Assembly: GCA_964498705.1 (NCBI GenBank)
Contig: CAZCHT010000003.1
Span: 960 to 64,959 of the forward strand
Source of the DNA: an uncultured Bdellovibrio sp.
Lineage (GTDB): Bacteria > Bdellovibrionota > Bdellovibrionia > Bdellovibrionales > Bdellovibrionaceae
Direction: 5' to 3'
DNA length: 64,000 bases
Shown here: piece after piece, positions 1 through 64,000 of the stretch
Layout of the letters: every line of letters begins with the position of its first letter
How positions within the stretch are numbered: position 1 is the first letter of the stretch
Position numbers and translations under genes: made by a program
Notes under the pieces: generated by a model
Database searches by the model: none
The model's input: only the letters and a program-made list of their open reading frames with translations
What the model was told of the DNA's origin: nothing

Positions 1-2
1 GA

Positions 3-194
3 GGCGGGATCAGTTCCGGCGAGCCCATCCTATTTCGCATTTTTTTTAAACCGACGGCGACGGTGCTAGACGTTGCTAAAAAAGGGCGTCATGATCCTTG
101 TATTGTCATTCGGGCGATTCCTGTTTTAGAATCTATGGCGTGGATAGTTTTAGCAGATCACGTTCTTTGGGCGCGACAAGATAAATTAAAGTAG
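3..194 (+). CDS. 3' end of an upstream gene running off the window start (function unknown)
   Basis: Frame +3 is open from base 3 to TAG at 192-194 (...[58 protein letters not shown]). It is absent from the ORF track because it has no start in the window. No family recognised. Confidence 0.3.
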
Positions 195-201
195 GGGACG
201 C

Positions 202-1386
202 ATGAAGTTTTCAAGATTTGCCCAAGCGCTAGCCGGTTCTTCAACAATGAAGGCTACTCTGAAGGCTCAGGATTTAAAGTCGAAGGGGCAGGACATCGTT
301 ATTGGAACCGTGGGTGAGCCCCAAGAAAATGTCGAGCCAAAAATCACGCAGGCCCTGGTACAGTATATAGAGAACCACGCCGCCCGCTATTCGTCTTCGC
401 AAGGCTTACTGAGTACTCGAAAAGTAATATCGCAATGGTTCCTAAAAGTGTACGGAACGAACTATTCGCCAGAAGAAATTATTGTCACCCCCGGGTCCAA
501 ATTCGGCCTGTATGCTCTGATGCAAATTTTGTGTGATACCGAAGATGAAGTTATAATACCGGCACCATATTGGGTGAGTTACATAACTCAGGCAAAGATG
601 GCCGGAGCGGTGCCCGTCATTGCCATGCCGGACGAGAACTATAAATTGAATGGATTGACGCTGAAAAAGGTACTCACGCAGAAGACTCGTTTGTTAATTT
701 TAAATTCACCCAACAATCCCAGCGGCGCCGTATATTCTAAAACAGAATTGCAGGAACTATATCAGGTTTTAAAGAATTATCCTAACGTAGCCGTTATCTG
801 CGACGATATCTATAATCAATTAGTGCATGGGACGGCGGAGCGAGCGGCTAGTTTTTTGGATTTTGTGGATGAAGATTTCAAGAAACGAATATTTATCGTT
901 CATGGAGTTTCTAAAAGCTACGCCATGACAGGATGGCGCATGGGCTGGGTAGCTGGTCCCGTCGAAGTCATTCAGAAATTGAACGACTTTTGCGGTCAGA
1001 CCCTAACATCTATACCCGATTTCATCCAAAAGGCAGCGGATGTGGCATTAACTGAATGTGATCACTATGTTACTGAGTTAAAAGAAAAAATGACGGAGCG
1101 TCACGCGTTTGTGCAGAAAAAACTAGCGAATCTAAAGTCGCTTTCGGTGTATCGGTCGGAAGGCGCTTTTTATATTTGGATTAAGCTTTGTGATTCCTCG
1201 ATGAATTCGGCCGCCGTGTGCGAAGAAATTCTAATAGCTCAGGGGCTGGCGCTGGTCCCGGGTGAAGCGTTTGGTATGCCCTTTCACTTACGTCTGTCGC
1301 TGACAATTTCGGATTCCGATATTGAAAAAGCCGTGGCAAAATTAGTAGATTTTTTTTCTCACCGTGACAGTAAAACTAAGGTTTGA
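202..1386 (+). CDS. Class I/II PLP-dependent aminotransferase (aspartate/aromatic aminotransferase family)
   Basis: 394-aa ORF with family hallmarks NSPNNPSGAVY and the PLP-lysine motif SKSYAMTGWRMGW. A GGGGA RBS-like sequence lies just upstream of ATG 202. Confidence 0.9.
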   Translation: MKFSRFAQALAGSSTMKATLKAQDLKSKGQDIVIGTVGEPQENVEPKITQALVQYIENHAARYSSSQGLLSTRKVISQWFLKVYGTNYSPEEIIVTPGSKFGLYALMQILCDTEDEVIIPAPYWVSYITQAKMAGAVPVIAMPDENYKLNGLTLKKVLTQKTRLLILNSPNNPSGAVYSKTELQELYQVLKNYPNVAVICDDIYNQLVHGTAERAASFLDFVDEDFKKRIFIVHGVSKSYAMTGWRMGWVAGPVEVIQKLNDFCGQTLTSIPDFIQKAADVALTECDHYVTELKEKMTERHAFVQKKLANLKSLSVYRSEGAFYIWIKLCDSSMNSAAVCEEILIAQGLALVPGEAFGMPFHLRLSLTISDSDIEKAVAKLVDFFSHRDSKTKV

Positions 1387-1387
1387 A

Positions 1388-2437
1388 ATGAAAAAGAGTA
1401 AAGTTGAATTCAAAACGAAGTTGCCGACCCCAAAACAATTAGGTGCCTCAAACTTAATTGTTTATGACCGATTCTTTGATCAAGTATTGCCCGAACTAGA
1501 GCCTATTCAAACGTGGTTAAAGTCTTTTCCCTTTCGAATTGGTTTTGACAGCGGTGAACCCTTGAAAGATTTGAATCAATTTCCTGAGAAGATCGAAAAA
1601 ATATTGGATATCGTAAGTCAGATGGCTATTAAGAATGTGCAGATCGTCAGCGTCGGTGGCGGTAGCCTGGGCGACTTTGCCGGATTTGTCGCTAGCATTC
1701 TGAAACGGGGTTTACCGTTGGTGCATATTCCAACAACGTGGTTGTCGGCTATGGATTCCTCTCACGGGGGGAAGACGGCATTAAATGTCGGCGGATACAA
1801 AAATCAAGTGGGCAGCTTTTATCCGGCCGATCGCGTCCTCCTAGTTAAGCCGATACTTTTTTTACAACCGGAAGCTCGCAGCAGTGAGGCCTACGGCGAA
1901 GCCATCAAAATGGCGCTTCTGACCGGAGGAACATTCTGGTCTGATTTTTCTAAGATAAAAAAATTCGATAATAAAACGGCTTGGAAATATTTGCCTCAGC
2001 TAATCCGAGGAAAATACAAAATCGTAAGCCAAGATCCCTTTGAGAAAAAGGGGATACGTCATTTGCTGAATTTAGGACATACGTTCGGTCATGTTTGGGA
2101 AGCGTCTCAGAATTTGGCGCACGGGATTGCCGTGGCCTACGGAATTCGGGCCGCGCTGGAATTTTCAAAGGATATGAAAATTTTAAGTCCAGCCGACTAC
2201 GCGCGGTTAAACGCCGCTCCTGCGGTTGGACTGCTGCCGTCGCATGCGGCTCTGTGTGCGCTAGTGGCAATAACCCACAACCCGGAACAATATCTGCTGC
2301 GAGACAAAAAGATTTCAAAACGAAAAACTTTACGATTTATTTTTATTAAACGGGCTGGTCAGTGTCCAATCGCAGATGTGACAATAGAAAACCTGATACA
2401 TTTTTATTCTAAATTGAAAATCGGTGAAAATAAATGA
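1388..2437 (+). CDS. aroB: 3-dehydroquinate synthase family protein (AroB-like)
   Basis: Motifs GGGSLGDFAGFVAS, PTTWLSAMDSSHGGKTALN and LNLGHTFGH...AHGIAVAYG match the DHQ synthase nucleotide and metal sites. The ORF track starts at GTG 1364, but ATG 1388 (MKKSKVEF) with an upstream AAGG is the more likely start. Confidence 0.8.
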   Translation: MKKSKVEFKTKLPTPKQLGASNLIVYDRFFDQVLPELEPIQTWLKSFPFRIGFDSGEPLKDLNQFPEKIEKILDIVSQMAIKNVQIVSVGGGSLGDFAGFVASILKRGLPLVHIPTTWLSAMDSSHGGKTALNVGGYKNQVGSFYPADRVLLVKPILFLQPEARSSEAYGEAIKMALLTGGTFWSDFSKIKKFDNKTAWKYLPQLIRGKYKIVSQDPFEKKGIRHLLNLGHTFGHVWEASQNLAHGIAVAYGIRAALEFSKDMKILSPADYARLNAAPAVGLLPSHAALCALVAITHNPEQYLLRDKKISKRKTLRFIFIKRAGQCPIADVTIENLIHFYSKLKIGENK

Positions 2438-2681
2438 GATGGTTAATCGTTGATCTTTGCCTCATCTATGTTCTTTCTATCTACAGACTCTACTGCTTAG
2501 TGTATTCCTTAACGGCGCAGACCTTAAAAATAGTGCGGTCTGTATGTTGCAAACATCACAATCTATTAACAAGAAAACTGCTAGGTCAATTTTCTTAGAG
2601 TAAATGAAAAATTTGAAATTCATCTACAACAGTTAAAACCGTATTGTTGAGCATGACAAAGTTGTCATGCTGGAGGTTTTT

Positions 2682-3032
2682 GTGAAAAAACAAAGTCTAT
2701 TCTTAGTGTTTTGCTTAATCTGTTTTCCGCTTTCTAGTTTTGCAGAAGTGTCCCAAAAAGCTTCTGAAATGAGAAAGCCTGTGTCTGAGCCACCAAGCAA
2801 GGGAGCTCAAAAGAGAGCACGGGATCAAGTGGAAGTAAGTAAAAAAGAGCTTTTAACGAAACTAAAAAACAATGATTCTCCCGAGGTCATTGGCAATGCC
2901 AAGGCTCGTGTGCAAATTGACCGAACTGGAAGCATTCGACAAGACTATCTAGATCAAGAAAAGAAAAATGAAGCCAAGAATAATAAAAAGTGTACATTGC
3001 CACCTTGTCCAGAGAAAACTGAAAATCGGTAG
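2682..3032 (+). CDS. Small secreted protein, unknown function
   Basis: GTG 2682 is preceded by GGAGG and gives MKKQSLFLVFCLICFPLSSFAEV, a classic signal peptide. The remainder is Lys/Glu-rich. The ORF track start 2667 lies inside a palindrome. Confidence 0.5.
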   Translation: MKKQSLFLVFCLICFPLSSFAEVSQKASEMRKPVSEPPSKGAQKRARDQVEVSKKELLTKLKNNDSPEVIGNAKARVQIDRTGSIRQDYLDQEKKNEAKNNKKCTLPPCPEKTENR

Positions 3033-3244
3033 TGCAAACTCTTGAGACACATAAGCCAGCTGATATGATTCACTGTCAAACCTTATGACTCCTGTTTAAA
3101 TATTCATGACAGTGATTTTACTGCGATCTCAAAATGCGACACTTTCATCCATTATACCTATCCTATCCTTTTCTAAATCGTAGTCTCAATCCTACTTAGA
3201 GCCCCTGCTTTGCACTGTCATCAGGGTGGGTGGGGGAAATTACA

Positions 3245-3976
3245 ATGGGTTCCAAATTAAAAAAATCAACGATAGTTATTTTTGTTTCAATTATATTCAG
3301 TTTAGCATATCAAAATTGCTCTCGTTCCGGTTTTATAACCCATGGTACAGATGGGGAAGAAAGTCTTTCTTCTGAGGCTCCTCCCATACTCAATGATCCG
3401 GTTACGGTCAGCTCCGCTGCCATTAGCAGTTCAGGCTCGGAATTGCCAAAGGCATCGGCCAATACAGCCTGTGAATGTGAGTTCGATTTAAAATCATATT
3501 ATAGTCAAGGCTACACAACGACCTTTTATTACGACAACGGAAAGACTTATGAACCAGATGCTGCCACCAAAGTCATGCGCCTTCCAGGAAAAATGAAAGA
3601 TCAGTTTCAAATGACTAAGGGGAACAAAATGGTTTTCTTTGTCTGTAATAAAGGGGTATTAAAAGTTTCTACCTGGGACGGAGATTCTAGTGCTATTGTC
3701 GCACAAGAACCAGTTCTTGCCGTCGCTAAAGATTGTCCAAATATCGAATGTAAATTCAAACTTGAGTCTGGTTACACAACGACTTTTGTATATGCTAATG
3801 GGAAAAGCTATGCACCTGATGCTGCGGGAAATATGACACTTCCCGGGAACTTCAATCCCTATCAGTTAAATACTTACAATTCGAATGGTAATTATATTTA
3901 TTACCAATGTGAAAAAGGGATACTAACAACACTTGATCATAACATCAGAATCATCAGCATTGCACCTGCCTATTAA
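3245..3976 (+). CDS. Secreted protein with two tandem Cys-containing ~85-aa repeats, unknown function
   Basis: ATG 3245 follows GGGGGA. It has an N-terminal hydrophobic signal (KKSTIVIFVSIIFSLAYQNCS). There is an internal duplication: CEFDLKSYYSQGYTTTFYYDNGKTYEPDAA...FVCNKGVLKVS versus CKFKLESGYTTTFVYANGKSYAPDAA...YQCEKGILTTL. Confidence 0.6.
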   Translation: MGSKLKKSTIVIFVSIIFSLAYQNCSRSGFITHGTDGEESLSSEAPPILNDPVTVSSAAISSSGSELPKASANTACECEFDLKSYYSQGYTTTFYYDNGKTYEPDAATKVMRLPGKMKDQFQMTKGNKMVFFVCNKGVLKVSTWDGDSSAIVAQEPVLAVAKDCPNIECKFKLESGYTTTFVYANGKSYAPDAAGNMTLPGNFNPYQLNTYNSNGNYIYYQCEKGILTTLDHNIRIISIAPAY

Positions 3977-4173
3977 ATACAAGCGGACAAGTTATTCCGG
4001 AGGGGCGCCGCTCACTGGGCCTAATTTTTTAATCAGACGCATGTACGTGTTGTCTCTCGATAGAACGATTCTTAATAGAACCCGTGAATAAGCTCCCCAA
4101 GATAAGGTTCTATTTTTTGTTAAGTCTCAAGCTGAGGCTTAAGATTTCCATAGTGGAAACCGACCATACATGT

Positions 4174-4503
4174 ATGGGAACAAAATTCCATGCTATATAT
4201 ATGATTGTGTTTACCCTATTGTCATCAGGCTGTACATGGAACGCTTCGCTAAATGGTTTAAGTGAATCTTCATCAGGAACAAGCGGTGATAAAGTTGGAT
4301 CAATCGGACTTGAATGTGCTGACAACACAGCGACCAGTAATACTTGTAAAGTTTCACAAGCGGGAAAGATCGTAACGTCTAGTATTAGGTTCAGGTTCAT
4401 ATCAAACGACAATGGCATCAAGTGCTTTAAGAGATGCGGGTGTTCAAGTGATTGTAAATTTGTCAGGGCAAACAATCTCGAATCAAATCACATTAGACAA
4501 TGA
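4174..4503 (+). pseudogene. Signal-peptide/lipobox-bearing N-terminal fragment, apparently the displaced 5' part of the DUF1566 gene (frameshift)
   Basis: ATG 4174 gives MGTKFHAIYMIVFTLLSSGC (signal peptide plus Cys), then Ser/Gly/Thr-rich sequence. This frame ends at 4503 after a junk-like tail. The +1 frame is open from 4376 and continues as the DUF1566 ORF. Confidence 0.4.
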
Positions 4504-5611
4504 GCAAAACACATATGCTGGTGCTAATTTGCCAACAACGGGTGGATATAATTATAGGGATATTCCAGATGTAACTAAAGATGATGACGGTCGTGATGGC
4601 ATTACTTGTAAATATGCCCCAAGACCTTCAAACGATTGTGGAACAACTCAAAATACCATCACAGCAAGAATTGCAGATTGTGTGACACAAAATCCATCAA
4701 CATCAATATGGAATGGATCTACACAATGTAACCGTGGCCAAGGGTCTTGGAAATTAGTAACAAGGCAAGGTGTTAATAAAGAAGTATGGCAAGATCAGCG
4801 GACAGGGCAACTTTGGAGTTCTGCAGTGACAGTAGACACTAATTGGTGTCAAGCCAGTGGTAATACGCAACCGGCACCAGTTTCATATTCAATGTCCTAT
4901 AATAACACATTCGGAACCCCAATAATTGGTAACGGTAGTATCGGAGCTTTAAGTGGTGGGGTTACATCTGCTGCAGGTGCGATCACGATTACCTTTACAA
5001 GTGCTACAACGTTTACTGTGTCGGGAGCTAGTTGTGGAACTGGTTCAGCAAGTGGAGCACTCACGACAACAGCTGGCTCAATAGTAACCTGGTCTAGAGC
5101 AAATTATTGTAGTTTTACTTTAACTCAAGGATCTACAAATTTTGCTGTGAATGACAAATTTGAACTTCAAAGTATTCAGGCGACAGCTTATAGCTGCGCT
5201 CCAGGGGCCGCATCAGCATTACAGCCAGCAAGTCCTATAAGCTATTGCGCAGAGGCAGCAGGTGTAAATGCATCAGCAGGCGAAAACTGGGCTTCTGGAG
5301 TTTATCTGGCTGAAAAAGGTGGTATGGGAAAGACTTCCACAGCTCAAAGTCCATCAGTAAGGTGGCGTCTGCCTACGATCGAAGATTACAAAGTTGCAGA
5401 CATAAATGGAATTAGATTTGTTTTTTCTGATATGGGAATAGCAGGAAGCAGTAGGCCTTCGATGGATGGTTCAGTCGGTGGGAATAATGAGTGGTCGTCC
5501 ACGCTATCTGCTGGATATAGAAATACCGCACTTTATTTCAGCTCGAGCGCCGGCTGGACATCAACCCATGACAGAAACCTATCCCGTTTTGCCCGGTGCG
5601 TGGGACGTTGA
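4412..5611 (+). CDS. DUF1566 (Lcl C-terminal domain)-containing secreted protein
   Basis: C-terminal WRLPTIEDYKVA and terminal ARCVGR resemble the DUF1566 signature (WRLPT..EL ... RCVR). It is Cys-rich and Thr/Ser/Gly-rich. No signal peptide is present from M4412, which supports fusion with the upstream fragment. Confidence 0.7.
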   Translation: MASSALRDAGVQVIVNLSGQTISNQITLDNEQNTYAGANLPTTGGYNYRDIPDVTKDDDGRDGITCKYAPRPSNDCGTTQNTITARIADCVTQNPSTSIWNGSTQCNRGQGSWKLVTRQGVNKEVWQDQRTGQLWSSAVTVDTNWCQASGNTQPAPVSYSMSYNNTFGTPIIGNGSIGALSGGVTSAAGAITITFTSATTFTVSGASCGTGSASGALTTTAGSIVTWSRANYCSFTLTQGSTNFAVNDKFELQSIQATAYSCAPGAASALQPASPISYCAEAAGVNASAGENWASGVYLAEKGGMGKTSTAQSPSVRWRLPTIEDYKVADINGIRFVFSDMGIAGSSRPSMDGSVGGNNEWSSTLSAGYRNTALYFSSSAGWTSTHDRNLSRFARCVGR

Positions 5612-5808
5612 TAATTTCGAATAACTTTTTGCATGCTAATTAAATCATTAATTCCAATCCTGTAGGCATTATATCAAATTTAATTCTTGTGATTTAAATT
5701 GTAGGTCACAATAGTCGTGGATCGTGTAAACAGAATCAATGTTGCTCGCAATCCCGTAAGAAAAATTCTGAATCTGATTTTTACTATTTTTACGGCTAGG
5801 GATGTTAC

Positions 5809-7068
5809 TTATTTTGATAGTATGACCAAAGGATGATGTCTTAACTCATTAGCCTGCATTTTTGATAGTTCTGGATATTCAAGAACTCGTGATGGAATTG
5901 GATCCATGATATTTGAGCTACCTTCATTCGAGTTAGTGTCGGTATAAAGATCATGAATTGTAGAGTTAATCTCATAAGTATGAGACAAGCCAAGATAGTG
6001 AAGAATTTCATGGGTTAATACTATTGCCAATTCATGCGGTGGTTGGGTAAAAGTTTCTCCAATTCCTAATATGACACCAAAGTTTTTAAAATTACTTTCT
6101 GTCAATGGTCCTGGTATTCCTGGTGAAAATCCGTAAACTCTACCATAACTTTCTAAATAGGTTTCTTTTGCTAAAAAAACATTTAATACAGGTCGTTTAG
6201 TTTGGTGGTTCTTACCAAAAAGGCTAAGAATTTGTCTATCAGAATCGACAATTAAATTGTCTGCAATTTCGGCGGTTTCATCAATTACAACTTTTACATT
6301 GGCCGGCTCTAAAATTCGATTCACGCGGGTAATTACTTCGTGAAATTCTGAATGCTTTTCATTCCATTCTCTGGCTCCGGAAAACAAGATCCGTAGTGGT
6401 AAAATAGCTGGAGCCCTTTTTGGCATTTGGGGCTTATAAGTTACTCGAATACTAACAGAGTGGTCCTTGAATTTGTCTTCGATGAGAGCTGCTATCTTGA
6501 ACGTATATCTTCCAGGTTTAATTTTGAATCCGCCACTGATCTCAGAAGTTAAAGCAAGCGAAGCAAAACCATTAAAAAACCCTGGTATCGAACGAACTGG
6601 TGATAAAAATGCAGCCATGGCATCAGGTGAATTGCCTAATAACTTTTGCAAACTCTGTTGATATTCTTTTGAGGGTGTAGATATCTTTTGCATATTTTCC
6701 ATAACTAATTCGTAACCGTCAGGATCACTAAGTGATTTAATTAAATAAATCTGTTTATCGGAACCCAGGATATTAATGTGAACACTGCCAGTACCCTTTG
6801 GAACATCTAAAGATATGGTCTCTGATGTGGAGCTTGTCATATCTATAACAAATTTTTCTTGAATGAGATTCCCTACTTGTTCTTTCGCGTAGCGATTCGA
6901 ATAGAATTTCATGCAACTAGAGTTTGTCATAGTAGCTGCTGAAGCTTTGGTATTAAATGAAAAGAAAGATAATATCATTAAAGCTATAATTGGAAACAAA
7001 GAATTACCGATCGGTAAAACAAATATTAAGATAAAGAAATAGCTTCTTTTCTCTTTAAACAAGGTCAC
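5809..7068 (-). CDS. Secreted metzincin-type zinc metalloprotease
   Basis: The HEILHYLGLSH motif matches the HExxHxxGxxH zinc-binding motif. An N-terminal hydrophobic segment is present, and a downstream NIMDP is a possible Met-turn. Confidence 0.7.
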   Translation of the reverse strand: MTLFKEKRSYFFILIFVLPIGNSLFPIIALMILSFFSFNTKASAATMTNSSCMKFYSNRYAKEQVGNLIQEKFVIDMTSSTSETISLDVPKGTGSVHINILGSDKQIYLIKSLSDPDGYELVMENMQKISTPSKEYQQSLQKLLGNSPDAMAAFLSPVRSIPGFFNGFASLALTSEISGGFKIKPGRYTFKIAALIEDKFKDHSVSIRVTYKPQMPKRAPAILPLRILFSGAREWNEKHSEFHEVITRVNRILEPANVKVVIDETAEIADNLIVDSDRQILSLFGKNHQTKRPVLNVFLAKETYLESYGRVYGFSPGIPGPLTESNFKNFGVILGIGETFTQPPHELAIVLTHEILHYLGLSHTYEINSTIHDLYTDTNSNEGSSNIMDPIPSRVLEYPELSKMQANELRHHPLVILSK

Positions 7069-7458
7069 TCCTAAGTCAAAGCTATAGATTCAATTTTATA
7101 GAATGAAATTCCATTGTCCGATAAATAAAATTGTGAGCCGATTATATCATTAGATTATGACACTTAGAAATTCTTTCCTAGCCTGCGATGCCAAGCCCAG
7201 TAAAGTTTGTAAGGGTGTCAACGTCTTAGACACTGGCCGTGGGCCAGATAGGTCACATCCCTTTCGGGCGATCGTGAAAGGGAAAGCTTGCAGCCTTGGG
7301 GGTCTTAAGACAATAAGCCTATTTTTGCTTGCTAGTGAATTAAATTAATACACCTGAGCTCAAATAGAATCTCATTTAAATTCTAAATTAAGCCATCTTT
7401 AAACTGATCGATTGGCAGAGTCTTGCATATTGAATTATCTTTATTAAAGGAGCCACTT

Positions 7459-7869
7459 ATGACTAAAACTCTTATTGCGACTATTAGTATATTTTTGGCG
7501 ATGACTTGTTTTGCAGCGGCAGGAGAAATTTCCGTTCTTCATCGCGGAGTAAATCCCAACGCCATCACAGTCAATGTTGATTATAGTATTTCACTTGGAA
7601 AAGAAACTAGTTACAGCAATAGAAATTATATAATGGACCTAGCAGATATGAATTCAAAAGTATTAGAAGCAAAAAGACAGGGACAGGTTGTCGATATTTT
7701 GATAGATAAGTCAGCCCAACGCTTCACTCTTGATGTAATTACAATGCAAGTAAGAGCCGCAACAAAAGAAGAACGAGAAAATTTGGTAACTACCACCCAA
7801 GATCAAAATTTAGCATTACAAGCTGAAATTATACAATTACGTGAAAAACTAAGAAGCCTTGGTCAATAA
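7459..7869 (+). CDS. Small secreted protein with C-terminal coiled coil, unknown function
   Basis: ATG 7459 is preceded by AAAGGAG and gives the signal peptide MTKTLIATISIFLAMTCFAAAGE. The C-terminus is heptad-like ([19 protein letters not shown]). Its last ~130 bp are duplicated at 20110-20242. Confidence 0.6.
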   Translation: MTKTLIATISIFLAMTCFAAAGEISVLHRGVNPNAITVNVDYSISLGKETSYSNRNYIMDLADMNSKVLEAKRQGQVVDILIDKSAQRFTLDVITMQVRAATKEERENLVTTTQDQNLALQAEIIQLREKLRSLGQ

Positions 7870-7915
7870 GACGATAGTTCTGCTATGAGAGCCTCAAGAG
7901 CCAGCGTTCTCTGTT
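7737..7915. repeat. Left copy of the 179-bp direct repeat (3' end of the 7459-7869 ORF plus a duplicated 50-bp 3' end of hisS)
   Basis: Aligns without gaps to 20110-20288 at a constant offset of 12373 bp. There are six mismatches (7742, 7767, 7789, 7793, 7809, 7815). Positions 7816-7915 are identical. Confidence 0.9.
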
Positions 7916-8006
7916 TCTTCAAATAAAAATTTATTTTTCAATTTGTTCATAGATCAAGGGTACATGAATAATTTAAAAAACCCGTTGATCGGTAACATAT
8001 TTAAAT

Positions 8007-8798
8007 TCAATCAAATAACTGAGGGTTCGCAGATTCTATTATTTCTTTAAAAGTTGAAAATAGTCTACTAGCCGGACCACCCCCCATTATTCTTCGATCA
8101 AAAGAAAGTAACAAGGGAATGCTTAAGGCGGCCTCAACGTTATTTTCAATAACTAGAGCTCTTTTTTCAACTTTCCCAAAAGAAAAGGTTAACGGCCAAG
8201 GCCATGTGGTCATAACAAGATCAGCTCCAGCTTTAGAAGGAGAGTTAACCCAAGCGGCGCATCCTCTATATTTTATCCAATAATAAGGACTCCAATAAGG
8301 CATATTAATCAAAATATTACTGAAGGGCCTTGGGATGTATTTTAAAACTCTCATGAATGTTTTAAATTTTGGATCATTGGCTTCATTACAATTCACAAGT
8401 GTTTGCAGTTCATTGGTTATTAAAGCTATTTTTTTTATTAGTGGCGAAGTAATGACGGCGGCATAGGCTTGTCCAGGAAGCGCCGGTAAAGATTTTTCTA
8501 CGGCTACACAAATGTCTATATTCTCAAACTGGTAGAGTCTTTTAAAGAAGGGTGGACCTAATATCGCTCGGTTAGCTTCAGGATGAAGTTTCATCGTCAT
8601 GGCCGCTGCTTTTATGACTAAGGCCGTATAGGATGGAGTTGCTTTACCTTGAGCTCGTAATAAATATCGCTGGTGATTCAAATTCTCTGCACAAGCAAGT
8701 GCGGTCATTGTAACCATATGTCCAGGTACTAAGATATCATTCATAGCCCAGGATGTTTTTTCTGCAGATGAAATGTTAATTTTGCTGAAGCTAGCCAT
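8007..8798 (-). CDS. Stand-alone 2-oxoacid dehydrogenase E2 catalytic-domain-like (CAT-fold) protein with the catalytic His replaced by Arg
   Basis: The 263-aa ORF aligns to the E2 catalytic domain only (PSYTALVIKAAAMTMKLHPEANR ... SFDRRIMGGGPASRLF versus canonical S.DHR.IDG...A.FL). It has no lipoyl or subunit-binding domains. Confidence 0.75.
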   Translation of the reverse strand: MASFSKINISSAEKTSWAMNDILVPGHMVTMTALACAENLNHQRYLLRAQGKATPSYTALVIKAAAMTMKLHPEANRAILGPPFFKRLYQFENIDICVAVEKSLPALPGQAYAAVITSPLIKKIALITNELQTLVNCNEANDPKFKTFMRVLKYIPRPFSNILINMPYWSPYYWIKYRGCAAWVNSPSKAGADLVMTTWPWPLTFSFGKVEKRALVIENNVEAALSIPLLLSFDRRIMGGGPASRLFSTFKEIIESANPQLFD

Positions 8799-8918
8799 TT
8801 AAACCTCTTTATTTGATTTATTAATGGTAACAGCGTGGGCTATTAGCTTGTGCGGTTTTGTGACTTTTTATAATTTTTTTGTTGTTGTGGGGGTAAGTTT
8901 ATAATTGAATACAAAATC

Positions 8919-9677
8919 ATGAATAATAATTGTCAATTGAGTATTAATACAAAAAGTTACGAATCTAAAGTTCAAAACATTAGTCCTGAAATGATGTTTA
9001 TGTCCAGGCAACAAAGTTATAAGAAAAATCAAAAACAAATAGAAGCCTATGGTGAACATTGGATGATAGCTTTTGCCGACTTAAAACCAGGCGAAATTGG
9101 CATAAGACATGGCCAACTGTCTATTCCTTTAAGTGGACCTTGTGGAATTCTAATAGGAACTAACTCTATTGTTGAATTTGAATTTCAAAAAACGGATATA
9201 AACTGGTATGCAATTAGCTCACTCAGTTTAAATCTACCACAATGCTTTCATGAGAAAGTTATCTTTTTTGAATGGGATAAACAAATACCTAAAAATTTTG
9301 AAACTATTTTTGACTCTATTAAATTAATGCCTAATAAAAAAGAGATAGAAATGCAACGCTACTCATCGGCTGTGGCGCTCAAAACAAAGCATTTCATAGA
9401 TAATAATTTTTCAGAAATATTGCTAATCACAGATTTAGCAAAAAAATTAAATTACTCTAGAAGTGTTATGACCAGGGAATTTACAAAAGCTTATGGAATT
9501 TCTCCGTTTGAATACCGTCAAAAAGTTCGAGTTTACAGAGCTGTTAGAGTGTTGGCAGCGGGAGCTAATGTTACTACAGCCCTTGTTGAATCAGGATTCT
9601 CATCCCAAACTCAATTTTTCCACCAATTTAAGAAACATATAGGTACTCAACCGTTTAATTATAAATATTCAAAATAA
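8919..9677 (+). CDS. AraC family transcriptional regulator (paralog A)
   Basis: The C-terminal double HTH is ITDLAKKLNYSRSVMTREFTKAYGISPFEYRQKVRVYRAV...GFSSQTQFFHQFKKHIG. It is divergent from the E2-like gene at 8007-8798. Confidence 0.85.
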   Translation: MNNNCQLSINTKSYESKVQNISPEMMFMSRQQSYKKNQKQIEAYGEHWMIAFADLKPGEIGIRHGQLSIPLSGPCGILIGTNSIVEFEFQKTDINWYAISSLSLNLPQCFHEKVIFFEWDKQIPKNFETIFDSIKLMPNKKEIEMQRYSSAVALKTKHFIDNNFSEILLITDLAKKLNYSRSVMTREFTKAYGISPFEYRQKVRVYRAVRVLAAGANVTTALVESGFSSQTQFFHQFKKHIGTQPFNYKYSK

Positions 9678-9690
9678 TACTCAAAAAAAA

Positions 9691-9713
9691 GCCCTTGTTT
9701 TTAGCAAGGGCTT
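9691..9713. terminator. Stem-loop terminator between the convergent AraC genes
   Basis: AGCCCTTG-tttttag-CAAGGGCT is flanked by A8 on the left, which reads as a T8 tail for minus-strand transcripts. Confidence 0.5.
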
Positions 9714-9789
9714 CGTGAAGTAATTTTTTTAAAACTATTTCATTAGATTAATAAGATTCAGTTTGCCTTCACTCATAAGTTTATTTTGT

Positions 9790-9806
9790 TATTTCGTCCT
9801 ATCCTC
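9790..9806 (+). repeat. 17-nt motif TATTTCGTCCTATCCTC, copy 1 (putative IS91-family element end)
   Basis: Identical 17-mers occur at 9790-9806, 11805-11821 and 17139-17155, all in the same orientation. Copies 2 and 3 sit just 3' of IS91-like transposase remnants. Confidence 0.6.
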
Positions 9807-9946
9807 AAAGAAGAAAAGTGTCATCTTGTTGGCAGCTTAATTTCAAATAATGAATTCAGCATTAAGATACTAAATACATTATTTTCAAGCTTAGGACTGA
9901 GTATTTTTTTAGTCGTCCTACTATTGAAAGGTTTATTTAAACAAGA

Positions 9947-10753
9947 TTAAATTATTCGACCCATCTGCCTATTAATTTTATATTGGTTAGGTACAGCATT
10001 TAAAATATTTTTAAAATGTACGATGAATTGGCTTGGATCAGAAAAACCAACTGCGTAAAGAGCTTCGGTAATAGTATGACCATATCTAACTTTAACTAAT
10101 GCTTCATGAATTCTAATTTTGTGTCGATATTCGACGGGTGAAATTCCATAGACTTTTGTAAAAGCCCTGGTCATCACTACTCTTGAATAATTTAATTCTT
10201 TAGCTATTGCAGAAATTTTCATCTCTTCGCGAAAGTGTAAATCAATATAGGCCTTTAATTTTTCGGCTACTGCAGACGGATAGCGCTCTTGAACAATCAC
10301 AGTCGCTTCTTTTAAACGCCCTAAAAGGTCATAAACATCTTGTTTAGTTTTTGGAATTGAAAATTCTGAGTTTGTTATAAATGTTGGGCTAGTGATATTG
10401 AATGGAATTTTAGAAATAGAGCCAATACAAGACCAGCTTAAAGGACCATCTTCTACGTGCATTTCCAATAAACTAAATGGAGGTTGAAATATTAAAGTAG
10501 GGCCATAAAGATCAACTAGTTGATTTCCACATCGCAACTTAACTCGGTCTTTTGGTAGGTTAGACAATGCAATAAACCAATCAGAAGCATAGGATTCATG
10601 ATAAATATTTTTTTTATATTGATGTGATTTTTCTGAATATAAGAGTTCATCATCAATAAGATGAACAGTAGCTTTATAATTTGATGTTGTAATAGTGGCC
10701 TCATTTTTTATTAAGAGGTCATCGTTAGGCCTTTGATCTAGTAAGCTATTCAT
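9947..10753 (-). CDS. AraC family transcriptional regulator (paralog B)
   Basis: HTH region IAKELNYSRVVMTRAFTKVYGISPVEYRHKIRIHEAL...GFSDPSQFIVHFK. The first ATG is at 10753 (MNSLLDQ), while the ORF track start 10792 is a TTG. It is divergent from the E2-like gene at 10826-11605. Confidence 0.85.
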   Translation of the reverse strand: MNSLLDQRPNDDLLIKNEATITTSNYKATVHLIDDELLYSEKSHQYKKNIYHESYASDWFIALSNLPKDRVKLRCGNQLVDLYGPTLIFQPPFSLLEMHVEDGPLSWSCIGSISKIPFNITSPTFITNSEFSIPKTKQDVYDLLGRLKEATVIVQERYPSAVAEKLKAYIDLHFREEMKISAIAKELNYSRVVMTRAFTKVYGISPVEYRHKIRIHEALVKVRYGHTITEALYAVGFSDPSQFIVHFKNILNAVPNQYKINRQMGRII

Positions 10754-10825
10754 ACATGAATAGTAGATAAGATATAAGTTACAAATCAACAAGTTTTATA
10801 AAAAATTAAGTTTCATGATTAATTT

Positions 10826-11605
10826 ATGGATAAACAAAATTATGAAATCGTTAACTCCGATAGTTTTTTTAAGGTAAATGCTTCAATTGTTGAGAATGAA
10901 ATTGATCTGAGCTCAACAGTAACCATGGTAAATCTTATAGATCTAACAAAGATTGAAGAAATACGAAGCTCATCAGTGGGCATAAAACCCAGTTACACAG
11001 TTTTTGTTGCAAAAGCTTTGGCAAAAAGCTTAGTCGATTTTCCAGAGATGAATAAAAGATTTTATAAGCCTTTTGGTTTTTTTCCTAGGGTGTTTCAAGA
11101 ATTTAAAAATGTGGATATGGCTATAGCATCTGAAGTAACGGACCCAAAGTTAGCACATGTTGCGTATATTGGTATAATGAAAGATGTGCAACATAAGACG
11201 CTGCAAGAAATTCAACAATGGCTATTAGAGTTTAGAAAAACTGAAGCAGTAGCACAATGGAAAATCTTTAGTGGAATTATTCTTAAGCTGCCAGTATTTT
11301 TATCAAAAATTATCATCAGATTGCCAGTCTATTTTCCAAGCCTGTGGGTAAAATACAGGGGAGGGGTGGCAATGATCAGCTCTCCAGCAAAGTATGGTGT
11401 TGACGGGCTTATTGCAGCCTGGAGCGCGCCAATTGGTGTCTCATTTGGTTATGTAAAAGAACGTGTCATTTCAAAAAATGGACAAATAGTTGCGGTACCC
11501 TCATTCAATTTAACTGTGAACTTTGACCGAAGAGTTTTTTCTGGCGCTCAAGGGGCCAGATTCATTGCAAGAATAAGCGAAATTTTAGAAAAAGCAGAGT
11601 ATTAA
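10826..11605 (+). CDS. Stand-alone E2 catalytic-domain-like (CAT-fold) protein with the catalytic His replaced by Arg (paralog 2)
   Basis: KPSYTVFVAKALAKSLVDFPEMNKR ... NFDRRVFSGAQGARFIARISEILE aligns with the E2 C-terminal ...FDHRVIDGADGARFI.... It is 259 aa and has no lipoyl domain. Confidence 0.8.
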   Translation: MDKQNYEIVNSDSFFKVNASIVENEIDLSSTVTMVNLIDLTKIEEIRSSSVGIKPSYTVFVAKALAKSLVDFPEMNKRFYKPFGFFPRVFQEFKNVDMAIASEVTDPKLAHVAYIGIMKDVQHKTLQEIQQWLLEFRKTEAVAQWKIFSGIILKLPVFLSKIIIRLPVYFPSLWVKYRGGVAMISSPAKYGVDGLIAAWSAPIGVSFGYVKERVISKNGQIVAVPSFNLTVNFDRRVFSGAQGARFIARISEILEKAEY

Positions 11606-11642
11606 TGTTTAAGCTGGCTGAGAAAAACGAATAACAAATTTT

Positions 11643-11821
11643 GTGTTTTTTGATTCTGAGTCTAAGAAAAAAGCACACTTCAACATCGATGTTGAAACCT
11701 GCATCAAATGCGGCGGTAAAATGAAAATTATTGCGGCCATCGAGGATCCAGAAGTGATTCGAAAAATCTTGGAGCACATGGGGCTATCACCAAAGCATGA
11801 ACAATATTTCGTCCTATCCTC
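11643..11821 (+). mobile_element. Remnant of an IS91-family (Y2 rolling-circle) transposase C-terminus plus element-end motif
   Basis: The translation ...NIDVETCIKCGGKMKIIAAIEDPEVIRKILEHMGLSPKHEQYF matches, from memory, the conserved C-terminal C..CGG.(M/L)KIIAAI...VI.KIL.HLGL block of IS91/ISCR transposases. No upstream catalytic part is present. It ends in the 17-nt motif. Confidence 0.6.
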
Positions 11822-11880
11822 GACTAGGCTTGACTTCTATGTCTGCGCTATTGCCAATAGTGATCTCCGCTTAGTAATTT

Positions 11881-12747
11881 TTAGAAAAAAAATCTTCTAT
11901 AAACCCAATCTTGAAGTATGATTCGACATTGATCTGGAAGTATTTTTTTTAAAAACCAGTTAATATGCGATTCGGTTCCAACTCTGATTCGAACTGGGAT
12001 ATTTTTTTTATTACATAATTTAATAATAGTATCAACAACAGCAGCAGGATCTTTTTCTATCTTTTTTTGAATAAATTCTAAAAATTTAGAAAACCTAATC
12101 ATCCGTTTTTCATATTGATAAAATTCATGATGAGATTCTTTAGAAACTTTAGAATTTTGTGAAAAACCGGTTTTGTAACCACCAGGTTCAATGGCACAAA
12201 CTTGAATTTTGAATATTGATAAATCATAATACAAAGCTTCAGTAAGACTATCAATAGCATGTTTTGAAGCACTATAAATTCCATAGAAAGGAAAAACATT
12301 GAATCCAACTAAACTACTAAGATTTATGATTCGACCTTGTTTTTTTCTTAGAAGTGGCAAAAGTTTTTGAATAATAAACAGGGGCGCAAAAAAATTAGTC
12401 TCGAATTGCATTCTAATTTGTTTTTCTTCTTGAAGTTCCACTGGCCCCAAAAGTCCAAAGCCTGCATTATTAATTAAAATATCAAGACCATCAGGAAAAT
12501 AATTAAAAGCCTCAATTAAGCAAGATTCTAAACTTTCTCTATTGTCTAAATGGCCATCTAATAAAATAAGTTGTTTATTGGCTATTTGAGTTGAAAATTC
12601 AGAAAAAATGTTTTTTCCACGAATCATGCCACCTCTTATTACAGCGACAACAAAATAATTCTGTTCGAGTAATTTTTTAGTAACCTGAAAGCCAAAACCA
12701 CTGGAAACACCTGTTATAAAAACACTTTTTTTTGTAATTTGATACAT
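11881..12747 (-). CDS. Short-chain dehydrogenase/reductase (SDR) family oxidoreductase
   Basis: Motifs VFITGVSSGFGF (TGxxxGxG), NNAG and YSASKHAI (YxxxK). ATG 12747 is preceded by GAAAGG. Confidence 0.85.
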   Translation of the reverse strand: MYQITKKSVFITGVSSGFGFQVTKKLLEQNYFVVAVIRGGMIRGKNIFSEFSTQIANKQLILLDGHLDNRESLESCLIEAFNYFPDGLDILINNAGFGLLGPVELQEEKQIRMQFETNFFAPLFIIQKLLPLLRKKQGRIINLSSLVGFNVFPFYGIYSASKHAIDSLTEALYYDLSIFKIQVCAIEPGGYKTGFSQNSKVSKESHHEFYQYEKRMIRFSKFLEFIQKKIEKDPAAVVDTIIKLCNKKNIPVRIRVGTESHINWFLKKILPDQCRIILQDWVYRRFFF

Positions 12748-12785
12748 AGAAAAACCTTTCAAGGGTATACTGTTCAAAATATTTG

Positions 12786-13415
12786 CTATTTAATTTTTAC
12801 AGCGGGAACTCCAGCCCAGACCTCACCAGTTTTAATAATAGAATTTTTTGTGACTAAAGACATGGCGCCTACGATAGCATTATCTTCAATGACAACACCT
12901 GACAATACGACACTATTGGCTCCTATTGTAACGTTTTTCCCAATAGTAATTTTTTTATGGCCAAATTTACGTCCCTCTTGGTAATGCGGTACTAGAAGTG
13001 CTCTATTTCCAACAAAACTACCTTCTCTAATAACAATTAAATGAGGATCAAATAATAATCCTGCTGAAAAACTTTGTAGACTCATTTTTCCACCGAAAAG
13101 ACGATTAGTAAATGGACTTAAATATACAGGAATAATATTGATGTTTTTTAGCGGATGAAAATAAGTTAACCAAAAACACAGATTAATCATCCAAATTGTT
13201 TCCGCTCTGCTTCCTTCTTTAAGATCTCCTTCAGGTATTGGAATTAAAAAAAGGATAATTCTGTATACCAAAACATTGATTAATAAAAATATACTAATCA
13301 AATAAAAAACATTTGTTTCAAAACATTTCTGTTCTGTTAACAATTTGGTTAATACAAAGACAATTAATTGTAGCAATATAAAAATAAAAAGTGGTAATGG
13401 TCTTAGCTTTCTCAT
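12786..13415 (-). CDS. Membrane-anchored hexapeptide-repeat (left-handed beta-helix) acyltransferase
   Basis: It has N-terminal hydrophobic helices. The C-terminal LbH repeats are ITIGKNVTIGANSVVLSGVVIEDNAIVGAMSLV...GEVWAGVPAVKIK, typical of WcaF/Maa-like O-acetyltransferases. Confidence 0.75.
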   Translation of the reverse strand: MRKLRPLPLFIFILLQLIVFVLTKLLTEQKCFETNVFYLISIFLLINVLVYRIILFLIPIPEGDLKEGSRAETIWMINLCFWLTYFHPLKNINIIPVYLSPFTNRLFGGKMSLQSFSAGLLFDPHLIVIREGSFVGNRALLVPHYQEGRKFGHKKITIGKNVTIGANSVVLSGVVIEDNAIVGAMSLVTKNSIIKTGEVWAGVPAVKIK

Positions 13416-13511
13416 ACAGAAAATATAAGATGATCACTTTTTTATTATTGGCGTTTTGTGACTTCTTTATCCAAAGCACCTAAAAACTGGACTATAAACG
13501 TACTTGAGTGT

Positions 13512-14279
13512 TTAAATTCTATTTTTATTAAATGGTGAGTATTTTTTTGGTGTCAGTTTAAAATGTTTTTTAAACTGATAAATAAATTGTTTGGGGTCAC
13601 TATAGCCAATATTTTCAGATATTTCAGTAATAGGAAATCCTAAGTTCATAAGAGCTAGGGCTTCAAAAATTCTTAACTTATGGCGATATTCTATAGGCGT
13701 CAGGTTGTAGGATTTTTTAAAAGATCTGCTTAATACTTCCCTTGAAGTTTTCAACTCATTTGCTATTTGATAAATTTTTTCGTTTTTTAAGTGGTAGGTG
13801 TTTTCAATAATTGCTTTTAGCTTTTCAGCTATTGCAGAAACGACTATCTGTTGTTTTAATTCTTCACCATTTTTAAACTCAGAGATAAGATTCATTACTT
13901 GGTTTCTGTTTTTAGGTAATGAACATGTTTTTTCCTGATCTATTATCATTGGATTTTTATAAGAATTATCAAGAGGCCAACAAGAAGTTATGGTTGTAAA
14001 ATCAATTTTAATCCCACTTGGTACTACCGTTTCTAATAAAGAAAAAGGAGGACAGAAAATGATTTTATCTGATTCAATAGCAAGATACTTATTCTCAGAT
14101 CTTATAAGTAAGCCTAAACCTTCTGCATTATTAATAAATAAAATACACCAGCTAGATCCAAAACAATCTATGGATACTTTATTTTTTCTTATTTGACTAT
14201 TATAGTTTATGAAAAAATGATCATCTATAATTTTATTACGTTGTGTATAGCTTGCTGTTTGAATTAGATAATCTTTCAT
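13512..14279 (-). CDS. AraC family transcriptional regulator (paralog C)
   Basis: HTH region IANELKTSREVLSRSFKKSYNLTPIEYRHKLRIFEAL...GYSDPKQFIYQFKKHF. The N-terminal region is similar to paralogs A and B (SAIAEKLKAIIE). Confidence 0.85.
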   Translation of the reverse strand: MKDYLIQTASYTQRNKIIDDHFFINYNSQIRKNKVSIDCFGSSWCILFINNAEGLGLLIRSENKYLAIESDKIIFCPPFSLLETVVPSGIKIDFTTITSCWPLDNSYKNPMIIDQEKTCSLPKNRNQVMNLISEFKNGEELKQQIVVSAIAEKLKAIIENTYHLKNEKIYQIANELKTSREVLSRSFKKSYNLTPIEYRHKLRIFEALALMNLGFPITEISENIGYSDPKQFIYQFKKHFKLTPKKYSPFNKNRI

Positions 14280-14573
14280 TTCAAAATTTCAGATTTTGGT
14301 ATTACGTAAAATATATCTAAGAAAGGCACCATATCCTTTTAGTATATTTTTTTCGTTTAGAAGTCCATGTTTTTTATAAGCTTAACTGATCACTCACTCG
14401 ATAAAATATATTGTGAAAATCAATCCCAATTTGCTGGATAACACTTTGGCACACAGACGGCCCAAGTTATCTAGAATAATTTTTTTCAAATGTAGGTTTT
14501 ATGAAAATGACAAATTTGGCCGAATCTTACGGATACCCTAAGTCAAATGATAGAATTATGAGTACTGAGATAG

Positions 14574-15365
14574 CTAATCATTTGGTTTCATAACTTGCTT
14601 TTTATGAGCAATTATATGTTTTGGATTTACTCCTAGCCAGCTTTTAAACTGTCTAAAAAAATTACTGTACTCTTCAAAGCCAGATTCGTAACAGGCGTCA
14701 ATAAGTGGTTTATCTTTCATGCTGAGTTCTTTAACAGCCGCATTTAACTTAAGCCGGTTCAGATATTCATTGGGGTTTACTCTATAGCATTTTTTAAATA
14801 GATGAGTAAGGCTGCTATAATTCATTTCAAGTTCCTCACAAAAATCTTTAATTTTTCTTCCAGTTAAATAGTTTTCATCAATATGATGTTTTAACTTTAA
14901 TGCTAGTTTTGAATTGTTAAATTCTGTTGGCAGTATAGCTAAATATGTTTTTTGATTTTCAATATGTTTTAATAGTTCTATGTCTGATTGAAAATAAGAT
15001 TCAGCACTCCAAGGTATAACAAAGCCATTATTTCTTAATTTAGTCGGTAGCTCTATCTCGCCACGGAAAGCTGTCCATCGGATAATGCCAGGAGATAGTT
15101 TCCAATGAATTATATGTTTTGACGGTAAAAAGATCGCAATAGGGCTTTGAAATAACTTTTCATCCTCAGGAAATTGTATACGGATTAAATTGTCATTGGT
15201 CTCTGAAATAAATAAAAACCAGGAGCTTGGAAAAACATCAAAGCTGGACCTTTCTTGTGGGATACATTCAACTCTCTCAAGATACTGAAACTGGGGATTT
15301 ACCTGTAAGACATGAGTTGTATAATTCTTAAAGTTTACTGAATAGCTATCCATTGTATCCCACAT
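14574..15365 (-). CDS. AraC family transcriptional regulator (paralog D, most divergent)
   Basis: HTH region FCEELEMNYSSLTHLFKKCYRVNPNEYLNRLKLNAAV...GFEEYSNFFRQFKSWLG. It is divergent from the GMC oxidoreductase gene. Confidence 0.8.
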   Translation of the reverse strand: MWDTMDSYSVNFKNYTTHVLQVNPQFQYLERVECIPQERSSFDVFPSSWFLFISETNDNLIRIQFPEDEKLFQSPIAIFLPSKHIIHWKLSPGIIRWTAFRGEIELPTKLRNNGFVIPWSAESYFQSDIELLKHIENQKTYLAILPTEFNNSKLALKLKHHIDENYLTGRKIKDFCEELEMNYSSLTHLFKKCYRVNPNEYLNRLKLNAAVKELSMKDKPLIDACYESGFEEYSNFFRQFKSWLGVNPKHIIAHKKQVMKPND

Positions 15366-15435
15366 GTTTTATTTATAATCATAAAACTTCAATTTTTGCA
15401 TAGTTGCATCCCTAAAACCCACTTAGCATTAAATC

Positions 15436-17034
15436 ATGGATCAAGAGATAAGTCAGGTTGAAAATAAAATTTGGGATAACGTGATTATTGGTACTGGAAT
15501 GGGGGCGGCAGCGCTGGGATATGCTTTGGCTAAAGCAGGGCAAAGCGTTTTGTTTTGTGAAAAAGGACTACTTCGAGATGGAAATAAATCTAATTTAATT
15601 GGTTTTGCTGAGAAAAATCTTTCTAATTCTTTGGATATTGAGTCACGAAAAGAAATTTTTAATAAAATGGGTAGGTTTTGTGACCCCCTTTTTGAAGCTA
15701 AGGGCGTTGGAAAGAAGTCAAAGATTCAGAAACTATTTCCAATGTTAGGTGTTGGCGTCGGTGGATCTTCGGCTATTTATGGGATGGTCCTTGAAAGATT
15801 TTTTCCATATGATTTTGAAAATAATGATTGGCCAATAAAATTTTCAGATTTAGAGCCATTTTATCGTCAAGCTGAAAGTTTATTTGAAGTTCATGGAGAA
15901 CCAGATCCTCTTAAATTTGAGCAAAACTTTTCTTATATAAATCGCAACTATCAAGAAGTTCATCCAGTAAATGATGTGCTTATAAAATACTTGAAAAAAA
16001 ATAGATATCATCCGTATCGGCTTCCACTTGCGAACAAAAAAATTAATGGTTGTAATACTTGCCAAGGTTTTCTGTGTAATAAGAATTGCAAAAATGATGC
16101 TTGGAATATTTTAATACAGCCAGCTTTGAAATTACCTTTTTCAAAGCTTTTAGTCGAAGCAGAGGTGATATCACTTGAAGCTAATTCAGAACAAGTTCAT
16201 CTGGCTAATATGAAAATGAACAATAAAAATTTTAAGATCAAAGGAAAACGATTTATTCTAGGTGCGGGGGCAATAAATACTCCAAAAATTTTATTACAAT
16301 CAAAATCTTTGTATCATCCTGATGGGATTGGAAATCATTATTCTGTTGTTGGAAAATTTTTGATGAGACATCTGGTGGATCTATATGCTCTGAATTTGAA
16401 AAAGTCTTATGGACAAACAGGAAGTGTGAAAGAGTTTGGAATTAATGATTTTTATGCTTTTGAAAACTTTAAGTTTGGAAATATTCAGTCTTTTGGAGCC
16501 TTACCTGAAGAGGATCTTATAGCTCGTGATTTGATTTTTAAGCTCACGCAAAATAAAAAAAGTTTAAGTTCGTTATCAGTGCAAACTTTTTTACCTATGG
16601 TAAAAAAAATCATCAAATACATAACTCAACCTTCAACTTTGTTAGCGGCAACGATGGAGGATGAGCCTCTGGCTGAAAATTCTATTTATTTTAATGAAGT
16701 AAATGAGCTGTATTTAAGATATCATATTAGTTCTAGGGACCAAGAAAAACTAAAACTTTTTAGAGGTCATATTTTAGAACTGTTTAAACCTTTTAGCCCT
16801 CGGATTATTAAAATGGCAGAGTCTAATGAAATGTTAGGGCATATTTGTGGAACATGTAGAATGGGCCGTGATCCAAGAAAAAGTGTTATAGATCAATACA
16901 ATAAGGTCCATGGATTGAAGAATCTTTATATTGTAGATTCATCTTTTCTACCAACAAGTGGAGGAACTAATCCTGCTTTAACTTTAGTTGCAAATAGTTT
17001 AAGAGTTGCAGATCATTTGACAAAAAATCAGTGA
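15436..17034 (+). CDS. GMC family FAD-dependent oxidoreductase
   Basis: The N-terminal FAD fold is DNVIIGTGMGAAALGYALAKAGQSVLFCEKG. It has a Cys-rich insert CNTCQGFLCNKNCKND. The C-terminal GMC motif is GTCRMGRDPRKSVIDQYNKVHGLKNLYIVDSSFLPTSGGTNP. Confidence 0.85.
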   Translation: MDQEISQVENKIWDNVIIGTGMGAAALGYALAKAGQSVLFCEKGLLRDGNKSNLIGFAEKNLSNSLDIESRKEIFNKMGRFCDPLFEAKGVGKKSKIQKLFPMLGVGVGGSSAIYGMVLERFFPYDFENNDWPIKFSDLEPFYRQAESLFEVHGEPDPLKFEQNFSYINRNYQEVHPVNDVLIKYLKKNRYHPYRLPLANKKINGCNTCQGFLCNKNCKNDAWNILIQPALKLPFSKLLVEAEVISLEANSEQVHLANMKMNNKNFKIKGKRFILGAGAINTPKILLQSKSLYHPDGIGNHYSVVGKFLMRHLVDLYALNLKKSYGQTGSVKEFGINDFYAFENFKFGNIQSFGALPEEDLIARDLIFKLTQNKKSLSSLSVQTFLPMVKKIIKYITQPSTLLAATMEDEPLAENSIYFNEVNELYLRYHISSRDQEKLKLFRGHILELFKPFSPRIIKMAESNEMLGHICGTCRMGRDPRKSVIDQYNKVHGLKNLYIVDSSFLPTSGGTNPALTLVANSLRVADHLTKNQ

Positions 17035-17040
17035 TTTTTC

Positions 17041-17155
17041 TGGCCCACCAAAGCATGAACAATACTTCCAGCAGCACTTCGAGATGAACATCCCTCAGTA
17101 AATCAAAACCTAGATGTTAGACTTGAACAATTCGGCCTTATTTCGTCCTATCCTC
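17041..17155 (+). mobile_element. Second IS91-family transposase 3' remnant plus element-end motif
   Basis: CACCAAAGCATGAACAATA(C/T)TTC is shared with 11789-11810. Here the reading frame continues PPKHEQYFQQHFEMNIPQ* and the 17-nt motif follows at 17139-17155. The 11.8-kb copy lacks the intervening ~88 bp. Confidence 0.55.
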
Positions 17156-17184
17156 TCGAGGTGGAGTTTGTACAATTAGTTCAA

Positions 17185-17330
17185 CTGCCTAATACGGTGT
17201 TGATATGCTGGTTGCTGCATGGAGTTGACCGATTAGGATCTCATTTAATCTTACTCTAAATTTTGACAGAAGAATAGTTTCTGGCGCTCAAGGAGCGAAA
17301 TTGATAGCCCGCATTTCAGAAATTCTATAG
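17185..17330 (+). pseudogene. Decayed 3' fragment of a third E2 catalytic-domain-like gene
   Basis: The translation VDMLVAAWS*PIRISFNLTLNFDRRIVSGAQGAKLIARISEIL* aligns to the C-terminus of the 10826-11605 product. It has an in-frame TGA at 17226-17228, an internal deletion of about 19 codons and no 5' part. Confidence 0.8.
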
Positions 17331-17427
17331 AATGGCGCATTCTAAGAATTAACTTCAAATTCTAGTTTACAATATAAATAAATCCATAAACACTGATCGC
17401 AATAAAGTACTTTGCTGAGGTGTTCAT

Positions 17428-19119
17428 ATGAAAGCTAAATTACGACAACGGGTTCTATATTTGATCTTTATGTTTTTACTAATTGGAATGAGTCAAAAGT
17501 TGATGGCAGCGGATAAAGAAGCTCTCAGAATTGGAATGATTCAGGAATCTGACACGCTAAATCCGTTACTATCCAGTAACTCAGCAGGACGATATATTCT
17601 AGGTTTCTTGCACAGGCCCTTTGTTTCTCTTGATAATGATAAAGAGTTTAAACCGTTAATTGTAAAAAAAATTCCAAATTTAAAAGATAAATCACTTAAG
17701 GTCTTTACTACAAATAAAGTAAAAAAAATAAAAGCAACTTGGGAATTTGTCGACGGTTTAAGGTGGAATGATAATGTTCCTGTTACTTGTAAGGATTTAC
17801 ATTTTTCATGGCAAGTGGGATTAAATCCAAATGTTACTTTGGCATCAAAAGAGTCTTTTGAGAAAATAGAAAAAATTGAATGGGAGGAAAAGACGCCTAC
17901 AAAATGTAACGTCACTTATAAGGAGGCACATTGGAATTTTTTTTTGAACATGCCCGATTTGTTACCGGCTCATCTTGAAGAAAGTATTTATAACAAATAC
18001 AGCAGCAGTAAAGAGGGGTACGAAAGAAATTCCAATTATCAAAGAGAACCTACTAAAAAAGGGCTTTGGTTTGGTCCCTATATAATTTCAGAAGTTAAGC
18101 TGGGTTCACATTTGATTTTAACTGCTAATGAAAACTTTTATGGAAAAAAGCCAAAAATTAAAAACATCATAATTAGATATATCACGAGTTCTGCCTCATT
18201 GGAGTCAAATTTAAGATCAGATACAATAAACCATATAGCTCGATTGGGATTATCTTTAGATCAGGCGTTAATTTTTGAAAAGAAAATTCAGGCCGAGAAA
18301 TTACCTTTCGAGGTCAAGTTTCAAGACGGAATGACTTATGCCCATATAAATATTAATTTAACTCACTCTATACTTAAAGACCAAGGTGTGCGCCAAGCTC
18401 TATCCTATGGCTTAAATAAACAAGAGATTGTAGACAGTTTATTTGAAGGTAAAGCTACAATCGCCTATCATTTGATTTCACCGCAGGATCCTTTGTACAC
18501 AATGGATCCTACCACCATTAATAAGTATGAATCGGACAAAAAAAAGGCTCGAAAGATTTTAGATGATATTGGCTGGAAAGTTGGGTCGGATAGTTTTCGT
18601 TATAAAGAAGGTCAGAAGTTGAGGTTCACTTTGGTTGCTGCTGGAGGCGCAAAAATAAACGAGACTATTCAGACACTGATACAATCCCAATGGAAAGAAA
18701 TTGGAGTTGATTTGAAAATTAAATCGGAAACAGGGCGTACGTTATTTTCTGAGACATTACCAAAACAAAAATTTGATATGGCTCTAGTTTCCTGGGCTAG
18801 TTTTCCCCAAGAATCAGTCAGTTCGGTTCTTAATTCTAAGAATATTCCTTCGGATAGTAATATGTGGGCAGGGCAAAACTATGCTGGTTACAAAAACGAA
18901 CGAGTTGACCAGTTGACAGATCATTACGGAAGTGAATTTGATTTTGAGAAGCGAAAAAAAAACATGCGCGAAGTTATGAGCCTATATACAAAAGAAGTTC
19001 CGGCTATCCCCCTATACTTTAGGAAGGAAAATTCAGTTGTACCTGTGGGTATGAAAAACTTTGAATTAACTGGACATTTATTTTTTGAAAGTTTGAAATC
19101 CGAAAATTGGGAGCTTTAA
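17428..19119 (+). CDS. ABC transporter substrate-binding protein, family 5 (peptide/nickel/opine type), orphan
   Basis: 563 aa with signal peptide MKAKLRQRVLYLIFMFLLIGMSQKLMAA. Length and overall pattern are typical of OppA/DppA-like SBPs. No permease or ATPase genes are adjacent. Confidence 0.7.
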   Translation: MKAKLRQRVLYLIFMFLLIGMSQKLMAADKEALRIGMIQESDTLNPLLSSNSAGRYILGFLHRPFVSLDNDKEFKPLIVKKIPNLKDKSLKVFTTNKVKKIKATWEFVDGLRWNDNVPVTCKDLHFSWQVGLNPNVTLASKESFEKIEKIEWEEKTPTKCNVTYKEAHWNFFLNMPDLLPAHLEESIYNKYSSSKEGYERNSNYQREPTKKGLWFGPYIISEVKLGSHLILTANENFYGKKPKIKNIIIRYITSSASLESNLRSDTINHIARLGLSLDQALIFEKKIQAEKLPFEVKFQDGMTYAHININLTHSILKDQGVRQALSYGLNKQEIVDSLFEGKATIAYHLISPQDPLYTMDPTTINKYESDKKKARKILDDIGWKVGSDSFRYKEGQKLRFTLVAAGGAKINETIQTLIQSQWKEIGVDLKIKSETGRTLFSETLPKQKFDMALVSWASFPQESVSSVLNSKNIPSDSNMWAGQNYAGYKNERVDQLTDHYGSEFDFEKRKKNMREVMSLYTKEVPAIPLYFRKENSVVPVGMKNFELTGHLFFESLKSENWEL

Positions 19120-19130
19120 TTTTAAAGATA

Positions 19131-19847
19131 TTATTTTTCTTTAATAAATGTCATTACCCCTTTAGCGTCATAATGTGGGCAGATGTCTTTGTCATTGAAC
19201 TCAAGAAACAATTCATTTTTAATTCTATAAATTTCGTAGTCACGATTTGCCTCTTTTTTAAAATAGCCGCCAAAATCATATTTCATGTAGGTTGAAACCG
19301 AAGCTTGAATACCAAAATTTTGTAAAAAGAAGGATTCTGCAAAAGTCTTAAAACTAAATTTTTGATATTCTGAAAATTCCCCGTTACACTTATTGATAGC
19401 TTTATAATTTACGTTAGAATCGACAAGGATACCTTTTAGTGAATAATGGTTGATACCATTACCTGTGGATGAATAATCAATTTGGACTTTATTTTTTGAC
19501 CAAATAAAAGGATTTTTATTGTCACGATCTGCATTCATAGTGGTTTGATTAAGCTTACAACTACTTTGAAGAACTGCTTTTTCGACATATCGTTCAGGCT
19601 TCAAACCATTATTAGAAATTGTATTTATTCTTAGTTCCACTTCCACATTAAAAATTCGAGGATCAATATCGACAATTGTTCCATAATAATAGGTAGGCTC
19701 ATCTTTAACAAAATAACGACACAGCATCTGTGTTTTTCTCCAGACGCCATCTAAACCATCCGTTGTAACTTGATTTACTTGAGAAAAAACAGAATTGGTT
19801 ATCAATAACAAACCTGTTAAGAGTAAGACAAGATTGATTTTTTTCAT
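19131..19847 (-). CDS. Secreted protein, unknown function
   Basis: 238 aa with signal peptide MKKINLVLLLTGLLLITNSVFSQ. No recognisable domain. Confidence 0.55.
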   Translation of the reverse strand: MKKINLVLLLTGLLLITNSVFSQVNQVTTDGLDGVWRKTQMLCRYFVKDEPTYYYGTIVDIDPRIFNVEVELRINTISNNGLKPERYVEKAVLQSSCKLNQTTMNADRDNKNPFIWSKNKVQIDYSSTGNGINHYSLKGILVDSNVNYKAINKCNGEFSEYQKFSFKTFAESFFLQNFGIQASVSTYMKYDFGGYFKKEANRDYEIYRIKNELFLEFNDKDICPHYDAKGVMTFIKEK

Positions 19848-20109
19848 AAATTGACCTCAACTTCTATATTCGAAATTAAGGCCATTGCCGAAACGAACCT
19901 ATTCTAGCTTAAGAACCAACAACTGACTGATAAAACTACACAAGTTCAAAATTTGTCTTAATAAATGCGAAATGGACGAATTGCTTTACTAGCTTTCCTA
20001 TCCGAGTAGACATTCTTTTGAAGAGGAATTATTCCTGCCAAAGCGGCATTGAAATTCAATGGGGGCTTAGGTGAATAAATAGGTCAGCCCATGCCTTCAC
20101 TCTGGACGC

Positions 20110-20288
20110 AATTATAATGCAAGTAAGAGCCGCAACAAATGAAGAACGAGAAAATTTGGTAGCTATCACCCAAGATCAAAAATTAGCGTTACAAGCTGAA
20201 ATTATACAATTACGTGAAAAACTAAGAAGCCTTGGTCAATAAGACGATAGTTCTGCTATGAGAGCCTCAAGAGCCAGCGTTCTCTGTT
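20110..20288. repeat. Right copy of the 179-bp direct repeat (pseudo-fragment of the 7459-7869 ORF 3' end plus the functional hisS 3' end)
   Basis: See the left copy. Weaker homology to 7670-7736 continues leftward to about 20041 (for example GTCAGCCCA..C.TTCACTCT). Confidence 0.9.
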
Positions 20289-21477
20289 CACCAGTACTCA
20301 TGATTTTGAAACCAAATTCTTTTTTCTCGACTTCTTGTGAGCCGATAATAATTGTGTAGTGGGCGTTTTTGTTAGAGGCTTTTTTCATTTTTTTGCCTAC
20401 GTTGCCACCATAGATAATTTCAATTTTGAATTTTGTCTCAGACCGCAGTCGACTAGCTAATCGCAATGATTCAATTTCTCCCACTTCGTCAGCTGGTACA
20501 AGTGCGATCAGTTTTAAATCTTCTGTCAAAAGAGATTTATCCGATAACTCTACTAAACGTTCAACGCCAGCCGCCCAGCCTACACCCGGAGTTTTAGGAC
20601 CGCCCATTGTTTCGATAAGTCCATCATAGCGACCACCCGCAAGCACGGTTCCTTGTGCACCCAGTTCTGTAGTCACAAACTCAAAAACTGTATGGGTATA
20701 GTAATCAAGCCCGCGCACTAGTTGAGATGATTTCTGGTAAGGAATTTCAAGAATATTAAGTCCGTTAATCAGTGAATCAAAATATTTTTTAGAAGCTTCA
20801 TTCAAAGAGCCTTCTAATTTAGGTGCGCCTTCGTTGATTTTCTTATCACCTTCATCTTTAGAATCTAAAATTCGCATTGGATTTTTTTCTAAACGAACCT
20901 TTGAATCCGCTGATAAATCGTTTTTGAATTTTTCATAATAAGTGACCAAAGTTTCGCGATAGGCAGCACGCGACTCTAAATCACCCAAGGTGTTGATCAA
21001 TAGGTTACATTTTTTTTCAATGCCGATCGATTTTAAAAGTTCATAGCCCAATTGCAAACATTCGATGTCCATCAAGTACGACTCAATTCCTAAAACTTCC
21101 ACTCCGATTTGGTGAAACTGGCGCAAGCGGCCTTTCTGTGGACGTTCGTAACGAAACATAGGACCGCAGTAGTATAGTTTCAAAGGAATTTTTTGAGCCA
21201 AGCCTTCTGAAATAAATGCACGCGCAATGCCGGCAGTGCCTTCGGGTCTTAGAGTCAGTGATTCATCTGATCGATCTTTAAATGTATAGGTTTCTTTGCT
21301 GACGACGTCCGACGTTTCGCCCAATGTGCGATGAAAAACTTCAGAATGTTCGAATATAGGTGTTCTGATTTCACCGAATCCATATCTTTGTGCTTTATCA
21401 TAAAAAGCACGCTCCATATTTCTAAAATAACTGCTTTCCTGTTCAAACCAATCTTGGGTGCCACGTACTCTTTGCAT
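20236..21477 (-). CDS. hisS: Histidine--tRNA ligase
   Basis: Class II aaRS/HisRS motifs [33 protein letters not shown] and AGGRYDGL, plus a C-terminal anticodon-binding domain. Confidence 0.95.
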
Positions 21478-21556
21478 AGGACTGAGTTTAGTAGATTTAT
21501 CCCGCTATTCAAAATGATTTTTACTCGACACAGTTGATAATAATGAGGTATTTACG

Positions 21557-22030
21557 GTGATTATGATTAAAAAATCGAACATTTGGTACATCGTCAGTGG
21601 CTGCATCTTTGCTTTTGTTCTAGGTAGCCTGTTAGTGTTTTTCATCAAAAAGAACCAGTTCACAGCCGAAGGAGCCGAAGTCGATTGGCGCGTACTGGGT
21701 GAAATGGACTATATCACGGGTAAAGCGCCAGATACTTTGAGCAAGTTCAGCGGTGCTCAGGTAAAAATTCCTGGATTCATGGTTCCTTTGGAGGACTCTC
21801 AAAAAGAAGTTTCCGAGTTTTTGCTAGTGCCGACTCCGCAGGCATGCATTCACGTTCCCGCACCGCCACCTAATCAGATGGTGTATGTAAAAATGAAGCC
21901 GGGTCGAAAAGCTGAAGTTCCCTATGGGCCAATTTGGGTGCATGGAAAACTAAACATGGTGACCAAAAAATCCATGTATGGCGATGCCAGTTTTGAACTC
22001 GAAGGCGAATTAGTCGAAAATTATAAATAG
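21557..22030 (+). CDS. DUF3299-like membrane-anchored protein
   Basis: It has an N-terminal TM helix. The motif VKIPGFMVPLE...EFLLVPTPQACIHVPAPPPNQMVYV resembles the DUF3299 signature as I recall it. Confidence 0.55.
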   Translation: MIMIKKSNIWYIVSGCIFAFVLGSLLVFFIKKNQFTAEGAEVDWRVLGEMDYITGKAPDTLSKFSGAQVKIPGFMVPLEDSQKEVSEFLLVPTPQACIHVPAPPPNQMVYVKMKPGRKAEVPYGPIWVHGKLNMVTKKSMYGDASFELEGELVENYK

Positions 22031-22051
22031 GGTAGTGAGCCGCTAGGCAAG

Positions 22052-23866
22052 CTAAGCGGCGATTTTTACTTTGTCGGCAGCTTCAGGTTCGTAATCTGAA
22101 TACGGCGTAACAACGATTTCGTATTCACCATCAGCTTTCTTGTATCCACGAACTTTATGAAGCTTGAGTGGTTCAGAGCGACCTTTAACTTCCGCAGAAC
22201 CAGCGTACTCTGTTAAATACGAATCACCAATTTTTTCTAGAACGGTATCGCTGACCAGTAAGTCGGAACCGAATGCTTTGGTGGAAGATTCAATACGTGA
22301 GCCAGTATTCACGGTGTTACCGATAATTGTATACTCCATACGCTCGTCAGAACCGATAGTTCCTGAAATTGCAGATCCCGCGTGAAGTCCCATACCGATT
22401 TGAATTGGCGGCTCTTTACGGCCCATGCGTTTTTCATTTAGGTCGGCTAAGGCACGTCGCATTTCTAAGCACGCTTTCACGGCATTGTGCGCATCTTTTT
22501 TGTTAGCCTTCGGAACGCCCCAAACGGCCATGATCGCATCACCGATAAATTTATCGACGATACCGCCATTGGCGTTAATAATTTTCACCATAACAGCGAA
22601 ATATTCATTCAACATACCAACGACTTCTTCGGGTTTACGTTTTTCTGAGAACGCAGTGAAACCACGAATATCACTAAAAAATACGATAACGTCTTTTGAC
22701 TGACCGCCGATACTGACGTCTTTTTTCATTAAATCTTCGGTAACGCTAGATCCATGGAACTTGTTGAACAAGTTTTTAACTTTATCCCGTTCCTTCAAAC
22801 CTTCGGTCATGGAATCGAATGCGGTTGCCAGTTCTTTAACTTCATCTTTGAAGAACGTTTTAACTTGGCCGGATGCATTCACGTCGAAGTTACCTTTTGA
22901 GACTAAATGAATTAAATTAGTCAAAGTTTCAAGTGGCGATGTCAATGTCATCGAAAACACGAATACTAGGAATAGTGTTACTGACAAGAAATAGCCTACA
23001 ATTTGAATAATATTGTTTTTAAGTTCCTTCGTAACGACCAGGATTTTCTCTTCTTCAACTTGCGAGAAAACAATGGGGCCAAATGTCGTTTTGGCATAAG
23101 CCGCGTACATAGCTTTTTGGTTGGCTGAAACGGGTAAGTACTTCATTCCAGATGCCATCGAGCTTTGCAGTGCAAAACGAACGATTTCATTTCCAGAAAA
23201 GTTTTGTTTCTTAGTTGCTAACGATTCGTCACGATGACCCATCACGATACCATTTTTATCAGTTACGAAAAACAAATTTAGTCCGGCGTCTGACATAGTT
23301 TTTTGAATCAGCGACAAGTCGATATCCGCCACGACGTAGTGAGTGATAGTCTTATTTATTTTTATCAATGGCAGCGCGATTGTGACGATTGGCTCCCAAG
23401 TTTCAATTGAACTATTCAAGATAACCATGTTGCCTTCTTTGATTTCATTGCGATCAAAAGGCGAACGTTTTCTATATTCAGCAACACGAGTATCGAAAGG
23501 CTTTTTATAACTATTGCCGATAGCAACTTCGCCCGAACTTTCATATTTGTAAACTTCTATACCTAATAGGGCGCTATCCAAATTAAAATTGGCTTCAAAA
23601 TCCTTTTGATAGTTTAAATCCGCTGTGTTGCCTTCTTTCCAGCTTTGAAGCAAACGACCATTTAACGTAACTTTGTCTTTTAGATTATTAAATAATTGGT
23701 TTAACTCACGGGCTTTACCCATAGCTAATGCTAGATTATTGTCTTGTTGAAACTCAACAAGTTTAGCGCTAGTGATTTCTGAAGTCTTCATTGTAACGGG
23801 GATGGTGACACCGATTAGGAGGACTACTGTGATAACGATAAGTTTAATTGAAATCGGTATTCTCAT
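22052..23866 (-). CDS. Membrane-bound class III adenylate/guanylate cyclase with periplasmic sensor domain and HAMP
   Basis: Domain order is TM1, a ~270-aa periplasmic region, TM2, then HAMP (LTNLIHLVSKGNFDV...FDSMTEGLKERD). The cyclase core is VIVFFSDIRGFTAFSE, KFIGDAIMAVWG, GLHAGSAISGTIG and YTIIGNTVNTGSRIES. Confidence 0.9.
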   Translation of the reverse strand: MRIPISIKLIVITVVLLIGVTIPVTMKTSEITSAKLVEFQQDNNLALAMGKARELNQLFNNLKDKVTLNGRLLQSWKEGNTADLNYQKDFEANFNLDSALLGIEVYKYESSGEVAIGNSYKKPFDTRVAEYRKRSPFDRNEIKEGNMVILNSSIETWEPIVTIALPLIKINKTITHYVVADIDLSLIQKTMSDAGLNLFFVTDKNGIVMGHRDESLATKKQNFSGNEIVRFALQSSMASGMKYLPVSANQKAMYAAYAKTTFGPIVFSQVEEEKILVVTKELKNNIIQIVGYFLSVTLFLVFVFSMTLTSPLETLTNLIHLVSKGNFDVNASGQVKTFFKDEVKELATAFDSMTEGLKERDKVKNLFNKFHGSSVTEDLMKKDVSIGGQSKDVIVFFSDIRGFTAFSEKRKPEEVVGMLNEYFAVMVKIINANGGIVDKFIGDAIMAVWGVPKANKKDAHNAVKACLEMRRALADLNEKRMGRKEPPIQIGMGLHAGSAISGTIGSDERMEYTIIGNTVNTGSRIESSTKAFGSDLLVSDTVLEKIGDSYLTEYAGSAEVKGRSEPLKLHKVRGYKKADGEYEIVVTPYSDYEPEAADKVKIAA

Positions 23867-23875
23867 AATAATCCT

Positions 23876-25558
23876 TTAAAATTGATACTCCGCAAATAAA
23901 CTAAAATAGAATCCGTTAACACTGGTGTCGACGTTAACATTGCTACTGTACTCTGCATTGGCAGAGGGCAGGTTAAACGCGTTAGTTGTACTTTCGTCTT
24001 TATACTTCACTTGATCTTTTCTATAAGTAAGGCCCAGCAATCCGGTAAATTTTTGGTTAAACTTGTAGCTGCCTAAAACTCCGTATTCATCTGATAACGT
24101 TGGCTGAAAACCGGTTCCGTTATTGGGTAACTTAACTGCCGACATAGAATAGAACCAATTGGAATTAAGTTGAAATCCTAATTTCGGTGTCAGTGAGAAC
24201 CAATATTCGAAACCAAAATGAGGACCTAACATCGAAATGTTTTGATTGCTTGTACCTTTGAAGCCCGACAGAGATCTATTATTCGAGTTAAAGTAATTCG
24301 AAATTTCTGTGATGTCGGCCAGAGTTTGTGGAATTTCTTTATAGAACATTCCAGTTTTAATTCGGAACTCATCGGTTTCACGAACCGATTTGCGCCAAAC
24401 TGCGTTTAGGTACATTGAATTGTAAATGAACGCACCTTTTTCTTGATCACCTTTTAAAAATCCGCTGATATCCATAACACCAGAAAATCCCCAAGAAGTT
24501 CCTTCTTTGAACCAACCCGTACCGATACGGCCTGTGCCGCCTAGAATGCTGTATTTGGGGTTAAGTCCCTTGTACGAGGACGAATAGTTAATCATGGAAA
24601 CAAACCAGCTCGCGATACCGTACCAACCGTTAATACGGTCAATTGATTTTCTTAAGACATACGTGTACTCGGCACTTGGTGACCGATCGCCATTTTTAAC
24701 TTTGAATATCAGAGCCGACTTATCAGAGCTTGGACGTAATTTTCCGGTACTTTGAACAATCACACGGTAGTTGCCGCCAGGCCATTTTGGATCAATAACA
24801 ATTTTGTTTCCGACAAACTGTCCGACTTGAACTACTTTCTGCCATTTTTTACTTGGCGTTAGATACTTTTGAAGTTCAATAGCATAAGTTTGCGCAAGAG
24901 GGTCTTGATTCCATGAAACGTCGCGGACAAACTGATTTTCAGGTGTCAAGATTGTCGGTTTATCTAACTTCTTACCAATGACGGTGATATCGCCAGTAGT
25001 TTCAGATTCGCTATTTAGATTTCCGCTATCAAGAGCTGTCATGGACCAGCTATATTTTTTGCCAACCGGTAGGGAAACGACAATTTTAAAGTCGCTGATA
25101 GTTTGTTCTAATATTTCCGTGTTAGAATCAGTATCTCTAATTTTCAGTGAGTATTTATCAGCACCTAGAACTTCTTTCCATTCAAAGCTGACTTCATCTG
25201 TATCTGCGCTATTGGATTTAACTTCAAAGTTATTTTGTGCTGGCTTGGTGACTTCGACTCTGTCGAGTAGAACTGGAAACGTAACTTCCTCACTCCATAC
25301 CCCAGGAACGTTACGATAATCAAGTGAACGCAGTTTCATTTTGTAGATTCCGGGTGGAATTGGCCCCGTGTATGCATTTGTTTCTGTAAAGAAATCAGTA
25401 ACTACTTCGGAATTATTTTTCGTGTTTGTGAACTGCACTTGATATCGTTTGGCGCCGGCAACGGGGTCCCATTCAAACGAGATTGTTTTCATATAGATAT
25501 CCTTCGCTATGGCTAAGGTGCTAATTAGGAAAAGTGCGATGACCAATTTGTTTATCAT
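23876..25558 (-). CDS. Outer-membrane beta-barrel protein with N-terminal Fn3/Ig-like repeats
   Basis: It has a signal peptide. Three repeats have a W...A..Y pattern (FEWDPVAGAKRYQVQF, FEWKEVLGADKYSLKI, VSWNQDPLAQTYAIEL). The C-terminal ~270 aa shows alternating hydrophobicity and ends ...FAEYQF. Confidence 0.65.
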   Translation of the reverse strand: MINKLVIALFLISTLAIAKDIYMKTISFEWDPVAGAKRYQVQFTNTKNNSEVVTDFFTETNAYTGPIPPGIYKMKLRSLDYRNVPGVWSEEVTFPVLLDRVEVTKPAQNNFEVKSNSADTDEVSFEWKEVLGADKYSLKIRDTDSNTEILEQTISDFKIVVSLPVGKKYSWSMTALDSGNLNSESETTGDITVIGKKLDKPTILTPENQFVRDVSWNQDPLAQTYAIELQKYLTPSKKWQKVVQVGQFVGNKIVIDPKWPGGNYRVIVQSTGKLRPSSDKSALIFKVKNGDRSPSAEYTYVLRKSIDRINGWYGIASWFVSMINYSSSYKGLNPKYSILGGTGRIGTGWFKEGTSWGFSGVMDISGFLKGDQEKGAFIYNSMYLNAVWRKSVRETDEFRIKTGMFYKEIPQTLADITEISNYFNSNNRSLSGFKGTSNQNISMLGPHFGFEYWFSLTPKLGFQLNSNWFYSMSAVKLPNNGTGFQPTLSDEYGVLGSYKFNQKFTGLLGLTYRKDQVKYKDESTTNAFNLPSANAEYSSNVNVDTSVNGFYFSLFAEYQF

Positions 25559-27444
25559 TGGCCACTCTGCTTAATGTTTAAGTTTTTAAGTTTTGGAGCA
25601 GACATCGTTGTAAAATTAGGAACTTCAAATTCAAAAGACTCGCTGGAAGGGCCACGACGGTTGTAGTGATCGATTGGAGTCACTTTAACTTGATACGTTC
25701 CCGGATTTAGGCCAGACATTGTTCCTGAGTAGCTTAAGTTGCTATTTCTAGAAGATACTTTTTCGATCTTGTTTGTCACCGGACTATAAATTTCAACTTC
25801 GTAAGATCGGACAACAGATTGATAATCCCATTGCAAGTTAACGACACCGTTTTCAAAATAGTATTTATTCGTATTTTGATTGAGTTTAACGACTTTATTG
25901 TTAATCACAGGAGCTTTCGGCAGAGGCATTTCCAAGACTTCAATATTTTTTAGAGTAGTCTTTGTCATGCTAACGCCATTTTTATCTAAAGGTTCGATCG
26001 AGACCTTGTAACTTCCCGGTTGAATTTGATCGTTTACAAATTTCAATTCAGTCAGTTCACGAGTAAATACCGGTTTTGAGTCAGCGCTAAATACTTCCAA
26101 TTTCCATTTGGCGACATCTTCTTTGCGAGTCAGTGCATCCCAACTGATCGTCATCGTTGGCTTGTCTAAGTAATATTGTTTTTCTTGAGTATTGCCCCAA
26201 GTTAATGATGGCGGCGGTTTTGGTGGCTCTTTTTTCACCACACGGAATTTTTGAATTTTAGTATAGATGGGTCGATCCATGTCTTCATACTTTGTAGCTA
26301 CGCGCCAGTAGTAGTCGCCTTCGCTATTGATGGTCATTGCAAACTCTTGAGCATTGCTGACATTGCGGCTGTTGATAACGAAATTATCAGCCATTGTCGG
26401 CGATTTCGAAACGTCGAGCATCAAGCTCTTAAACGCATTTGGTTTTTGCCATTTAAGGGAAACGTTTAATGGAACTTTGTCATAGATCATGACTTCATCG
26501 TTTTTTGGCGCGGTGACTAATACAGAAAAGCGGCTTTGCACGCTCAGTTTGTAGGCCGCAGAATCATAGGTAATTTGTTTGGTGACCGGGTTTCTTGAAA
26601 CCAATTTCCAAACGTAATTTCCTGGAGATAAAATAGTGTTTACGTTTTCTTTTCCTGCAGGAACAACTTCTTTTTCTTTTAAGGTATCTTTGTTTTCGCC
26701 TGTCATTAAGACAGTTTCGTCTTTCTTAGGTGTACCTTTCCAGCGGAACGAAACCGTAGTGTCCGTTTCAGGATCTATATAATAGATAAGTGTTGTTTTA
26801 TCAGATTCTTTTTTAATACTAGGAGAGATAATTTTAATCTCTTCCTGAACTTGCATTCCGTTTTTAGTTAAACTAACGGCTTGTCCAGAGGTTAGGTCTT
26901 TTACATTACCTTTTTCATCTCGGATTTGCGATTTACCCTCGATGACGTTAACTTTAACATCGCCTTTTGAGTTTTTATCTTTCGAAATTTGTGCTTTCGC
27001 ACCACTTAAATCTAATCGTTTGTTTTCTGCAACTAGGACTAAATTTGTAGGTTTGGCATCAGCCGTATTTTTAGCATCAACGAAAACGCTACCTTCTTTT
27101 AGATCAAGAGAGATTTCGTCTTTAGATTTTTGAATTACAAAAGTAGAGTTAGGATCAACTTTGATAGATCGGTTATCTAGGAAGCGAATTTCAATTTCAC
27201 TTCGTGACGACGTGCGAACGGTATCGCCGTCAAGTAACCAGTCTCCGGTTTCAATTGGCAACCATTGCAAACTAGATGCGAACTTTTTGTGTGCATCTTC
27301 AGATGTTGAGGTGACCTGCGCCAATTGCTCGGAACCCGTGTTAGTTACCGTTTTTACCAATGAGCGTGACCACAGGAAAGTTGCTAAGAAGCAACTTCCT
27401 GAAAGAAAAAACGCCCAAAATAATCTTCGTAACTGAAACTTCAT
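25555..27444 (-). CDS. FecR-domain membrane-anchored periplasmic protein with Ig-like repeats
   Basis: It has an N-terminal TM helix and a FecR-like segment (WLPIETGDWLLDGDTVRTSSRSEIEIRFLDNRSIKVDPNSTFVI). Repeated W-containing ~90-aa modules follow. An ATGA stop/start overlap links it to the downstream gene. Confidence 0.7.
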   Translation of the reverse strand: MKFQLRRLFWAFFLSGSCFLATFLWSRSLVKTVTNTGSEQLAQVTSTSEDAHKKFASSLQWLPIETGDWLLDGDTVRTSSRSEIEIRFLDNRSIKVDPNSTFVIQKSKDEISLDLKEGSVFVDAKNTADAKPTNLVLVAENKRLDLSGAKAQISKDKNSKGDVKVNVIEGKSQIRDEKGNVKDLTSGQAVSLTKNGMQVQEEIKIISPSIKKESDKTTLIYYIDPETDTTVSFRWKGTPKKDETVLMTGENKDTLKEKEVVPAGKENVNTILSPGNYVWKLVSRNPVTKQITYDSAAYKLSVQSRFSVLVTAPKNDEVMIYDKVPLNVSLKWQKPNAFKSLMLDVSKSPTMADNFVINSRNVSNAQEFAMTINSEGDYYWRVATKYEDMDRPIYTKIQKFRVVKKEPPKPPPSLTWGNTQEKQYYLDKPTMTISWDALTRKEDVAKWKLEVFSADSKPVFTRELTELKFVNDQIQPGSYKVSIEPLDKNGVSMTKTTLKNIEVLEMPLPKAPVINNKVVKLNQNTNKYYFENGVVNLQWDYQSVVRSYEVEIYSPVTNKIEKVSSRNSNLSYSGTMSGLNPGTYQVKVTPIDHYNRRGPSSESFEFEVPNFTTMSAPKLKNLNIKQSGQ

Positions 27445-27603
27445 TATTTAAGTTCCTGAAATGTTAAAATTTTTCTATTTATCCTCTCGGCAAAAAATTA
27501 AGGAACATTTAGATCTAGCGACCTCAGTCCAGTGTCTAGTCCAGCCAGTCAGCTGACATCTTTTGATTTTACAGACCTTAGTTATAGGGGTAGGCTGCCA
27601 GAC

Positions 27604-28080
27604 ATGTCCAAGAAGAATTATATAACCCCTGAAGGCGCTGAAAAATTGAAGGCCGAGTATAACCAGCTCTTTCATGGTGAGCGACCAAAAGTAGTAGAAA
27701 CAGTGTCTTGGGCGGCCAGTAACGGTGATCGGTCGGAAAACGCGGATTATCAGTATGGGAAAAAACGTCTTCGTGAGATCGATCGTCGATTGAAGTTTTT
27801 GATGGATAGATTGGATGGAGTAGAGATCGTTCAAGTCACTGATATTAAGTCAGACAAGATCGTTTTTGGGGCCACGGTTACCTATCGAAATGAAGATGAA
27901 GAATCATTTACGTATCAAATCGTGGGTGAAGATGAGTTTGATATTAAGGAAAATAAAATTTCATGGAAGTCGCCTATTGCGACCACACTGTTGGGTAAAA
28001 AAATCGGCGACGAAGTTCGTTGGGTAAAACCAAACGGAGAAGAAGACTATTTTACGATTGAAAAGGTAGAGTATAAATAA
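27604..28080 (+). CDS. greB: Transcription elongation factor GreB
   Basis: MSKKNYITPEGAEKLKAEYNQLFHGERPKVVETVSWAASNGDRSENADYQYGKKRLREIDRRLKFL is near-colinear with E. coli GreB. ATG 27604 is preferred over the ORF track start 27532. Confidence 0.9.
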   Translation: MSKKNYITPEGAEKLKAEYNQLFHGERPKVVETVSWAASNGDRSENADYQYGKKRLREIDRRLKFLMDRLDGVEIVQVTDIKSDKIVFGATVTYRNEDEESFTYQIVGEDEFDIKENKISWKSPIATTLLGKKIGDEVRWVKPNGEEDYFTIEKVEYK

Positions 28081-28086
28081 ATAAGT

Positions 28087-29064
28087 CTACGGCACGATCT
28101 TAAGAGCTTGATCCAGATAACCGCTGTAAAATCCAACTATGCTATATACAATTTGTCCGATGACCAACCAATACAGAATGACAGGGAAAACTTTAACCAT
28201 AGTTTGAATTGTGCTCTCATTCTCACTTTTTATTCTGTCGGCATATCGTTTTAGAAACTCGGGCAATTTGCCAGCTTGTGATCCTAAACTAATGGCAGTT
28301 GTTAAATCTATTGGAAAAATTTTCTCAGCTTGAAACGCTCTTTGGGTTTCAACTCCTGACTGAATTCTAGGAATGATTCGCTCGATCGCCTTTTGTAGCT
28401 TGGGATTGGCAGAGCACTGGCCAGATTGCTTTAGGGCTTCGAAAAAATCAATGCCGGAATCTAGCATGAATCCTAATGTAGCCGCAAATTTCTCAAATGC
28501 CATTTTCGAATTTAGTTTTTTAAAAAATGGCAATGAGTTCATCACTTCATGCAATGTTCGTGCTTTTTGCAAATCAAAGTAAGACTGAATCCAGTAGTTA
28601 TAAATAATAATGAAAACAGCCGTGATTAATGCCAATACGCCTAAACTATTTCGAAGATAGTGTGCGAGGGTAATTTTCTCGGAAAATAAATCTGTGACTC
28701 CGGGAAACATCAAAGCGGCCGCAAAAGTGAAATAAGGCTTCATTAAGCTCAGGCGAATCTTCTTGATTGATTCGTGGGTGTCGGAATGTTTCTGTGAAAG
28801 GTTTTTGAACACCTCAACAATGCGACCAGAATCCTCTGCCGCCTTCACAAGGGGAAGATCATTTACGGGTACACATTGGGCCGCCCGAAAACTTTGATGC
28901 AGGGATCGTCCCTTGCGTAGATTCTGGCTCACGCTATGTAAAACTTGGCTATTATGCCCTGATGATCCCTTTTGCAGAGCCTCTGTCGTCGAGGCCACAT
29001 CAATGCCGGCGCTGTAGAGCTCGGCAAAATTTTTATAAAATAGGCTTAACTGGGCAAATGACAC
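28087..29064 (-). CDS. Type II secretion system F-family (GspF/PilC/TadB-like) inner-membrane platform protein
   Basis: It has two T2SS-F-like repeats (FYKNFAELYSAGIDVASTTEAL...LVKAAEDSGRIVEVF and FEKFAATLGFMLDSGIDFFEAL...ISLGSQAGKLPEFL) and three TM segments. The GTG start overlaps the TAG stop of the GT39 gene by 1 nt. Confidence 0.65.
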   Translation of the reverse strand: MSFAQLSLFYKNFAELYSAGIDVASTTEALQKGSSGHNSQVLHSVSQNLRKGRSLHQSFRAAQCVPVNDLPLVKAAEDSGRIVEVFKNLSQKHSDTHESIKKIRLSLMKPYFTFAAALMFPGVTDLFSEKITLAHYLRNSLGVLALITAVFIIIYNYWIQSYFDLQKARTLHEVMNSLPFFKKLNSKMAFEKFAATLGFMLDSGIDFFEALKQSGQCSANPKLQKAIERIIPRIQSGVETQRAFQAEKIFPIDLTTAISLGSQAGKLPEFLKRYADRIKSENESTIQTMVKVFPVILYWLVIGQIVYSIVGFYSGYLDQALKIVP

Positions 29065-30587
29065 TAATTTTTAATACCTTTAAAGTTTTCGCAAAGCCAA
29101 AAGTGAAATGTCCGCGAGAGTTCATCTCGGCGATAATATTTATATTCCGTTTCTTTGCAGCGATCAAAATCAGCATATTCGAGCGGGTTGTCCGGGTATT
29201 TTTCTGTTGTCAGAATTAAACCGTCCATTCCAACAAGGGCTTCCAAAGTATTTCTCTTTTTCTGCATAACCGTGTAGTGGCTCACGAATTTATTTAACAT
29301 CACGATATTAGGATCTTTAGTTCCCCAGATCGTTTGCGCTGTGGTTTCATAGCGAATGGCAGCTAAGAATGGTTTCTTGCCTGATTCAGAATGAATCTGT
29401 CGTTGACGTTCGAGTAACTTGCTTCCGGCGTCTTCCCAGCCAAAGAACTCATTCGATAAATCGTTGCGCGTGTCCCAAGGCTCGGAACTAACCATACGAT
29501 GTAATTTTGGCATGAATGGGTAAATAAAAGGTGCATAGATAAACACATTCAATAAAATAAAAATGGCTAAGATCGATACTAACCATTTTCTACTTTGCGG
29601 CAGAACTAACTGGCGACCAAACAATTCAAGCCCGTTGTAGAATAAATAACCAGCCACCATCGTCATAAATAAAGTCGCGGGACCTGACCAATGTGGTTTG
29701 TATTCAGCGAAAAAGGGCTGTGTGTAAAACACGACAAAACTAGGAATGAATAAACAGAATAAAAAACGGAAACGAAGATCTTGAAACTTTTTAATACAAA
29801 AAGCGATGGCACCTAAAATCAGTAAATAGATCGGCGGCGTGTAAAATAAAAACTGAGTTCCAAACCATTGCAACCAGCGGTCGATCGAAAAACCACCGTC
29901 TGAATGACGTCCTTGGAACTGATATTTAAATCCTGGCCAATCGTATTCGATGTTCCACAAGAAAATCGGCATGCAAACAAGTGTAGCGATGAAAACACCG
30001 ATCCATGGCCACGGAGAGAGCAGCATTTTGCGATAGGGCGGCGTTGACAATAAAAAGACACCAAAACCAAACGCCAGCATAGCCATTACAAATTTAGAAT
30101 TTAATCCAAGTCCCATTGTAATGCCTAAGATCAGCCAAACAGTTTTGACAGACCAGCGCTTATTATCATCACGTATGCTTTGCCAAAATATCCAAGCCGA
30201 AAAAATCCAAAAGAAAAAGAACACGGGTTCTGGTGCATTCACATAACCACCGAATCCCCAGAACGGAGTCCACAATAAAAGTTGGCTCACGAAAAATGCG
30301 ACCTTGCGGTCAAAGATATCTTCCGTCAGCTTCCAGCTGAATACGATCGTCAAAGTGTAGAAAATAAATGAGGTTAAGCGAATACCAAGAATAGTGTCGC
30401 CAAATAAACTTGTAGCTAGGTAGTTCAGCCACGAAATCATGCCGGGATGGTCATAATACGATAACATTAAATCTTTGGACCATGACCAATGATAAGCTTC
30501 GTCATCGATCAAATTAACATTCAGTGCAAAAAATAAGCGAAATAGAAATGTAACGGCAAATATCAATACATAAGGCATAGACCCCAA
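29064..30587 (-). CDS. GT-C fold glycosyltransferase family 39 (ArnT/PMT-like)
   Basis: It is polytopic. The N-terminal signature is FALNVNLIDDEAYHWSWSKDLMLSYYDHPGMISWL (DEAYYW...YfDHPP pattern of the ArnT/PMT_2 family). Confidence 0.85.
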   Translation of the reverse strand: MGSMPYVLIFAVTFLFRLFFALNVNLIDDEAYHWSWSKDLMLSYYDHPGMISWLNYLATSLFGDTILGIRLTSFIFYTLTIVFSWKLTEDIFDRKVAFFVSQLLLWTPFWGFGGYVNAPEPVFFFFWIFSAWIFWQSIRDDNKRWSVKTVWLILGITMGLGLNSKFVMAMLAFGFGVFLLSTPPYRKMLLSPWPWIGVFIATLVCMPIFLWNIEYDWPGFKYQFQGRHSDGGFSIDRWLQWFGTQFLFYTPPIYLLILGAIAFCIKKFQDLRFRFLFCLFIPSFVVFYTQPFFAEYKPHWSGPATLFMTMVAGYLFYNGLELFGRQLVLPQSRKWLVSILAIFILLNVFIYAPFIYPFMPKLHRMVSSEPWDTRNDLSNEFFGWEDAGSKLLERQRQIHSESGKKPFLAAIRYETTAQTIWGTKDPNIVMLNKFVSHYTVMQKKRNTLEALVGMDGLILTTEKYPDNPLEYADFDRCKETEYKYYRRDELSRTFHFWLCENFKGIKN

Positions 30588-30653
30588 ACCTACCCCTTCT
30601 TTTCAGAGCGGGCAAGGTTAGAAATCGGTTTTGAAATCAGCTTAGAAATTGGA

Positions 30654-33590
30654 TTAGAAGTCACCTTCAAATCGCAGAGGGGAATTATCGTAACCTGTCG
30701 GTCCAACGGCCGGACCTGCCGGTCCAATATCTTTAGATGCTGGAGTTAACACTCGTTTCAAGCCTTCCGGTATAATAACGATATCGGATGATCCAGTAGC
30801 ATTGGGATCAGGCTGAATGGTATCCATAGGGATGGAACTTTGCGCTTTAGGGTCAACTGACGGAATAGACGTATCCGGAGTGATTTTCTCGAGCTCTTTA
30901 TATGGATTGTCCGAGTAATCATTCTGCATAAATTCGGTCGATTTGAAATTCATCGTCAAATAAACCACTAAATTGCGACGGTTGTAATCACGGAACGCAC
31001 AAATACGTTTCGAATGGTTTGAACGATAGTCGGGCAGATCCTCACGGAATTTTTTTGCAAATCCGACAGACAGGTAATCCTCTGCTTTGATATTCAAGCC
31101 GGCCTCGATTTGGTCGCTATTGAATGGAGATTTAATCACAGTGTCTTTGCATAAATTGTACAGAGCTCTCCATCGTGGATTTTTGTAATCGTTAAACGAC
31201 AAAGCTTGGATACACATACGATTGAATACGCGATTAGCCGAATGATTTTCATCATCCACAGAGTAGGCAACGTTGTCCCTGATTCCTAGCATCGGTAGAT
31301 AGTGAACTGGGTATTTTTGCTCTTCGAAACCCGTGACCGTTTTTAATGAGTTCCATACTCCCGCAAAGAACCGACGAACTGGATTTCTCTGGTGTAAAGG
31401 GTTCACTTGCCAGCCATCATTGTAAGAACGTTTAATAGAATCAAACGAAATTGTAGCTGAGTCTACGTACGGTTTTGTCGCAGATAGTTTTAACTGCTGT
31501 AAAATACCAACTAAAGAATCTGTGAATAGCATTTCTTGAGCCGCTAAATTCTCTTTGAAAATTCGCGTCGCCATATCTAAATCGGCTTCCACATTCGCTG
31601 GGTTGTTGCCGGACATTTGTACCAACTGATCGAACACCATACGGCCAGACGCATAAGAAATTTCTTTGTACATGGCCTCTGTTTCTGAATTTCTGTCCTT
31701 CAAGACATCTTTCACGAACATTTGAAAATCGTACGTCACATAGGTAACTAAACGGTTAGCTAGGAAGCCAGATTTTGCTAACATTACTTCAAGTTTATCG
31801 TAAACATCTTCCATCAACGCGATATTTTTCTCTAGCAATGCTTGTTTAAATGCCCGTTCTTCTTCTGGAGTTGGTTTTTTGGAAAAGAAGTCTTTGTTGT
31901 CTTTAACAAACTTCAACACTTCATTGTATCGGTAAAATATTTTTCCAATACGAATGCGAGTGTCAGCGATTGAGGCCATCATCGTATGGTCGTTAGATTG
32001 CTTCTCGATTTTCCGTTGTAGATTAGCTAAATAATTATCGATATTGGCTAACGCACTTTTAATATTGTAAGGGATTCCAATCAGAGATTCATCGATAACA
32101 CCTAGCGGATCCGCAACGAAGTTCTTAAAATAGTAACTTAACATATTGGCTTTTCCGGCTTCGAAAACGATCGCTAATTTTTTCCACACGATGTTAGGCA
32201 CGTTATCTGGGGACGCAAAGATAGGAAGTGTGCGATAGTTCAAATTCAACCAGATGGCGGGATTCATATTCGCACCTTTATCTCTAACTTCTTGAGGGAT
32301 CTCCATGCCTAATAAATTAAAGTAAATTTCGTACTCAGAACCGGCATTCTGGAAGAAGTTCTCTCCTGTAGGGCCACCGGCTTTCAAGATCACTTCACCG
32401 ATGCGAAGAACTAAATCTTTTGCGTAGTTTTGCTTCGAGGCGAAGTCTTTATATGTAGAAATATTTCGTTTTAACTGATTGAACTCGGATTCAATTTCTT
32501 TAATTTTCATGTAAAACGTATTGGCATTGCTTAATACGTTCATTTGGTATTGACCATCTTCACGCAATTTTGGACTGCTGCCGATTTGGATACGGAAAAT
32601 CCAGTCAGTTACAATCGGTGATAGCTGCGTCAGTACATAAAAACCGTTCAATGGATTATCGAAATGGTAACCTGAATTAATCGGTCCATTTTGAGCTTCG
32701 TTTTGTTTTGAACGACGCGCACTCAATTCATTTGTCATTTGTTTAAATAACATACGGCTATCGCGGGCTGAACAATACGATTCAGACGTCGTTTCCATGA
32801 TACATTGAATAGACGTCATGAATTCTTGCTGATTTAGTTTTTGTAAAATCTTAGCGAACTGTTTGTCGCGCATATAGTTAGCGAGTTTAGAAATAGATAC
32901 AGCGGCTTGAGTTCCCAGCTGATCTTGTCCCGATGAAACCAGTGCGCCAAGCATGCTCACCGACGAGGCGACGACTTGGCCCATCACGTTGGTTTGAGTT
33001 AAACACTCGGTTAAACGGGGAAACGAATCTACCGTTTGATTGAATAGTTGAAAACCGCGGCCAACAACGCGCGCACGACGGTCACCGATGCTGCTCATTA
33101 GTTGTTGTTGCTCGTTCGTAGAAAGTGCATTCGGAATGGCGTTATTCTGATCGTTACTTAAGGTATTTATCTGCGCCAATTTAAATAGGCGACCAATAAT
33201 ATGGTTATTCGTAATCGCGCTTAATGCTGGGTTTTCCATCGCTGATGTACGTAAGGCTTTGACTTCTTGTTGTAGGTCACGCGCATAGTTCTGAGCGCCG
33301 CCCATGGATTTATCGGTACTCTCGAGCGAGCTACGAATTTCACCTAGTGAGCGCTGTAGAGATTCGCCTAACGCTTTACAATTAGGATCGTCACGCAATT
33401 GAGTTGTGATTTCACGCAGACGCTGGGTCTGCGTAAGGGCCTCCTGAGTCCACGATCCTTGGGATGTACATGGGCCAGAGAAATAATAAGGACGACTGTT
33501 TGTCGACGCCGTAGTGTCACCTAATAGACCATCAGGTGTTTGGGCCCAGACCATTGTACTAGTAAGAAGAAGAAATAACGTGAACTTCAT
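30654..33590 (-). CDS. Large (978 aa) secreted protein, unknown function
   Basis: It has signal peptide MKFTLFLLLTSTMVWAQ. The composition is largely helical-looking, with scattered Cys pairs and a Pro/Gly-rich C-terminal tail. No domain recognised. Confidence 0.7.
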   Translation of the reverse strand: MKFTLFLLLTSTMVWAQTPDGLLGDTTASTNSRPYYFSGPCTSQGSWTQEALTQTQRLREITTQLRDDPNCKALGESLQRSLGEIRSSLESTDKSMGGAQNYARDLQQEVKALRTSAMENPALSAITNNHIIGRLFKLAQINTLSNDQNNAIPNALSTNEQQQLMSSIGDRRARVVGRGFQLFNQTVDSFPRLTECLTQTNVMGQVVASSVSMLGALVSSGQDQLGTQAAVSISKLANYMRDKQFAKILQKLNQQEFMTSIQCIMETTSESYCSARDSRMLFKQMTNELSARRSKQNEAQNGPINSGYHFDNPLNGFYVLTQLSPIVTDWIFRIQIGSSPKLREDGQYQMNVLSNANTFYMKIKEIESEFNQLKRNISTYKDFASKQNYAKDLVLRIGEVILKAGGPTGENFFQNAGSEYEIYFNLLGMEIPQEVRDKGANMNPAIWLNLNYRTLPIFASPDNVPNIVWKKLAIVFEAGKANMLSYYFKNFVADPLGVIDESLIGIPYNIKSALANIDNYLANLQRKIEKQSNDHTMMASIADTRIRIGKIFYRYNEVLKFVKDNKDFFSKKPTPEEERAFKQALLEKNIALMEDVYDKLEVMLAKSGFLANRLVTYVTYDFQMFVKDVLKDRNSETEAMYKEISYASGRMVFDQLVQMSGNNPANVEADLDMATRIFKENLAAQEMLFTDSLVGILQQLKLSATKPYVDSATISFDSIKRSYNDGWQVNPLHQRNPVRRFFAGVWNSLKTVTGFEEQKYPVHYLPMLGIRDNVAYSVDDENHSANRVFNRMCIQALSFNDYKNPRWRALYNLCKDTVIKSPFNSDQIEAGLNIKAEDYLSVGFAKKFREDLPDYRSNHSKRICAFRDYNRRNLVVYLTMNFKSTEFMQNDYSDNPYKELEKITPDTSIPSVDPKAQSSIPMDTIQPDPNATGSSDIVIIPEGLKRVLTPASKDIGPAGPAVGPTGYDNSPLRFEGDF

Positions 33591-33724
33591 AGTATCCGGC
33601 TTATGTTCAATCCTTAGACCAACTCAATTGTAATAAATAGGCATTTCGTTACTAACAGGTGTTTAAAAATGATACACTTTTAGATAGGTGGATACTTTTA
33701 AATCACCCGAATACCAGGAGAATC

Positions 33725-33979
33725 ATGCGTATACCAACATCAGTAGCTAAGTATTTTAAGGGGATATTTTTAGCTGTTGTTGTGCTTGCAACTGCCTGTG
33801 CTGAAAAAGAAAAGGTTTCGAAAGCTCATCCGGCCACATTTGTGAATGATAATTTTGGCCTAGATAACGGAATGCCTATTCGCGAAGTACAAAAAAAAGA
33901 GTTCTATTTTAAGAAATGCGAAATGGAATCGCGCCGTGCGTTTCCTACGCGTGTAGAGTTTTCGTGTAACGAGAATTAA
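33725..33979 (+). CDS. Small lipoprotein, unknown function
   Basis: ATG 33725 follows AGGAGA. MRIPTSVAKYFKGIFLAVVVLATAC fits a lipoprotein signal with the lipobox Cys. Confidence 0.55.
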   Translation: MRIPTSVAKYFKGIFLAVVVLATACAEKEKVSKAHPATFVNDNFGLDNGMPIREVQKKEFYFKKCEMESRRAFPTRVEFSCNEN

Positions 33980-33985
33980 AACCCC

Positions 33986-34139
33986 CCTTAGGTGCCAGGT
34001 CCTAAAAAAACCAAAAACAGTCGTTCTTAATAAAAGTTGGTATTTAAAGTGCCAGGCTTTTAAAGCTATTGCGGTTTTTAAACCCTATAGAGGGTGGTTT
34101 CTTCTGATTCGTGGTTTTAGTAGGACCTGGCACCTAAGG
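33986..34139. repeat. 154-bp MITE-like element / long palindromic structure
   Basis: Perfect 19-bp terminal inverted repeats: CCTTAGGTGCCAGGTCCTA (33986-34004) and TAGGACCTGGCACCTAAGG (34121-34139). Imperfect pairing extends about 15 bp further inward. The element is intergenic between convergent genes. Confidence 0.6.
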
Positions 34140-34180
34140 CTTTATTGGCGGGATTTGATGTTCGGTTTTTGGCAAAAAAA

Positions 34181-34199
34181 AGCCGCTTGTTCAGCGGCT
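34181..34199 (-). terminator. Rho-independent terminator of the exbB-exbD operon
   Basis: AGCCGCT-tgttc-AGCGGCT, with A8 on the plus strand giving a T8 tail on the minus-strand transcript. It lies 26 nt beyond the exbD stop. Confidence 0.8.
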
Positions 34200-34224
34200 T
34201 TCAAATTAAATTTTAATTTTAAAA

Positions 34225-34632
34225 TTATCGTTTTTGGATACTGAAAGCGACTTTTTTAAGGCCGTTTGATTTAACGGCGTCGATGATTTCAGTTACCATT
34301 TCTAGCGTTACGGCTTTGTCAGCTACTAGAATCGCGTTTGTATCTGGATTCTGAGCTGAACGTTTTGCCGATTCAGCGCGAAGTTGATCTAGGTTTACTG
34401 CGTTTCCATCGATGAATAGTTCGCCTTCTTTACCTACCGTGATCTTCATCGGCTTTTTGCTCTTATCGAAATCTGTCGAAGATGACTTCGGCAGAGAGAT
34501 GTCGATCTTTGGTTGCATTACCAAAGGAGCTGCCACCATGAAGATAATAAGAACAACCAGGATGATATCTACCAGAGGAACTACGTTGATCTCTGTTAAG
34601 ATTTCTCCGTTATTATTTCCACCACCAGCCAT
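34225..34632 (-). CDS. exbD: Biopolymer transport protein ExbD/TolR
   Basis: EINVVPLVDIILVVLIIFMV is the TM signature. It is 135 aa and lies immediately downstream of the ExbB-like gene. Confidence 0.9.
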   Translation of the reverse strand: MAGGGNNNGEILTEINVVPLVDIILVVLIIFMVAAPLVMQPKIDISLPKSSSTDFDKSKKPMKITVGKEGELFIDGNAVNLDQLRAESAKRSAQNPDTNAILVADKAVTLEMVTEIIDAVKSNGLKKVAFSIQKR

Positions 34633-34635
34633 GAC

Positions 34636-35265
34636 TTATACTCCTTTTTTAGTTTTTGAGTACAACATGCAAAGATCTTTAGATGCATCGATGTTGTTTA
34701 GGATTAAAGACACTTTCTTTTGGAAAAAGTTGAACGCGATAACCGCTGGGATAGCTAAAGCTAAACCGACAGCTGTCGACACTAGGGCGTGGGCGATACC
34801 CGACATAACCACTTCGTTACCTTGTCCAGGAGAATTTCCAAGATCGTTAAACGCTTTCATGATACCCATAACCGTTCCCAAAAGACCGATGTATGGAGCA
34901 TTCGAAGCGATTGTACCTAGGATATATAGGTTACCTTCTAGTTTAGGTTTCTCGATGCTTTTGAATGAACTGAAAAGTTCATCTAAACCAGCACTCGAGT
35001 TATTTTTGTGGATGTGGTTCAATCCGTAATTAAGAGCACGGCCTTCAACAGCATCTTGGTATTGAGTTAATAGAGCTACTTTTTCTGGAGATTGTGTTTC
35101 GATAACGTCTCTGAATTTTTTCTCAAGCTCTTTACTTTTCGCACCTAATTTACTTAGGGTAAGAAAACGTTCAGCGATGATAGCAAAGCTGGCGATACTT
35201 AGAAAGCCCATGAAGTAGAGGATGAAATTAGCACTTGCTTCCGCGATTTTAAACATTGAATCCAT
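34636..35265 (-). CDS. exbB: MotA/TolQ/ExbB proton-channel family protein
   Basis: Three TM helices with conserved APYIGLLGTVMGIMKAF and ALVSTAVGLALAIPAV. Confidence 0.9.
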   Translation of the reverse strand: MDSMFKIAEASANFILYFMGFLSIASFAIIAERFLTLSKLGAKSKELEKKFRDVIETQSPEKVALLTQYQDAVEGRALNYGLNHIHKNNSSAGLDELFSSFKSIEKPKLEGNLYILGTIASNAPYIGLLGTVMGIMKAFNDLGNSPGQGNEVVMSGIAHALVSTAVGLALAIPAVIAFNFFQKKVSLILNNIDASKDLCMLYSKTKKGV

Positions 35266-35321
35266 TGTGTGTTGCTCCTTTTAATTTTTTAAATTTTTAT
35301 TTCTTTAAATTGTTTAATTGA

Positions 35322-35996
35322 TTACATGCTAGCGTCGACTAATTTGAATTCCACTTTTACCAAATGATTGTGTTTTACAATCACGGCACCAGTGCCATCC
35401 GTAAACGGTTTGTATTTATATTTAGAAACAGCACGACGAGCTTCTGTTTCAAATACATTTAGTTTCTCGCCGCTTAACACTTTCAAGTTCTCTACAGAAC
35501 CATCTGTTAAAACGTCGATCTCTAATAATACGTGACCTTCAATACCTTGAGCCAATGCTTCCTTAGGGTATTTCGGTTTTACTTTATAATAAGGAACATC
35601 GGTCACGTTAGCGTTGCTAACGACTGTTGTCTTCGGCGCTTCTTTTGGCGCTTCCTTTTGTAAGCCAGCAACCTCAGATGTTGAATCCTGCATTTCTTGT
35701 GCAGCGACCGGAGACGGATCATTTTTGATCGGCTCTTCAATATCTGGTTTTACTTCGACTTGTTTAATGTCTTGAACGATTTGTGGTGGCTCTTCGAATT
35801 CTTGATAGCCAAAATCCACGTAGTTTTCTTTTGGTGCGATCGGTTCGCTCGGTTTGAAGTTGCCATATTTTAAGGCAACAACCGCCAAGATGTGCAATCC
35901 AATGGAAAGACCCACTGAAATTGAACTATTCTTGTTAGTGTCATAATCGCCCGACGACACTTTTTTACTGTTTTCTGTTTTTGCAACGTTTCCCAC
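35322..35996 (-). CDS. tonB: Energy transducer TonB
   Basis: It has an N-terminal anchor and a Pro/Glu/Lys-rich spacer. The C-terminal TonB domain is YPKEALAQGIEGHVLLEIDVLTDGSVENLKVLSG. The start is GTG. Confidence 0.85.
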   Translation of the reverse strand: MGNVAKTENSKKVSSGDYDTNKNSSISVGLSIGLHILAVVALKYGNFKPSEPIAPKENYVDFGYQEFEEPPQIVQDIKQVEVKPDIEEPIKNDPSPVAAQEMQDSTSEVAGLQKEAPKEAPKTTVVSNANVTDVPYYKVKPKYPKEALAQGIEGHVLLEIDVLTDGSVENLKVLSGEKLNVFETEARRAVSKYKYKPFTDGTGAVIVKHNHLVKVEFKLVDASM

Positions 35997-36114
35997 TGTC
36001 AGACTCCCTCCATAACATTCTCAAAGCACAGTCAGTTTAACCCCACATCCTGACTATACAAATTCCGAACCATCGTGTTCGGTGCCACATTGACTCAAGT
36101 CTTTGGCATTGATT

Positions 36115-36143
36115 TTGTTATCATAATCAAATAGATATCATTC
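36115..36143. promoter_or_regulatory. Weak Fur-box-like AT-rich element in the tonB/receptor divergent promoter region
   Basis: TTGTTATCATAATCAAATAGATATCATTC contains ATAATC, GATATC and ATCATT hexamers reminiscent of GATAAT repeats. The best 19-mer matches only about half of the classical consensus. Confidence 0.25.
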
Positions 36144-36169
36144 GGGAAAGAAAAAAAGAGAGGGGAACA

Positions 36170-38758
36170 ATGAATATTTTACGTCCTGGAGCGGTGACTC
36201 CAAACACTACATACAGTGAAAAAAATATCTTACTCAGAGCGTCGATAGCGACGGTTTTAAGCTTGAGCTTAAGCCTTCCTGTTAACGCACAAACCACAAC
36301 AACGACCACGACTCCAGAAGCGGCAACAACGCCAGCAGCGCGAGAAGTTGAGAAAGTTGAAGTTATCGGAACTCGTATCCGAAGACTCAATGTAGAGGGT
36401 CCTTCTTCTGTGAAAACTGTGAAGAAAGAAGTCCTTGAAAATTCGGGTACAACAACAGTTTCAGACGTATTGCGTGATACCAGTGCGGCGTCTACTGGGG
36501 TGACACGGGAAGCTTCGGGCGGTAACGCAGCTGCGGTCAACAACATCGGGTTACGTGGTTTAGGTGCCAATAGAACCCTAATTTTGTTAAATGGCCGTCG
36601 CCTTCCAAAGGATCCAACGACAGAAGCAGTGGATTTGAATTTAATTCCACAAAGTGCGATCGAACGAGTTGAAATCCTAAAAGACGGTGCGTCCGCTCTT
36701 TACGGTTCAGATGCATTAGGCGGAGTTATCAACTTCGTAACTAAAAAGAACTTCACAGGTAACGAACTACAAACATTCTATTCTAAGCCCAACGGAAAAG
36801 GTGGCGAGAATTTAGGTGTGTCATTGTTGTCAGGTACAGCGAGTGAACGTTCTGAATTCCTAATCAACCTTAGCTACACACGAAAAGAAAAAATCTACGG
36901 TAAAGATCGCGATCTAACTAAAGATGGTCTTTCTTCAAATGGTAGCACAGCTGCTTGGAACAACGGAACAACATGGGCCGTGACTCCAGAAGCAGAATGC
37001 CCACCTGACTTGTTGCGTACAAGTTCATCTGGCAAGCGTTGCTTCTTCCGTTACAACGAAATCGCGACAACTCGTCCTGAGGTTGGTCAGTTCAGTTTAT
37101 TGACTGATTACACTTACAGAACCGACAGCAGCTGGAAGATCTACAATAGAAATATCGTAGTTACTAAAGACATCGCTTGGAGCTATGCACCCACTCCAGA
37201 TAATGGATTCAACTTAGCGTTCCCAACTGGTATCCCTTCAAATGCGGCTGTGAAAAAGATTTCATACCGTTTCATGGAAGCCGGAGATCGTGAAAACAAA
37301 GACACTGAAAGAAACTACAGCGTTTTGGTTGGTACAAAAGGTAACGTAACTGATATCTGGGAAGCTGACGTTTCTGTTGGTGTAAGCCGCGTTGAACGTA
37401 AGAACTTAGGTAAAAATGGTTACATCGATAAGAATATTATCGTGAATTTAATTAAAAACGGCACATTTAATCCACTAGCTCCTAAAGGATCACGTGGTGA
37501 TATGACGTCGGCGATTGCTGAAACTTCTCAATTGAGCGTTTCTGATTTATCAACAGTGGACGTAGTGTTCACTGGTGAAGTTGGTGAAATGGCTAACGGT
37601 CCAATCGGTGCCGCCGTCGGTGTTAGTGCATTCAACGAAAAATTAAAACAAACTCCAGATGCTAAACTAGCTCGCGGTGATATCTTAGGATCTTCGGGTT
37701 CTGAAGATAGCGGTGCTCGTGATGTATCATCTGTGTTTGGTGAGTTCAGCTTACCAATTACTAGCACAGCAGAAATCGATTTAGCTGCGCGTGCGGATAA
37801 CTACTCAGATTTTGGATCTTCAATTAATCCTAAAATCTCTGGTAAAGTTAAAGTTGCTGACAGCACATTATTGAGAGCTTCAGTAGGTACTGGTTTTAAA
37901 GCGCCTACTTTGATCGAAATCAACAGTGCTCGATCAGAAGGCTTCCAACAGTTTATCGACAGAGTACGTTGCGCGAATGACCCTGCGAATGGTTGTGCGT
38001 CTGAGCAGTATTTTGTAATCAGCGGTGGAAACAAAAACTTAAAAGAAGAAAAAGCCATCACTGGCGGAATCGGTGTTGTATACGAACCGGCTCCGGCGTT
38101 CTCTACAAGCTTAGATGTTTGGTACACTAAGATGAACAACGTTGTTGGTATCGATTTCGAAGAACTAACCGTGGCAGAGAAAAAAGGTGTTGATACAACT
38201 AAGTACGGTGTAACTGTTGAGCGTGACTCAAACGGTGAGATCTCCCAAATTACTGCGCCTAATTTGAATCTTCAAGAAGTTGAGTTATCTGGTGTAGATT
38301 TAAATATGGACTACCAAATCTCTGACGATTTCTTTGGTCACAAGCTAAACTTCCAAGACGATATTTCGTACACTCTGTTCTACAACAGCGAAGGTTTCCC
38401 AGGAGCTGGTAAACGTAACGTTGTGGGCGAGTGGGGATTCCCACAGTGGAGAAATGGTTTTAACTTCACTATGAAAAAAGAGGCTCTAACATACATGCTT
38501 TCCGGTAGAACTATTCCCGGTCAAAAAGTATCTGATCGTGAAAAAGGTAAGAATATTAATGACTACACTGAAATGGATATCGCCGTTTCATGGAAAGTTA
38601 CTAAAGATGCAACGATCGGTGGCGGTCTAAGAAATATGTTCAATACAAACCCTCCAGCTGACTTCATCAGCGGTTTAGCTGGCGAGACTATCATCAACAG
38701 CGGTTTGTACGATTTCAATGGTCGTACGGCATTCGTAAGCTACGGACAAAAATTCTAA
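36170..38758 (+). CDS. TonB-dependent outer-membrane receptor
   Basis: It has a signal peptide and a Thr-rich linker. Plug motifs are VEVIGTRI and ILKDGASALYGSDALGGVINFVTKK. The beta-barrel ends in the C-terminal ...FVSYGQKF. Confidence 0.9.
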   Translation: MNILRPGAVTPNTTYSEKNILLRASIATVLSLSLSLPVNAQTTTTTTTPEAATTPAAREVEKVEVIGTRIRRLNVEGPSSVKTVKKEVLENSGTTTVSDVLRDTSAASTGVTREASGGNAAAVNNIGLRGLGANRTLILLNGRRLPKDPTTEAVDLNLIPQSAIERVEILKDGASALYGSDALGGVINFVTKKNFTGNELQTFYSKPNGKGGENLGVSLLSGTASERSEFLINLSYTRKEKIYGKDRDLTKDGLSSNGSTAAWNNGTTWAVTPEAECPPDLLRTSSSGKRCFFRYNEIATTRPEVGQFSLLTDYTYRTDSSWKIYNRNIVVTKDIAWSYAPTPDNGFNLAFPTGIPSNAAVKKISYRFMEAGDRENKDTERNYSVLVGTKGNVTDIWEADVSVGVSRVERKNLGKNGYIDKNIIVNLIKNGTFNPLAPKGSRGDMTSAIAETSQLSVSDLSTVDVVFTGEVGEMANGPIGAAVGVSAFNEKLKQTPDAKLARGDILGSSGSEDSGARDVSSVFGEFSLPITSTAEIDLAARADNYSDFGSSINPKISGKVKVADSTLLRASVGTGFKAPTLIEINSARSEGFQQFIDRVRCANDPANGCASEQYFVISGGNKNLKEEKAITGGIGVVYEPAPAFSTSLDVWYTKMNNVVGIDFEELTVAEKKGVDTTKYGVTVERDSNGEISQITAPNLNLQEVELSGVDLNMDYQISDDFFGHKLNFQDDISYTLFYNSEGFPGAGKRNVVGEWGFPQWRNGFNFTMKKEALTYMLSGRTIPGQKVSDREKGKNINDYTEMDIAVSWKVTKDATIGGGLRNMFNTNPPADFISGLAGETIINSGLYDFNGRTAFVSYGQKF

Positions 38759-38788
38759 TCTAGAAAATTAAAATTAAGTTCTCAAAAA

Positions 38789-38817
38789 AGCCAAGGCACA
38801 AACCTTGGCTTTTTTTA
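38789..38817. terminator. Bidirectional rho-independent terminator
   Basis: AGCCAAGG-cacaaa-CCTTGGCT is flanked by A6 upstream and T7 downstream. It sits between the convergent receptor and transglutaminase genes. Confidence 0.85.
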
Positions 38818-38821
38818 TGCG

Positions 38822-40789
38822 CTAGCCCTTCTTCATGATTTTGCGGATTTCTGATAGGGAGCGCTTTGAATCGGGGATGCTGAGGGATTGTCGATAGGAC
38901 AGTGTGATCCATAGGCTGAAGGCTTTTTCTAGGTCAGGAAGAAAGCCTCGTGATTTTTCGGGAAGGTTAGCTGCGATTCTGGTTTGCCAATCCATAGGGC
39001 CTTCAGTGTCTTTCTTTTGCAATTCAAATTGGGCGGCCCATTTGTTGATTTCTTCGAAGCATTTCTCGGAAAAGTTTTTTCGAAGACCGCGTTTTTGAAA
39101 TAGGTTTATCGCTACAGAAATTAGGAATAGGAAAACTAGAACGATGATCAGGCCATTTCCTAGAGATAGATTCAGGCTTTTTAAAATATCTTTTTGTTTA
39201 TCGAAATCGTACTCAAGTAAGAATGTGCTCCATTGGTAATTCACGTTATCGAACCACATCGACAATCTTGAAAACGCATCGGATCCACTCAGTTTGTTTT
39301 TTATTTCTTCTTCTGTCAGCATGTCCGTCACGATTGAGTTGTAAATGTTAAATCCAAGCTCGATACGTTGCGGGGCCACCACAGTCACCGGGTCAACCAT
39401 CGCCCATCTGTTTTGGGAGTTAACGTATTCGACCCAAGCGTGCGCATCTTTTTGCCTGATCGTCCAAAAGTTACCTACAGGGTTGAATTCGCCGCCATGA
39501 TAACCAACGATTACTCGCGCCGGTATGCCGCTTAGGCGGAATAGCAATGCCATGGCCGAGGCGTAGTGCTCGCAATAGCCTTTTCTGTATTTAAATAGAA
39601 AATCGTAAAGTGAAAGTTGGGGTTGGTCGCCTGGATTAAGAGTGTAGGTAAACCGGTTGCTCGAAAAAAAGTCCAAAATACCTTTGCTGGTCTTTTCTGG
39701 AGAACGATCGCTGCCTTTGAGCTGAACAAGCAGTGTTTCCATTTGCTTTTTTTGGTCATCATTCAATGGGGGAAGAATTGGCTGTTTCAAATTTCTTTTT
39801 AGTACGGCTTCGGTAGCCTTGCCTCTGGCTGACGAGATCGAGGCTAGGATAAACGCTTTTTTTTCTAAAAATGTATCCAATCGGAAATTGTAATTCACAT
39901 CGTAATAGATTGTTAAACCTTCGGAGCTCATTTTGTCGGTATTTTTAAGCGAGAATAAATGGGGTCTATAATGAGGCTCTAAAATCAATCGGTAATCGAT
40001 TTCAGAAGGGGTGTCGGATTGAGTAACGCCGTCAGTGTTGCGCAAGTAGGACCACGTCATCTGATTCGCTTGTTCTAGGGTTAGGCCGCTAAAATACAAA
40101 TCAGCCAGGTTAAAACGATTGTTGAATAACTCTAGTCGCATAACGACTTCATTGCTTTGACTCAACTTAGAAATTGAACCCGGCGATACGGTGTCTGAAA
40201 ACCCAGAAGAGCCATAACGTGAATTAGTTGGGATTTCCAAAAGAGTCTTTGTGATCCGAGGAAGCAATATGAACATTGTCGCGGCCATGGGAATCGCCAG
40301 CAGAATCACTTTGCCTAAATATTTGAGTGCGTCTTTACGACGGCTCTTGATCCAACTGCTAGGAAATAGATTCATCGTCAGTACCGCATAAATAGGTAAG
40401 GATAGAATCAAATACATTAAATCGTATGAAAAAAGAAACTTTGAGCTAATTAAGAAGAAGCCAAGCAAGACCAAAAAATCTTTTTCGGTTTCATCGCTAA
40501 ATTCAAGTGCTTTTAAGCCTGATAGAATAATTATGAAGCTTGCCGCGGGTTCTTTGCCCATCAAAGTTCTAAAATCCAAAAGAATCACAGCGAGTGCAAG
40601 AAAAGATAGAAAACCGGTAATTTTGCGGGATGGGATAGTGAAATCAAAGGCATGGCAAAACAAACGCCAAAGCCAAAACAATATACCTAAGGAAAAGCAC
40701 CAAATAGGAACGTCCGGAAATAATAGCAGCGTCGACATGAAGATGGCTATGGCCAAGCCAAAGTACTCTTTGAACAACAAATTACTCAT
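38822..40789 (-). CDS. Transglutaminase-domain membrane protein (TgpA-like)
   Basis: It has multiple N-terminal TM helices. The transglutaminase core carries catalytic Cys (GYCEHYASAMALLFR), His (DAHAWVEY) and Asp (MVDP). Confidence 0.85.
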   Translation of the reverse strand: MSNLLFKEYFGLAIAIFMSTLLLFPDVPIWCFSLGILFWLWRLFCHAFDFTIPSRKITGFLSFLALAVILLDFRTLMGKEPAASFIIILSGLKALEFSDETEKDFLVLLGFFLISSKFLFSYDLMYLILSLPIYAVLTMNLFPSSWIKSRRKDALKYLGKVILLAIPMAATMFILLPRITKTLLEIPTNSRYGSSGFSDTVSPGSISKLSQSNEVVMRLELFNNRFNLADLYFSGLTLEQANQMTWSYLRNTDGVTQSDTPSEIDYRLILEPHYRPHLFSLKNTDKMSSEGLTIYYDVNYNFRLDTFLEKKAFILASISSARGKATEAVLKRNLKQPILPPLNDDQKKQMETLLVQLKGSDRSPEKTSKGILDFFSSNRFTYTLNPGDQPQLSLYDFLFKYRKGYCEHYASAMALLFRLSGIPARVIVGYHGGEFNPVGNFWTIRQKDAHAWVEYVNSQNRWAMVDPVTVVAPQRIELGFNIYNSIVTDMLTEEEIKNKLSGSDAFSRLSMWFDNVNYQWSTFLLEYDFDKQKDILKSLNLSLGNGLIIVLVFLFLISVAINLFQKRGLRKNFSEKCFEEINKWAAQFELQKKDTEGPMDWQTRIAANLPEKSRGFLPDLEKAFSLWITLSYRQSLSIPDSKRSLSEIRKIMKKG

Positions 40790-41778
40790 GCTAAATCCTG
40801 AGGCGTAAGTACGCTCAATTTTTCAAACACAGTTTCGAATTTTTTTCTATCGTCTAGAAATGTAACTTCATCGGTTTCGGTTTTGATTACAAATAGAGTG
40901 TTCCACTTTTGAGCTTCCGCTATCCATTTGGTGAGTTGCTTAATACGCTTTTCGATTTCAGAAAAATTTTTGAAATATTCTGGAAAATCAATAAAACAGA
41001 TACGTGAACTTTCAGTTTCAAATGTTTTGACGAAAAGTTTATTTTTACGAGCATAAACTTTCCAGTCTATTCGTTTGTAATTTTCGAATTGATTGTATTC
41101 CTTATGACCTAGGAAATTATCCGATTTTGAATCCAGTTGAGCCGATGTTAAATCTAGTTTTTTGCTAAGTTCATCTTCACTGCTATATGGAGGCTCTTGG
41201 CTGCCTTCGCGGGCCGGATAAACGTAGAATTTTTCTGCCCAACCAAGTCGTTTCCAGGAATAAAAAAGATTAAATGGAAACTTTGAAGATATATTCACTT
41301 TAGGATAGTCGTATTGACCTCGAAGACTTTTTGATAAATTTATTTCGACCGTCTTGAAGGAGCTCGGCGGAATTTCAGGAATGGTGGTTTTAACATCGTA
41401 GTCAGAAAATTCAATTTGAATAAATCGAGCATAGTATTTGGAATGATTGTTTTGCAGAGTAATTTTAATTGAGCCTGTTTCGTCTTGAAAAAAACTGCGA
41501 ATAAAAAACTCAGAAATCACGACAGACTTGATATTGTTGTTCGTCAAATGCATGGCAATGAATAGGATGCTGGCGTAAAAGAAGGCGATCAGATAAATCA
41601 ATTGATTCGCGTAGGTATATGCTAGTGCTATCAACACTAGAATGCCACTGCCAAAATAGAAACCAAATCGACTCGGAATGATGTACGGTCGTTTTTGTTT
41701 TTTTGATTTTGCCGGCGGGGTCCACCTAGATGGGAACTTTGGTGCCTTGAAGTATTTCTTCAGCCAACTTCTTTCCAA
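40786..41778 (-). CDS. DUF58 domain protein
   Basis: It occupies the position between MoxR and the transglutaminase that is typical of the MoxR-DUF58-TgpA triad. It has an N-terminal TM hairpin. The ORF track start 41802 overlaps moxR by 77 nt, so TTG 41778 preceded by AAGGAG is a plausible alternative. Confidence 0.6.
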   Translation of the reverse strand: MERSWLKKYFKAPKFPSRWTPPAKSKKQKRPYIIPSRFGFYFGSGILVLIALAYTYANQLIYLIAFFYASILFIAMHLTNNNIKSVVISEFFIRSFFQDETGSIKITLQNNHSKYYARFIQIEFSDYDVKTTIPEIPPSSFKTVEINLSKSLRGQYDYPKVNISSKFPFNLFYSWKRLGWAEKFYVYPAREGSQEPPYSSEDELSKKLDLTSAQLDSKSDNFLGHKEYNQFENYKRIDWKVYARKNKLFVKTFETESSRICFIDFPEYFKNFSEIEKRIKQLTKWIAEAQKWNTLFVIKTETDEVTFLDDRKKFETVFEKLSVLTPQDLA

Positions 41779-42637
41779 CTTTGACTCCTTCGGATAGACC
41801 AAGGCGATGACTCATCACCGCAACGAAAACTTTTTGAACATCTTCCGGGATTACATGATCACGATCATGAATATACGCATAGGATTTAGCCGCTTTCGAA
41901 AGAGATAGTCCGCTACGTGTTGAAAGTGGCGGGTAGTTTTGATTTTTGCGGGTAAAATTAAGTAATTCGTATATGTACTCAGCAATAAGTGGAGATATAA
42001 AAACCTTACGAGCGTTATCTTGATGCATAATGATTTCGGCTTTAGAAACTAAGGTTTTTAAACTCTTCAAAGCTAAACGCGCATCCGATCCTTGAAAAAT
42101 TTTAAGCTCTGAATTTTTGTTCGCGTAGTTGAGCTCAAATGCCATCAAGAAACGGTCGAGCTGGCTTTCAGGTAAACTAAACGTACCAACCTGTTGCTTA
42201 GGGTTTTGAGTGGCAATCAGGATGAATGGTTTCGGCAGGGAATAGGTATGTTTATCTTGTGATACTTCGAACTCTTCCATGGCTTGTAGCAGGGCACTTT
42301 GTGTCCTAGGATTGGCGCGATTTAATTCATCGGCCAATACGAGATGTGAAAACAGTGGGCCTTCAAAAAATTTAAATTCCTTTTTCTCAGGATCGTAAAT
42401 GGAATTTCCAATAATATCAGAAGGCAATAAATCGTTGGTAAATTGAATACGTGAGAATTTGAAATCTAGTAATTTTGCCAGAGCTTGAACCAAAGTTGTT
42501 TTGCCAACCCCGGGAACATCTTCGATTAACAGATGCCCTTCGCTCAATATACAAGTCAGGGCTAACAACGTTTCTTCGTCTTTATCTAGAATGACTTCGC
42601 TAGCGGATTTTACAACGTTTTGGAAAATGGATTTCAT
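41726..42637 (-). CDS. MoxR-family AAA+ ATPase
   Basis: Walker A is EDVPGVGKTTLVQALAKLL and Walker B / sensor is LADELNRANPRTQSALLQAMEE. Length is 303 aa. Confidence 0.9.
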   Translation of the reverse strand: MKSIFQNVVKSASEVILDKDEETLLALTCILSEGHLLIEDVPGVGKTTLVQALAKLLDFKFSRIQFTNDLLPSDIIGNSIYDPEKKEFKFFEGPLFSHLVLADELNRANPRTQSALLQAMEEFEVSQDKHTYSLPKPFILIATQNPKQQVGTFSLPESQLDRFLMAFELNYANKNSELKIFQGSDARLALKSLKTLVSKAEIIMHQDNARKVFISPLIAEYIYELLNFTRKNQNYPPLSTRSGLSLSKAAKSYAYIHDRDHVIPEDVQKVFVAVMSHRLGLSEGVKVGKKLAEEILQGTKVPI

Positions 42638-42645
42638 CCATTTAA

Positions 42646-42972
42646 TTAGACATTAAAACTACTACCACATCCACAGTTTTTTGTGGCGTTTGGATTATTA
42701 AAAACAAAGCCTTTTCCGTTCAGTCCACCCGAGTAGTCTAAAGTCATACCGATAATATATAGGTAGCTGCTCATATCAACTACGACCTTAGTATTGAACT
42801 GCTCAAATACTTTATCGCCAGTTTTCACTTCAGAATCAAAATCCATTTTATATGATAAGCCCGAGCATCCACCTTTCTTAACTTGAACGCGCAAGAAATG
42901 AGATACATCGCGACTTTCTTCAGACTTTAAATTTTCAATTCTTTTTGCAGCAGACTCGGAAATTTGAATCAT
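42646..42972 (-). CDS. Iron-sulfur cluster insertion protein (HesB/IscA/ErpA family)
   Basis: GCSGLSY and the C-terminal CGCGSSFNV signature are present. ATG 42972 follows GGAG. Confidence 0.9.
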   Translation of the reverse strand: MIQISESAAKRIENLKSEESRDVSHFLRVQVKKGGCSGLSYKMDFDSEVKTGDKVFEQFNTKVVVDMSSYLYIIGMTLDYSGGLNGKGFVFNNPNATKNCGCGSSFNV

Positions 42973-43061
42973 AATCAATGGCTCCAGTGAGTGTCAGAAT
43001 ACCAAAAATGGTCCAGCCTTTCAATGCCTAAGTCAGCAGAGCTGACAGAGAACAATACCCT

Positions 43062-44231
43062 TTAAGTGGTACCTATTGGTTTTAAAGTTTTAAAGCGCTC
43101 TAAAGTCGTCTTAATATCCTCGGTCGTTGTGTACCGACCGACACTGAGGCGAAGAGTGCGCGACGCTTGTTCCGGAGTTAAACCAATACCTTTAAGGACG
43201 TGGCTGGCAGAAATTTTTCCAGTACTGCAGGCAGAACCGGTAGATACACCGACACCAGGAATGCGTAATGATAAATCGCCGCCCAAACGTTCTGGAAATG
43301 TAATCGAAAGGTTGATCGGACTACGTTGTTTGATATCGGCAGGCCCGTTGAGCTGAATGTCCGGGAAGATTTGCTTTAAGCCATTTAACAGCTGTTCTAG
43401 TAATTGATGGTAATGTTTTGTTTCATGATCAATGTTCGTTTGGATGATTTCACACGCTTTGCCAATGCCGACGATGCCGGGAACATTCAAAGTCCCTGAA
43501 CGTTGGCCACCTTCTTGGCCGCCGCCAAGAAATAAAGGATCGATATCAACGAAAGGATCTTTGCGCCGTTTGAAAAGAACGCCCACGCCTTTGGGTCCAT
43601 AAATTTTGTGTCCAGAAAAAGATAGTAAATCCACGGGTAGGTTTTTTAAGTCCATCGGGATTTTGCCGACGGCTTGAGTTCCGTCAGTATGAAAATAAAT
43701 CTGATGAGCGCGCGCTAAATTACCGATGGCCACTACGTCGTTGATCGAACCCACTTCATTGTTAACCCACATGATGGAAATCAATTTCGTGTTGGGTTTT
43801 ATCTTTGATTTGATATCTTCGACACTAACTAGACCTTGTTTATCGACGTTTAAGAAATCAACGTCAACGCCAAGCTCTTGCAAATACTTTAAACTGTTTA
43901 AAATAGAATTATGTTCAATCACGCACGAGATAATATGAATTTTCTCGCCCGGCGATTTACGTTGTAAATGATGAACCAATCCGAACAGAGCCCAGTTATT
44001 GCTTTCCGTGGCGCCCGACGTAAAGGTAATTTCCTTGTTATCGCAGCCAATAAGGTTTGCGACTTGAGACCGCGCCGTATTGACGGCTTTATCGGCGGCC
44101 CATCCCCAAGGGTGACCTTGTGATGAAGGATTGCCAAAATCATCTTTTAAAAATGAAATCATGGCATCAAGAACTTTTGGATCCACCGGAGTGGATGAAT
44201 TATAATCTAAGTAAATCGAAGGACTAGTCAT
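43062..44231 (-). CDS. Cysteine desulfurase (NifS/IscS, class V aminotransferase)
   Basis: The PLP-lysine motif is SFSGHKIYGPKGVGVL and the active-site loop is STGSACSTG. Confidence 0.9.
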   Translation of the reverse strand: MTSPSIYLDYNSSTPVDPKVLDAMISFLKDDFGNPSSQGHPWGWAADKAVNTARSQVANLIGCDNKEITFTSGATESNNWALFGLVHHLQRKSPGEKIHIISCVIEHNSILNSLKYLQELGVDVDFLNVDKQGLVSVEDIKSKIKPNTKLISIMWVNNEVGSINDVVAIGNLARAHQIYFHTDGTQAVGKIPMDLKNLPVDLLSFSGHKIYGPKGVGVLFKRRKDPFVDIDPLFLGGGQEGGQRSGTLNVPGIVGIGKACEIIQTNIDHETKHYHQLLEQLLNGLKQIFPDIQLNGPADIKQRSPINLSITFPERLGGDLSLRIPGVGVSTGSACSTGKISASHVLKGIGLTPEQASRTLRLSVGRYTTTEDIKTTLERFKTLKPIGTT

Positions 44232-44281
44232 ACTTGTTCATTATAGAGTCTTCCCGTAAAATTCATAGAGAAAAGGATCAA

Positions 44282-46438
44282 ATGACACAACTTAGAATTA
44301 CTCCCGTATATACAGGATCTAGACCTGCTGAAAGTTTTTTCAAATGGAAGAAATTTGATAGCGAAATTCTGGATAGTGAACAAAAATCCTTCTTTAAGCG
44401 CACGAAATTAGAGTTTCCCGATTTTTGGTCGTCGTTTTCAATCGATATCACGGCGAGTAAATATTTCCGCACGATCAACGGCAAGCAGGAATCGTCGCTT
44501 AAGGAGTTGGTAGAACGTGTAACAAAAAAACTAAAATTAGAATCTGTGAAGCAGGGTTATTTAGACACGAAAAATGCGCGGGTATTTGAAAATGAACTAA
44601 AATACATTTTGTACAGTCAGCGAGCTGCGTTTAACAGTCCCGTCTGGTTTAACCTAGGTGTTTTTAAGCAGCCTCAAACGTCAGCTTGTTTTATCCAAAG
44701 TGCCGGTGATTCACTAGAGGAAATTTTCGATTTGCTAAAGAACGAGAGTCAGATTTTCAAATATGGCTCTGGTTCTGGCAGCAATTTTTCCAACTTGCGC
44801 AGCTATCATGAAAAATTAGATACGGGTGGGTATTCCTCGGGATTACTGGCATTTCTAAATGTATTCGATACAGCCGCTGGTGCGATTAAATCAGGCGGTA
44901 TCACTCGACGCGCAGCCAAGATGGTTATTGTGGATGTGGATCATCCTGAAATCGAAGATTTTATAAAATTAAAATCTCACGAAGAAGACAAAGCCGATGC
45001 ATTGCTGAAAGCCGGATTTAAAGGTGATTTCGAAGGCGAAATTTTAGCATCGTTAAAAGGACAGAACGCCAATAATTCGGTTCGAGTCACTGATCACTTT
45101 ATGAAAGCCGTCGAGCAAAATAAAGAATGGGCTCTACGGGCGCGAAAAAACAAAGCCGTGATCAAAACAGTAGGTGCCAAAGAACTTTGGCAAAGCATCG
45201 CCAAGGCAGCTCATCGCTGTGCAGATCCTGGTTTGCAATTTCACGATACGATTAATAAATGGAATCCGTGTGCCGAGTCGGATCAGATTTATGGATCAAA
45301 TCCATGTTCAGAATTTATGTTCTTAAATGATACCAGCTGCAACTTGGCTTCGATAAATTTAATTCATTTTTTAGATGCCGATAATAAATTTTTGTTAGAA
45401 GAGTTTCAGCATACGATTAAAATTATTTTCTTAGCGCAAGAACTACTCATTGATTTCTCTAAATACCCTACGACCAAAATTGGCGTCAATTCGCATGATT
45501 TTCGTCCACTAGGATTAGGCTTTACCAACTTAGGATCGTTGTTTTTAAGGCTAGGTATTGCCTACGATAGCGATGAGGCACGCGCGTGGGCGTCGTTCAT
45601 TACATCGTTGATGACTTCAGAAGCCTACATGAACAGTCATCAGTTTGCCAAAGTACGTGGCTCGTTTAAGCATTACAGAAAGAATAAAGCGAGCTTCACC
45701 CGCGTGATGAAACTACACGCTAAATCGAATGAGAAAATTGACTGGTCGTTGTTATCTCCAGGGTTTAAAGCCGTCTGCCACGGCAATTGGAAAAGTGTAG
45801 TTAGCCAGTCTGCCGGTAAAGGTTTCCGAAATGCTCAAGCCACAGTAATTGCGCCGACTGGGACAATTAGTTTTTTTATGAATGCCGAGACCACAGGGAT
45901 TGAGCCCGAGTTTTCATTTATCAAATACAAAAATTTTGTGACAGGGAAGAAGGATAGTGCGGGAGTCAAAATTAAATTTGTGAATCAATATTTTGAACAC
46001 GCATTAAAGACGCTTCAATACACACCACAAGAAATTGAAGTTATTAAAACAAAACTTTTGGATACTGGCTATCTAGACGAGAAATTGTTGAAGAGCATCG
46101 CTCATAAAAAAGTATTCCAAACGGCAGTGGGTAGCGATCCTATTTCGCCGTTAGCTCATTTAAAGATGATGGCGGCCGTTCAACCATTTGTTTCAGGTGC
46201 AATTTCGAAAACTATAAATTTACCTTCAACTAGCACAGTGGATGATGTCGCCGTTGCCTATCTGACGGCTTGGGAATTAGGTTTGAAATCTGTGGCCATA
46301 TATCGAGATAAAAGCAAATTAGCGCAACCGCTAGAGCCTCTGGAAGGGCCGAAGTGCGGCGATTGCAATAGTCCGACGGAATTACGAGGCGGATGCTTTG
46401 TGTGTTTAAACTGCGGAACAAGTATTGCGTGCGGTTAG
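44282..46438 (+). CDS. nrdJ: Adenosylcobalamin-dependent (class II) ribonucleotide reductase
   Basis: Motifs NSPVWFNLG, TSACFI, GSGSGSNFSNLR, SNPCSEF and TGIEPEF. The C-terminal Cys cluster is CGDCNSPTELRGGCFVCLNCG. ATG 44282 (MTQLRI) follows AAAGGA. Confidence 0.85.
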   Translation: MTQLRITPVYTGSRPAESFFKWKKFDSEILDSEQKSFFKRTKLEFPDFWSSFSIDITASKYFRTINGKQESSLKELVERVTKKLKLESVKQGYLDTKNARVFENELKYILYSQRAAFNSPVWFNLGVFKQPQTSACFIQSAGDSLEEIFDLLKNESQIFKYGSGSGSNFSNLRSYHEKLDTGGYSSGLLAFLNVFDTAAGAIKSGGITRRAAKMVIVDVDHPEIEDFIKLKSHEEDKADALLKAGFKGDFEGEILASLKGQNANNSVRVTDHFMKAVEQNKEWALRARKNKAVIKTVGAKELWQSIAKAAHRCADPGLQFHDTINKWNPCAESDQIYGSNPCSEFMFLNDTSCNLASINLIHFLDADNKFLLEEFQHTIKIIFLAQELLIDFSKYPTTKIGVNSHDFRPLGLGFTNLGSLFLRLGIAYDSDEARAWASFITSLMTSEAYMNSHQFAKVRGSFKHYRKNKASFTRVMKLHAKSNEKIDWSLLSPGFKAVCHGNWKSVVSQSAGKGFRNAQATVIAPTGTISFFMNAETTGIEPEFSFIKYKNFVTGKKDSAGVKIKFVNQYFEHALKTLQYTPQEIEVIKTKLLDTGYLDEKLLKSIAHKKVFQTAVGSDPISPLAHLKMMAAVQPFVSGAISKTINLPSTSTVDDVAVAYLTAWELGLKSVAIYRDKSKLAQPLEPLEGPKCGDCNSPTELRGGCFVCLNCGTSIACG

Positions 46439-46441
46439 TTA

Positions 46442-47212
46442 CTAGTTCTCTACATATCGAATGAATTGAGCGTTGTTTATGAAAAACATATCGACCAGTT
46501 CAGTTGAGGAATAGCCTAAAAGCGAGTTTTTCTTTTTGGGCGGATTTTCTTGAAGTTCTTTAACTTTTGCTTTTGTTAGTTCCCACGAATTTGGCTCAGT
46601 CGGAAGATACTTACTTAGTTCGTCAGCAGCCCCATGAAATAAATCGCTATTGGCCAATTGGTAAGCGTCATGAATCACCTTAAGTGTATTAAAGTATTCA
46701 ACAAGGAGAGTTCCTAAAAGTGGTCCTGATAGTTTGTAGTTAGTTTCTTTTAATTTGGCATGGATTTCTAGATAGCTTGATTTCACGGCTGAATAGGGTA
46801 TTGCTACTGTCGTTTTAATTGTTAAGGTAGGCGACAATGCCACGTCTTGAATATCTAAGCCAGAACAAACGAAGCCGTTCAAATTTTTATAGTTTTCGTT
46901 TCTATCTTTTTGAGTCAACCAAACAAATTGAATCTGTGACTGGAGATTACATTTAACTTTGCAGAAGTAATAAGACTCATCGTCGCTATTAGATAGTTCG
47001 GATATGTGTCCGGCACCAATTTCTTCAATTGCCTTTTTATTTCCATTCGCGCTTTTAAGGTCTTTTAGATAAATTTTAGAATCCACCAATGTGTGGCACT
47101 CGCCTTCAGCCAAAGTGGGTTCCGTCAAATGCTTGGTATCTATAACTTGCGCCTGCGAATAGAATGAAAGAAGAATAGATGAAATGAATATAAGGCTTAA
47201 AGTAGGTTTCAT
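46442..47212 (-). CDS. Secreted protein, unknown function
   Basis: 256 aa with signal peptide MKPTLSLIFISSILLSFYSQAQ. No domain recognised. Confidence 0.55.
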   Translation of the reverse strand: MKPTLSLIFISSILLSFYSQAQVIDTKHLTEPTLAEGECHTLVDSKIYLKDLKSANGNKKAIEEIGAGHISELSNSDDESYYFCKVKCNLQSQIQFVWLTQKDRNENYKNLNGFVCSGLDIQDVALSPTLTIKTTVAIPYSAVKSSYLEIHAKLKETNYKLSGPLLGTLLVEYFNTLKVIHDAYQLANSDLFHGAADELSKYLPTEPNSWELTKAKVKELQENPPKKKNSLLGYSSTELVDMFFINNAQFIRYVEN

Positions 47213-47301
47213 AAGGTCTGTTGTATCGTAAAACTAGCTTAGCCGTAATGTCTTAGTTCCGACAGGTGGAATTTACAAAAGGAACCTCTCGGGGCCGAGT
47301 T

Positions 47302-48066
47302 TTATCCCTTGATGATCTTAATAAACTCAGCAATTACTTGGATTTCATCGTCAGCAGCCCCCATTAATATTATGGGAGAAAATTTTGGATTTTCTGATAC
47401 GAGGTGAATGATCGACATATCGTCGTCCTCAGACTGTCTAGATGGTGTTTGTCTTACATACTTTTTAATGACAAAGGATTCTCCTGTTTCAGAGTTTTTT
47501 AATCCTCGCGCTTGGATTAAAAAGATATGACCTTGCCGACTTCCCCCTGTGTACCTTCGAAATAGGCAAAGATCGCCATCATTAATTTTGGGTTGCATCG
47601 ATTCCCCGCGGACGAAAGCGGCAAAATAATCAATGTTATCCGTTTTGAGCGATGCATCTACCCAACCGATGGGTACCACCTCGTTAAATGGTTCAGAGCT
47701 ACCGAATTGTCCCGCAGCCACTTTTAACGGATAAAGGGGGACGTGTCGGGCCGGGCGGGCGGCTCCCTCCTCATAAGGGACAATGCGTGAGTCTTTATAA
47801 ATAGAGTGTTCGGGATTATCTTTTAGAAAGGCAAAAAGGTCTAACAATGAACATCCGAGGACCTCCGCATAGCGGAGGAGAACTAACACCTGTGAGTCAC
47901 TCAGGCCGCGCTCTAGACGATCGATAGTTCCCGGAGATAATTTATCACTTTCCTTGGCCAGCCGGTCAATAGACAGACCTTTTTGCTTACGAAGTTGGCG
48001 ACAGTGTTGACCTAAAGACTTTAGAAATAAGTCATTCTTATACCGAGTCGTTTTTGTTTTTCCCAT
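47302..48066 (-). CDS. CI/LexA-like repressor: XRE-type HTH fused to an S24 autopeptidase domain
   Basis: The N-terminal HTH is LRKQKGLSIDRLAKESDKLSPGTIDRLERG. The linker has a VAAGQF (Ala-Gly cleavage-site-like) sequence. The S24 motifs are FVRGESMQPKINDGDLCLF and a downstream VIKKY Lys. Confidence 0.8.
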   Translation of the reverse strand: MGKTKTTRYKNDLFLKSLGQHCRQLRKQKGLSIDRLAKESDKLSPGTIDRLERGLSDSQVLVLLRYAEVLGCSLLDLFAFLKDNPEHSIYKDSRIVPYEEGAARPARHVPLYPLKVAAGQFGSSEPFNEVVPIGWVDASLKTDNIDYFAAFVRGESMQPKINDGDLCLFRRYTGGSRQGHIFLIQARGLKNSETGESFVIKKYVRQTPSRQSEDDDMSIIHLVSENPKFSPIILMGAADDEIQVIAEFIKIIKG

Positions 48067-48095
48067 AACTTAGCGTATGCTATTTTTGATTGATA

Positions 48096-48138
48096 TTATC
48101 CCTTATAAGGTATAAAAGTAATATCTTATAAGGGATAA
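48096..48138. promoter_or_regulatory. Operator-like inverted repeat in the divergent promoter region
   Basis: TTATCCCTTATAAG (48096-48109) and its exact reverse complement CTTATAAGGGATAA (48125-48138) are 15 bp apart. Each arm contains the self-complementary core CTTATAAG. Confidence 0.5.
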
Positions 48139-48228
48139 GATTCGGCGTGAGAGGTTGACGTTTTCCGTGATCTTGGAAATCTGTCTGGGATGTTGGAACT
48201 GGTCTCAACAGTAAAGTAAGGAAGTAAG

Positions 48229-48540
48229 ATGATTGGTTTAATTATGGATATTGAACTGAAAATTAAAGATGTTTTGAAAGACTTAATGAAAAAACGAGGA
48301 GAAACATTGCTTTCTCTTTCTCAGCGTACGGGTGTTCCCAAGTCAACTATTGCTGATTGGATGACGAATCGAACTCCCAACCCTATTCAGGCGGTGAAGA
48401 TCGCGAAATATTTCGGAGTCAGTTTACATTTTCTACTTTTTGGATGTGAGGATACTCAAGATGCGGAAAATAAAATATCATTCGATGGAATTCTCGATGG
48501 GCGATTTGAAATTGATATTCGAAGGGTCAAAAAAAAGTGA
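48229..48540 (+). CDS. XRE-family HTH regulator (Cro-like partner)
   Basis: The HTH is LMKKRGETLLSLSQRTGVPKSTIADWMTNRTPNPIQAVKIAKYFGVSLHFLLFG. AAGGAAG lies upstream of the ATG. Confidence 0.8.
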   Translation: MIGLIMDIELKIKDVLKDLMKKRGETLLSLSQRTGVPKSTIADWMTNRTPNPIQAVKIAKYFGVSLHFLLFGCEDTQDAENKISFDGILDGRFEIDIRRVKKK

Positions 48541-48553
48541 ATAAGGGGGAATT

Positions 48554-48919
48554 ATGACAGCCAAAATTTTATTGGTGGATGACGATCCGGGCATGATAGA
48601 ACTAATTGCCGAGCATATTGAAAACTGTTTTTCTGGCATCGAGTTGGTAACGGCTACCTCGGGCTACAACGCCATCAAAATTCTTCAAAATAATCGCAAT
48701 TTTGAAATCATCATTGCCGACTACAATATGCCCGATGGTACCGGTGCCGATGTGCTTAAATACATTGTGCAAACTAAGCATCCTATTTTCATTGTACTTC
48801 ATACATCAGATTTAAATCCTATGTTGCCGGGACAACTGGGCGATTTTTTTCTAGGAATTGTGCCGAAAATGAATTTCGATGAGTTAAATAGGATTCTAGT
48901 GAAATTACTTATTCAATAA
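48554..48919 (+). CDS. Single-domain (CheY-like) response regulator receiver
   Basis: ILLVDDDPGM, the phospho-acceptor region IIADYNMPDGTG, and a conserved T (HTS) and K (VPKM) are present. There is no output domain. Confidence 0.85.
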   Translation: MTAKILLVDDDPGMIELIAEHIENCFSGIELVTATSGYNAIKILQNNRNFEIIIADYNMPDGTGADVLKYIVQTKHPIFIVLHTSDLNPMLPGQLGDFFLGIVPKMNFDELNRILVKLLIQ

Positions 48920-48938
48920 AGTGAGTATTTTTAAGTGA

Positions 48939-50330
48939 TTATAGAATCAACCCTTTTAAGACCACGCTGGCGACGGTGAAATAAATTACAAGTCCCGTTA
49001 CGTCCACAATCGTGGCAACCCCTGGCGCCGAAGCCGTTGCGGGATCCAGATCAAGTCGCTTAAGAACGAAGGGTAACATGGAACCGCAAATGGTTCCCCA
49101 AAGCACAACACCTAAGATACTGAATGCGACTGTGAGAGCTACATAAAAGTAATGTGGACCATACTGGCTTTCTTTATTTGGCCACAACATAATACGAATG
49201 ATACCAAGCGTGCCTAGGAATGTTCCGAGTGCTAAACCACTCAATAGCTCGCGGCTCAGGACGCGCCACCAGTCACGGGTTCGGACTTCACCCAGCGCCA
49301 TCGCCCGAATGATAAGGGTCGAAGCTTGTGACCCTGAATTACCGCCGCTGGAAATAATTAACGGAATAAACAATGCTAGGACTACGGCACGTTCAATTTC
49401 TGATTGGAAAAATCCCATGGCAGAGGCTGTGAACATTTCGCCGATGAAAAGGATTCCTAACCAACCCGCGCGTTTTCTGATGAGTTCGAATAGCGAGATT
49501 TTCAAGTAAGGCGCATCAAGTGTTTCAACGGCACCTAGTTTTTGGATATCTTCTGTTGCCTCTTCTTGGATCGCAGAACTCACGTCATCGAACGTAACGA
49601 TACCTTGCATTTGGCCGTCGTCGTTAATAACGGGTAATGCCATCAAGTTTTGCTGTGAAAAGATACGACCAATTTGTTCTTGATCGAGATTGACCGGAAT
49701 TTTAATAACGTCGGCTTTCATAATGTCGCGAACCAATTTTGTCGGATTCGCTGCGAACAATTCGCGGAAAGAAGCTACACCCAGCAGAACTTGGTTGTTA
49801 TCTAAAACATACGCATAGTAAATAGTTTCGACCTGAGTTTTAGCTTGAATGCGTAAATAACTGATAGCTTCGTCCACAGTCATTTCGGGACGCAAACGCG
49901 CGTATCGGGAACTCATCAAGCCCCCGGCGTTATCTTCGGCATAAGCGAGTAGTGCGGTGACTTCACGTCGAGTTTGTGGATCTAATAAGCTTAGAATTTC
50001 TTCGCGACTGTCTATCCCTAATTCTTGAATAATGTCAGCTACGTCATCGGGCGCTAATAAGCGAACCCATGAGCGTTTTTCCAGCGCTGCAAATTCAGAG
50101 ATAAGTTCGGCTTGGTCATGTACGGTAAGACTTAAAAATAAATCTTCAGCTTCTGTGCGTGGCAGAGCCGCAAATTTTTGCCGACGTTCCCCAAAAGGAA
50201 GTGCCGTCCAAGATGTGGCTAGGTTGATAAGCTCATTCTCAGGCACTTCTTCCAGCATATGAATATTTTCTTCGCTATTTTCTAACGAATCGCTGTTCTT
50301 ATTAAGATCCTGATTTTGGTTATCTTCCAT
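48939..50330 (-). CDS. mgtE: Magnesium transporter MgtE
   Basis: It has the MgtE N-domain (LLAPDDVADIIQEL), a CBS pair, and a C-terminal 5-TM MgtE domain (PLIISSGGNSGSQAST; VATIVDVTGLVIYF). Confidence 0.9.
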   Translation of the reverse strand: MEDNQNQDLNKNSDSLENSEENIHMLEEVPENELINLATSWTALPFGERRQKFAALPRTEAEDLFLSLTVHDQAELISEFAALEKRSWVRLLAPDDVADIIQELGIDSREEILSLLDPQTRREVTALLAYAEDNAGGLMSSRYARLRPEMTVDEAISYLRIQAKTQVETIYYAYVLDNNQVLLGVASFRELFAANPTKLVRDIMKADVIKIPVNLDQEQIGRIFSQQNLMALPVINDDGQMQGIVTFDDVSSAIQEEATEDIQKLGAVETLDAPYLKISLFELIRKRAGWLGILFIGEMFTASAMGFFQSEIERAVVLALFIPLIISSGGNSGSQASTLIIRAMALGEVRTRDWWRVLSRELLSGLALGTFLGTLGIIRIMLWPNKESQYGPHYFYVALTVAFSILGVVLWGTICGSMLPFVLKRLDLDPATASAPGVATIVDVTGLVIYFTVASVVLKGLIL

Positions 50331-50417
50331 CGATTCTTCTTTCGGTATTTCATCGCGGCAGCTTGAGATTTTTTTAGATTTAATAACAGATAGTTAGGGG
50401 GGACTACAAGCATGAAT

Positions 50418-52049
50418 TCAAGTCGGACGTGCATCCTCAAATTTTTTAAATTCTTCGATGATCTCTAGAGCTGGACCTATTTTGCGAATCTCACCCTTGT
50501 CGAGCCAAACGATGCGATCACATTTTTCAAGTGTCGATAGCCGATGGGCAATGATGATCACCGTGCGATCACTAAAGAACTCTTCAGTGGCGCGAACCAT
50601 AAGCTCTTCTGAGTGCGGATCAACCGAACTTGTCGCTTCATCCAAGATGACAATCGGAGCCTTTTGTAGAAGGGTGCGCGCTAAACATAATAATTGTTTC
50701 TCGCCCACGGACAGGTTTTTGCCACGTTCTTCAATTCGTGAGTCCAACATGAAGGTTTCTTGAGTCGAAGCCACGTAACCCACTTGCACTAAGGTCTGCA
50801 TCAGGTCCGATTCACTGAGCTGCTTGAGTGGATCCAAGTTTTCACGCAAGGTTCCTTGAAACAACACAGGATCTTGAGAAATGTAAGAGTAGTTGAAGCG
50901 ATAGGTAGTCAGATCAATATCGACAATGGGTTCTTTGCCATTGATAAGTATGCGACCTTTTTCATACGGATAGAGCAAGAACAGTGATTGGATTAAGCTC
51001 GTTTTGCCAGAGCCCGTACGCCCAATGATTCCGATTTTTTCACCGAAGTGAATTTTTAATGAGATGCCTTTTAAGACCCACGGTAGTTCAGTTGAATAAC
51101 GAAACCATAAGTTTTCAAGCGTCAAATCACCTGTGCCGCGCGCACTTGTTTTTGATTGAGGTGCTCTGAGTTTTGAAAGCAACTCTGGTGAGCGAATCAG
51201 TTCTGGCAATTTAGCCAAATAATCTGGGTCTTGGCCGTACTCTAATTCTTTGTTCAGATATTGTGACAAGCGTTCGACTCCGATAATGCCTTCTTCGAGC
51301 TGTGCTAACCACTCGAAGAACATTTGAATCGTATTACCAGAGTAAACAATAAGACCAAAGGACGCGCCAATGGCACCTGCCGAAATTTTTCCATCTTTGA
51401 TTAAATAAAAGGACATCACGCCCACTATCAATAACAGTAAGCTGCTGAGCGTGTTCATTTGAAATGAAAACTTCATGATCTCAATGTTAGTTTTAAGACG
51501 TTGATTCACATAATAAGTGTCCAGAAAATCAAATCGATCGCGGAATGATTTAGATCGGCCACTAATTTTGATAGTAGTTGCGCCTTGAGTGCTTTCTGCA
51601 AAGTGAGAAATAGACGGTGAACGACTTGCCGATAGAGCACGACGTTCATTGCGAAGTTTGTGAATGTTTTTTTTATAAATGAAAAGATTTAGAAATATAA
51701 TAAATACGAGCGGAATGGCAAAATAGTAGCTCGACGCAACGATCAGAATCAAAATACAAATTAGATCGAAAATGATAGACAGAAATTCCGCAAGCGGTCC
51801 ACCGAACAATCTGAAAACGGTGCCGTAGTCTGACGAAAAGCGTGTGATAATTCGTCCCGCAGGGTTTTCATCAAAGAAGCGAATGGGAAAACGAGAGGTT
51901 TTAAATGTAACCCAGTCGTAAATGGATGATACCGCGTAGGCTGAGTATCTTGAAAACAAGATACGAAAAAATAATGTAAACGCGAAACCAACTGCACACA
52001 TGATCGAAAGTAGAACAAGATAGTCATCATGGCCCCAATTGGCAAACAA
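50418..52049 (-). CDS. ABC exporter half-transporter (TMD-NBD, ABCC-like), downstream part of a gene interrupted by an in-frame TGA
   Basis: FFDENPAGRIITRFSSDYG in the TMD. The NBD has GRTGSGKTS, LSVGEKQLLCLARTL and IVILDEATSSVD. The ORF begins at a TTG only because of the stop at 52101-52103. Confidence 0.8.
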   Translation of the reverse strand: MFANWGHDDYLVLLSIMCAVGFAFTLFFRILFSRYSAYAVSSIYDWVTFKTSRFPIRFFDENPAGRIITRFSSDYGTVFRLFGGPLAEFLSIIFDLICILILIVASSYYFAIPLVFIIFLNLFIYKKNIHKLRNERRALSASRSPSISHFAESTQGATTIKISGRSKSFRDRFDFLDTYYVNQRLKTNIEIMKFSFQMNTLSSLLLLIVGVMSFYLIKDGKISAGAIGASFGLIVYSGNTIQMFFEWLAQLEEGIIGVERLSQYLNKELEYGQDPDYLAKLPELIRSPELLSKLRAPQSKTSARGTGDLTLENLWFRYSTELPWVLKGISLKIHFGEKIGIIGRTGSGKTSLIQSLFLLYPYEKGRILINGKEPIVDIDLTTYRFNYSYISQDPVLFQGTLRENLDPLKQLSESDLMQTLVQVGYVASTQETFMLDSRIEERGKNLSVGEKQLLCLARTLLQKAPIVILDEATSSVDPHSEELMVRATEEFFSDRTVIIIAHRLSTLEKCDRIVWLDKGEIRKIGPALEIIEEFKKFEDARPT

Positions 52050-52103
52050 CGCATGCTGTGTGCACTGTGCAGGCGCTTTACAAAGCGAATCGACCCAGTA
52101 TCA

Positions 52104-52265
52104 GATGATATTAGCTTGGCCTAAAATTAAAATTCGCCCCGCTAAACCCAAGAACAAAGCAAATACCAGAGCCGTACGATACGGACGATAGGCTTTGGAT
52201 AATGTATCGTACACGGCGCGAGAAAACTGTTTGTTCGATGATTCGGATTTTTCTTCGAACTTCAC
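52104..52265 (-). CDS. N-terminal 54 codons of the same ABC exporter gene (upstream of the in-frame TGA)
   Basis: GTG 52265 overlaps the upstream gene's stop (GTGA). The translation VKFEEKSESSNKQFSRAVYDTLSKAYRPYRTALVFALFLGLAGRILILGQANII includes TM1. It is in the same frame as 50418-52049. Confidence 0.65.
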
Positions 52266-54052
52266 GTGTTGTCTCCGTTCTCTATTTCAACAAAATCTGG
52301 TGAAGTAGCTTCCGCAAGTTGATTGCAAAACAATCGAAAGTCCGCATCTTTGTTGAGTAGATCTGAATAGGAACCGGAAATCTTGATGCTACCGTTTTTC
52401 ATAAAATGAATAACGTCAGCAGCGATCAGTAAATTTAATCGGTGAGTCGTCATGATAACGGTTTTGTTTTTCCACACACCATTCACTAGCTGACTAAAGA
52501 TCAGGTGTTCGGTCTCTGAATCGAGCGCGCTGAAGGAATCATCTAGAACTATAATATCGCGATCATCAAAAGCCGCACGGGCGATGTTTATACGTTGCTT
52601 TTGGCCACCGGATAAGTTTACGCCTCGTTCGCCGAATTCAGTATCAAGACCATTCTCTAATACGGACATGTCTTTCTTGAACTGAGCATGAAGAATAGCT
52701 TCTGTGACCTTATCATCGCAATCTTTCGGAGAATCGTATTGCAGGAATATATTGTCTCGCAATGTCGTTGAAACAATTAAACCTTCTTGAGGGACGTAAC
52801 TAAAGACGTTCCGGAAATCATTCGTGGTGTTAGTCAGTAAACTGCGATTGATAACATAACGATCCCATTCACAGTTCGTTTCGCCTAGTAGCGATAGAAG
52901 CAGCATGCTTTTTCCACTGCCAACTTCGCCGACGATCATGGCATGTTGCCCTTTTACTATGTTTAGCGAGTCCACATTTAGAATGTATTGATCTTGAATC
53001 GATAGTTTTAAATTTTTCAATTCTAAAATATTTTTCGAAGCTATTGGAATTATCTCGGCCTCGCGTGAATCGAATTTGTTTTTTGCAGAAAGAAACGTTT
53101 CAATACGTGCGATACTTGTTGCCGCATCAAAAGCGAATGTAAAGAACCAGGGCATTTGCCGAAACGGCCGGGTCAAGAAAACACCTAGAATCCATAATAG
53201 AGCGAATATCTCGCCCGGACTGAGTTCACGTTTATAGTACAGTACCAGCAACCCTAATGTGACAATGTTCACGATAAATGTGAAGGACGACGAGATTGAG
53301 TTCATCATCTGACCGTTGGTAACCATTTTGATGCGGTTTCTGGTTTCGACTTCGCGTTTGTCGATAATTTTTTGTTCAATAATTTCAACCCAGCCTAAAA
53401 TTCGAAGGGTACGAATATTTTGAACCCATTCATTCACAAAGCCCAATCGTTCAGCCGCGAGTGTTTTAAATCGGTAGAAAAATTTAGATTGGCGAAAAGC
53501 CAATGCTGTATTCAAAGCCGTAATTCCGAAAACCACGGCCAATGTAAAAGCGATCGGTGTATCGAAAAAATTTACGAGCACGAACGGAGTAATCAAAAGT
53601 GGAAAAAATGTCGACGAACCTGATGGCAGAGTTTGATCTAGATAAACGGTGGCGCCAGACACATCTGTTGCATAGAGAGAAACAATTTCTCCAAGCGGCC
53701 GCTTAGTCATAGTATCGAGTTTTAGCGAAAGCATTTTGTCATAGATTTTCTCGCCAATTTTTTTCTGCATGAACAACGCTTCTTTAACGCCAATGTAGTT
53801 GGTCAGTTGATTCAATAGCTGACTCAGCACCAGAAAAAAAACAGCTAAGAACAAATAAGGCAGTGGGCTGTCAAACCTCAAAAAACTGGGCAGATAACTA
53901 TGGTCATAAATTATGAAATCGATAAAACCTTTTTGAAAGTACGGAGATAGAATTCCTAAAAAAGCGGCCATCATAGATGTGCCCAGAATCATTAATCGAT
54001 GGGGAAGTCGATTCAACAAAACATATTTAGTTAAGGAGCTATACTCGCGCAT
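52262..54052 (-). CDS. ABC exporter half-transporter (TMD-NBD)
   Basis: A six-TM region is followed by an NBD with GEVGSGKS, LSGGQKQRINIARA and IIVLDDSFSALD. Confidence 0.9.
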   Translation of the reverse strand: MREYSSLTKYVLLNRLPHRLMILGTSMMAAFLGILSPYFQKGFIDFIIYDHSYLPSFLRFDSPLPYLFLAVFFLVLSQLLNQLTNYIGVKEALFMQKKIGEKIYDKMLSLKLDTMTKRPLGEIVSLYATDVSGATVYLDQTLPSGSSTFFPLLITPFVLVNFFDTPIAFTLAVVFGITALNTALAFRQSKFFYRFKTLAAERLGFVNEWVQNIRTLRILGWVEIIEQKIIDKREVETRNRIKMVTNGQMMNSISSSFTFIVNIVTLGLLVLYYKRELSPGEIFALLWILGVFLTRPFRQMPWFFTFAFDAATSIARIETFLSAKNKFDSREAEIIPIASKNILELKNLKLSIQDQYILNVDSLNIVKGQHAMIVGEVGSGKSMLLLSLLGETNCEWDRYVINRSLLTNTTNDFRNVFSYVPQEGLIVSTTLRDNIFLQYDSPKDCDDKVTEAILHAQFKKDMSVLENGLDTEFGERGVNLSGGQKQRINIARAAFDDRDIIVLDDSFSALDSETEHLIFSQLVNGVWKNKTVIMTTHRLNLLIAADVIHFMKNGSIKISGSYSDLLNKDADFRLFCNQLAEATSPDFVEIENGDNT

Positions 54053-54683
54053 GACGTCTCAACCAGCCTGTGAACGTATAACGAGGTTTGTGGGCCGTAA
54101 GAACCTCATGGTGAAACAGATCACTACGAAATAACACAAATGTGCCACCACGTGGTTCGATCTGTTTTAGTTTATTATCCGGGCGTCCTGGTTCATAGAG
54201 AACAAGTTCGCCGCCGTCTCCAGGTTGCCAATTGGGATTTAAATAAAAAATAAATGTGAACAGGCGGTGGTTCTCGCCACTCGCATTATCAATATGTTTT
54301 CCGTAACTGGCGCCTGCAGGGTAAATAGAAAAGTGGGATTCGATTTCATCAGCAGGCATACGAAAGTGGTTTTTCAAAGCGGCACGTAAATCATCGAGCC
54401 AATGGCCAATGTCTTGAGTAAGGCCAGAAAATTCAGCCAACCAAAATATTTTATCAGAACGAATTTCTGCGTTTTTGTGTCCTTGTTTACCGATAGTCGA
54501 GTCTCGAAATTGGTTAGCCGCATTCAGTTTTTCAATATAGTCGTTCCAGTACATAACACTGCCCGTGTCGAGAAATGCATCACTTGTGTAGAATCCTGAC
54601 TCTTCGATCTGTACCATAATTTCTTTCAGCCTATCGTTTGATAACTTGTGGCAGAAATGTGGCCAATTTAGAGCGGGGGACAT
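54039..54683 (-). CDS. 2OG-Fe(II) oxygenase superfamily protein (prolyl-hydroxylase-like)
   Basis: An HxD motif in YGKHIDNASG and a distal His in LFRSDLFHHEV are present. It overlaps the downstream ABC gene by 14 nt. Confidence 0.7.
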   Translation of the reverse strand: MSPALNWPHFCHKLSNDRLKEIMVQIEESGFYTSDAFLDTGSVMYWNDYIEKLNAANQFRDSTIGKQGHKNAEIRSDKIFWLAEFSGLTQDIGHWLDDLRAALKNHFRMPADEIESHFSIYPAGASYGKHIDNASGENHRLFTFIFYLNPNWQPGDGGELVLYEPGRPDNKLKQIEPRGGTFVLFRSDLFHHEVLTAHKPRYTFTGWLRRHARV

Positions 54684-54732
54684 GATAAATATCTTTCACT
54701 TAGGAGGTTGAAGGACTATAATAGCAATAAAA

Positions 54733-56181
54733 ATGGATAGAAGAAAGTTTTTAAAAAATAGTTTGAGTTCAGCAACCGCTCTAAGTCTGCCGCTAGGTCT
54801 GCTTAGCGTGACTGGTTGCGCCGCACTTGATCGCTATTTTGAAATCGAAAAATCTGACTACGCAAAGGAAGTTCTTATCTTTGGCGGTGGGGTTTCTGGT
54901 TTAAGCGCTGCCTACTTTCTGAAAAAGAACGGCATTCCTTATCGTGTATTTGAGGGTTCTAGTCGTATGGGCGGACGGGTGCTATCACAAAGGTTTCCAG
55001 CTCCGGTCATGAGTATTGACCTGGGCGCTCGCTATGTTGATTCAATGGATCAAGACGCTATTGAGCTAATAAAAGAAATGAACGTTGATTTAGAAGAAGC
55101 TCCTATTCAAAAGAATGCTTATTTTTTCTGTATGAACAAAGAGGTCATGTCGTATAAAACCATTTTGGCCACCTATTCGCCCACCGTAAAAGCCTGGAAC
55201 AAGGAATTAGCGCGTATACGAAAGCTAACAGATCAGCTAGCGAATGAGCCATATAGTGAAGAGATCGTGGGGCAATTGGCCTCGTATGACAAGATTTCGT
55301 TTTCCGATATTGTGAATGATTCAAAGTTAGATTTTAAGGGTCGGTCTATTTTTAAAAGCTGGGCTGAGATGCATTTTCAAAAAAAGGCGACAGAGATTTC
55401 GTTTCTAGAATGGTTATACCATTTTGAAAAACTAACTCTATCAAGCAAGAAAATGTATTTACCTAATGGGATGGCTCAATTCGTAGATATTTTAAGTCAG
55501 AGAGTCAGCGGCGTAATTCCTAACTACAGTATGCAACAAGATTCTAAATTGGTCGAGATCAGCCGCCAGCAGGAACGCTGGGTTTGCCATATCCAAACTA
55601 AGGACGGCTTAAAAAAATTAAGTTCACCATTTGTAATTTTGGCTCTTCCATTTAATCAGATTAAGTACATCAAAGGTATCGATCAAGTATTCACCAACAA
55701 AAATTTTAAAAATGCCATTCAGCAGGCGCAATTCAAAACGAGTTATCGATTGGTATACAAAACCGCTCAAAAATCATCAAAAGAAAATGGCCAGTACCAT
55801 TTTTTCGAAACAAATCGATTTAAAGTCACCAAAGAAGATCATGTTTATACTGTCGATTTAGAAACGCCTGCGGAAGCCAATGACGTTAATGTTATGAAGG
55901 CACAAATGTCTGCCGTTTTTGGGTTGAAAGATTTTGATGAGATTAATTTTTATTCTTGGACTCAGCATCCTCAAGTGAATGGCAGTGAATTAAAGTTAAA
56001 TGCCAATGCGTTGTTGTCGATCAAAAAAGCATACTTAGAAAACTGGGATCGAATGACGTTGCAGTTAGTTGGTGACTATCTTATTTCGCCGGGGGGCGCC
56101 AATTTAAATGATTGCATAAGAACGGCCCGCAGAGCTTCTAAGAGCCTGATGACTCAAGTTCTTGAAAAAGAATGGACTTAG
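54733..56181 (+). CDS. Tat-exported FAD-dependent amine oxidase (probable lipoprotein)
   Basis: It has the twin-arginine signal MDRRKFLK followed by LLSVTGC. The FAD fold is VLIFGGGVSGLSAAYFLKKNGIPYRVFEGSSRMGGRV. Confidence 0.8.
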   Translation: MDRRKFLKNSLSSATALSLPLGLLSVTGCAALDRYFEIEKSDYAKEVLIFGGGVSGLSAAYFLKKNGIPYRVFEGSSRMGGRVLSQRFPAPVMSIDLGARYVDSMDQDAIELIKEMNVDLEEAPIQKNAYFFCMNKEVMSYKTILATYSPTVKAWNKELARIRKLTDQLANEPYSEEIVGQLASYDKISFSDIVNDSKLDFKGRSIFKSWAEMHFQKKATEISFLEWLYHFEKLTLSSKKMYLPNGMAQFVDILSQRVSGVIPNYSMQQDSKLVEISRQQERWVCHIQTKDGLKKLSSPFVILALPFNQIKYIKGIDQVFTNKNFKNAIQQAQFKTSYRLVYKTAQKSSKENGQYHFFETNRFKVTKEDHVYTVDLETPAEANDVNVMKAQMSAVFGLKDFDEINFYSWTQHPQVNGSELKLNANALLSIKKAYLENWDRMTLQLVGDYLISPGGANLNDCIRTARRASKSLMTQVLEKEWT

Positions 56182-56191
56182 GATCACACGA

Positions 56192-56668
56192 TTAGTGGGC
56201 AGTCCGGATGGCTCCTGATGATTTTAATTTTTTGTATTCATCTTTTAGTTGCTTCATTTCATTTTCGAGAATTCGAATTTTATATTCGGCTTGATCTAGT
56301 TTAGTATTTAAGGTCAACAAATCTCGTCGGTTCAAATCCGGAAGGTCCGGCATCTTTTGTTGCTCTTTAGTGGCGGAATCTATGGGATGATCTTCCATAG
56401 TTGGATCTAGTTTTCTCATTTCATTATATAGCTTTTGTCGACTAGTTATAAGAGAGTTTGTATTTGTCAAAACCTCTGCATTTGTGTCGTCAGCTTTCAT
56501 TGCCGCACTTATTTCAAATACTTTTTTAGCGTTTTTAACAAGATCACGCGTATCATCGTATGAGGGGGGGAATTTCTTTTGAATCAGGCTCATTGCGATC
56601 ACTGATAAAACCACGGTGACGATTATGGATTTGAGTATGCTTAAAAGCAAATCTGTCATGAACTTCAT
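56192..56668 (-). CDS. Membrane-anchored coiled-coil protein, unknown function
   Basis: It has an N-terminal TM (LLLSILKSIIVTVVLSVIAMSLI) and a C-terminal heptad-rich region (LDQAEYKIRILENEMKQLKDEYKKL). Confidence 0.5.
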   Translation of the reverse strand: MKFMTDLLLSILKSIIVTVVLSVIAMSLIQKKFPPSYDDTRDLVKNAKKVFEISAAMKADDTNAEVLTNTNSLITSRQKLYNEMRKLDPTMEDHPIDSATKEQQKMPDLPDLNRRDLLTLNTKLDQAEYKIRILENEMKQLKDEYKKLKSSGAIRTAH

Positions 56669-56794
56669 TCAGTCCTCACCTAAATCAGGCCATTATGGCG
56701 AATATATACGGTTTTGAGTTTGTAAAAATGTAAACTATTCAGGTGAAATTGAAAAGTACTTTGATCTGTCATTGTTAAACTATACAACACAGAA

Positions 56795-57427
56795 ATGAAT
56801 ATCAAAAAAGAAATTTTAAGCCATGTACTACCTTCGCCCCACCATGAAGATTCTGAATTTAGCTCTGAAGAAAAAGTAGAAAAAATTAAAGATCATTTCA
56901 CTGAAATTATGAGGATCCTCGGCCTTGATCTAACAGACGATAGTTTGAAAGACACTCCGAAACGGGTAGCCAAGATGTATGTGAACGAAATTTTTAAAGG
57001 TTTGAATACAGCAAACTTTCCAAAGATCACGACGATTGAAAATAAAATGCAGTATGACCAAATGATTGCCGTAAAAAATATCGATTTGATTTCGTATTGC
57101 GAGCATCATTTTCAGACGATTCAGGGAAATGCGACGATCGCCTATATTCCAAGTAAAAAAGTGATCGGCTTATCTAAGATTAATCGTATTGTCGATTTTT
57201 TCTCACGTCGTCCACAAGTACAAGAACGTTTGACTAAACAAATTGCCGACTGTCTGGAGTACGTATTAGATACTCCCAATGTAGCAGTGTATATCAATGC
57301 GAAACATTTCTGTGTGATTGCGCGCGGGATTGAAGATGCTAATTCGACGACGATTACGACTGATTTGCGCGGTGATTTTAAAACGCGCGCAGAAACACGT
57401 AAAGAGTTTCTGCAGAACTGTCATTAA
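56795..57427 (+). CDS. folE: GTP cyclohydrolase I
   Basis: [31 protein letters not shown] and the TPKRVAKMY motif are present. Confidence 0.9.
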
Positions 57428-57461
57428 TGAAGCCCTTTGGGGTTACAAAAGGCAAAAAAAA

Positions 57462-57483
57462 AGCTACGCATTTCTGCGTAGCT
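57462..57483. terminator. Bidirectional rho-independent terminator
   Basis: AGCTACGCA-tttc-TGCGTAGCT has an A-run upstream and TTT downstream. It sits between convergent folE and the small Lys/Ala-rich gene. Confidence 0.8.
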
Positions 57484-57514
57484 TTTGAGCTCTTCCTGAG
57501 GGAAGAAAACAATA

Positions 57515-57745
57515 CTATTGTTTTGCTTCTTCAGCTTTAGCGTCAGCTTTTGCTTTAGCTTTTTTGCCTTTTTTAGCTTTCTTTTCAGCTTTTTTCTCAG
57601 CGTGTTCAGCACCGTGAGCAGCATCTTTAGGAGCTTCAACTTTTTGTTCAGCTGGAGCTGTAGTAGCAGGAGCTGTAGCAGTTCCTTCGTTAGCAAAAGC
57701 AACAGTAGCCATAACAGATACTAAACCGATTAGTAATGATTTCAT
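57515..57745 (-). CDS. Small secreted Lys/Ala-rich protein
   Basis: Signal peptide MKSLLIGLVSVMATVAFA is followed by a low-complexity AEKKAEKKAKKGKKAKAKADAKAEEAKQ tail. It is preferred over the two overlapping low-complexity ORFs because it has a signal peptide and a terminator. Confidence 0.55.
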   Translation of the reverse strand: MKSLLIGLVSVMATVAFANEGTATAPATTAPAEQKVEAPKDAAHGAEHAEKKAEKKAKKGKKAKAKADAKAEEAKQ

Positions 57746-57833
57746 AAGATCTCCTTATATAAAGTCCTTAATTAGACTCTTTGTTGATGAAGTTAGATTA
57801 CGCCATCTCAATAAAGACCATATTAAAACCAAA

Positions 57834-59309
57834 TTAATTATTTTTAATCTTGAATTGAAACTCAGCACCTCTGGGGTCCAGGTTGTTGAATTCTATAGCA
57901 GATTTGTGAAGATCGCTTATTTTTTTGACAATCGCTAGGCCCAATCCATAACCCGACATTTGACTCATTTCCGGAGCGCGACTGAATCTCTCGAACAGTA
58001 TCGGCGCCATTGTGTGTGAAATGCCAGGGCCTTCGTCTGCGACTTTTACAATCGAATAGTCATCTTCCCATATCAAGTCGATACGAATCTGACTGTTTGG
58101 AGGTGAGTACTTCATCGCATTTTCAACCAAGTTGTAAAATAAATGTCGTAGTAAATCGGGATCGCCAATGACTTTGGGGCTCGCATGATCGTTGTCGACA
58201 ATGTTGAAAACGATTTTTTGCTGATGAAGCTGGGCACGTTTTTGCAAAGTAGAAACTACCTTTAAAATAATTTCCTCTAAGTGAATGCTTGCGAACAGCT
58301 TAACATGCAAACCAGCATCTAACCGTGCCAACAAAAGCATGTCCTTGATAATATCAATTAAATGATTCACTTCAGTTTCTTGGCCAACTAAAAACTCTTT
58401 GGAATCGCTGTCGAGCTGTGGTTGGTTAAGTCGTGCTTCCAGAGAGGATTTTAAAATTGTCAGAGGAGACAAAAGTTGATGAGACGCATCCGCGACAAAT
58501 CGCTCCTGACTCTGAAACGATTTTTCAATGCGGTCGAGCATTTGATTCATTGTCAGAGCTAACTGACGAAACTCATCGCGAATAGGGCTGACGGGGACAC
58601 GTTCAGATAATACATTGGCCTTAATACCGTGTGTTTTAGTGATGATTTCACGCACGGGAATCAACGCTCGTCCTGCTAAAAAATACCCAAGAAGCATGGA
58701 AATTAAAATCGCTAGAGGAATACCGAACTGAATGACTTGAAGTCGGTTATCAATTTGTGTTTCAAGTAGAGTTCGGGGCGCCAATACTTGAAGGAAATGT
58801 TGTGGGTTCTGATTTTCAATCGGAAAGGTAATTAATCGATACGAGTCGGCTTCTGACTCGGGTAGCTTGCCAATATCATAAATAGTTTTAAACGTTACAT
58901 CTGTTCCGGATTTAATTTTATCGAGCTGATCTTCAAATGGCGGTTGGTAATTACCTAAATTTCCAAATTGGCTTAGAATCTTACCAGCGCGGTTACGCAG
59001 TAAAATGCGAGTCGTGCCCAATGAAAACGGCAGAATTTTTTGCTGGTCTAATTCAATGCTACCCACATTGATCGGGCCGTGACTGATTTGGCTCTCTATC
59101 GATTCGCTGATGTCGATGCAGTAATTGTAAAGGGCATCGTCAAAATCACGTTTAAGAGCATCAATGGAATAGTCAAAAACAAGTAAGTTGAACGAGATCG
59201 TGGTGATCCCAAAAATAAGTGCGAAAATAAGCGTCAGGCGGACGCGAAAATTCATAAAAATAAATATTCGGCGGAAAAGGTTAGTTAACCAACCGATAAG
59301 ATTTTTCAA
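57834..59309 (-). CDS. Two-component sensor histidine kinase
   Basis: It has two TM segments and a HAMP domain. The H-box is FVADASHQLLSPLT, the N-box is LFYNLVENAMKYS, and the G-boxes are ADEGPGI and GYGLGLAIVKK. Confidence 0.9.
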   Translation of the reverse strand: MKNLIGWLTNLFRRIFIFMNFRVRLTLIFALIFGITTISFNLLVFDYSIDALKRDFDDALYNYCIDISESIESQISHGPINVGSIELDQQKILPFSLGTTRILLRNRAGKILSQFGNLGNYQPPFEDQLDKIKSGTDVTFKTIYDIGKLPESEADSYRLITFPIENQNPQHFLQVLAPRTLLETQIDNRLQVIQFGIPLAILISMLLGYFLAGRALIPVREIITKTHGIKANVLSERVPVSPIRDEFRQLALTMNQMLDRIEKSFQSQERFVADASHQLLSPLTILKSSLEARLNQPQLDSDSKEFLVGQETEVNHLIDIIKDMLLLARLDAGLHVKLFASIHLEEIILKVVSTLQKRAQLHQQKIVFNIVDNDHASPKVIGDPDLLRHLFYNLVENAMKYSPPNSQIRIDLIWEDDYSIVKVADEGPGISHTMAPILFERFSRAPEMSQMSGYGLGLAIVKKISDLHKSAIEFNNLDPRGAEFQFKIKNN

Positions 59310-60007
59310 TTGGCAGACTCGCTAGGGTCATCACTTTTTAAAACGTAACCAACACCAATGACCGTATGAATTAATTTGGTTTCAAAAGGCGCATCGAGTT
59401 TCTTTCTGAGCATGTTTACATATACATCGATAACATTGCTTTCTGAATCAAAGTGAACGTCCCAAACGTGTTCGGCAATCGATGTACGGCCCAACGGACG
59501 ATTGGGATTTCGCATGAAATATTCAAGCAAAGAAAACTCTTTTAACGTAAGTACAATTTCTTTTTGCGCCCGGTGAACTTTACGTAAAACTAAATCCATT
59601 TCTAAATCTGCAAAGTTTAATTTTGTATTAAGAACCTGCGTAGACGAACTTTGACGCCGTAGCAACGCTCGAACACGCGCCAGTAATTCTTCAAATGAAT
59701 ACGGTTTTGTCATATAGTCATCAGCGCCTGAATCTAGGCCCAAGATTTTATCTTTTGTGCTGGAAAGAGCCGTTAGCATAAGAATTGGGGCGTTTAAACC
59801 ATCACGTCGTAAATGACGGGCTGTATCGATGCCACTTTGATCCGGCAATCCAACATCTAGAATCACTAAGTCATACTCTGATGAACTGCAGTAGGATTCA
59901 GCAGATAAGCCAGATTCGGCTACGTCAACAGAGTAACCGGATTCAGTGAGGCCCTTTTTTAAAAATTGGGCCATTTTTGCTTGATCTTCAACAACTAGGA
60001 TTCGCAT
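59306..60007 (-). CDS. OmpR-family response regulator
   Basis: The receiver has MRILVVEDQ and LVILDVGLPDQSG. A C-terminal winged-helix domain is present (LTLKEFSLLEYFMRNPNRPLGRTSIAEHVW). It overlaps the kinase gene by 4 nt. Confidence 0.9.
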   Translation of the reverse strand: MRILVVEDQAKMAQFLKKGLTESGYSVDVAESGLSAESYCSSSEYDLVILDVGLPDQSGIDTARHLRRDGLNAPILMLTALSSTKDKILGLDSGADDYMTKPYSFEELLARVRALLRRQSSSTQVLNTKLNFADLEMDLVLRKVHRAQKEIVLTLKEFSLLEYFMRNPNRPLGRTSIAEHVWDVHFDSESNVIDVYVNMLRKKLDAPFETKLIHTVIGVGYVLKSDDPSESAN

Positions 60008-60462
60008 TATTTTTTGAGGATATCATCCAAAACAGAATCCATGTCACTTTTTTTCTTCTCGACGGCTTTGATTTCTACTAACTCAACGCTAGTGATAGCA
60101 TCGTCATTGACTTTAACAGTGACGTTTTGATTTTTATTTTTTTGGCTCTTAATCAGTTTTTCCTTGAAGGCACCCAGGTTTGGGCCCTCTTTCAAAATGT
60201 AGGGGCCTTTGTTTTTTCCATCAAAGAAAACTTCAATCGTGTCTGTTTCTCGAATTAAATTAACGTGGCCAGAGAATGATTTGATAGAGTCTTCTTGTTC
60301 ATAGATGTCGGCGCTCATAGCTTTGGCTTTTTTAGGCATGCCTTCTTCGTTGCCGCCGTCCTTTGGACTTTCTTGTGCGTTCACAGCATTCAGAGGAAAA
60401 AGCGAAACGATAAAAATGAACGTAATCATAAGTCGTCTCAAAATGATACTTGATGCGAGCAT
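60007..60462 (-). CDS. Secreted protein, unknown function (first gene of the two-component operon)
   Basis: It has signal peptide ...FIFIVSLFPLNAVNAQ. Its stop abuts the response-regulator start. Confidence 0.5.
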   Translation of the reverse strand: MLASSIILRRLMITFIFIVSLFPLNAVNAQESPKDGGNEEGMPKKAKAMSADIYEQEDSIKSFSGHVNLIRETDTIEVFFDGKNKGPYILKEGPNLGAFKEKLIKSQKNKNQNVTVKVNDDAITSVELVEIKAVEKKKSDMDSVLDDILKK

Positions 60463-60589
60463 AATTCCCCCTAAACCAGTACTCTTGAGTGTATAACAAT
60501 ACCTTTGGTATAAAAAGTAATATTTGAAGACAGCCGAAAGATACTATAGGATATAGGTAATTAAAACTTAAGACGTTTTAGAGGTTGTT

Positions 60590-60844
60590 ATGAATTTAGG
60601 ATGGACAGAAATTCTTTTAATTGGTGGTATCGCATTGTTAATGTTTGGTCCGTCACGACTTCCTGGTTTGGGAAAGTCTTTAGGTGAAGCCATCCGCGGA
60701 TTTAAAAAAGGTCTTAGCGAAGACGAAATCCAGGCTAATGCGCGACCTGTAAATGATCAAATTCCATTTGATGGAAAAAACCCATCAAATCCAACGGAAA
60801 ACAAATCAAATACCTCGACACCGAATGAAAAAACCCATACTTAG
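60590..60844 (+). CDS. tatA: Twin-arginine translocase subunit TatA/E
   Basis: MNLGWTEILLIGGIALLMFGPSRLPGLGKSLGEAIRGFKKG is the canonical TatA TM plus amphipathic helix. Confidence 0.9.
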   Translation: MNLGWTEILLIGGIALLMFGPSRLPGLGKSLGEAIRGFKKGLSEDEIQANARPVNDQIPFDGKNPSNPTENKSNTSTPNEKTHT

Positions 60845-60850
60845 TAGGGG

Positions 60851-61891
60851 ATGGTTAAACTAACACAGACAGTTCAAAAGGGTGGCTGTGCCGCAAAGGT
60901 AGCTGCTACTGAACTACGTTCAATTTTAAATCAAGTACAATTTCCAAATGCGCATGCCGAGCTTTTAGTTGATGGTCGGCATTTCGATGATGCTGCTATC
61001 TACAAAGTTAACGACGAATTATCATTGGTTCAAACGTTAGATTTTTTTACTCCCATTTTAGATGATCCCTTTATGTTTGGCCAAGTGGCCGCTGCCAATG
61101 CTTTAAGCGACGTGTACGCCATGGGTGGATTGCCAAAAACAGCGATGGTTATTTTAGCTTATCCGATAGCCACATTTGAAAAAAACTGGGTCGTGGCTTT
61201 ACTTCAAGGCGTCGCGGACAAAGTTAAAGAAGCGCAAGCCAATATTGTTGGTGGCCATACTATCGATGACGATACATTAAAGCTGGGTCTTTCTGTGACG
61301 GGCTACTGTGACACTCAAAAGTATTGGACTAATCAAAATTGCAAAGACGGCGATGTACTGATTCTGACTAAATGTTTAGGAACGGGAACACACACGGCCG
61401 CGCTTAAACGTCAGTTCGTGAACGAAAGTGAAATCATGGATGTCGTTAATTCTATGAGGCAGCTAAACTCTGTTCCGTCTATGCTGAATTCGAAATTATA
61501 TTCAGCCGTTCATGCGGCTACGGATATCACTGGTTTTGGTTTTGCTGGTCATGCTTTTAACATGTCCAAAGCGTCCGATAAATTATTCGATATTAATTTT
61601 TCGCAAGTCCCATTGTTTGAAGGGACGTTAGAATCTTTAGATCGTGGCTATCTAACGAAAGCACATAGAACAAATCGCGACTACGTCAAGGACTCGGCCA
61701 ATCTTTCAGCGTTACAAGAGCTTGAAATATTGGCCTTATGTGATCCGCAGACAAGTGGCGGGTTATTGTTGTCGGTTGACCCTTCTCATGCTGACGAAGT
61801 TTTAAAGGAAGTTAAAACTCAATTTCCTCATTCACGTATTATTGGAAATGTGAAATCCAAAGACGCCAAAGAATTTTTGAGATTTTCCTAA
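60851..61891 (+). CDS. selD: Selenide, water dikinase (selenophosphate synthetase), Cys-type
   Basis: It is colinear with E. coli SelD. The N-terminal GGCAAK (Cys/Lys) is present, along with DDAAIY, DFFTPILDDPFMFGQVAAANALSDVYAMGG and CDPQTSGGLL. Confidence 0.9.
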   Translation: MVKLTQTVQKGGCAAKVAATELRSILNQVQFPNAHAELLVDGRHFDDAAIYKVNDELSLVQTLDFFTPILDDPFMFGQVAAANALSDVYAMGGLPKTAMVILAYPIATFEKNWVVALLQGVADKVKEAQANIVGGHTIDDDTLKLGLSVTGYCDTQKYWTNQNCKDGDVLILTKCLGTGTHTAALKRQFVNESEIMDVVNSMRQLNSVPSMLNSKLYSAVHAATDITGFGFAGHAFNMSKASDKLFDINFSQVPLFEGTLESLDRGYLTKAHRTNRDYVKDSANLSALQELEILALCDPQTSGGLLLSVDPSHADEVLKEVKTQFPHSRIIGNVKSKDAKEFLRFS

Positions 61892-62998
61892 ATGTCTATA
61901 TCTGACGGATTTGTTGAAGAGAGCGAGATTTTAGAGCTGGTTCGGCTAGGACACAGATGGATCGACGTTCGAGCACCCGTTGAGTTTGTCAGCGGATCAA
62001 TTCCGAATGCTATCAATTTGCCCATCATGAATGACGACGAACGACATTTAGTGGGATCGTGCTTTAAAAAACAGGGTCGGGAATCGGCAATTCATTTGGG
62101 TCATAAATTAGTCTCTGGCGAAAATAAAGAGCAGAAAATAGAAGCTTGGGTGGCAGAGTTTAAAAAGCAAGCTCCGAATATTTCCCTATTTTGCTTTCGC
62201 GGCGGCTTGCGGTCGCAAATTTCTCAGCAGTGGATGCAGGATCGTGGCGTATCGATTCGACGCGTACGTGGCGGCTATAAGCTCATGAGAAATTTGATGA
62301 TTCAGCATATGAAACAGAAAATCGGAACTTCGACGGTGCGTTTGATTTCTGGACCGACAGGCAGCTGGAAAACACATTTTTTACAATGGCTGTCGGAAAA
62401 TAACCATCTATCTTTGGATTTAGAGAAACTTGCGGGACATCGAGGCTCGGCTTTTGGTAAACAGGGTGATCAGCCCGCGCAGATAAATTTTGAACACGCG
62501 ATAGTAAAATGTATGCTTGATCGGGATAGTGAATATGCCAGTAAACCCCTCTACCTCGAAGACGAAAGCCGATTAATTGGCCGCTGTGTTCTGCCAGATT
62601 ATTTTTTCGAGAAAATGCGTTCGGCTCCCATTTTGTGGATCGATGAACCCTTTGAACAACGGGTTGAAAATATTTTTTATGATTATATTGAAACGACTGA
62701 GATCGTCCTAAGTCAAGAACCGCAGCGAATTCAAGCGGTGTACGACCGGTATAAACAATCACTGACCGAAATAAAAAAACGGTTAGGGCTAGAGAAATAT
62801 TTTGGAATCATGAAAGATATTGAAAGTTCGGAAGCCGACAGTTTGGTGCACAACCGGCACGACTCTAACCGGGTTTGGATTCAGAAACTGTTGAAGAATT
62901 ATTACGATCCGATGTACTTAAGCAGCTTAGAGCGACGCAAAGCAAGCGTACTAATAAAAGCATCTACAGCAGAAATTAAATCATTTCTCGCGCAGTAA
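61892..62998 (+). CDS. selU: tRNA 2-selenouridine synthase (SelU/MnmH/YbbB)
   Basis: It has the rhodanese domain IDVRAPVEFVSGSIPNAINLPIMNDDER and CFRGGLRSQ. LEDESRLIGRC and YYDPMY are colinear with E. coli YbbB. The P-loop reads GPTGSWKT. Confidence 0.9.
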   Translation: MSISDGFVEESEILELVRLGHRWIDVRAPVEFVSGSIPNAINLPIMNDDERHLVGSCFKKQGRESAIHLGHKLVSGENKEQKIEAWVAEFKKQAPNISLFCFRGGLRSQISQQWMQDRGVSIRRVRGGYKLMRNLMIQHMKQKIGTSTVRLISGPTGSWKTHFLQWLSENNHLSLDLEKLAGHRGSAFGKQGDQPAQINFEHAIVKCMLDRDSEYASKPLYLEDESRLIGRCVLPDYFFEKMRSAPILWIDEPFEQRVENIFYDYIETTEIVLSQEPQRIQAVYDRYKQSLTEIKKRLGLEKYFGIMKDIESSEADSLVHNRHDSNRVWIQKLLKNYYDPMYLSSLERRKASVLIKASTAEIKSFLAQ

Positions 62999-63877
62999 TA
63001 TTTGAAAACGATTGTTTTTAAATTCCCAACGGAAAAACAGAAATAAAACGGCCGCGCTCGTAAAGAAAAACGCGAGCACAGTGTCTAGATTCACCACTTC
63101 TTTAAAAACTAAAAAAGCGGCGAGGGCGGATATTGTGGGTTCTAAAAGTTTTCCGCAGCTCATCCAGTTGATGTTTAAATAATTCATCAAGTAAGAAAAT
63201 AGAGCGTGACCCAAGAACGTGGGAATAAGGATGGTTCCGAGTAGAGCCATCCAGGCTTCGCTGCTGTAGCCAATCAATGGCGTGTGCAAAGTTGTGGACG
63301 TGGCTAAAAAGCACAAGGCGCAAACGAAATATATGCCGATGCTAAAATTCCAGTTGTTCATTTTCTTGCGACTCTGTTTCGAAAACAACGCGTAGATAGA
63401 ATACAATGCGCCCGAGGCCAGTGCGCTGGCTTCACCGTGCCATGAATCTAATCCCAGACTTAGACGACTACGTAATAGAAAATATAAGCCGGTGAAGGCG
63501 AACATATAGGAAAACGCGACATTTTTTTTCAAGGGTTCGTTGAATGCGAACTTGGCGCCAACCGCGGTAAATAGGGGATTCAGTGCAAATAGAATCATAC
63601 AATGCGCTACCGACGTATTTTGAGCTGAATAGGAGTAGGACCATAGATGTAAGTAAAAAAAGACGCCGGTTATGACCACCCATTTTCCGTTATTCAGGAT
63701 ATCTGCAACGATATATTTGGCGGAGTCTTTGTACGCTCTAAAACCAAGCAACAATAGACTCGCACCAATCAGGCGCCAAAAACCAAGAGTCTCGGGAGGT
63801 ATTCCGCTTAATTTAATCAAAACAGCGGATTGTGAGAGGCTAAAAATAGAAAGTATATAGATGGCGTAGTGAAGCAT
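62981..63877 (-). CDS. EamA/DMT-superfamily transporter
   Basis: 298 aa with about 10 hydrophobic helices in two EamA-like halves. It overlaps the selU 3' end by 18 nt in convergent orientation. Confidence 0.7.
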   Translation of the reverse strand: MLHYAIYILSIFSLSQSAVLIKLSGIPPETLGFWRLIGASLLLLGFRAYKDSAKYIVADILNNGKWVVITGVFFYLHLWSYSYSAQNTSVAHCMILFALNPLFTAVGAKFAFNEPLKKNVAFSYMFAFTGLYFLLRSRLSLGLDSWHGEASALASGALYSIYALFSKQSRKKMNNWNFSIGIYFVCALCFLATSTTLHTPLIGYSSEAWMALLGTILIPTFLGHALFSYLMNYLNINWMSCGKLLEPTISALAAFLVFKEVVNLDTVLAFFFTSAAVLFLFFRWEFKNNRFQILLREK

Positions 63878-64000
63878 AGGCTCTATGACTGTAACCGCAT
63901 TGTCGCTAAAAGTTAATTAAGATTTTTACTTGGACAAAGGCCAAAATAAATATTCTATCTAGAGTAATGAATTCAGTAAGCACATCGTCTAAAATCAAGG

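Follow-up and report, generated by a model that had tools for sequence, protein, structure and literature searches.

A 12.4-kb genomic island without its own recombinase gene between hisS and a convergent orphan gene in an uncultured Bdellovibrio-like bacterium

Positions 7916-20288 of the window, by which we mean the whole stretch of 64,000 nucleotides that was analyzed, form a 12.37-kb (12,373 bp) genomic island of an uncultured Bdellovibrio-like bacterium, and this island does not contain a recombinase gene of its own. The data support a discrete and compositionally foreign insertion at the junction between hisS and a small convergent ORF, and they equally support that the partial duplication flanking the insertion is the scar of one reciprocal crossover, either of Campbell type or site-specific. 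In a Campbell-type insertion one crossover in a shared segment yields hybrid direct repeats, and the reverse event regenerates the empty site and a circle. The best explanation for the island, and to our minds a probable one, if only just, is such a single crossover of circular DNA from a sister lineage, which most simply would have been RecA-dependent. The island is real but fairly ordinary, with generic cargo (Table 1).

Table 1. Features of the island and of the genes at its borders, with positions in the 64-kb window.
Feature	Position	Strand	Description
Small ORF	7459..7869	+	136 aa from ATG (148 aa from TTG at 7423); signal-peptide-like N-terminus; orphan; intact; left outer side
Left direct repeat (attL)	7702..7915		Arm 7702-7815 with chromosomal alleles, core 7816-7915
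Unique island cargo	7916..20074		12,159 bp, GC 0.329; Logan unitig L103 spans 7886-20218, with core at both ends
AT1, stand-alone 2-oxoacid dehydrogenase E2-like acyltransferase domain	8007..8798	-	PF00198, 1.4e-11; divergent from AraC1
AraC1 regulator	8919..9677	+	HTH_18, HTH_AraC
IS91-family remnant 1	9789..9806	+	Terminal motif TTATTTCGTCCTATCCTC alone
AraC2 regulator	9947..10792	-	Pfam; divergent from AT2; 35% identity to AraC1
AT2, second E2-like acyltransferase-domain protein	10826..11605	+	Pfam; 30% identical to AT1
IS91-family remnant 2	11652..11821	+	Transposase C-terminal region and terminal motif; aligns to ISVsa3 TnpA residues 436-469 of 497
Short-chain dehydrogenase/reductase (SDR)	11881..12777	-	Profile matches
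Hexapeptide-repeat acyltransferase	12786..13415	-	Profile matches; N-terminal half hydrophobic
AraC3 regulator	13512..14279	-	Pfam
AraC4 regulator	14574..15365	-	Pfam; divergent from GMC oxidoreductase; within 2.4-kb module common to L120
GMC-family (choline dehydrogenase-like) flavoprotein oxidoreductase	15436..17034	+	Profile matches
IS91-family remnant 3	17046..17155	+	Last 18 transposase codons (PPKHEQYFQQHFEMNIPQ and stop, 17046-17102), 55-nt spacer, terminal motif
Pseudogene, C-terminus of third AT2-like acyltransferase	17195..17335	+	Repeat family D2, 73%; in-frame stop and internal deletion
Family-5 extracellular solute-binding protein	17428..19119	+	SBP_bac_5, 1.3e-57; orphan, no permease or ATPase genes nearby
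Hypothetical secreted protein hyp238 (238 aa)	19131..19847	-	No family match; frameshifted in some samples
Right direct repeat (attR)	20075..20288		Arm 20075-20188, core 20189-20288
hisS (histidyl-tRNA synthetase, 413 aa)	20236..21477	-	Intact; synteny with relatives runs rightward from here

A reading made before from the sequence alone (the sequence-only reading) had described the interior as more AT-rich than the flanks, and windowed GC bears this out with 0.329 in the island vs about 0.41 (0.405-0.411 to its right). Of all 12-kb stretches in the window, the one with the lowest GC begins at 7751, and the tetranucleotide distance is 0.33 for the island vs 0.10-0.13 for core windows. The shift in composition falls at the repeats; its left margin is less sharp, as 6001-8000 is likewise AT-rich (0.36). 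Three contigs did not extend the sequence leftward beyond the window, as every one of them ends at position 107.

The direct repeats are 214 nt long with 14 mismatches (93% identity) and consist of two parts, as all 14 mismatches fall in the first 114 nt, whereas the last 100 nt contain none (14/114 vs 0/100, Fisher p = 1e-4). The sequence-only reading had aligned 7737-7915 and 20110-20288 without gaps at an offset of 12373, with six mismatches and identical last 100 bp, and we find exactly six (7742, 7767, 7789, 7793, 7809, and 7815) and a core in which both copies match base for base. A degraded homology that it had followed leftward to about 20041 does not hold, since the ungapped register left of about 7700 drops to a random level (5-6 of 20 identical); beyond the start of homology at 7702 and 20075 about 10 further bases align, for which an indel is required. 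The repeat comprises the 3′ end of the small ORF (stop at 7867-7869) together with the terminal 53 nt of hisS, which runs on the opposite strand (the sequence-only reading had given 50 bp). As also described before, the two stops overlap by 7 nt (TCAATAA), and both intact genes are seen on the outer sides. The hisS 3′-end fragment in attL (7863-7915, minus strand) is non-functional, and the arm of attR is an island-borne, 12%-diverged copy of the small-ORF 3′ end, which contains a 41-aa fragment ORF (20117-20242). Each half of the core is without function in one of the two copies. Selection therefore does not explain an identical core beside diverged arms, and the 100-nt core has probably been homogenized by recombination or conversion. 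A manual codon comparison of the diverged arm copies gave three synonymous and eight non-synonymous codon changes and is uninformative. A third copy of the core, which would be the mark of tandem elements, is not present in the 64-kb window.

In ten relatives (L010-L016, L119, L122, and L123) hisS adjoins a different convergent gene, p872, which is followed by lysS, and the small ORF is present in none of them (0/10); their homology to the window ends at about 20249. Among 5.8 billion proteins the small ORF matched only its own cluster. Since the relatives have p872 beside hisS and the small ORF is an orphan of this lineage only, the junction itself is lineage-specific and the target is not a conserved hisS attachment site. 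Of the Campbell-type or site-specific integration into the 3′ end of hisS that had been proposed before, the crossover scar at the junction thus stands, but the conserved hisS target does not. The check proposed with it, to look for an empty site in close relatives, fails at the species level and is workable at the strain level only, as the related species do not have the small ORF. The locus P0002, considered as the host's own p872-lysS block (the other breakpoint), was rejected as it belongs to another relative with the ancestral gene order. The island-borne arm, being a diverged 3′ end of the orphan ORF, can derive only from this narrow lineage, which suggests a sister lineage sharing this junction as the source of the incoming DNA, and not a broad-range element targeting hisS. 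No tRNA, tmRNA or other RNA gene that could have served as a target was found in the 64 kb.

Public metagenome data contain further contigs across the junctions. attL is crossed by seven and attR by six independent contigs from different samples and assemblers with 99.8-100% identity, and at attL one contig (L109) has the right-copy allele at a single diagnostic position, as is expected of a short conversion patch. The diagnostic positions include 7815, which is A in the left copy and G in the right, and 7916, which is T in the island and C in hisS. In contig L002 hisS and the intact small ORF adjoin without intervening DNA and with all left-copy alleles, which makes it a candidate empty site; in the sample from which it comes (ERZ27249659) no complete AT1 or hyp238 gene was recovered. 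Furthermore, four contigs (L094, L098, L100, and L101) match the predicted junction of a circle or tandem, right end to left end, base for base; L101 derives from ERZ27257527, and L098 and L100 derive from JGI 3300005982 and SRR5571005. These five non-canonical contigs are suggestive of deletion or circularization of the island, with which they are consistent, but they could also be low-coverage mis-joins across the 100-nt core, and all of them come from low-coverage assemblies. JGI 3300014350, the source of L094 with its circle-type junction, is probably the same sample as SRR5576005 and ERZ795034; contig ends are common to it and ERZ795034, in which the SPAdes contigs show the canonical arrangement at about 4.5x coverage. 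The Logan contig L100 was discarded as evidence for a circle, because a k=31 path over a 100-nt repeat requires no junction-specific k-mers and such contigs can arise by random edge drop-out. A scan of the JGI metagenomes with the core for further junction contigs returned three already-known contigs only.

Genes for four AraC regulators and for two E2-like acyltransferase-domain proteins lie in the interior, together with a pseudogene of a third, and the remaining genes are for an SDR, a hexapeptide transferase, a GMC oxidoreductase, an orphan family-5 solute-binding protein and a protein without family. The cargo is a mosaic of AraC-regulated accessory-metabolism modules. The sequence-only reading had noted that an integrase or recombinase gene is missing, and in agreement with this no tyrosine, serine or DDE recombinase was found by Pfam, which covered the ORFs of at least 80 aa between 202 and 23866 and, rightward of these, 20 out of 29 large ORFs; the other nine include genes syntenic with relatives. 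A Phage_integrase match inside an AraC protein is sub-threshold (E = 0.0034, 17.6 bits vs a cutoff of 27.1) and was rejected, and there is no room for a hidden recombinase, as the non-coding gaps within the island are all shorter than 400 nt. Relaxase, T4SS and other transfer or mobilization genes gave no Pfam or NCBIfam match, nowhere in the window is there a match to the XerD-arm and spacer consensus of dif within three mismatches, and no fold signal of hairpins or structured ends for an HUH enzyme was detected. A prophage or plasmid was rejected, as Pfam, NCBIfam, and PADLOC show metabolic and regulatory families only, and likewise a defense island, since PADLOC gave one weak and non-specific match, which is to the small ORF outside the island.

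Between the modules lie three 3′-end remnants of the IS91 family, all in the same orientation and present only inside the island, and at least one of them is located exactly at a module seam, which extends the earlier mention of IS91-like debris. The conserved 18-nt terminal motif is present three times, remnant 2 lacks about 75 nt of internal sequence when compared with remnant 3, and the surviving transposase amounts to about 34-60 aa of the C-terminus (11652-11828) and the 18-codon tail, with nothing else aligning in the window and the loci. An intact HUH (Y2) rolling-circle transposase gene is not present in the window, and scans of viral contigs for an intact IS91 relative (via the motif) or for the core were empty. 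The homology of the AraC4-GMC module with the unrelated contig L120 (GC 0.34) ends 4 nt past the GMC stop codon, just before remnant 3, which starts 11 nt past the same stop. The oriIS of IS91 and ISCR elements has one or more subterminal palindromes and abuts a CTTG- or GTTC-type tetranucleotide (PMC13181058). The terminal motifs of the island have no subterminal palindrome (fold z-scores 1.0 and 1.7), and the bases that follow them are AAAG, GACT, and TCGA and not GTTC or CTTG.

According to the Campbell-type explanation, circular DNA would have brought the cargo and, with it, a second version of the small-ORF/hisS junction of about 214 bp, and one reciprocal crossover with the chromosome would have taken place within what is today the 100-bp identical core. 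This would have duplicated the junction and kept both convergent genes intact on the outer sides, with the left copy retaining the chromosomal arm and the right copy the incoming, 12%-diverged one, and the same repeats could delete or circularize the island. As the incoming arm is a diverged fragment of the same orphan ORF, the donor would be a sister lineage that already had the junction. A homologous crossover is favored because it predicts a heteroduplex tract reaching the end of homology, and the Campbell reading fits since the allele pattern in attL, attR, L002 and L094-L101 matches exactly. However, a single homologous crossover alone is insufficient for the identity of the core, which requires mismatch repair or a donor with an identical core from the outset, and the reading is weakened as 100 bp of identity beside diverged arms is also the classical look of recombinase att sites.

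Site-specific integration, for which a tyrosine or serine recombinase with a gene that was lost or lies elsewhere would be responsible, has to be considered, although we regard it as rather unlikely; the island would then be a decayed or non-autonomous CIME-like element with its att site within the 100-bp core, which a related element could mobilize in trans or, after accretion, in cis. Direct repeats at the 3′ end of a housekeeping gene that is preserved and a perfectly identical core adjoining diverged arms agree with this, as does the occurrence of all four junction types in public contigs, four of them circle-type, which if real require efficient excision. There is also a precedent in the integrase-driven mobilization of an ISCR-linked unit via extra att sites (GIsul2/CR2-sul2, guaA 3′ end; PMC9376610). 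However, neither the island nor the 64-kb window contains a recombinase, excisionase, relaxase or transfer gene or a remnant thereof, a cognate element is not known and the third att copy is absent from the window, the tract of identity greatly exceeds typical recombinase cores in length and extends precisely to where homology ends, the target junction is confined to this lineage, and the circle-type contigs may be mis-joins. That there was no insertion at all, but an assembly artefact joining two loci via the repeat or a tandem duplication of the junction in situ with later divergence, is highly improbable. The contig is metagenome-assembled and several assemblies treat the core as a repeat node (L097 stops at 20288, and the breaks of L103, L106, and L115 lie within the core), but each junction is supported by at least six independent contigs, so that the artefact named as an alternative in the sequence-only reading is not upheld, and the Logan unitig covers the interior from core to core. 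An in-situ duplication in turn predicts even divergence along the repeat and leaves 12 kb of foreign composition unaccounted for.

A variant of the Campbell-type explanation, which names the source of the circle, is an ISCR-like origin: an IS91-family element inside the cargo or beside it would have made a one-ended rolling-circle product that included neighboring DNA, this product would have been rescued as a circle by homologous recombination with the junction, and the transposase would later have been deleted. We consider this quite improbable, despite the three equally oriented remnants that are confined to the island and the location of the captured AraC4-GMC module on the transposase-upstream (terIS) side of remnant 3, as one-ended transposition predicts (mechanism in PMC13181058). 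For ISCR1-linked class 1 integrons partial duplications of the 3′-conserved segment are documented (PMC3575428) and a circle rescue route was proposed, and here a GTTC tetranucleotide (20286-20289) lies in hisS where the repeat ends on the right. On the other hand, no remnant is located at either island end, the last one ending 2.9 kb from the right repeat, an intact transposase and terIS were not found, and the motif lacks the palindrome and the tetranucleotide. Moreover, a rolling-circle product should stop precisely at the ori end, which neither island boundary does.

Among known systems, CIMEs keep attL and attR without integration and transfer genes and are mobilizable by a related element, and CIMEs and tandem accretion at a gene 3′ end were described for the ICESt1/ICESt3-related islands at fda of Streptococcus thermophilus (PMC5704250). 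The island also keeps attL and attR without such genes, and it shares with CIMEs the att-like direct repeats into which the 3′ end of a housekeeping gene extends, the accessory cargo and the nature of a potentially excisable unit. Unlike CIMEs, it is without a known cognate ICE or IME and without any trace of decayed conjugation or integration modules, it has a 100-bp identity tract with a 114-bp diverged arm instead of a short core and a lineage-specific target, and its host belongs to a Bdellovibrio-like predator lineage and not to the Firmicutes. IMEX elements are integrated without a recombinase of their own, have direct-repeat flanks and exploit XerCD at dif. The island is similar in the first two respects, but its core and the window are without a dif-like sequence and its site is the overlap of two gene ends and not a terminus site. 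With ISCR1 complex class 1 integrons and CR2-sul2 it has in common IS91-family elements with a mosaic of captured genes, bracketed by a partly duplicated segment (PMC3575428, PMC9376610), and circular intermediates are invoked in these systems with subsequent homologous or integrase-mediated rescue. In contrast to them, it has three short 3′ remnants only, none of which abuts the duplicated segment, no intact rcr/tnpA and no resistance genes, and its ends lack the palindromes and the target tetranucleotide that define oriIS (PMC13181058). Campbell integration, finally, is a mechanism and not a family, and it is silent on what made the circle or how the circle entered the cell.

A more far-reaching view, which we put forward tentatively and hold to be somewhat unlikely, is that the island is an active non-autonomous element that is integrated, absent or circular (or tandem) in wastewater-type populations. 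It would be driven by a trans-acting recombinase recognizing the overlapped convergent gene ends or by unusually frequent RecA exchange across the core, and an undescribed IS91-family element from predatory bacteria would have pieced the cargo together. If the empty and circular forms are real, the island is a tractable case of recombinase-less island mobility, and if they are not, it is the fixed scar of one past Campbell insertion; either outcome leaves current concepts unchanged, and the island belongs to a known kind. Public data allow both junctions to be recovered, along with candidates for the empty site and the circle junction. The island shows that the 7-nt overlap of two convergent genes can be occupied with neither of them damaged, and it connects IS91-family debris with module seams in a context other than antibiotic resistance. 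The acquisition of accessory genes by Bdellovibrio-like predators is little documented, and the island is a cleanly delimited example of it.

The island (12,373 bp) is bracketed by two direct copies of the junction at which the small ORF and hisS converge. Ungapped comparison at an offset of 12373 reproduced what the sequence-only reading had described for 7737-7915, i.e., six mismatches (7742, 7767, 7789, 7793, 7809, 7815) followed by 100 identical bases (7816-7915 and 20189-20288). The full repeat is longer than given there and comprises 214 nt with 14 mismatches, all in the arm (14/114 versus 0/100 in the core; Fisher p = 1e-4). As also described, each copy contains the 3' end of the small ORF and the 3' end of hisS (by this comparison its last 53 nt, on the opposite strand), the stops of both genes overlap in TCAATAA, and the intact genes lie outside, the small ORF at the left and hisS at the right. 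Degraded homology had been proposed to continue to about 20041, which is not supported, as identity in the ungapped register falls to random left of ~7700. The interior is indeed AT-rich, with a GC content of 0.329 compared to 0.405-0.411 in the DNA right of the island, and of all 12-kb stretches in the 64 kb, the one beginning at 7751 has the lowest GC. By tetranucleotide composition, the island is at a distance of 0.33 from the remainder of the window, versus 0.10-0.13 for ordinary windows. The right compositional edge is sharp, whereas the left one is blurred because 6001-8000 is likewise AT-rich.

Features of the island and its surroundings (window coordinates)
Feature	Position	Strand	Remark
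Aminotransferase and DHQ-synthase-like gene	202-2437		
Orphan secreted proteins	2451-7458		where relatives have p872/lysS
M43-like peptidase	5809-7068		
Small ORF	7459-7869	+	intact
Left repeat (attL)	7702-7915		arm 7702-7815, core 7816-7915
AT1	8007-8798	-	E2-like acyltransferase domain
AraC1	8919-9677	+	regulator
IS91 remnant 1	9789-9806	+	18-nt motif alone
AT2	10826-11605	+	E2-like acyltransferase domain
ORF with transposase match	11643-11921		
IS91 remnant 2	11652-11821	+	arranged as remnant 3, with internal deletion
AraC4	14574-15365	-	regulator
GMC	15436-17034	+	oxidoreductase
IS91 remnant 3	17046-17155	+	last 18 transposase codons, 55-nt spacer, 18-nt motif
hyp238	19131-19847	-	secreted, 238 aa, no family assigned
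Right repeat (attR)	20075-20288		arm 20075-20188, core 20189-20288
hisS	20236-21477	-	intact

Contigs of this organism, many of them short and metagenomic, were gathered by exact-protein look-ups, and their junction class was assigned from diagnostic alleles on either side of the core. Seven contigs carry left arm, core and island (attL) and six carry right arm, core and hisS (attR), and the Logan unitig L103 spans the entire interior from core to core (7886-20218). Therefore, the island structure of the MAG is not an artefact. Five further contigs are base for base the predicted products of a crossover within the core: one empty site with left arm, core and hisS (attB-type, L002), from a sample in which neither AT1 nor hyp238 was recovered complete, and four with right arm, core and the left end of the island (attP-type, circle or tandem; L094, L098, L100, L101). 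They are no proof, since coverage is low (~4.5x for the ERZ795034 SPAdes contigs), the attP-type JGI 3300014350 has contig ends in common with ERZ795034, in which this region assembles canonically, and k=31 graph paths can cross the repeat; L100 has no weight, because such a path over a 100-nt repeat can arise by random loss of competing edges. That at least one of these junctions is real has roughly an even chance. The attL contig L109 (8,740 nt) differs from the window solely in the right-copy allele T at 7767, one of the 14 diagnostic positions, which reflects either a small patch of gene conversion from one repeat to the other or a low-coverage bubble collapse. Contig L113 (7819-9368) begins 3 nt into the core and carries 7884 T>A, a SNP within the core next to the left end of the island; in that sample (ERZ27257524; L102, L113) the attR core has T at this position.

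Ten relatives (HisS identity 72-97%) have a convergent 815-874-aa gene, p872, after hisS, followed by lysS wherever the contig reaches that far. An empty site, suggested to be sought in close relatives, is not seen in these ten; the low-coverage L002 is a candidate for it. The nucleotide homology of the relatives to the window runs from ~31 kb down to ~20249, ending within the core 13 nt short of the hisS stop; nothing of 1-20248 occurs downstream of their hisS, and the small ORF has no homologue among 5.8 billion proteins. Together, this makes the small-ORF/hisS junction itself a derived, lineage-specific arrangement. The right arm, borne by the island, is a 12%-diverged copy of the 3' end of this orphan, so the incoming DNA must stem from a sister lineage that had this junction too, and a broad-range element whose att site is specific to hisS is not its source. 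The previous interpretation, a Campbell-type or site-specific integration at the hisS 3' end, is largely right, but the target is this lineage-specific junction and not a conserved site in hisS.

The hisS stop (20236-20249) is a lineage-specific synteny breakpoint: in place of p872 and lysS, the window has the orphan secreted proteins, the M43-like peptidase, and the aminotransferase and DHQ-synthase-like genes. A search for a new location of p872 and lysS in this organism found none. The hisS neighbourhood is generally flexible: L012 (11242-12792, with a 516-aa ORF) and L016 each have an extra ~1.4 kb between hisS and p872, and in L014 (14063-17281) p872 and lysS are separated by a gene for 1072 aa. 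IS200-like (Y1) and IS110-family transposase genes lie within 10 kb of hisS in relatives (L011 19000-19623; L119 543-1253, 18429-19529), whereas the window has none. L090-L092, three contigs that each come from a different assembly, share position 107 as their first base, which suggests that the DNA just to the left is multi-copy or difficult to assemble; none of the other contigs examined matches positions 1-106.

According to Pfam and NCBIfam, the cargo comprises four AraC-family regulators, two stand-alone 2-oxoacid-dehydrogenase E2-like acyltransferase-domain proteins (AT1, AT2), an SDR, a hexapeptide acyltransferase, a GMC flavoprotein oxidoreductase and a family-5 solute-binding protein that has no transporter partners, besides the C-terminal pseudogene of a third E2-like protein and hyp238. 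In several cases a regulator and an enzyme gene are divergently paired. At 23-35% identity the paralogues are old, with no further copies in the remainder of the window. None of the proteins reached an equivalog cutoff, and the PADLOC defence-system library gave zero matches to the cargo. The catalytic motif of E2 enzymes is D-H-R; reading D-R-R in its place (FDRRIMGG, FDRRVFSG), AT1 and AT2 may be catalytically inactive or repurposed. In some samples cargo genes are decaying: in L005 AraC1 is broken near 9269 into 135 + 116 aa, and in both L096 and L097 hyp238 is broken into pieces of 51 and 187 aa. The reported lack of an integrase or recombinase was borne out: Pfam searches of the ORFs of at least 80 aa in 202-23866 and of 20 of the 29 large ORFs further right gave no recombinase, transposase, relaxase, replication or phage gene, either in the island, whose non-coding gaps are all <400 nt, or in the rest of the 64-kb window.

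The IS91-like debris noted before was recovered as well. Residues 4-62 of the 11643-11921 ORF are 50-67% identical to the C-terminal end of transposases from the IS91 family (in ISVsa3 TnpA, of 497 aa, residues 436-469), and the 18-nt motif TTATTTCGTCCTATCCTC occurs three times, always on the + strand and within the island (chance expectation 0.12). The island thus holds three remnants of the 3' end of one type of IS91-family element. An oriIS is defined by a subterminal palindrome and an adjoining CTTG or GTTC (PMC13181058); the remnants have neither and are no oriIS in this sense. An unrelated 179-kb metagenome contig (L120, GC 0.34) encodes a GMC homologue with 83% identity and has only the AraC4-GMC pair in common with the window (14610-17038; L120 9174-11606; 84% nt). 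Homology stops 4 nt past the GMC stop, directly ahead of remnant 3, so that at least one remnant marks the boundary between modules that differ in origin. L120 is likely a relative of the donor of this module; its pair adjoins RHS-repeat genes, with no IS91 traces beside it.

A single reciprocal crossover that joined a circle to the chromosome left the hybrid repeats as its scar, and it is very improbable that no insertion took place. The core is homogenised by recombination, because selection cannot explain an identical core beside a diverged arm when one core half in each copy is a non-functional fragment, as the right arm is. We consider it somewhat more probable than not that this crossover followed the homologous (Campbell, RecA) route, since an identity tract reaching the exact end of homology is expected from branch migration and mismatch repair, no recombinase is present, and the single right-copy allele of L109, unless it is an assembly bubble collapse, resembles a conversion patch.

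Site-specific integration by a recombinase since lost or acting in trans, as in a CIME, which keeps attL and attR without integration and transfer genes, would fit the sharp core/arm boundary and the number of circle-type contigs, if real. It has precedents (PMC5704250), including mobilisation of an ISCR-linked unit by the integrase of an island (PMC9376610), and we regard it as rather unlikely. An ISCR1-like scenario, in which a rolling-circle product is rescued by homologous recombination and leaves duplicated flanks (PMC3575428), would explain where the circle came from; however, it stays an improbable minority variant because neither end of the island has a remnant. Overall, the earlier description was accurate. 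This is a genuine, well-delimited genomic island without an integrase; its metabolic cargo is generic and AraC-regulated, it bears IS91 scars, and the host is an uncultured lineage of predatory bacteria.

Follow-up and report, generated by a model that had tools for sequence, protein, structure and literature searches.

We consider it rather probable, as one joint explanation, that two genes in the 64,000-nucleotide stretch of DNA analysed here (the window), p1 and p2, are working genes under selection and belong to an uncharacterised clade whose proteins consist of a stand-alone E2 core (CAT fold), and that this clade carries a remodelled and then frozen site, with arginine in place of the catalytic histidine, that acts in tailoring or substrate handling beside a GT1 glycosyltransferase and not as a subunit of a dehydrogenase complex. 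The two genes and a third, decayed copy are as follows.

8007..8798, minus strand: p1, E2-core-like stand-alone protein, 263 aa, of the 'VNSP...DRRIMGG' subclade
10826..11605, plus strand: p2, E2-core-like stand-alone protein, 259 aa, of the Bdellovibrionota 'ISSP...DRR..SG' subclade
17136..17327, plus strand: p2-type E2-like pseudogene fragment (tblastn, 52% identity to p2, E 2e-18)

The sequence-only reading had described both intact ORFs as the E2 catalytic domain alone; their coordinates were correct, although the minus strand of 8007-8798 had gone unstated. PF00198 is the sole Pfam domain in p1 (E 1.4e-11) and in p2 (E 8.6e-16; family cutoff 23 bits), and with only 263 and 259 aa the proteins have no space for the lipoyl or PSBD domains that had been reported as missing. 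The p1 start is preceded by a ribosome-binding site (AAGAGG), and the two proteins are 30% identical. For p2, AF2 confidently predicts a single compact domain (pLDDT 93.7, pTM 0.91) with the E2-core fold, and every one of its top Foldseek matches was an E2 catalytic core (TM 0.7-0.8, E about 1e-16), those of E. coli, M. tuberculosis and human among them.

Profile and pairwise alignments both placed arginine in the catalytic column, with no alternative histidine at this position, as the sequence-only reading had proposed. In phmmer comparisons with PDB sequences, the FDRRV of p2 fell directly on the FDHRV of M. tuberculosis E2b, and the FDRRI of p1 fell on YDHQV/IDHRI in further E2 chains. Arg stands in the column of the DHRxxDG catalytic His in p1 (Arg235, codon CGA at 8094-8096), in p2 (Arg235, CGA at 11528-11530) and in the pseudogene fragment (NFDRRIVSG, AGA at 17268-17270). 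The supposed loss of the Asp-Gly pair was half right: the Asp is replaced, by Gly in p1 and Ser in p2, whereas the closing Gly is retained and is near-invariant across the family. In p1 the second catalytic residue, the Ser/Thr of the TxSN loop, has become Asn, and this protein thus lacks both canonical catalytic residues (His to Arg, Ser to Asn). Arginine is a poor general base, a counter-point to acyl transfer. The decayed copy, previously placed at 17185-17330, was recovered with its DRR motif; its frame is interrupted by two stops, about 20 aa are deleted internally, and it shares 73-78% nucleotide identity with the 3' end of p2.

The arginine is conserved well outside this island, in three differently selected sets: 87/93 homologues, 65 of the 66 genomic copies retrieved with a pattern lying outside the DRR motif, and 146/157 full-length family members. 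Five different Arg codons encode it across the family, and only a few subclades are without it (DVR, DAR) or have altered neighbouring residues (HRE). Members occur in Bdellovibrionota, Planctomycetota, Myxococcota, Acidobacteriota, Desulfuromonadales and Betaproteobacteria. With canonical stand-alone DHRxxDG proteins as the root, a neighbour-joining tree (a simple distance tree carrying no support values) has a basal grade with His or Gln and a crown with Arg. Rather than being recent paralogs of complex E2 proteins, p1 and p2 fall into two subclades, both old, of a distinct family of stand-alone proteins. The clade is a widespread, uncharacterised family resembling the E2 catalytic core with its His permanently changed to Arg, and we found no publication that describes it. 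Its active-site loops (SSPAKYG and DRR..G) are among the most conserved columns, which points to a pocket under constraint rather than a simple scaffold. Both window genes are under strong purifying selection, with dN/dS about 0.05: omega for p2 was 0.04-0.07 at dS about 0.9, and comparison of p1 with its homologue P0241 gave pN 0.18 and pS 0.75, the latter saturated. Together with the conservation of the Arg, this supports the earlier proposal that the substitution is maintained for a non-canonical function and does not reflect decay.

The acyltransferase of a tetronate operon is described as a homologue of E2 components (PMC5819245), and E2-like acyltransferases of tetronate pathways are also covered in PMC7489565 and PMC4979870. 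We infer that the stand-alone E2-like O-acetyltransferases of these pathways, Agg4, QmnD3, ChlD3 and AbmA4, are the nearest characterised relatives of the clade. The stand-alone protein P0214 (DHRVVDG) sits in a KASIII-FkbH-ACP-E2like-alpha/beta-hydrolase cassette whose gene order matches that operon; its link to Agg4 is one of gene order and annotation, not of direct alignment with the Agg4 sequence. p2 is 27% identical to P0214 over 239 aa (E 1e-17), including a helical insert that the Pfam E2 model leaves unmatched in both, and the two have E103, S186, K189 and P156 in common. Agg4-type enzymes resemble p1 and p2 in being stand-alone proteins of about 260-280 aa with the E2 catalytic domain only, and resemble the Arg clade in their small-molecule pathway setting, away from dehydrogenase complexes. 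However, they retain DHRxxDG and transfer an acetyl group from acetyl-CoA to a hydroxyl (an acetylation-elimination in which the alpha/beta-hydrolase Agg5 takes part), whereas the window proteins have DRRxx(G/S)G together with P187, W174, W199 and P202, and the FkbH, ACP, FabH and Agg5 genes of the tetronate loci are absent from the window.

Elsewhere the usual partner of the family is a GT1 glycosyltransferase in NAS/PEP-CTERM loci (NAS being synthases of N-acyl amino acids), not an AraC regulator alone. A GT1 gene lies within 6 kb of the E2-like gene in 36/56 loci, usually directly upstream; in Geobacter the gap is 8 nt, and two independent fusions join the partners (E2L~GT1~methyltransferase and GT1~nitroreductase~E2L). 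These GT1-linked loci also hold NAS, ThiF-nitroreductase, an ABC exporter and PEP-CTERM proteins; the partners at Arg-clade loci include FeeM, ThiF-nitroreductase, FtsX/ABC, PepA and PrsT. In the PEP-CTERM/NAS loci of Betaproteobacteria, Geobacter and Planctomycetota, the Arg-clade gene stands between GT1 and PepA or FeeM. NAS have been linked to exosortase systems, and pepA/prsT have a role in flocculation (PMC7293339, PMC11072679, PMC9850573); these papers do not mention the E2-like gene. In the Bdellovibrionota the system has shrunk to a portable module of an AraC regulator and the E2-like gene, occasionally with an SDR, whose flanks are unrelated between genomes. The surroundings of p1 and p2 are as follows.

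8799..8918, no strand: divergent intergenic region from p1 to AraC 1, presumed promoter/operator (sequence read)
8919..9677, plus strand: AraC-family regulator 1, divergent from p1 (HTH_18 / HTH_AraC)
9947..10792, minus strand: AraC-family regulator 2, divergent from p2 (HTH_18 / HTH_AraC)
11643..11921, plus strand: IS91-family transposase remnant (C-terminal part), directly downstream of p2
11881..12777, minus strand: SDR oxidoreductase, convergent with p2 (adh_short E 5.6e-37)
12786..13415, minus strand: hexapeptide-repeat acyltransferase with a hydrophobic N-terminus (Hexapep)
13512..14279, minus strand: AraC-family regulator 3, same strand as and upstream of the hexapeptide transferase and SDR genes
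14574..15365, minus strand: AraC-family regulator 4, divergent from the GMC oxidoreductase
15436..17034, plus strand: GMC-family flavin oxidoreductase (GMC_oxred_N/C)

Each intact copy is indeed divergently paired with an AraC regulator, and the divergent arrangement seen for p1 recurs at other loci (L062-L064, L067/L068, L071/L072). The orthologue of AraC 1 in L071 is 64% identical, adjoins the p1 orthologue and has an omega of about 0.11; AraC 2, whose true start is likely the ATG at 10753, has homologues that adjoin p2 orthologues in L004, L005 and L060. The neighbouring enzymes also have counterparts beside E2-like genes. The SDR is 31% identical (E 2e-38) to one convergent with the E2-like gene in L067, the hexapeptide transferase is 38% identical (E 5e-40) to one adjoining the Aromatoleum evansii E2-like gene, a pairing also seen in L022 and L052, and the GMC oxidoreductase shares 39% identity across 545 aa (E 1e-100) with one that comes after an E2-like copy in L018. 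The IS91 remnant is 50-58% identical to annotated IS91/ISVsa3 transposases (tblastn against plasmids), and beside it four AraC-plus-enzyme modules are stacked in an AT-rich accessory island. The window contains no GT1, FeeM, NAS, ThiF, PEP-CTERM or exosortase gene, and the pathway deduced from other phyla may thus not apply here.

On the observed fold, column assignment, conservation, selection and gene linkage we base the following model. The clade would have branched from stand-alone His-bearing E2-like proteins, one of which lies in the tetronate-type cassette. At its base the active site would have been remodelled and then frozen, the general-base His becoming Arg and the supporting Asp becoming Ala, Gly or Ser, while a Pro entered the Ser loop and W174, W199 and P202 were fixed. 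The protein would still be a trimer with a tunnel at its subunit interfaces, in which the fixed pair Arg235-Arg236, no longer activating a thiol or hydroxyl, may hold a lipidic small molecule by its anionic group, a carboxylate or phosphate; for the tunnel shape and the orientation of Arg235 into it, the canonical E2 fold is taken as the model. The insert (residues about 143-177), which is hydrophobic (KD19 = 1.73), may contribute to holding the lipid or be in contact with the membrane. The proteins would thereby serve a tailoring or substrate-handling step alongside GT1 on lipids of the N-acyl-amino-acid type.

The chemistry of the clade is either that of a retooled ligand-binding or catalytic site or that of a non-catalytic partner. 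The second reading, in which catalysis is lost and the protein is a trimeric scaffold or activator for GT1 and other tailoring enzymes, is a possibility to which we give appreciably less weight. There are parallels: the P450-like EryCII and DesVIII are helpers of EryCIII-type GT1 enzymes; in the X-domain of glycopeptide-antibiotic NRPSs, HHxxxDG has Arg in place of its catalytic His, and tailoring enzymes such as P450s are recruited by the inactive domain; and E3BP (protein X) of the eukaryotic pyruvate dehydrogenase core is an E2-core homologue that has lost its catalytic His and has a structural, non-catalytic role. The X-domain would be a precedent for a His-to-Arg change that turns a CAT-fold catalyst into a partner protein, although it belongs to the Condensation family and not PF00198, is monomeric and embedded in a megasynthase, and is related to p1 and p2 at the superfamily level only. 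E3BP, unlike p1 and p2, keeps its lipoyl and subunit-binding domains, is built into the E2 core and has a substitution other than Arg, and it is not known to be tied to glycosyltransferases or AraC regulators. The loss of both catalytic residues in p1, the tight coupling and fusions to GT1, the best score of the GT1 partner against TIGR04516 ('activator-dependent' glycosyltransferase, below cutoff) with its additional match to EryCIII-like_C, and a triple-domain fusion (P0092) whose Ser loops have drifted in two of three domains all fit such a partner. On the other hand, the strong conservation of both active-site loops and the fixed Arg would be unusual for a relaxed dead site, and in Bdellovibrionota the gene is accompanied only by its regulator and by no GT1, so that in this group it must either work independently or have a partner encoded at a distance.

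An inducible modifying or resistance enzyme, modelled on the trimeric CAT-fold chloramphenicol acetyltransferase, seems improbable. The AraC-plus-E2-like pair would respond to a lipid that is a xenobiotic, comes from prey or serves as a signal (an N-acyl amino acid or acyl-homoserine lactone, for instance), and would inactivate or sequester it. The portable two-gene module, the stacked modules beside the IS91 remnant and the predatory Bdellovibrionota host would suit this, but no resistance or defence model matched, the His for CAT-like acetylation is absent, there is no substrate clue and the family context in other phyla is biosynthetic.

It is very improbable that p1 and p2 are genuine E2 subunits whose lipoyl carrier, E1 and E3 are encoded elsewhere. 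They do share the Pfam family and fold of the pyruvate, 2-oxoglutarate and branched-chain dehydrogenase E2 cores, as well as the D and R on either side of the His, the GG that precedes the Ser loop and the closing G. However, the lipoyl and E3/E1-binding domains and the His are missing, identity is only 14-21%, and scores of 16-59 bits do not come near the NCBIfam E2 equivalog cutoffs (347-878); p1, p2 and the cassette-type P0214 have in common an insertion of about 25 aa; no E1 or E3 gene was found within about 10 kb, as already noted from the sequence, and the context is non-metabolic throughout the 56 loci. Just as implausible are decaying relics or mis-called ORFs, E2 remnants sharing the mutation by descent, since the selection analysis refutes them and the full-length frames conserved across phyla, the synonymous turnover of the Arg codon and the confident fold also count against them, even though the region is AT-rich and the third copy beside the IS debris is plainly a pseudogene.

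The preferred reading remains that of a remodelled, frozen site in tailoring or substrate handling. In Bdellovibrionota, including the window, the proteins would be single genes each switched by its own AraC sensor, standing here near other tailoring enzymes, namely the SDR, the hexapeptide acyltransferase and the GMC oxidoreductase. Because the key catalytic His is permanently replaced by Arg, the family probably does a different job, in small-molecule or lipid tailoring.

Two intact E2-like genes and a third, decayed copy lie in the island:

8007-8798, minus strand: p1, intact ORF of 263 aa
10826-11605, plus strand: p2, intact ORF of 259 aa
17136-17327: third copy, with two in-frame stops and about 20 residues missing

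The sequence-only reading had described p1 and p2 as stand-alone E2 catalytic domains, and this was borne out, since the 2-oxoacid dehydrogenase acyltransferase catalytic domain (PF00198) was the sole Pfam match of both proteins and passed the threshold in each (E-values of 1.4e-11 for p1 and 8.6e-16 for p2). The two are 30% identical over their full length, and the third copy, which had been proposed as a decayed paralog, proved real: tblastn recovered it with either protein as the query, at 52% identity to p2. The ColabFold model of p2, built as a monomer, is a single domain (pLDDT 93.7, pTM 0.91), and its best PDB matches in Foldseek were all E2 catalytic cores (TM 0.7-0.8, E ~1e-16, 14-21% identity). 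Neither the Pfam search, the lengths of the two proteins nor the single-domain model gave any lipoyl or peripheral-subunit-binding domain in p1 or p2.

When p1 and p2 were aligned by phmmer to PDB sequences, the FDRRV of p2 fell exactly on FDHRV in the E2b core of M. tuberculosis, and the motif of p1 fell on the DHx motif of other E2 chains; these alignments, together with those from BLASTP, place Arg in the catalytic His column (residue 235, p2 numbering) in all three copies, as had been read from the sequence. In place of DHRxxDG the motif is DRRIMGG in p1 and DRRVFSG in p2. The earlier claim that the Asp-Gly is lost was half right: the Asp column holds Gly in p1 and Ser in p2 and the pseudogene, but the motif retains its final Gly. 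p1 has also exchanged the Ser/Thr of its second catalytic loop for Asn.

Both intact genes are under purifying selection. For p2, dN/dS was 0.04-0.07 at a dS of ~0.9, measured against orthologues at 93% and 89% identity, and for p1 a pN of 0.18 compared with a saturated pS of 0.75 against one 71% orthologue. Homologues outside the island keep the Arg in three sets. Among 91 database homologues of p2 taken together with p1 and p2, D-R-R was present in 87/93 and D-H-R in 0/93; in 55 loci of named genomes, retrieved by a peptide pattern outside the DRR motif, 65 of the 66 copies had Arg in the His column; and Arg was found in 146 of 157 near-full-length sequences. The exhaustive profile search defined ~119 clusters (50% identity) at E <= 1e-30. 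Five codons (CGC, CGG, CGA, CGT and AGA) are used for this Arg, indicating that the residue has been held through synonymous turnover. Decay of p1 and p2 is effectively excluded, and purifying selection and Arg fixation support the central proposal of the sequence-only reading, that of a maintained, non-canonical function. Some small subclades depart from DRR (P0044, P0056, P0065 and P0067; P0091, P0138, P0141 and P0158); one of these has DVR or DAR, with the Arg itself replaced by a small hydrophobic residue, while another has H-R-E or Q-R-E, with the Arg kept and its neighbours altered.

The proteins with this Arg form a clade, hereafter the Arg clade, to which p1 and p2 belong, since both have Arg in place of the catalytic His, a small residue where the Asp would be, and the retained Gly. 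The members closest to the window proteins are from Bdellovibrionota (53-93% identity), and others come from Planctomycetota, Myxococcota, Acidobacteriota, Geobacter/Trichloromonas and Chromatiaceae, with many from Betaproteobacteria (Nitrosospira, Dechloromonas, Sulfuricella, Zoogloea and Aromatoleum). They are annotated at source with the generic name "2-oxo acid dehydrogenase subunit E2", and no NCBIfam model covers them; p1 and p2 gave only sub-threshold matches to E2 equivalogs, with best scores of 16-59 bits compared with E2p/E2o/E2b cutoffs of 347-878, and PADLOC returned no defence match. The lower-scoring profile matches include stand-alone proteins that resemble these in length and carry the canonical DHRxxDG in full. 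In a neighbour-joining tree rooted on one such protein, a basal grade with His or Gln is followed by a single large Arg crown, in which p1 and p2 fall in different old subclades.

Comparison of 13 basal His-bearing with 147 Arg-bearing sequences showed that the crown has fixed His235Arg, a P187 within the Ser loop, W174, W199 and P202, all of them rare among the basal proteins, whereas S186, P156, G179, G191, G208, R213, D234, R236 and G240, as well as E103 and K189, are common to both. The four crown residues W174, P187, W199 and P202 are all present in p2, along with the (S/N)SP(A/S)K(Y/A)G loop; the p1 loop, VNSPSKAG, is a variant typical of its subclade. Judged from these alignments, the active site has been remodelled in a coordinated way and then frozen. 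Glu103 and Lys189 were considered as replacement catalytic residues specific to the Arg clade and rejected, because both already occur in the basal His-bearing relatives.

One basal, His-bearing protein, P0214, is encoded in a cassette of KAS III, FkbH-like, ACP, E2-like, alpha/beta-hydrolase and methyltransferase genes, an order that matches the "glycerate-utilisation operon" of tetronate antibiotics. The acyltransferase of these pathways (Agg4, QmnD3, ChlD3, AbmA4) has been described as a homologue of the 2-oxoacid dehydrogenase E2 component of ~280 aa (PMC5819245, PMC7489565, PMC4979870), with AbmA4 being 280 aa (PMC5819245); it acetylates a hydroxymethyl group, after which the alpha/beta-hydrolase-fold Agg5 eliminates acetate, and this acetylation-elimination was demonstrated in vitro for Agg4/Agg5 (PMC5819245, PMC7489565, PMC4979870). 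p2 and P0214 align over 239 residues (27% identity, E 1e-17), with FDRRV on FDHRV, and the alignment spans an extra helical segment of ~25 residues (p2 ~143-177) that the Pfam E2 model matches in neither protein. The cassette and this alignment suggest that the nearest characterised relatives of the Arg clade are stand-alone small-molecule O-acyltransferases, on the basis of gene order and annotation, and not subunits of complexes.

The E2 subunits of 2-oxoacid dehydrogenase complexes share with p1 and p2 the PF00198 CAT-fold catalytic domain, but they differ in having lipoyl and peripheral-subunit-binding domains, the catalytic His and the Asp/Asn of DHRxxDG. The proposed lack of nearby E1 and E3 genes held within about 10 kb of p1 and p2; none was found among the annotated ORFs at 202-25558 of the window, and none recurred across 56 related loci. 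A genuine complex E2 is effectively excluded. The Agg4-type enzymes are, like p1 and p2, stand-alone E2-catalytic-domain proteins (~260-280 aa), but they keep DHRxxDG, and the island lacks the FkbH-like, ACP, FabH-like and alpha/beta-hydrolase (Agg5) genes that make up their five-gene cassette together with the acyltransferase gene. An alpha/beta-hydrolase beside the homologue at locus L067 was considered as an Agg5-type partner and turned out to be unrelated to the cassette hydrolase. A tblastn search of plasmids with p2 was uninformative, returning haloarchaeal canonical E2 genes only.

At the related loci, the E2-like gene is linked, and in some cases fused, to glycosyltransferase (GT1) and lipid-amino-acid enzymes.

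Gene classes within 6 kb of the E2-like gene at 56 loci (reference-based classification)
GT1 glycosyltransferase (UDPGT / EryCIII-like_C / MGT-type): 36/56
ThiF and/or nitroreductase: 15-18 of 56
PEP-CTERM protein passing the NCBIfam cutoff for flocculation protein PepA: 14/56
PrsT-like TPR protein: 12/56
LolCE/MacB-like FtsX permeases (with ABC ATPase and DUF1302 outer-membrane protein): 11/56
FeeM-type synthase of N-acyl amino acids (NAS): 10/56
NAD-dependent epimerase: 7/56
Hexapeptide transferase: 4/56
AraC regulator: 3/56

The GT1 gene usually lies directly upstream of the E2-like gene on the same strand; its linkage is frequent but not universal, and Bdellovibrionota loci are generally without it. 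In Geobacter hydrogenophilus, a gene of the p1 subclade begins 8 nt beyond the stop codon of GT1, with two FeeM genes after it. Two independent fusions differ in domain order: E2-like~GT1~methyltransferase (1032 aa, Acidobacteriota, locus L018) and GT1~nitroreductase~E2-like (1107 aa, metagenomic protein P0097). These were the only ones upheld, as apparent fusions at L010, L023, L031, L047 and L048 were not confirmed. L018, from an Acidobacteriota MAG, has four E2-like copies in a row (2641-10469), one of them the GT1 fusion (2641-5739), followed by a GMC oxidoreductase gene homologous to that of the window; the copy at 7103-7879 has His in the catalytic column (CAC compared with CGC in its neighbours) and Thr in the Asp column, and this His looks like a secondary reversion.

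Betaproteobacterial loci (L041, L037, L040, L043, L045, L058 and others) share one conserved block comprising an ABC ATPase, a DUF1302 outer-membrane protein, two LolCE-like FtsX permeases, GT1, the E2-like protein, PepA (the flocculation PEP-CTERM protein), ThiF~nitroreductase, FeeM and PrsT, which looks like a unit that makes and exports a lipid product, next to floc-formation genes. FeeM-type synthases have been linked to PEP-CTERM/exosortase systems, and a ThiF-family (TcdA-like) enzyme and an oxidoreductase have been proposed to turn N-acyl tyrosine into N-acyl dehydrotyrosine (PMC7293339); flocculation requires pepA and prsT (PMC9850573). Neither of these papers mentions an E2-like gene, nor did our search of the literature on NAS/PEP-CTERM loci, floc formation and stand-alone E2s or pseudoenzymes find a paper that does, and the stieleriacine cluster table contains no E2-like annotation. 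At locus L053 (8055-9068) of a low-GC Pseudomonadota MAG, an operon reads AraC, GT1 and E2-like (motif NRT), and continues with a PP-loop-type protein of weak similarity to WbuX amidotransferase, an epimerase, FeeM, ThiF and nitroreductase, which connects the window's AraC-type regulator with the complete GT1/NAS pathway.

In the window itself, the island (~5.8-20 kb) is AT-rich, with a GC content of 0.29-0.36 compared with about 0.41, and is bordered by housekeeping genes for DHQ synthase (1364-2437) and HisRS (20236-21477). It contains four AraC paralogs.

AraC paralogs of the island
8919-9677: beside p1
9947-10792: beside p2
13512-14279: beside the hexapeptide transferase and SDR genes
14574-15365: beside the GMC oxidoreductase gene

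The divergent pairing of each intact E2-like gene with an AraC-family gene was confirmed, and it recurs elsewhere amid unrelated flanking genes, in the p2 type at L004, L005 and L060 and in the p1 type at L062-L064, L067/68 and L071/72, indicating a portable two-gene module. The N-terminal sensor halves (~150 aa) of the four paralogs matched no Pfam family. The window has no homologue of GT1, FeeM or ThiF. Three of its other genes do have homologues adjoining E2-like genes elsewhere: the hexapeptide transferase (12786-13415; 38% identity to an Aromatoleum neighbour, E 5e-40), the GMC oxidoreductase (15436-17034; 39% identity to the L018 neighbour, E 1e-100) and the SDR (11881-12777; 31% identity to an SDR convergent with the L067 homologue). 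The hexapeptide-repeat transferase, on the minus strand, has a hydrophobic N-terminal half, and the NCBIfam model that it most resembles, though below threshold, is TIGR02353, the C-terminal domain of Pls/PosA-type NRPSs. At the island edge are two large ORFs lacking a Pfam match, 4412-5611 (plus strand) and 5809-7068 (minus strand), the latter carrying HEILHYLGLSH, which is reminiscent of a zinc-metalloprotease motif.

Just downstream of p2, a 92-aa ORF (11643-11921, plus strand) is the remnant of an IS91-family transposase, with 50-58% identity to annotated IS91/ISVsa3 transposases and no Pfam match. A 34-nt motif inside it (11788-11821) recurs in split form (17046-17068 and 17138-17155) right before the E2-like pseudogene and is partly repeated at 9789-9806, after the AraC gene that accompanies p1. 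The repeat before the pseudogene suggests that the E2-like gene was duplicated by an IS-mediated event and that the third copy then decayed. When the island was scanned for promoter and terminator consensus sequences, the results were no better than those from shuffled sequence, nor was an operator for AraC identified; searches of the whole window for tRNA and Rfam elements gave nothing.

We favour, with moderate confidence, an account in which the pocket of the Arg-clade protein has been retooled for ligand binding or catalysis, since no parts of the family are better conserved than the former active-site loops. The permanent positive charge that replaces the thiol- or hydroxyl-activating His argues against ordinary general-base acyl transfer and would fit the binding of a carboxylate or phosphate. 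The FeeM and ThiF enzymes encoded nearby yield N-acyl amino acids, which have a free carboxylate, and, by analogy, would yield their adenylates or azlactones. The ancestral fold has N6-lipoyl-lysine as its native ligand, likewise an N-acylated amino acid. The insert at p2 ~143-177 is unusually hydrophobic (KD19 = 1.73) and could hold an acyl chain or touch the membrane. The protein may still be a trimer with interface tunnels. The metagenomic protein P0092 (852 aa) has three tandem E2-like domains in one polypeptide, which is consistent with a trimeric unit; all three keep the Arg (DRR, DRG and DRR), the consensus SSPAKYG loop is found in the middle one only, and P0092 is possibly a pseudo-trimer, covalently joined, whose sites are unequal.

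If the protein served purely as a scaffold or activator for GT1, a precedent would be E3BP, a non-catalytic E2-like protein, although E3BP-type homologues have lipoyl and E3-binding domains, which p1 and p2 lack. Further precedents for such a role are the X-domain of NRPSs and the helpers of EryCII type that assist EryCIII-like glycosyltransferases. We rate it as rather unlikely and below the retooled pocket. We give little credence to the AraC modules encoding a CAT-like inducible modifying enzyme.

A much more specific form of the retooled pocket, which has only a slim chance of being right, would make the Arg clade a retooled CAT-fold enzyme in which the Arg-Arg pair, with Glu103 and Lys189 as family-specific residues, handles an activated carboxylate. 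Its substrate would be an N-acyl-aminoacyl adenylate or azlactone made by ThiF-nitroreductase from the FeeM product, and the activated carboxylate would be coupled to a glycoside made by GT1. Export of the glyco-lipoamino acid so formed would fall to the LolCE-like ABC system, and the PEP-CTERM/exosortase machinery would use it, for instance as the acceptor or anchor long sought for sorted proteins; the stand-alone modules of Bdellovibrionota would be salvaged versions acting on prey-derived lipids.

His-based acyl transfer is the textbook chemistry of the E2/CAT fold. Stand-alone E2-like acyltransferases and CAT-fold pseudoenzymes are already known, and loss of the catalytic His has precedents in CAT-fold proteins; the function of the Arg clade is one that we infer. 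The His-to-Arg clade itself, with its frozen remodelled site and systematic GT1 coupling in NAS/PEP-CTERM loci, seems to be undescribed. Here a whole clade, spanning at least six phyla, has swapped the His for Arg and fixed the new site under strong selection, so that either the old scaffold now carries a new chemistry or the clade is a new class of pseudoenzyme partner in bacteria. Its annotation as an E2 subunit misleads metabolic reconstruction. In the Bdellovibrio window, the four AraC-plus-enzyme modules of the AT-rich island form a coherent set under selection, as opposed to junk. The tight coupling and occasional fusion to GT1 place the Arg clade inside NAS/PEP-CTERM loci and offer a testable handle on the products of these loci, which matter for how wastewater bacteria, nitrifiers, Geobacter and planctomycetes form flocs and biofilms.

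Follow-up and report, generated by a model that had tools for sequence, protein, structure and literature searches.

Remnants of an ISCR-group rolling-circle element partition a putative gene-capture island in an uncultured Bdellovibrio

The 64-kb stretch of DNA analysed here (the window), from an uncultured Bdellovibrio sp., contains an island of about 12 kb that is best explained, with a probability of roughly 80%, as a head-to-tail array, now decayed, in which at least three sibling copies of a single ISCR-group (IS91-family, HUH) rolling-circle element follow one another. The element has so far been found in metagenome-assembled genomes (MAGs) of Bdellovibrionales. Within the island the blocks are laid out as cargo, transposase remnant and oriIS end, with the next cargo starting from the very next base (Table 1), a layout predicted by one-ended rolling-circle transposition.

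Table 1. Features of the island and its flanking repeats (window coordinates).
Feature	Position	Strand	Content
Left copy of 214-nt direct repeat	7702..7915	+	last 168 nt of 148-aa gene and 53-nt copy of hisS 3' end
Block A cargo	7916..9789		2-oxoacid_dh-type acyltransferase (8007-8798, -), AraC-type regulator (8919-9677, +); Pfam; GC 0.34
oriIS-end remnant 1	9790..9806	+	last 17-18 nt of element; exact 17-mer; third-best match of 55-nt terminal profile
Block B cargo	9807..11672		fragment of 708-aa gene (9807-9950), AraC regulator 2 (9947-10792, -), acyltransferase 2 (10826-11605, +), last ~21 histidine-kinase codons (11606-11672)
Transposase remnant c2 (fragment 1)	11675..11804	+	residues ~434-472, internal deletion, PKHEQY codons
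oriIS-end remnant 2	11805..11821	+	last 17 nt, joined to c2 via TAYTTC microhomology
Block C cargo	11822..17040		SDR (11881-12777, -), hexapeptide-repeat transferase (12786-13415, -), AraC regulators (13512-14279, 14574-15365, -), GMC oxidoreductase (15436-17034, +); Pfam; GC 0.31
Remnant c3 (fragment 2)	17041..17155	+	transposase codons ~481-503, 15-nt UTR piece, terminal 50 nt including oriIS-end copy 3 (17139-17155)
Block D start, third acyltransferase pseudogene	17156..17331	+	two in-frame stops, 60-nt internal deletion
Block D rest	17332..20074		ABC-type substrate-binding protein (17428-19119, +), 238-aa putative lipoprotein (19131-19847, -), 227 nt non-coding holding TCCTATCC; NCBIfam
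Right copy of 214-nt direct repeat	20075..20288	+	5'-truncated copy of 148-aa gene and true hisS 3' end

Each of the three oriIS ends carries the motif TATTTCGTCCTATCCTC as an exact 17-mer on the plus strand, at the positions reported in an earlier note on this DNA. No further match with up to 3 mismatches occurs in the 64-kb window (chance expectation 0.16), and all three copies lie inside the island, which does not fit the genome-wide repeat that the same note had considered. Twelve independent ends from metagenome and MAG contigs show a 3' UTR of about 205 nt leading to ...TTCGTCCTATCCTC, beyond which the flanks diverge. Eleven of these (in L004, L006-L008 and L010-L015) terminate at CCTATCCTC, including the intact element of L010, and reading through an IS110-family insertion gives CCTATCCTC as the end in L009 as well, so that intact elements have these termini, as the reading in the earlier note requires. 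The exact end of the element is thereby established: it stops at ...TCCTATCCTC, with the oriIS end about 205 nt 3' of the transposase stop codon. A conserved terminus of the ...TTCCTAT.C type, a few hundred nucleotides 3' of the transposase gene, is present at all 12 ends. The resemblance to oriIS pointed out in the note is confirmed by alignment to the oriIS-side ends of ISCR2 (...TTTATTCTTCCTATACGT) and of the ISCR1-type element (...CTTCCTATACCC), both read from plasmid records, in which CCTAT is invariant. What the 17-mer represents is the distal tip of the oriIS end in an IS91-family element of the ISCR group.

The bases that follow the end are variable (AAT, TTT, CAG, AAA, CTT, CCA, TCA, GAT, GAC, TCG), and no GTTC/CTTG-type tetranucleotide was found adjoining oriIS. 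A conserved subterminal hairpin was not detected among eight ori ends (RNAalifold, -4.8 kcal/mol, no useful covariation), and the folds of the single-stranded DNA gave z-scores of +0.5 to +1.4. By eye, the ori end shows only a weak, AT-rich AATTC...AATT repeat. In relatives the left end, AATGAATAA..., bears no relation to the right one, and no duplication of the flanks is seen. No terIS is detectable in the 64-kb window, 7916-8010 giving no significant match. A weaker fourth oriIS end, suspected earlier near 19993-20003, is not supported: the sequence is present (TCCTATCC at 19996-20003), but neither the 407-node nor the 55-nt terminal profile reports it, even at very permissive E-values, and the same 8-mer also occurs at 3161 (5 found versus 1.1 expected). 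The published ISCR layout is terIS-rcr-oriIS, with an oriIS region of 232 bp in ISCR1 (PMC13393415, PMC6218425), and 82 bp of the IS91 ori end are reported as sufficient (PMC13181058). Since 17 nt is far below the 82 bp of IS91, copies 1 and 2 in the window are, by this comparison, probably dead.

Intact transposase genes occur only in the relatives L009 and L010. Their 510-aa ORF is 47% identical to the ISCR2 transposase and 44% identical to the ISCR1-type protein, and has Zn_Tnp_IS91 and Y2_Tnp domains with an invariant HFH motif. These proteins score 468-471 bits on the ISCR_clade_Ia model against 99-103 bits on the IS91 model, and reach neither the curated 925-bit cut-off of NCBIfam NF052416 ('ISCR element clade Ia') nor the 125-bit cut-off of the IS91 equivalog (NCBIfam NF033538). 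By these scores the element is related to, yet outside, the curated NF052416 clade. The assignment to the IS91 family made in the earlier note therefore stands, with the refinement that the group is ISCR and not IS91 proper.

The 64-kb window holds no intact transposase gene; only residues ~434-472 and ~481-503 remain. ISCR-type HUH transposase homology is found at 11679-11795, in fragment 1, which is 89.7% identical over 39 aa to residues 434-472 of the L009 transposase (tblastn, E 1.5e-16), matches positions 450-496 of 509 of NCBIfam ISCR_clade_Ia (E 5e-10), is found by nhmmer at E 4.6e-22, and is 67.6% identical to ISCR2 and 58.8% to the ISCR1-type protein (tblastn). Fragment 2 is recognized by a DNA profile (nhmmer, E 3.3e-11) and by the terminal profile (E 1.4e-16). 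Matches of the fragments to NCBIfam ISCR clade Ia, ISCR2, ISCR1-type transposases and more than 5000 plasmid records leave their identity established, and both of the transposase 3' fragments recognized earlier are real. Several of their finer details had been misread. Fragment 2 is a mosaic of three 3'-end pieces (codons ~481-503 at 17042-17092, UTR at 17092-17106, the terminal 50 nt at 17106-17155), and because an internal deletion joined these pieces, the 'IPQ*' taken for its C-terminus and stop codon is UTR. The residues 'SESKKKA' ahead of fragment 1, read as transposase, are cargo DNA by the alignment of block B to a native locus (see below). The deletion in the 11.8-kb copy measures 76 nt (17063-17138 in copy 3) instead of about 88 bp, although the TAYTTC/TATTTC microhomology noted with it is present. 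All three window ends carry the private variant CTTATTTCG, and c2 and c3 both encode PPKHEQYF where relatives have PPKVQHHFEDDF. These shared characters establish the sibling relationship of the copies, which are remnants without a transposase gene, reduced to 17-147 nt.

Gene capture can be traced in block B, which has a counterpart in L102, a native chromosomal locus of another genome in which no ISCR was found. Window positions 9807-9925 align with L102 8613-8731 at 86.6% identity and 9922-11674 with L102 9097-10848 at 89.4%. On the left the homology sets in immediately behind 17-mer copy 1 (9806/9807), and on the right it ends at 11672, 3-5 nt short of remnant c2; these limits cut two genes that are intact in L102 and present only as fragments in the window. 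These alignments show block B to have been cut out of a native locus, with ends that fall at ISCR landmarks; because both break points lie there, gene capture is demonstrated for this block. L102 was not the direct donor, since dS to block B is 0.35-0.84 (dN/dS 0.05-0.08). Blocks A, C and D were presumably captured as well, in the case of block C by analogy with block B; block D resembles block B in that its first gene is truncated right at ori copy 3. The mosaic of captured genes proposed in the earlier note is supported, most firmly for block B.

Under the favored explanation, replication would start at oriIS, run back through the transposase gene, pass a missed terIS and continue into upstream host DNA. 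The displaced strand would form a circle joining the oriIS end to an arbitrary point of host DNA, and this circle would then enter a new site: the transposase would insert it at or next to a resident copy, or it would recombine homologously with such a copy. Repeated rounds would stack different cargos in one orientation, and the transposase gene and terIS would have been lost from all window copies through internal, microhomology-type deletions. Cargo B lies upstream of its transposase remnant, that is on the terIS side, comparative evidence consistent with one-ended mobilization. ISCR-cargo-ISCR arrays with all copies in direct orientation are also seen in L004 and L012, which speaks for this explanation. 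For IS91, the literature describes one-ended transposition, no target-site duplication and single-strand circles that are functional (PMC13181058). In the model for ISCR1 an aberrant rolling-circle product is followed by homologous recombination (PMC7707992), and ISCR transposition has never been demonstrated experimentally (PMC6218425).

A 214-nt direct repeat fixes the outer limits of the island at 7915/7916 and 20074/20075. The earlier note had placed its blocks at 7916 to 20109; its left limit is retained, and its right limit is moved to 20074/20075 because the repeat had been missed. The repeat copies are 93% identical overall, identical in their right 107 nt and 87% identical in their left 107 nt. 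Synteny with relatives begins at about 20275-20285, and an empty site lacking the island was not found among them. Such a flanking repeat is not a product of rolling-circle insertion itself, which counts against the favored explanation, as do 69 unassigned nt between block D and the right repeat copy. We infer that homologous recombination brought in the whole island, together with one copy of the repeat, as a circle that integrated between the 148-aa gene and hisS.

The place where the array was assembled is a separate matter, and a variant compatible with the favored explanation is a serious, if somewhat less than even, possibility: the array may have been built in another, lower-GC Bdellovibrio-like lineage and have arrived whole as a circle recombining through the 214-nt segment, ISCR never having been active here. 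The GC content of all four blocks (0.31-0.34) is donor-like against 0.35 in L102 and 0.41-0.42 in the core genome, the window is without a transposase gene, and recombination with a diverged homologue would account for a left repeat half that is only 87% identical. In six further metagenome contigs this left junction is likewise fixed (99.8-100% identity), and the published ISCR1 model works likewise (PMC7707992). Against assembly elsewhere, the 148-aa gene, which makes up the main part of the repeat, has no homologue among 5.8 billion proteins and points to no known donor. Furthermore, the right copy of the repeat has no ori end beside it, and the identical right half of the repeat requires a conversion tract as an extra assumption.

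A more speculative proposal, which we regard as improbable, is that the outer 17 nt are a minimal site still in use: a transposase acting in trans would cut exactly behind ...CCTATCCTC and place rolling-circle products there, the resident end acting as a directional landing pad. It would fit such a site that two copies are trimmed to the same 17-18 nt, that every new cargo follows an end without any gap, and that ISCR-cargo-ISCR arrays recur in other Bdellovibrionales contigs.

Still less probable is that the AraC/acyltransferase cluster is native and that three insertions of ISCR into it have since decayed, without capturing genes. The blocks do share paralogous families (four AraC regulators, three acyltransferases), and the third acyltransferase lacks its 5' end up to precisely the outer edge of ori copy 3, a truncation that an insertion would produce. 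Its pseudogene aligns to acyltransferase 2 from residue ~179 and is 78% identical to L102 10676-10749, but the island does not contain the missing 5' half. At only 24-35% identity the paralogues are not local duplicates, and the GC content is foreign. For block B a native cluster is contradicted by the fragments of two unrelated flanking genes and by limits that fall at the ori-1 boundary and c2.

That the 17-mer is no transposon end at all, being instead a recombinase attachment or cassette site (integron-like), a REP-type repeat, a regulatory operator or a chance match, is suggested by the way a short identical sequence recurs between gene blocks, always in the same orientation, and by one AraC ORF with a sub-cut-off Phage_integrase match (E 0.0034), but is refuted by its contiguity with ISCR 3' ends: in 12 independent ends it is the last part of the conserved 3' UTR after the ISCR transposase gene, chance is excluded by the expectation given above, all three copies in the 64 kb lie in the island, and the extended motif is limited to five Bdellovibrionales contigs in the genome-collection scan. 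An integron cassette array was likewise rejected, as no integrase in the island passes the Pfam threshold and as, in other contigs, the motif directly continues ISCR 3' ends.

The closest described relative is the element next to floR and tet(B) on plasmids NZ_CP047466 and NZ_CP061630, which we take to be ISCR2 and which the records call 'IS91 family transposase'. The 47% identity of the transposases extends over their full length, and they share a size class (~500 aa), an N-terminal zinc-binding domain, the HFH motif and a C-terminal CxxCGG...IEDP block. In both elements oriIS lies ~200-230 nt after the stop codon, truncated copies commonly flank cargo, and the ends are alike (GTTGGACTTG...GGGCGTTTATTCTTCCTATACGT versus GTTAGACTTGAACAATTCGGCCTTATTTCGTCCTATCCTC). 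The element of the window differs in falling below the clade Ia cut-off (468 versus 925 bits), in a longer C-terminal tail of its transposase, in its hosts (Bdellovibrionales versus Gammaproteobacteria) and in a cargo made up here not of resistance genes but of regulators together with enzymes of redox or acyl-transfer type. Helitrons, the rolling-circle transposons of eukaryotes, likewise capture host gene fragments by terminator read-through and have decayed, non-autonomous copies that outnumber intact ones, but their termini differ and their proteins are unrelated beyond the HUH nuclease. With ISCR1 in complex class 1 integrons (the Toleman model) the island shares variable cargo that starts directly at the oriIS boundary and a duplicated host segment bracketing ISCR and cargo (3'-CS1/3'-CS2 there, the 214-nt repeat here); multicopy ISCR-cargo-ISCR arrays are explained there by aberrant rolling-circle circles and subsequent homologous recombination (PMC7707992, PMC6218425). 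The present island is chromosomal, belongs to an environmental lineage of predatory bacteria, is without an integron, and has only severely reduced ISCR copies and imperfect flanking repeats; for one of its cargos the native 'before' locus is known. IS91, IS801 and IS1294 have HUH transposases, two different ends (oriIS, terIS), no target duplication, and one-ended transposition that mobilizes DNA upstream of terIS by way of a single-strand circle (PMC13181058). The element departs from these three in the sub-threshold score of its intact relatives, in the bases after its end and in that no clear subterminal palindromes were found.

If the resident end does serve as a landing pad that stacks regulator-plus-enzyme modules, it would be a transposon-based functional analogue of an integron. 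Block B, with its native counterpart, provides a natural record of gene capture by ISCR-type elements outside antibiotic resistance.

The island at 7916-20074 represents a new lineage of the ISCR group in a new host group and with non-resistance cargo, and one of its captures is documented by an unusually clean before/after pair. The interpretation of the earlier note, an ISCR-like gene-capture mosaic, holds up and now has external evidence to anchor it. The 17-nt sequence TATTTCGTCCTATCCTC, reported there as occurring three times on the plus strand, is present in exactly that form (Table), and no further match is found in the window with up to three mismatches (chance expectation 0.16). The coding fragment beside the second copy (fragment 1, 11679-11795) matches positions 450-496 of 509 of the NCBIfam model ISCR_clade_Ia (E 5e-10), and its identity is 67.6% to the transposase of ISCR2 (named from its plasmid context, the records themselves reading only 'IS91 family transposase') and 58.8% to an ISCR1-type transposase. 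The same block has tblastn matches in >5000 plasmid records and, as proposed, is genuine ISCR/IS91-type transposase coding sequence. Pfam gives no transposase match for fragment 1 because its Y2_Tnp model stops upstream of the C-terminal block, and identification was by NCBIfam and tblastn instead. No other transposase pieces were found in the 64-kb window.

Table. Features of the island and intact relatives of the element (window positions unless a contig is named)
Feature	Position	Composition or remark
Direct repeat, 214 nt	7702-7915 and 20075-20288	Copies 93% identical; flank the low-GC island on both sides
Block A (cargo)	7916-9789	
Copy 1 (ori-1)	9790-9806	17-18 nt left
Block B (cargo)	9807-11672	
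c2, transposase-remnant copy	17-mer (ori-2) 11805-11821	109 nt coding (residues ~434-472), few PKHEQY codons, last 17 nt
Block C (cargo)	11822-17040	
c3, transposase-remnant copy	17-mer (ori-3) 17139-17155	Three pieces: codons ~481-503, 15-nt UTR piece, last 50 nt
Block D (cargo)	17156-20074	
Artefact ORF	9786-9950	ori end fused to gene fragment
Artefact ORF	11643-11921	Cargo fused to transposase remnant and ori end
Artefact ORF	20117-20242	Truncated copy of 148-aa gene
Intact element	L009 2085-4022	Tip interrupted by IS110-family element
Intact element	L010 1607-3535	

Protein searches with the 65-aa fragment returned only fragments of 63-107 aa, and a longer fragment from contig L004 returned 1144 relatives. 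Through these searches the same element was traced to metagenome and MAG contigs, where two copies are intact (L009 and L010). Each is ~1.93 kb long and contains a 510-aa ORF with Zn_Tnp_IS91 and Y2_Tnp domains, for which the NCBIfam ISCR clade Ia model gives 468-471 bits, short of its cut-off of 925 but well in excess of the 99-103 bits given by the IS91 model. Over its full length this transposase is 47% identical to that of ISCR2 and 44% to the ISCR1-type enzyme, with an invariant HFH motif, and its stop codon is followed by a 3' UTR of ~205 nt. Among 185,579 species-representative genomes scanned, the extended end occurred in five contigs, all from Bdellovibrio or Bdellovibrionales MAGs. 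One protein encoded in the window shares a 90% cluster with a protein of 'Bdellovibrio sp. 28-41-41', which identifies the host as Bdellovibrio-like. No paper tying Bdellovibrio to IS91 or ISCR elements was found in the literature. Direct-orientation ISCR-cargo-ISCR arrays are also present in L004 and L012. Other insertion sequences accompany several of these copies: the L008 transposase gene is truncated by an IS66 element, an IS21 element adjoins an ISCR remnant on another contig, and in L009 an IS110-family element (4023-5392; transposase 4280-5293, minus strand; inverted repeats ATGAACCCGCCC and GGGCGGGTTCAT) lies within the ori end, reading ...TCCTAT/GT-IS110-TTCATT/ATCCTC.

Sequence conservation reaches ...AATTCGGSCTTWWTTCGTCCTATCCTC in 11 independent ends (L004, L006-L008, L010-L015), beyond which each differs, and the L009 end matches the other 11 when its IS110 insertion is skipped. 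In plasmid records the corresponding oriIS-side termini (ISCR2, ...GGGCGTTTATTCTTCCTATACGT; ISCR1-type, ...CTTCCTATACCC) can be aligned with it, CCTAT being invariant. Published descriptions put oriIS downstream of the transposase gene, in ISCR1 within a 232-bp region (PMC6218425, PMC13393415). The idea that CCTC lies outside the element as a target tetranucleotide of IS91 style, prompted by TCCTAT/GTAT in L009, was rejected since the IS110 read-through gives ATCCTC; it is also contradicted by the CCTC kept at the junction of ori-1 and cargo B. A conserved hairpin at the ori end was looked for and not found, a scan for outward promoters at the ori ends gave no more than shuffled sequences, and a literature text search with the ori core returned FRT-site papers only. 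The second ISCR copy of L004 stops (at 10340-10380) after ...AATTCGGGCTT, without the terminal ~15 nt; TTGAAATTCAATGGGGGCTTA at 20049-20069, just before the right repeat copy of the window, bears a vague likeness to this truncated tip, probably by chance.

Gene capture is demonstrable, at the level of sequence comparison, for block B. L102 is a 1.05-Mb contig on which a 90% cluster-mate of the second acyltransferase lies in an ordinary chromosomal context, between an AraC regulator and a histidine kinase, with a 708-aa gene beyond the regulator and no ISCR at the locus. Window 9807-9925 aligns with L102 8613-8731 at 86.6% identity and window 9922-11674 with L102 9097-10848 at 89.4%. Homology begins with the base that directly follows copy 1 of the 17-mer (window CCTC/AAAGAAG; L102 TTGT/AAAGATG) and ends at 11672, 3-5 nt short of the transposase remnant. 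Both break points are intragenic in the native locus, and the window holds only fragments of those two genes. The two captured genes show strong purifying selection (dN/dS 0.05 and 0.08). Their dS values of 0.35-0.84 identify L102 as a relative of the donor, not the donor. GC content of the blocks (0.31-0.34) is like that of L102 (0.35) and unlike that of the core genome (0.41-0.42). Block D opens likewise, with a third acyltransferase gene truncated at residue ~179, precisely where ori copy 3 has its outer boundary.

Each block follows the layout [cargo]-[transposase remnant]-[ori end]/[next cargo], as the IS91/ISCR rolling-circle model predicts (PMC13181058, PMC7707992). According to this model, replication would begin at oriIS, run back across the transposase gene, pass terIS at the other end of the element and continue into upstream DNA. 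The product would close into a circle with the ori end joined to an arbitrary host position, and the circle would be inserted by the transposase or via homologous recombination with a resident copy. The junction of ori-1 and cargo B would then be a circle junction, with the transferred DNA ending right after CCTATCCTC. Transposition of ISCR elements has never been shown experimentally (PMC6218425).

The copies in the window have since decayed. A private single-base variant, CTTATTTCG, is found in all three window ends and in none of the others, and c2 and c3 both read PPKHEQYF where relatives have PPKVQHHFEDDF; a single local lineage therefore gave rise to the window copies. Internal deletions probably removed terIS and most of the transposase gene. 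The stretch missing from c2, previously put at ~88 bp, measures 76 nt (kept in c3), and its bounds, TACTTC and TATTTC, do show the proposed microhomology. The 'IPQ*' of fragment 2, formerly taken as a transposase C-terminus, is UTR sequence instead. Similar short AT-rich microhomology deletions occur within cargo B, which has lost 365 nt relative to L102.

The direct repeat around the island duplicates the convergent 3' ends of a 148-aa gene and hisS, both of which are intact as a result; the two copies agree throughout the right 107 nt and are 87% identical over the left 107 nt. The arrangement resembles the duplicated 3'-CS that surrounds ISCR1 units. The pattern fits, without proving, circle entry through homologous recombination, and a further 69 nt directly before the right repeat copy count against such proof. 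The 148-aa gene is an orphan, the other contigs with it all belong to this one strain and show an identical junction, and relatives supply no empty site, the hisS loci nearest in sequence (80% nt identity) sharing synteny on the far side of hisS only. In these closest relatives, L016 (a TARA scaffold) and L017 (HisRS 89-90% identical, ~80% nt), synteny covers window 20275-31442, right of hisS only, and nothing to the left of ~20285, window 1-7700 included, is matched at distances up to 10 kb from their hisS. In window 5801-7915, a metalloprotease-like gene (5809-7068, minus strand) and the 148-aa gene (7423-7869) have a GC content of 0.36, between core genome (0.42) and island (0.31-0.34), and foreign DNA may reach further left than the repeat.

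Four AraC-type regulators, with only 24-35% mutual identity, are encoded at 8007-15365, mostly as divergent partners of an enzyme gene, and the island holds two intact 2-oxoacid_dh-type acyltransferases (30% identical) and one pseudogene. The same regulator-acyltransferase pair in L102 is a native two-gene module. For genome annotation, the 12 kb should be treated as a mosaic of foreign DNA, in which the three small artefact ORFs are junk.

Two further ends were not accepted. The weaker fourth ori end suggested at 19993-20003 is unsupported: local alignments give z 0.4-3.8, both profile searches miss it, and chance can account for the number of 8-mers. At the island's left margin (7916-8010) a terIS remnant was considered and rejected, the sole match being the 8-mer ATGAATAA (z <= 2.1). 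Another TCCTATCC 8-mer lies outside the island at 3161-3168 (plus strand), with no element similarity around it, and was treated as chance. An intergenic 36-40-nt match to ISCR transposase N-terminal codons (YQRHEPEKTTLY, with a stop codon) at 34084-34123 (minus strand; blastn E 0.007 against the two intact elements) may be a further remnant outside the island.

The existing model is confirmed, and no new kind of system is involved. ISCR elements are blamed for the assembly of many multidrug-resistance regions, and the capture model has been built on structures from clinical settings, mostly lacking a known source locus. The present ISCR-group lineage belongs to environmental, predatory-type bacteria, in which comparison of L102 ('before') with block B ('after') locates each break point to within a few bases; from the left break point, the ori-to-cargo junction lies directly after ...CCTATCCTC. 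The intact L009 and L010 elements provide material open to testing, and the case shows that the array and flanking-repeat architecture familiar from complex class 1 integrons also arises outside integrons.
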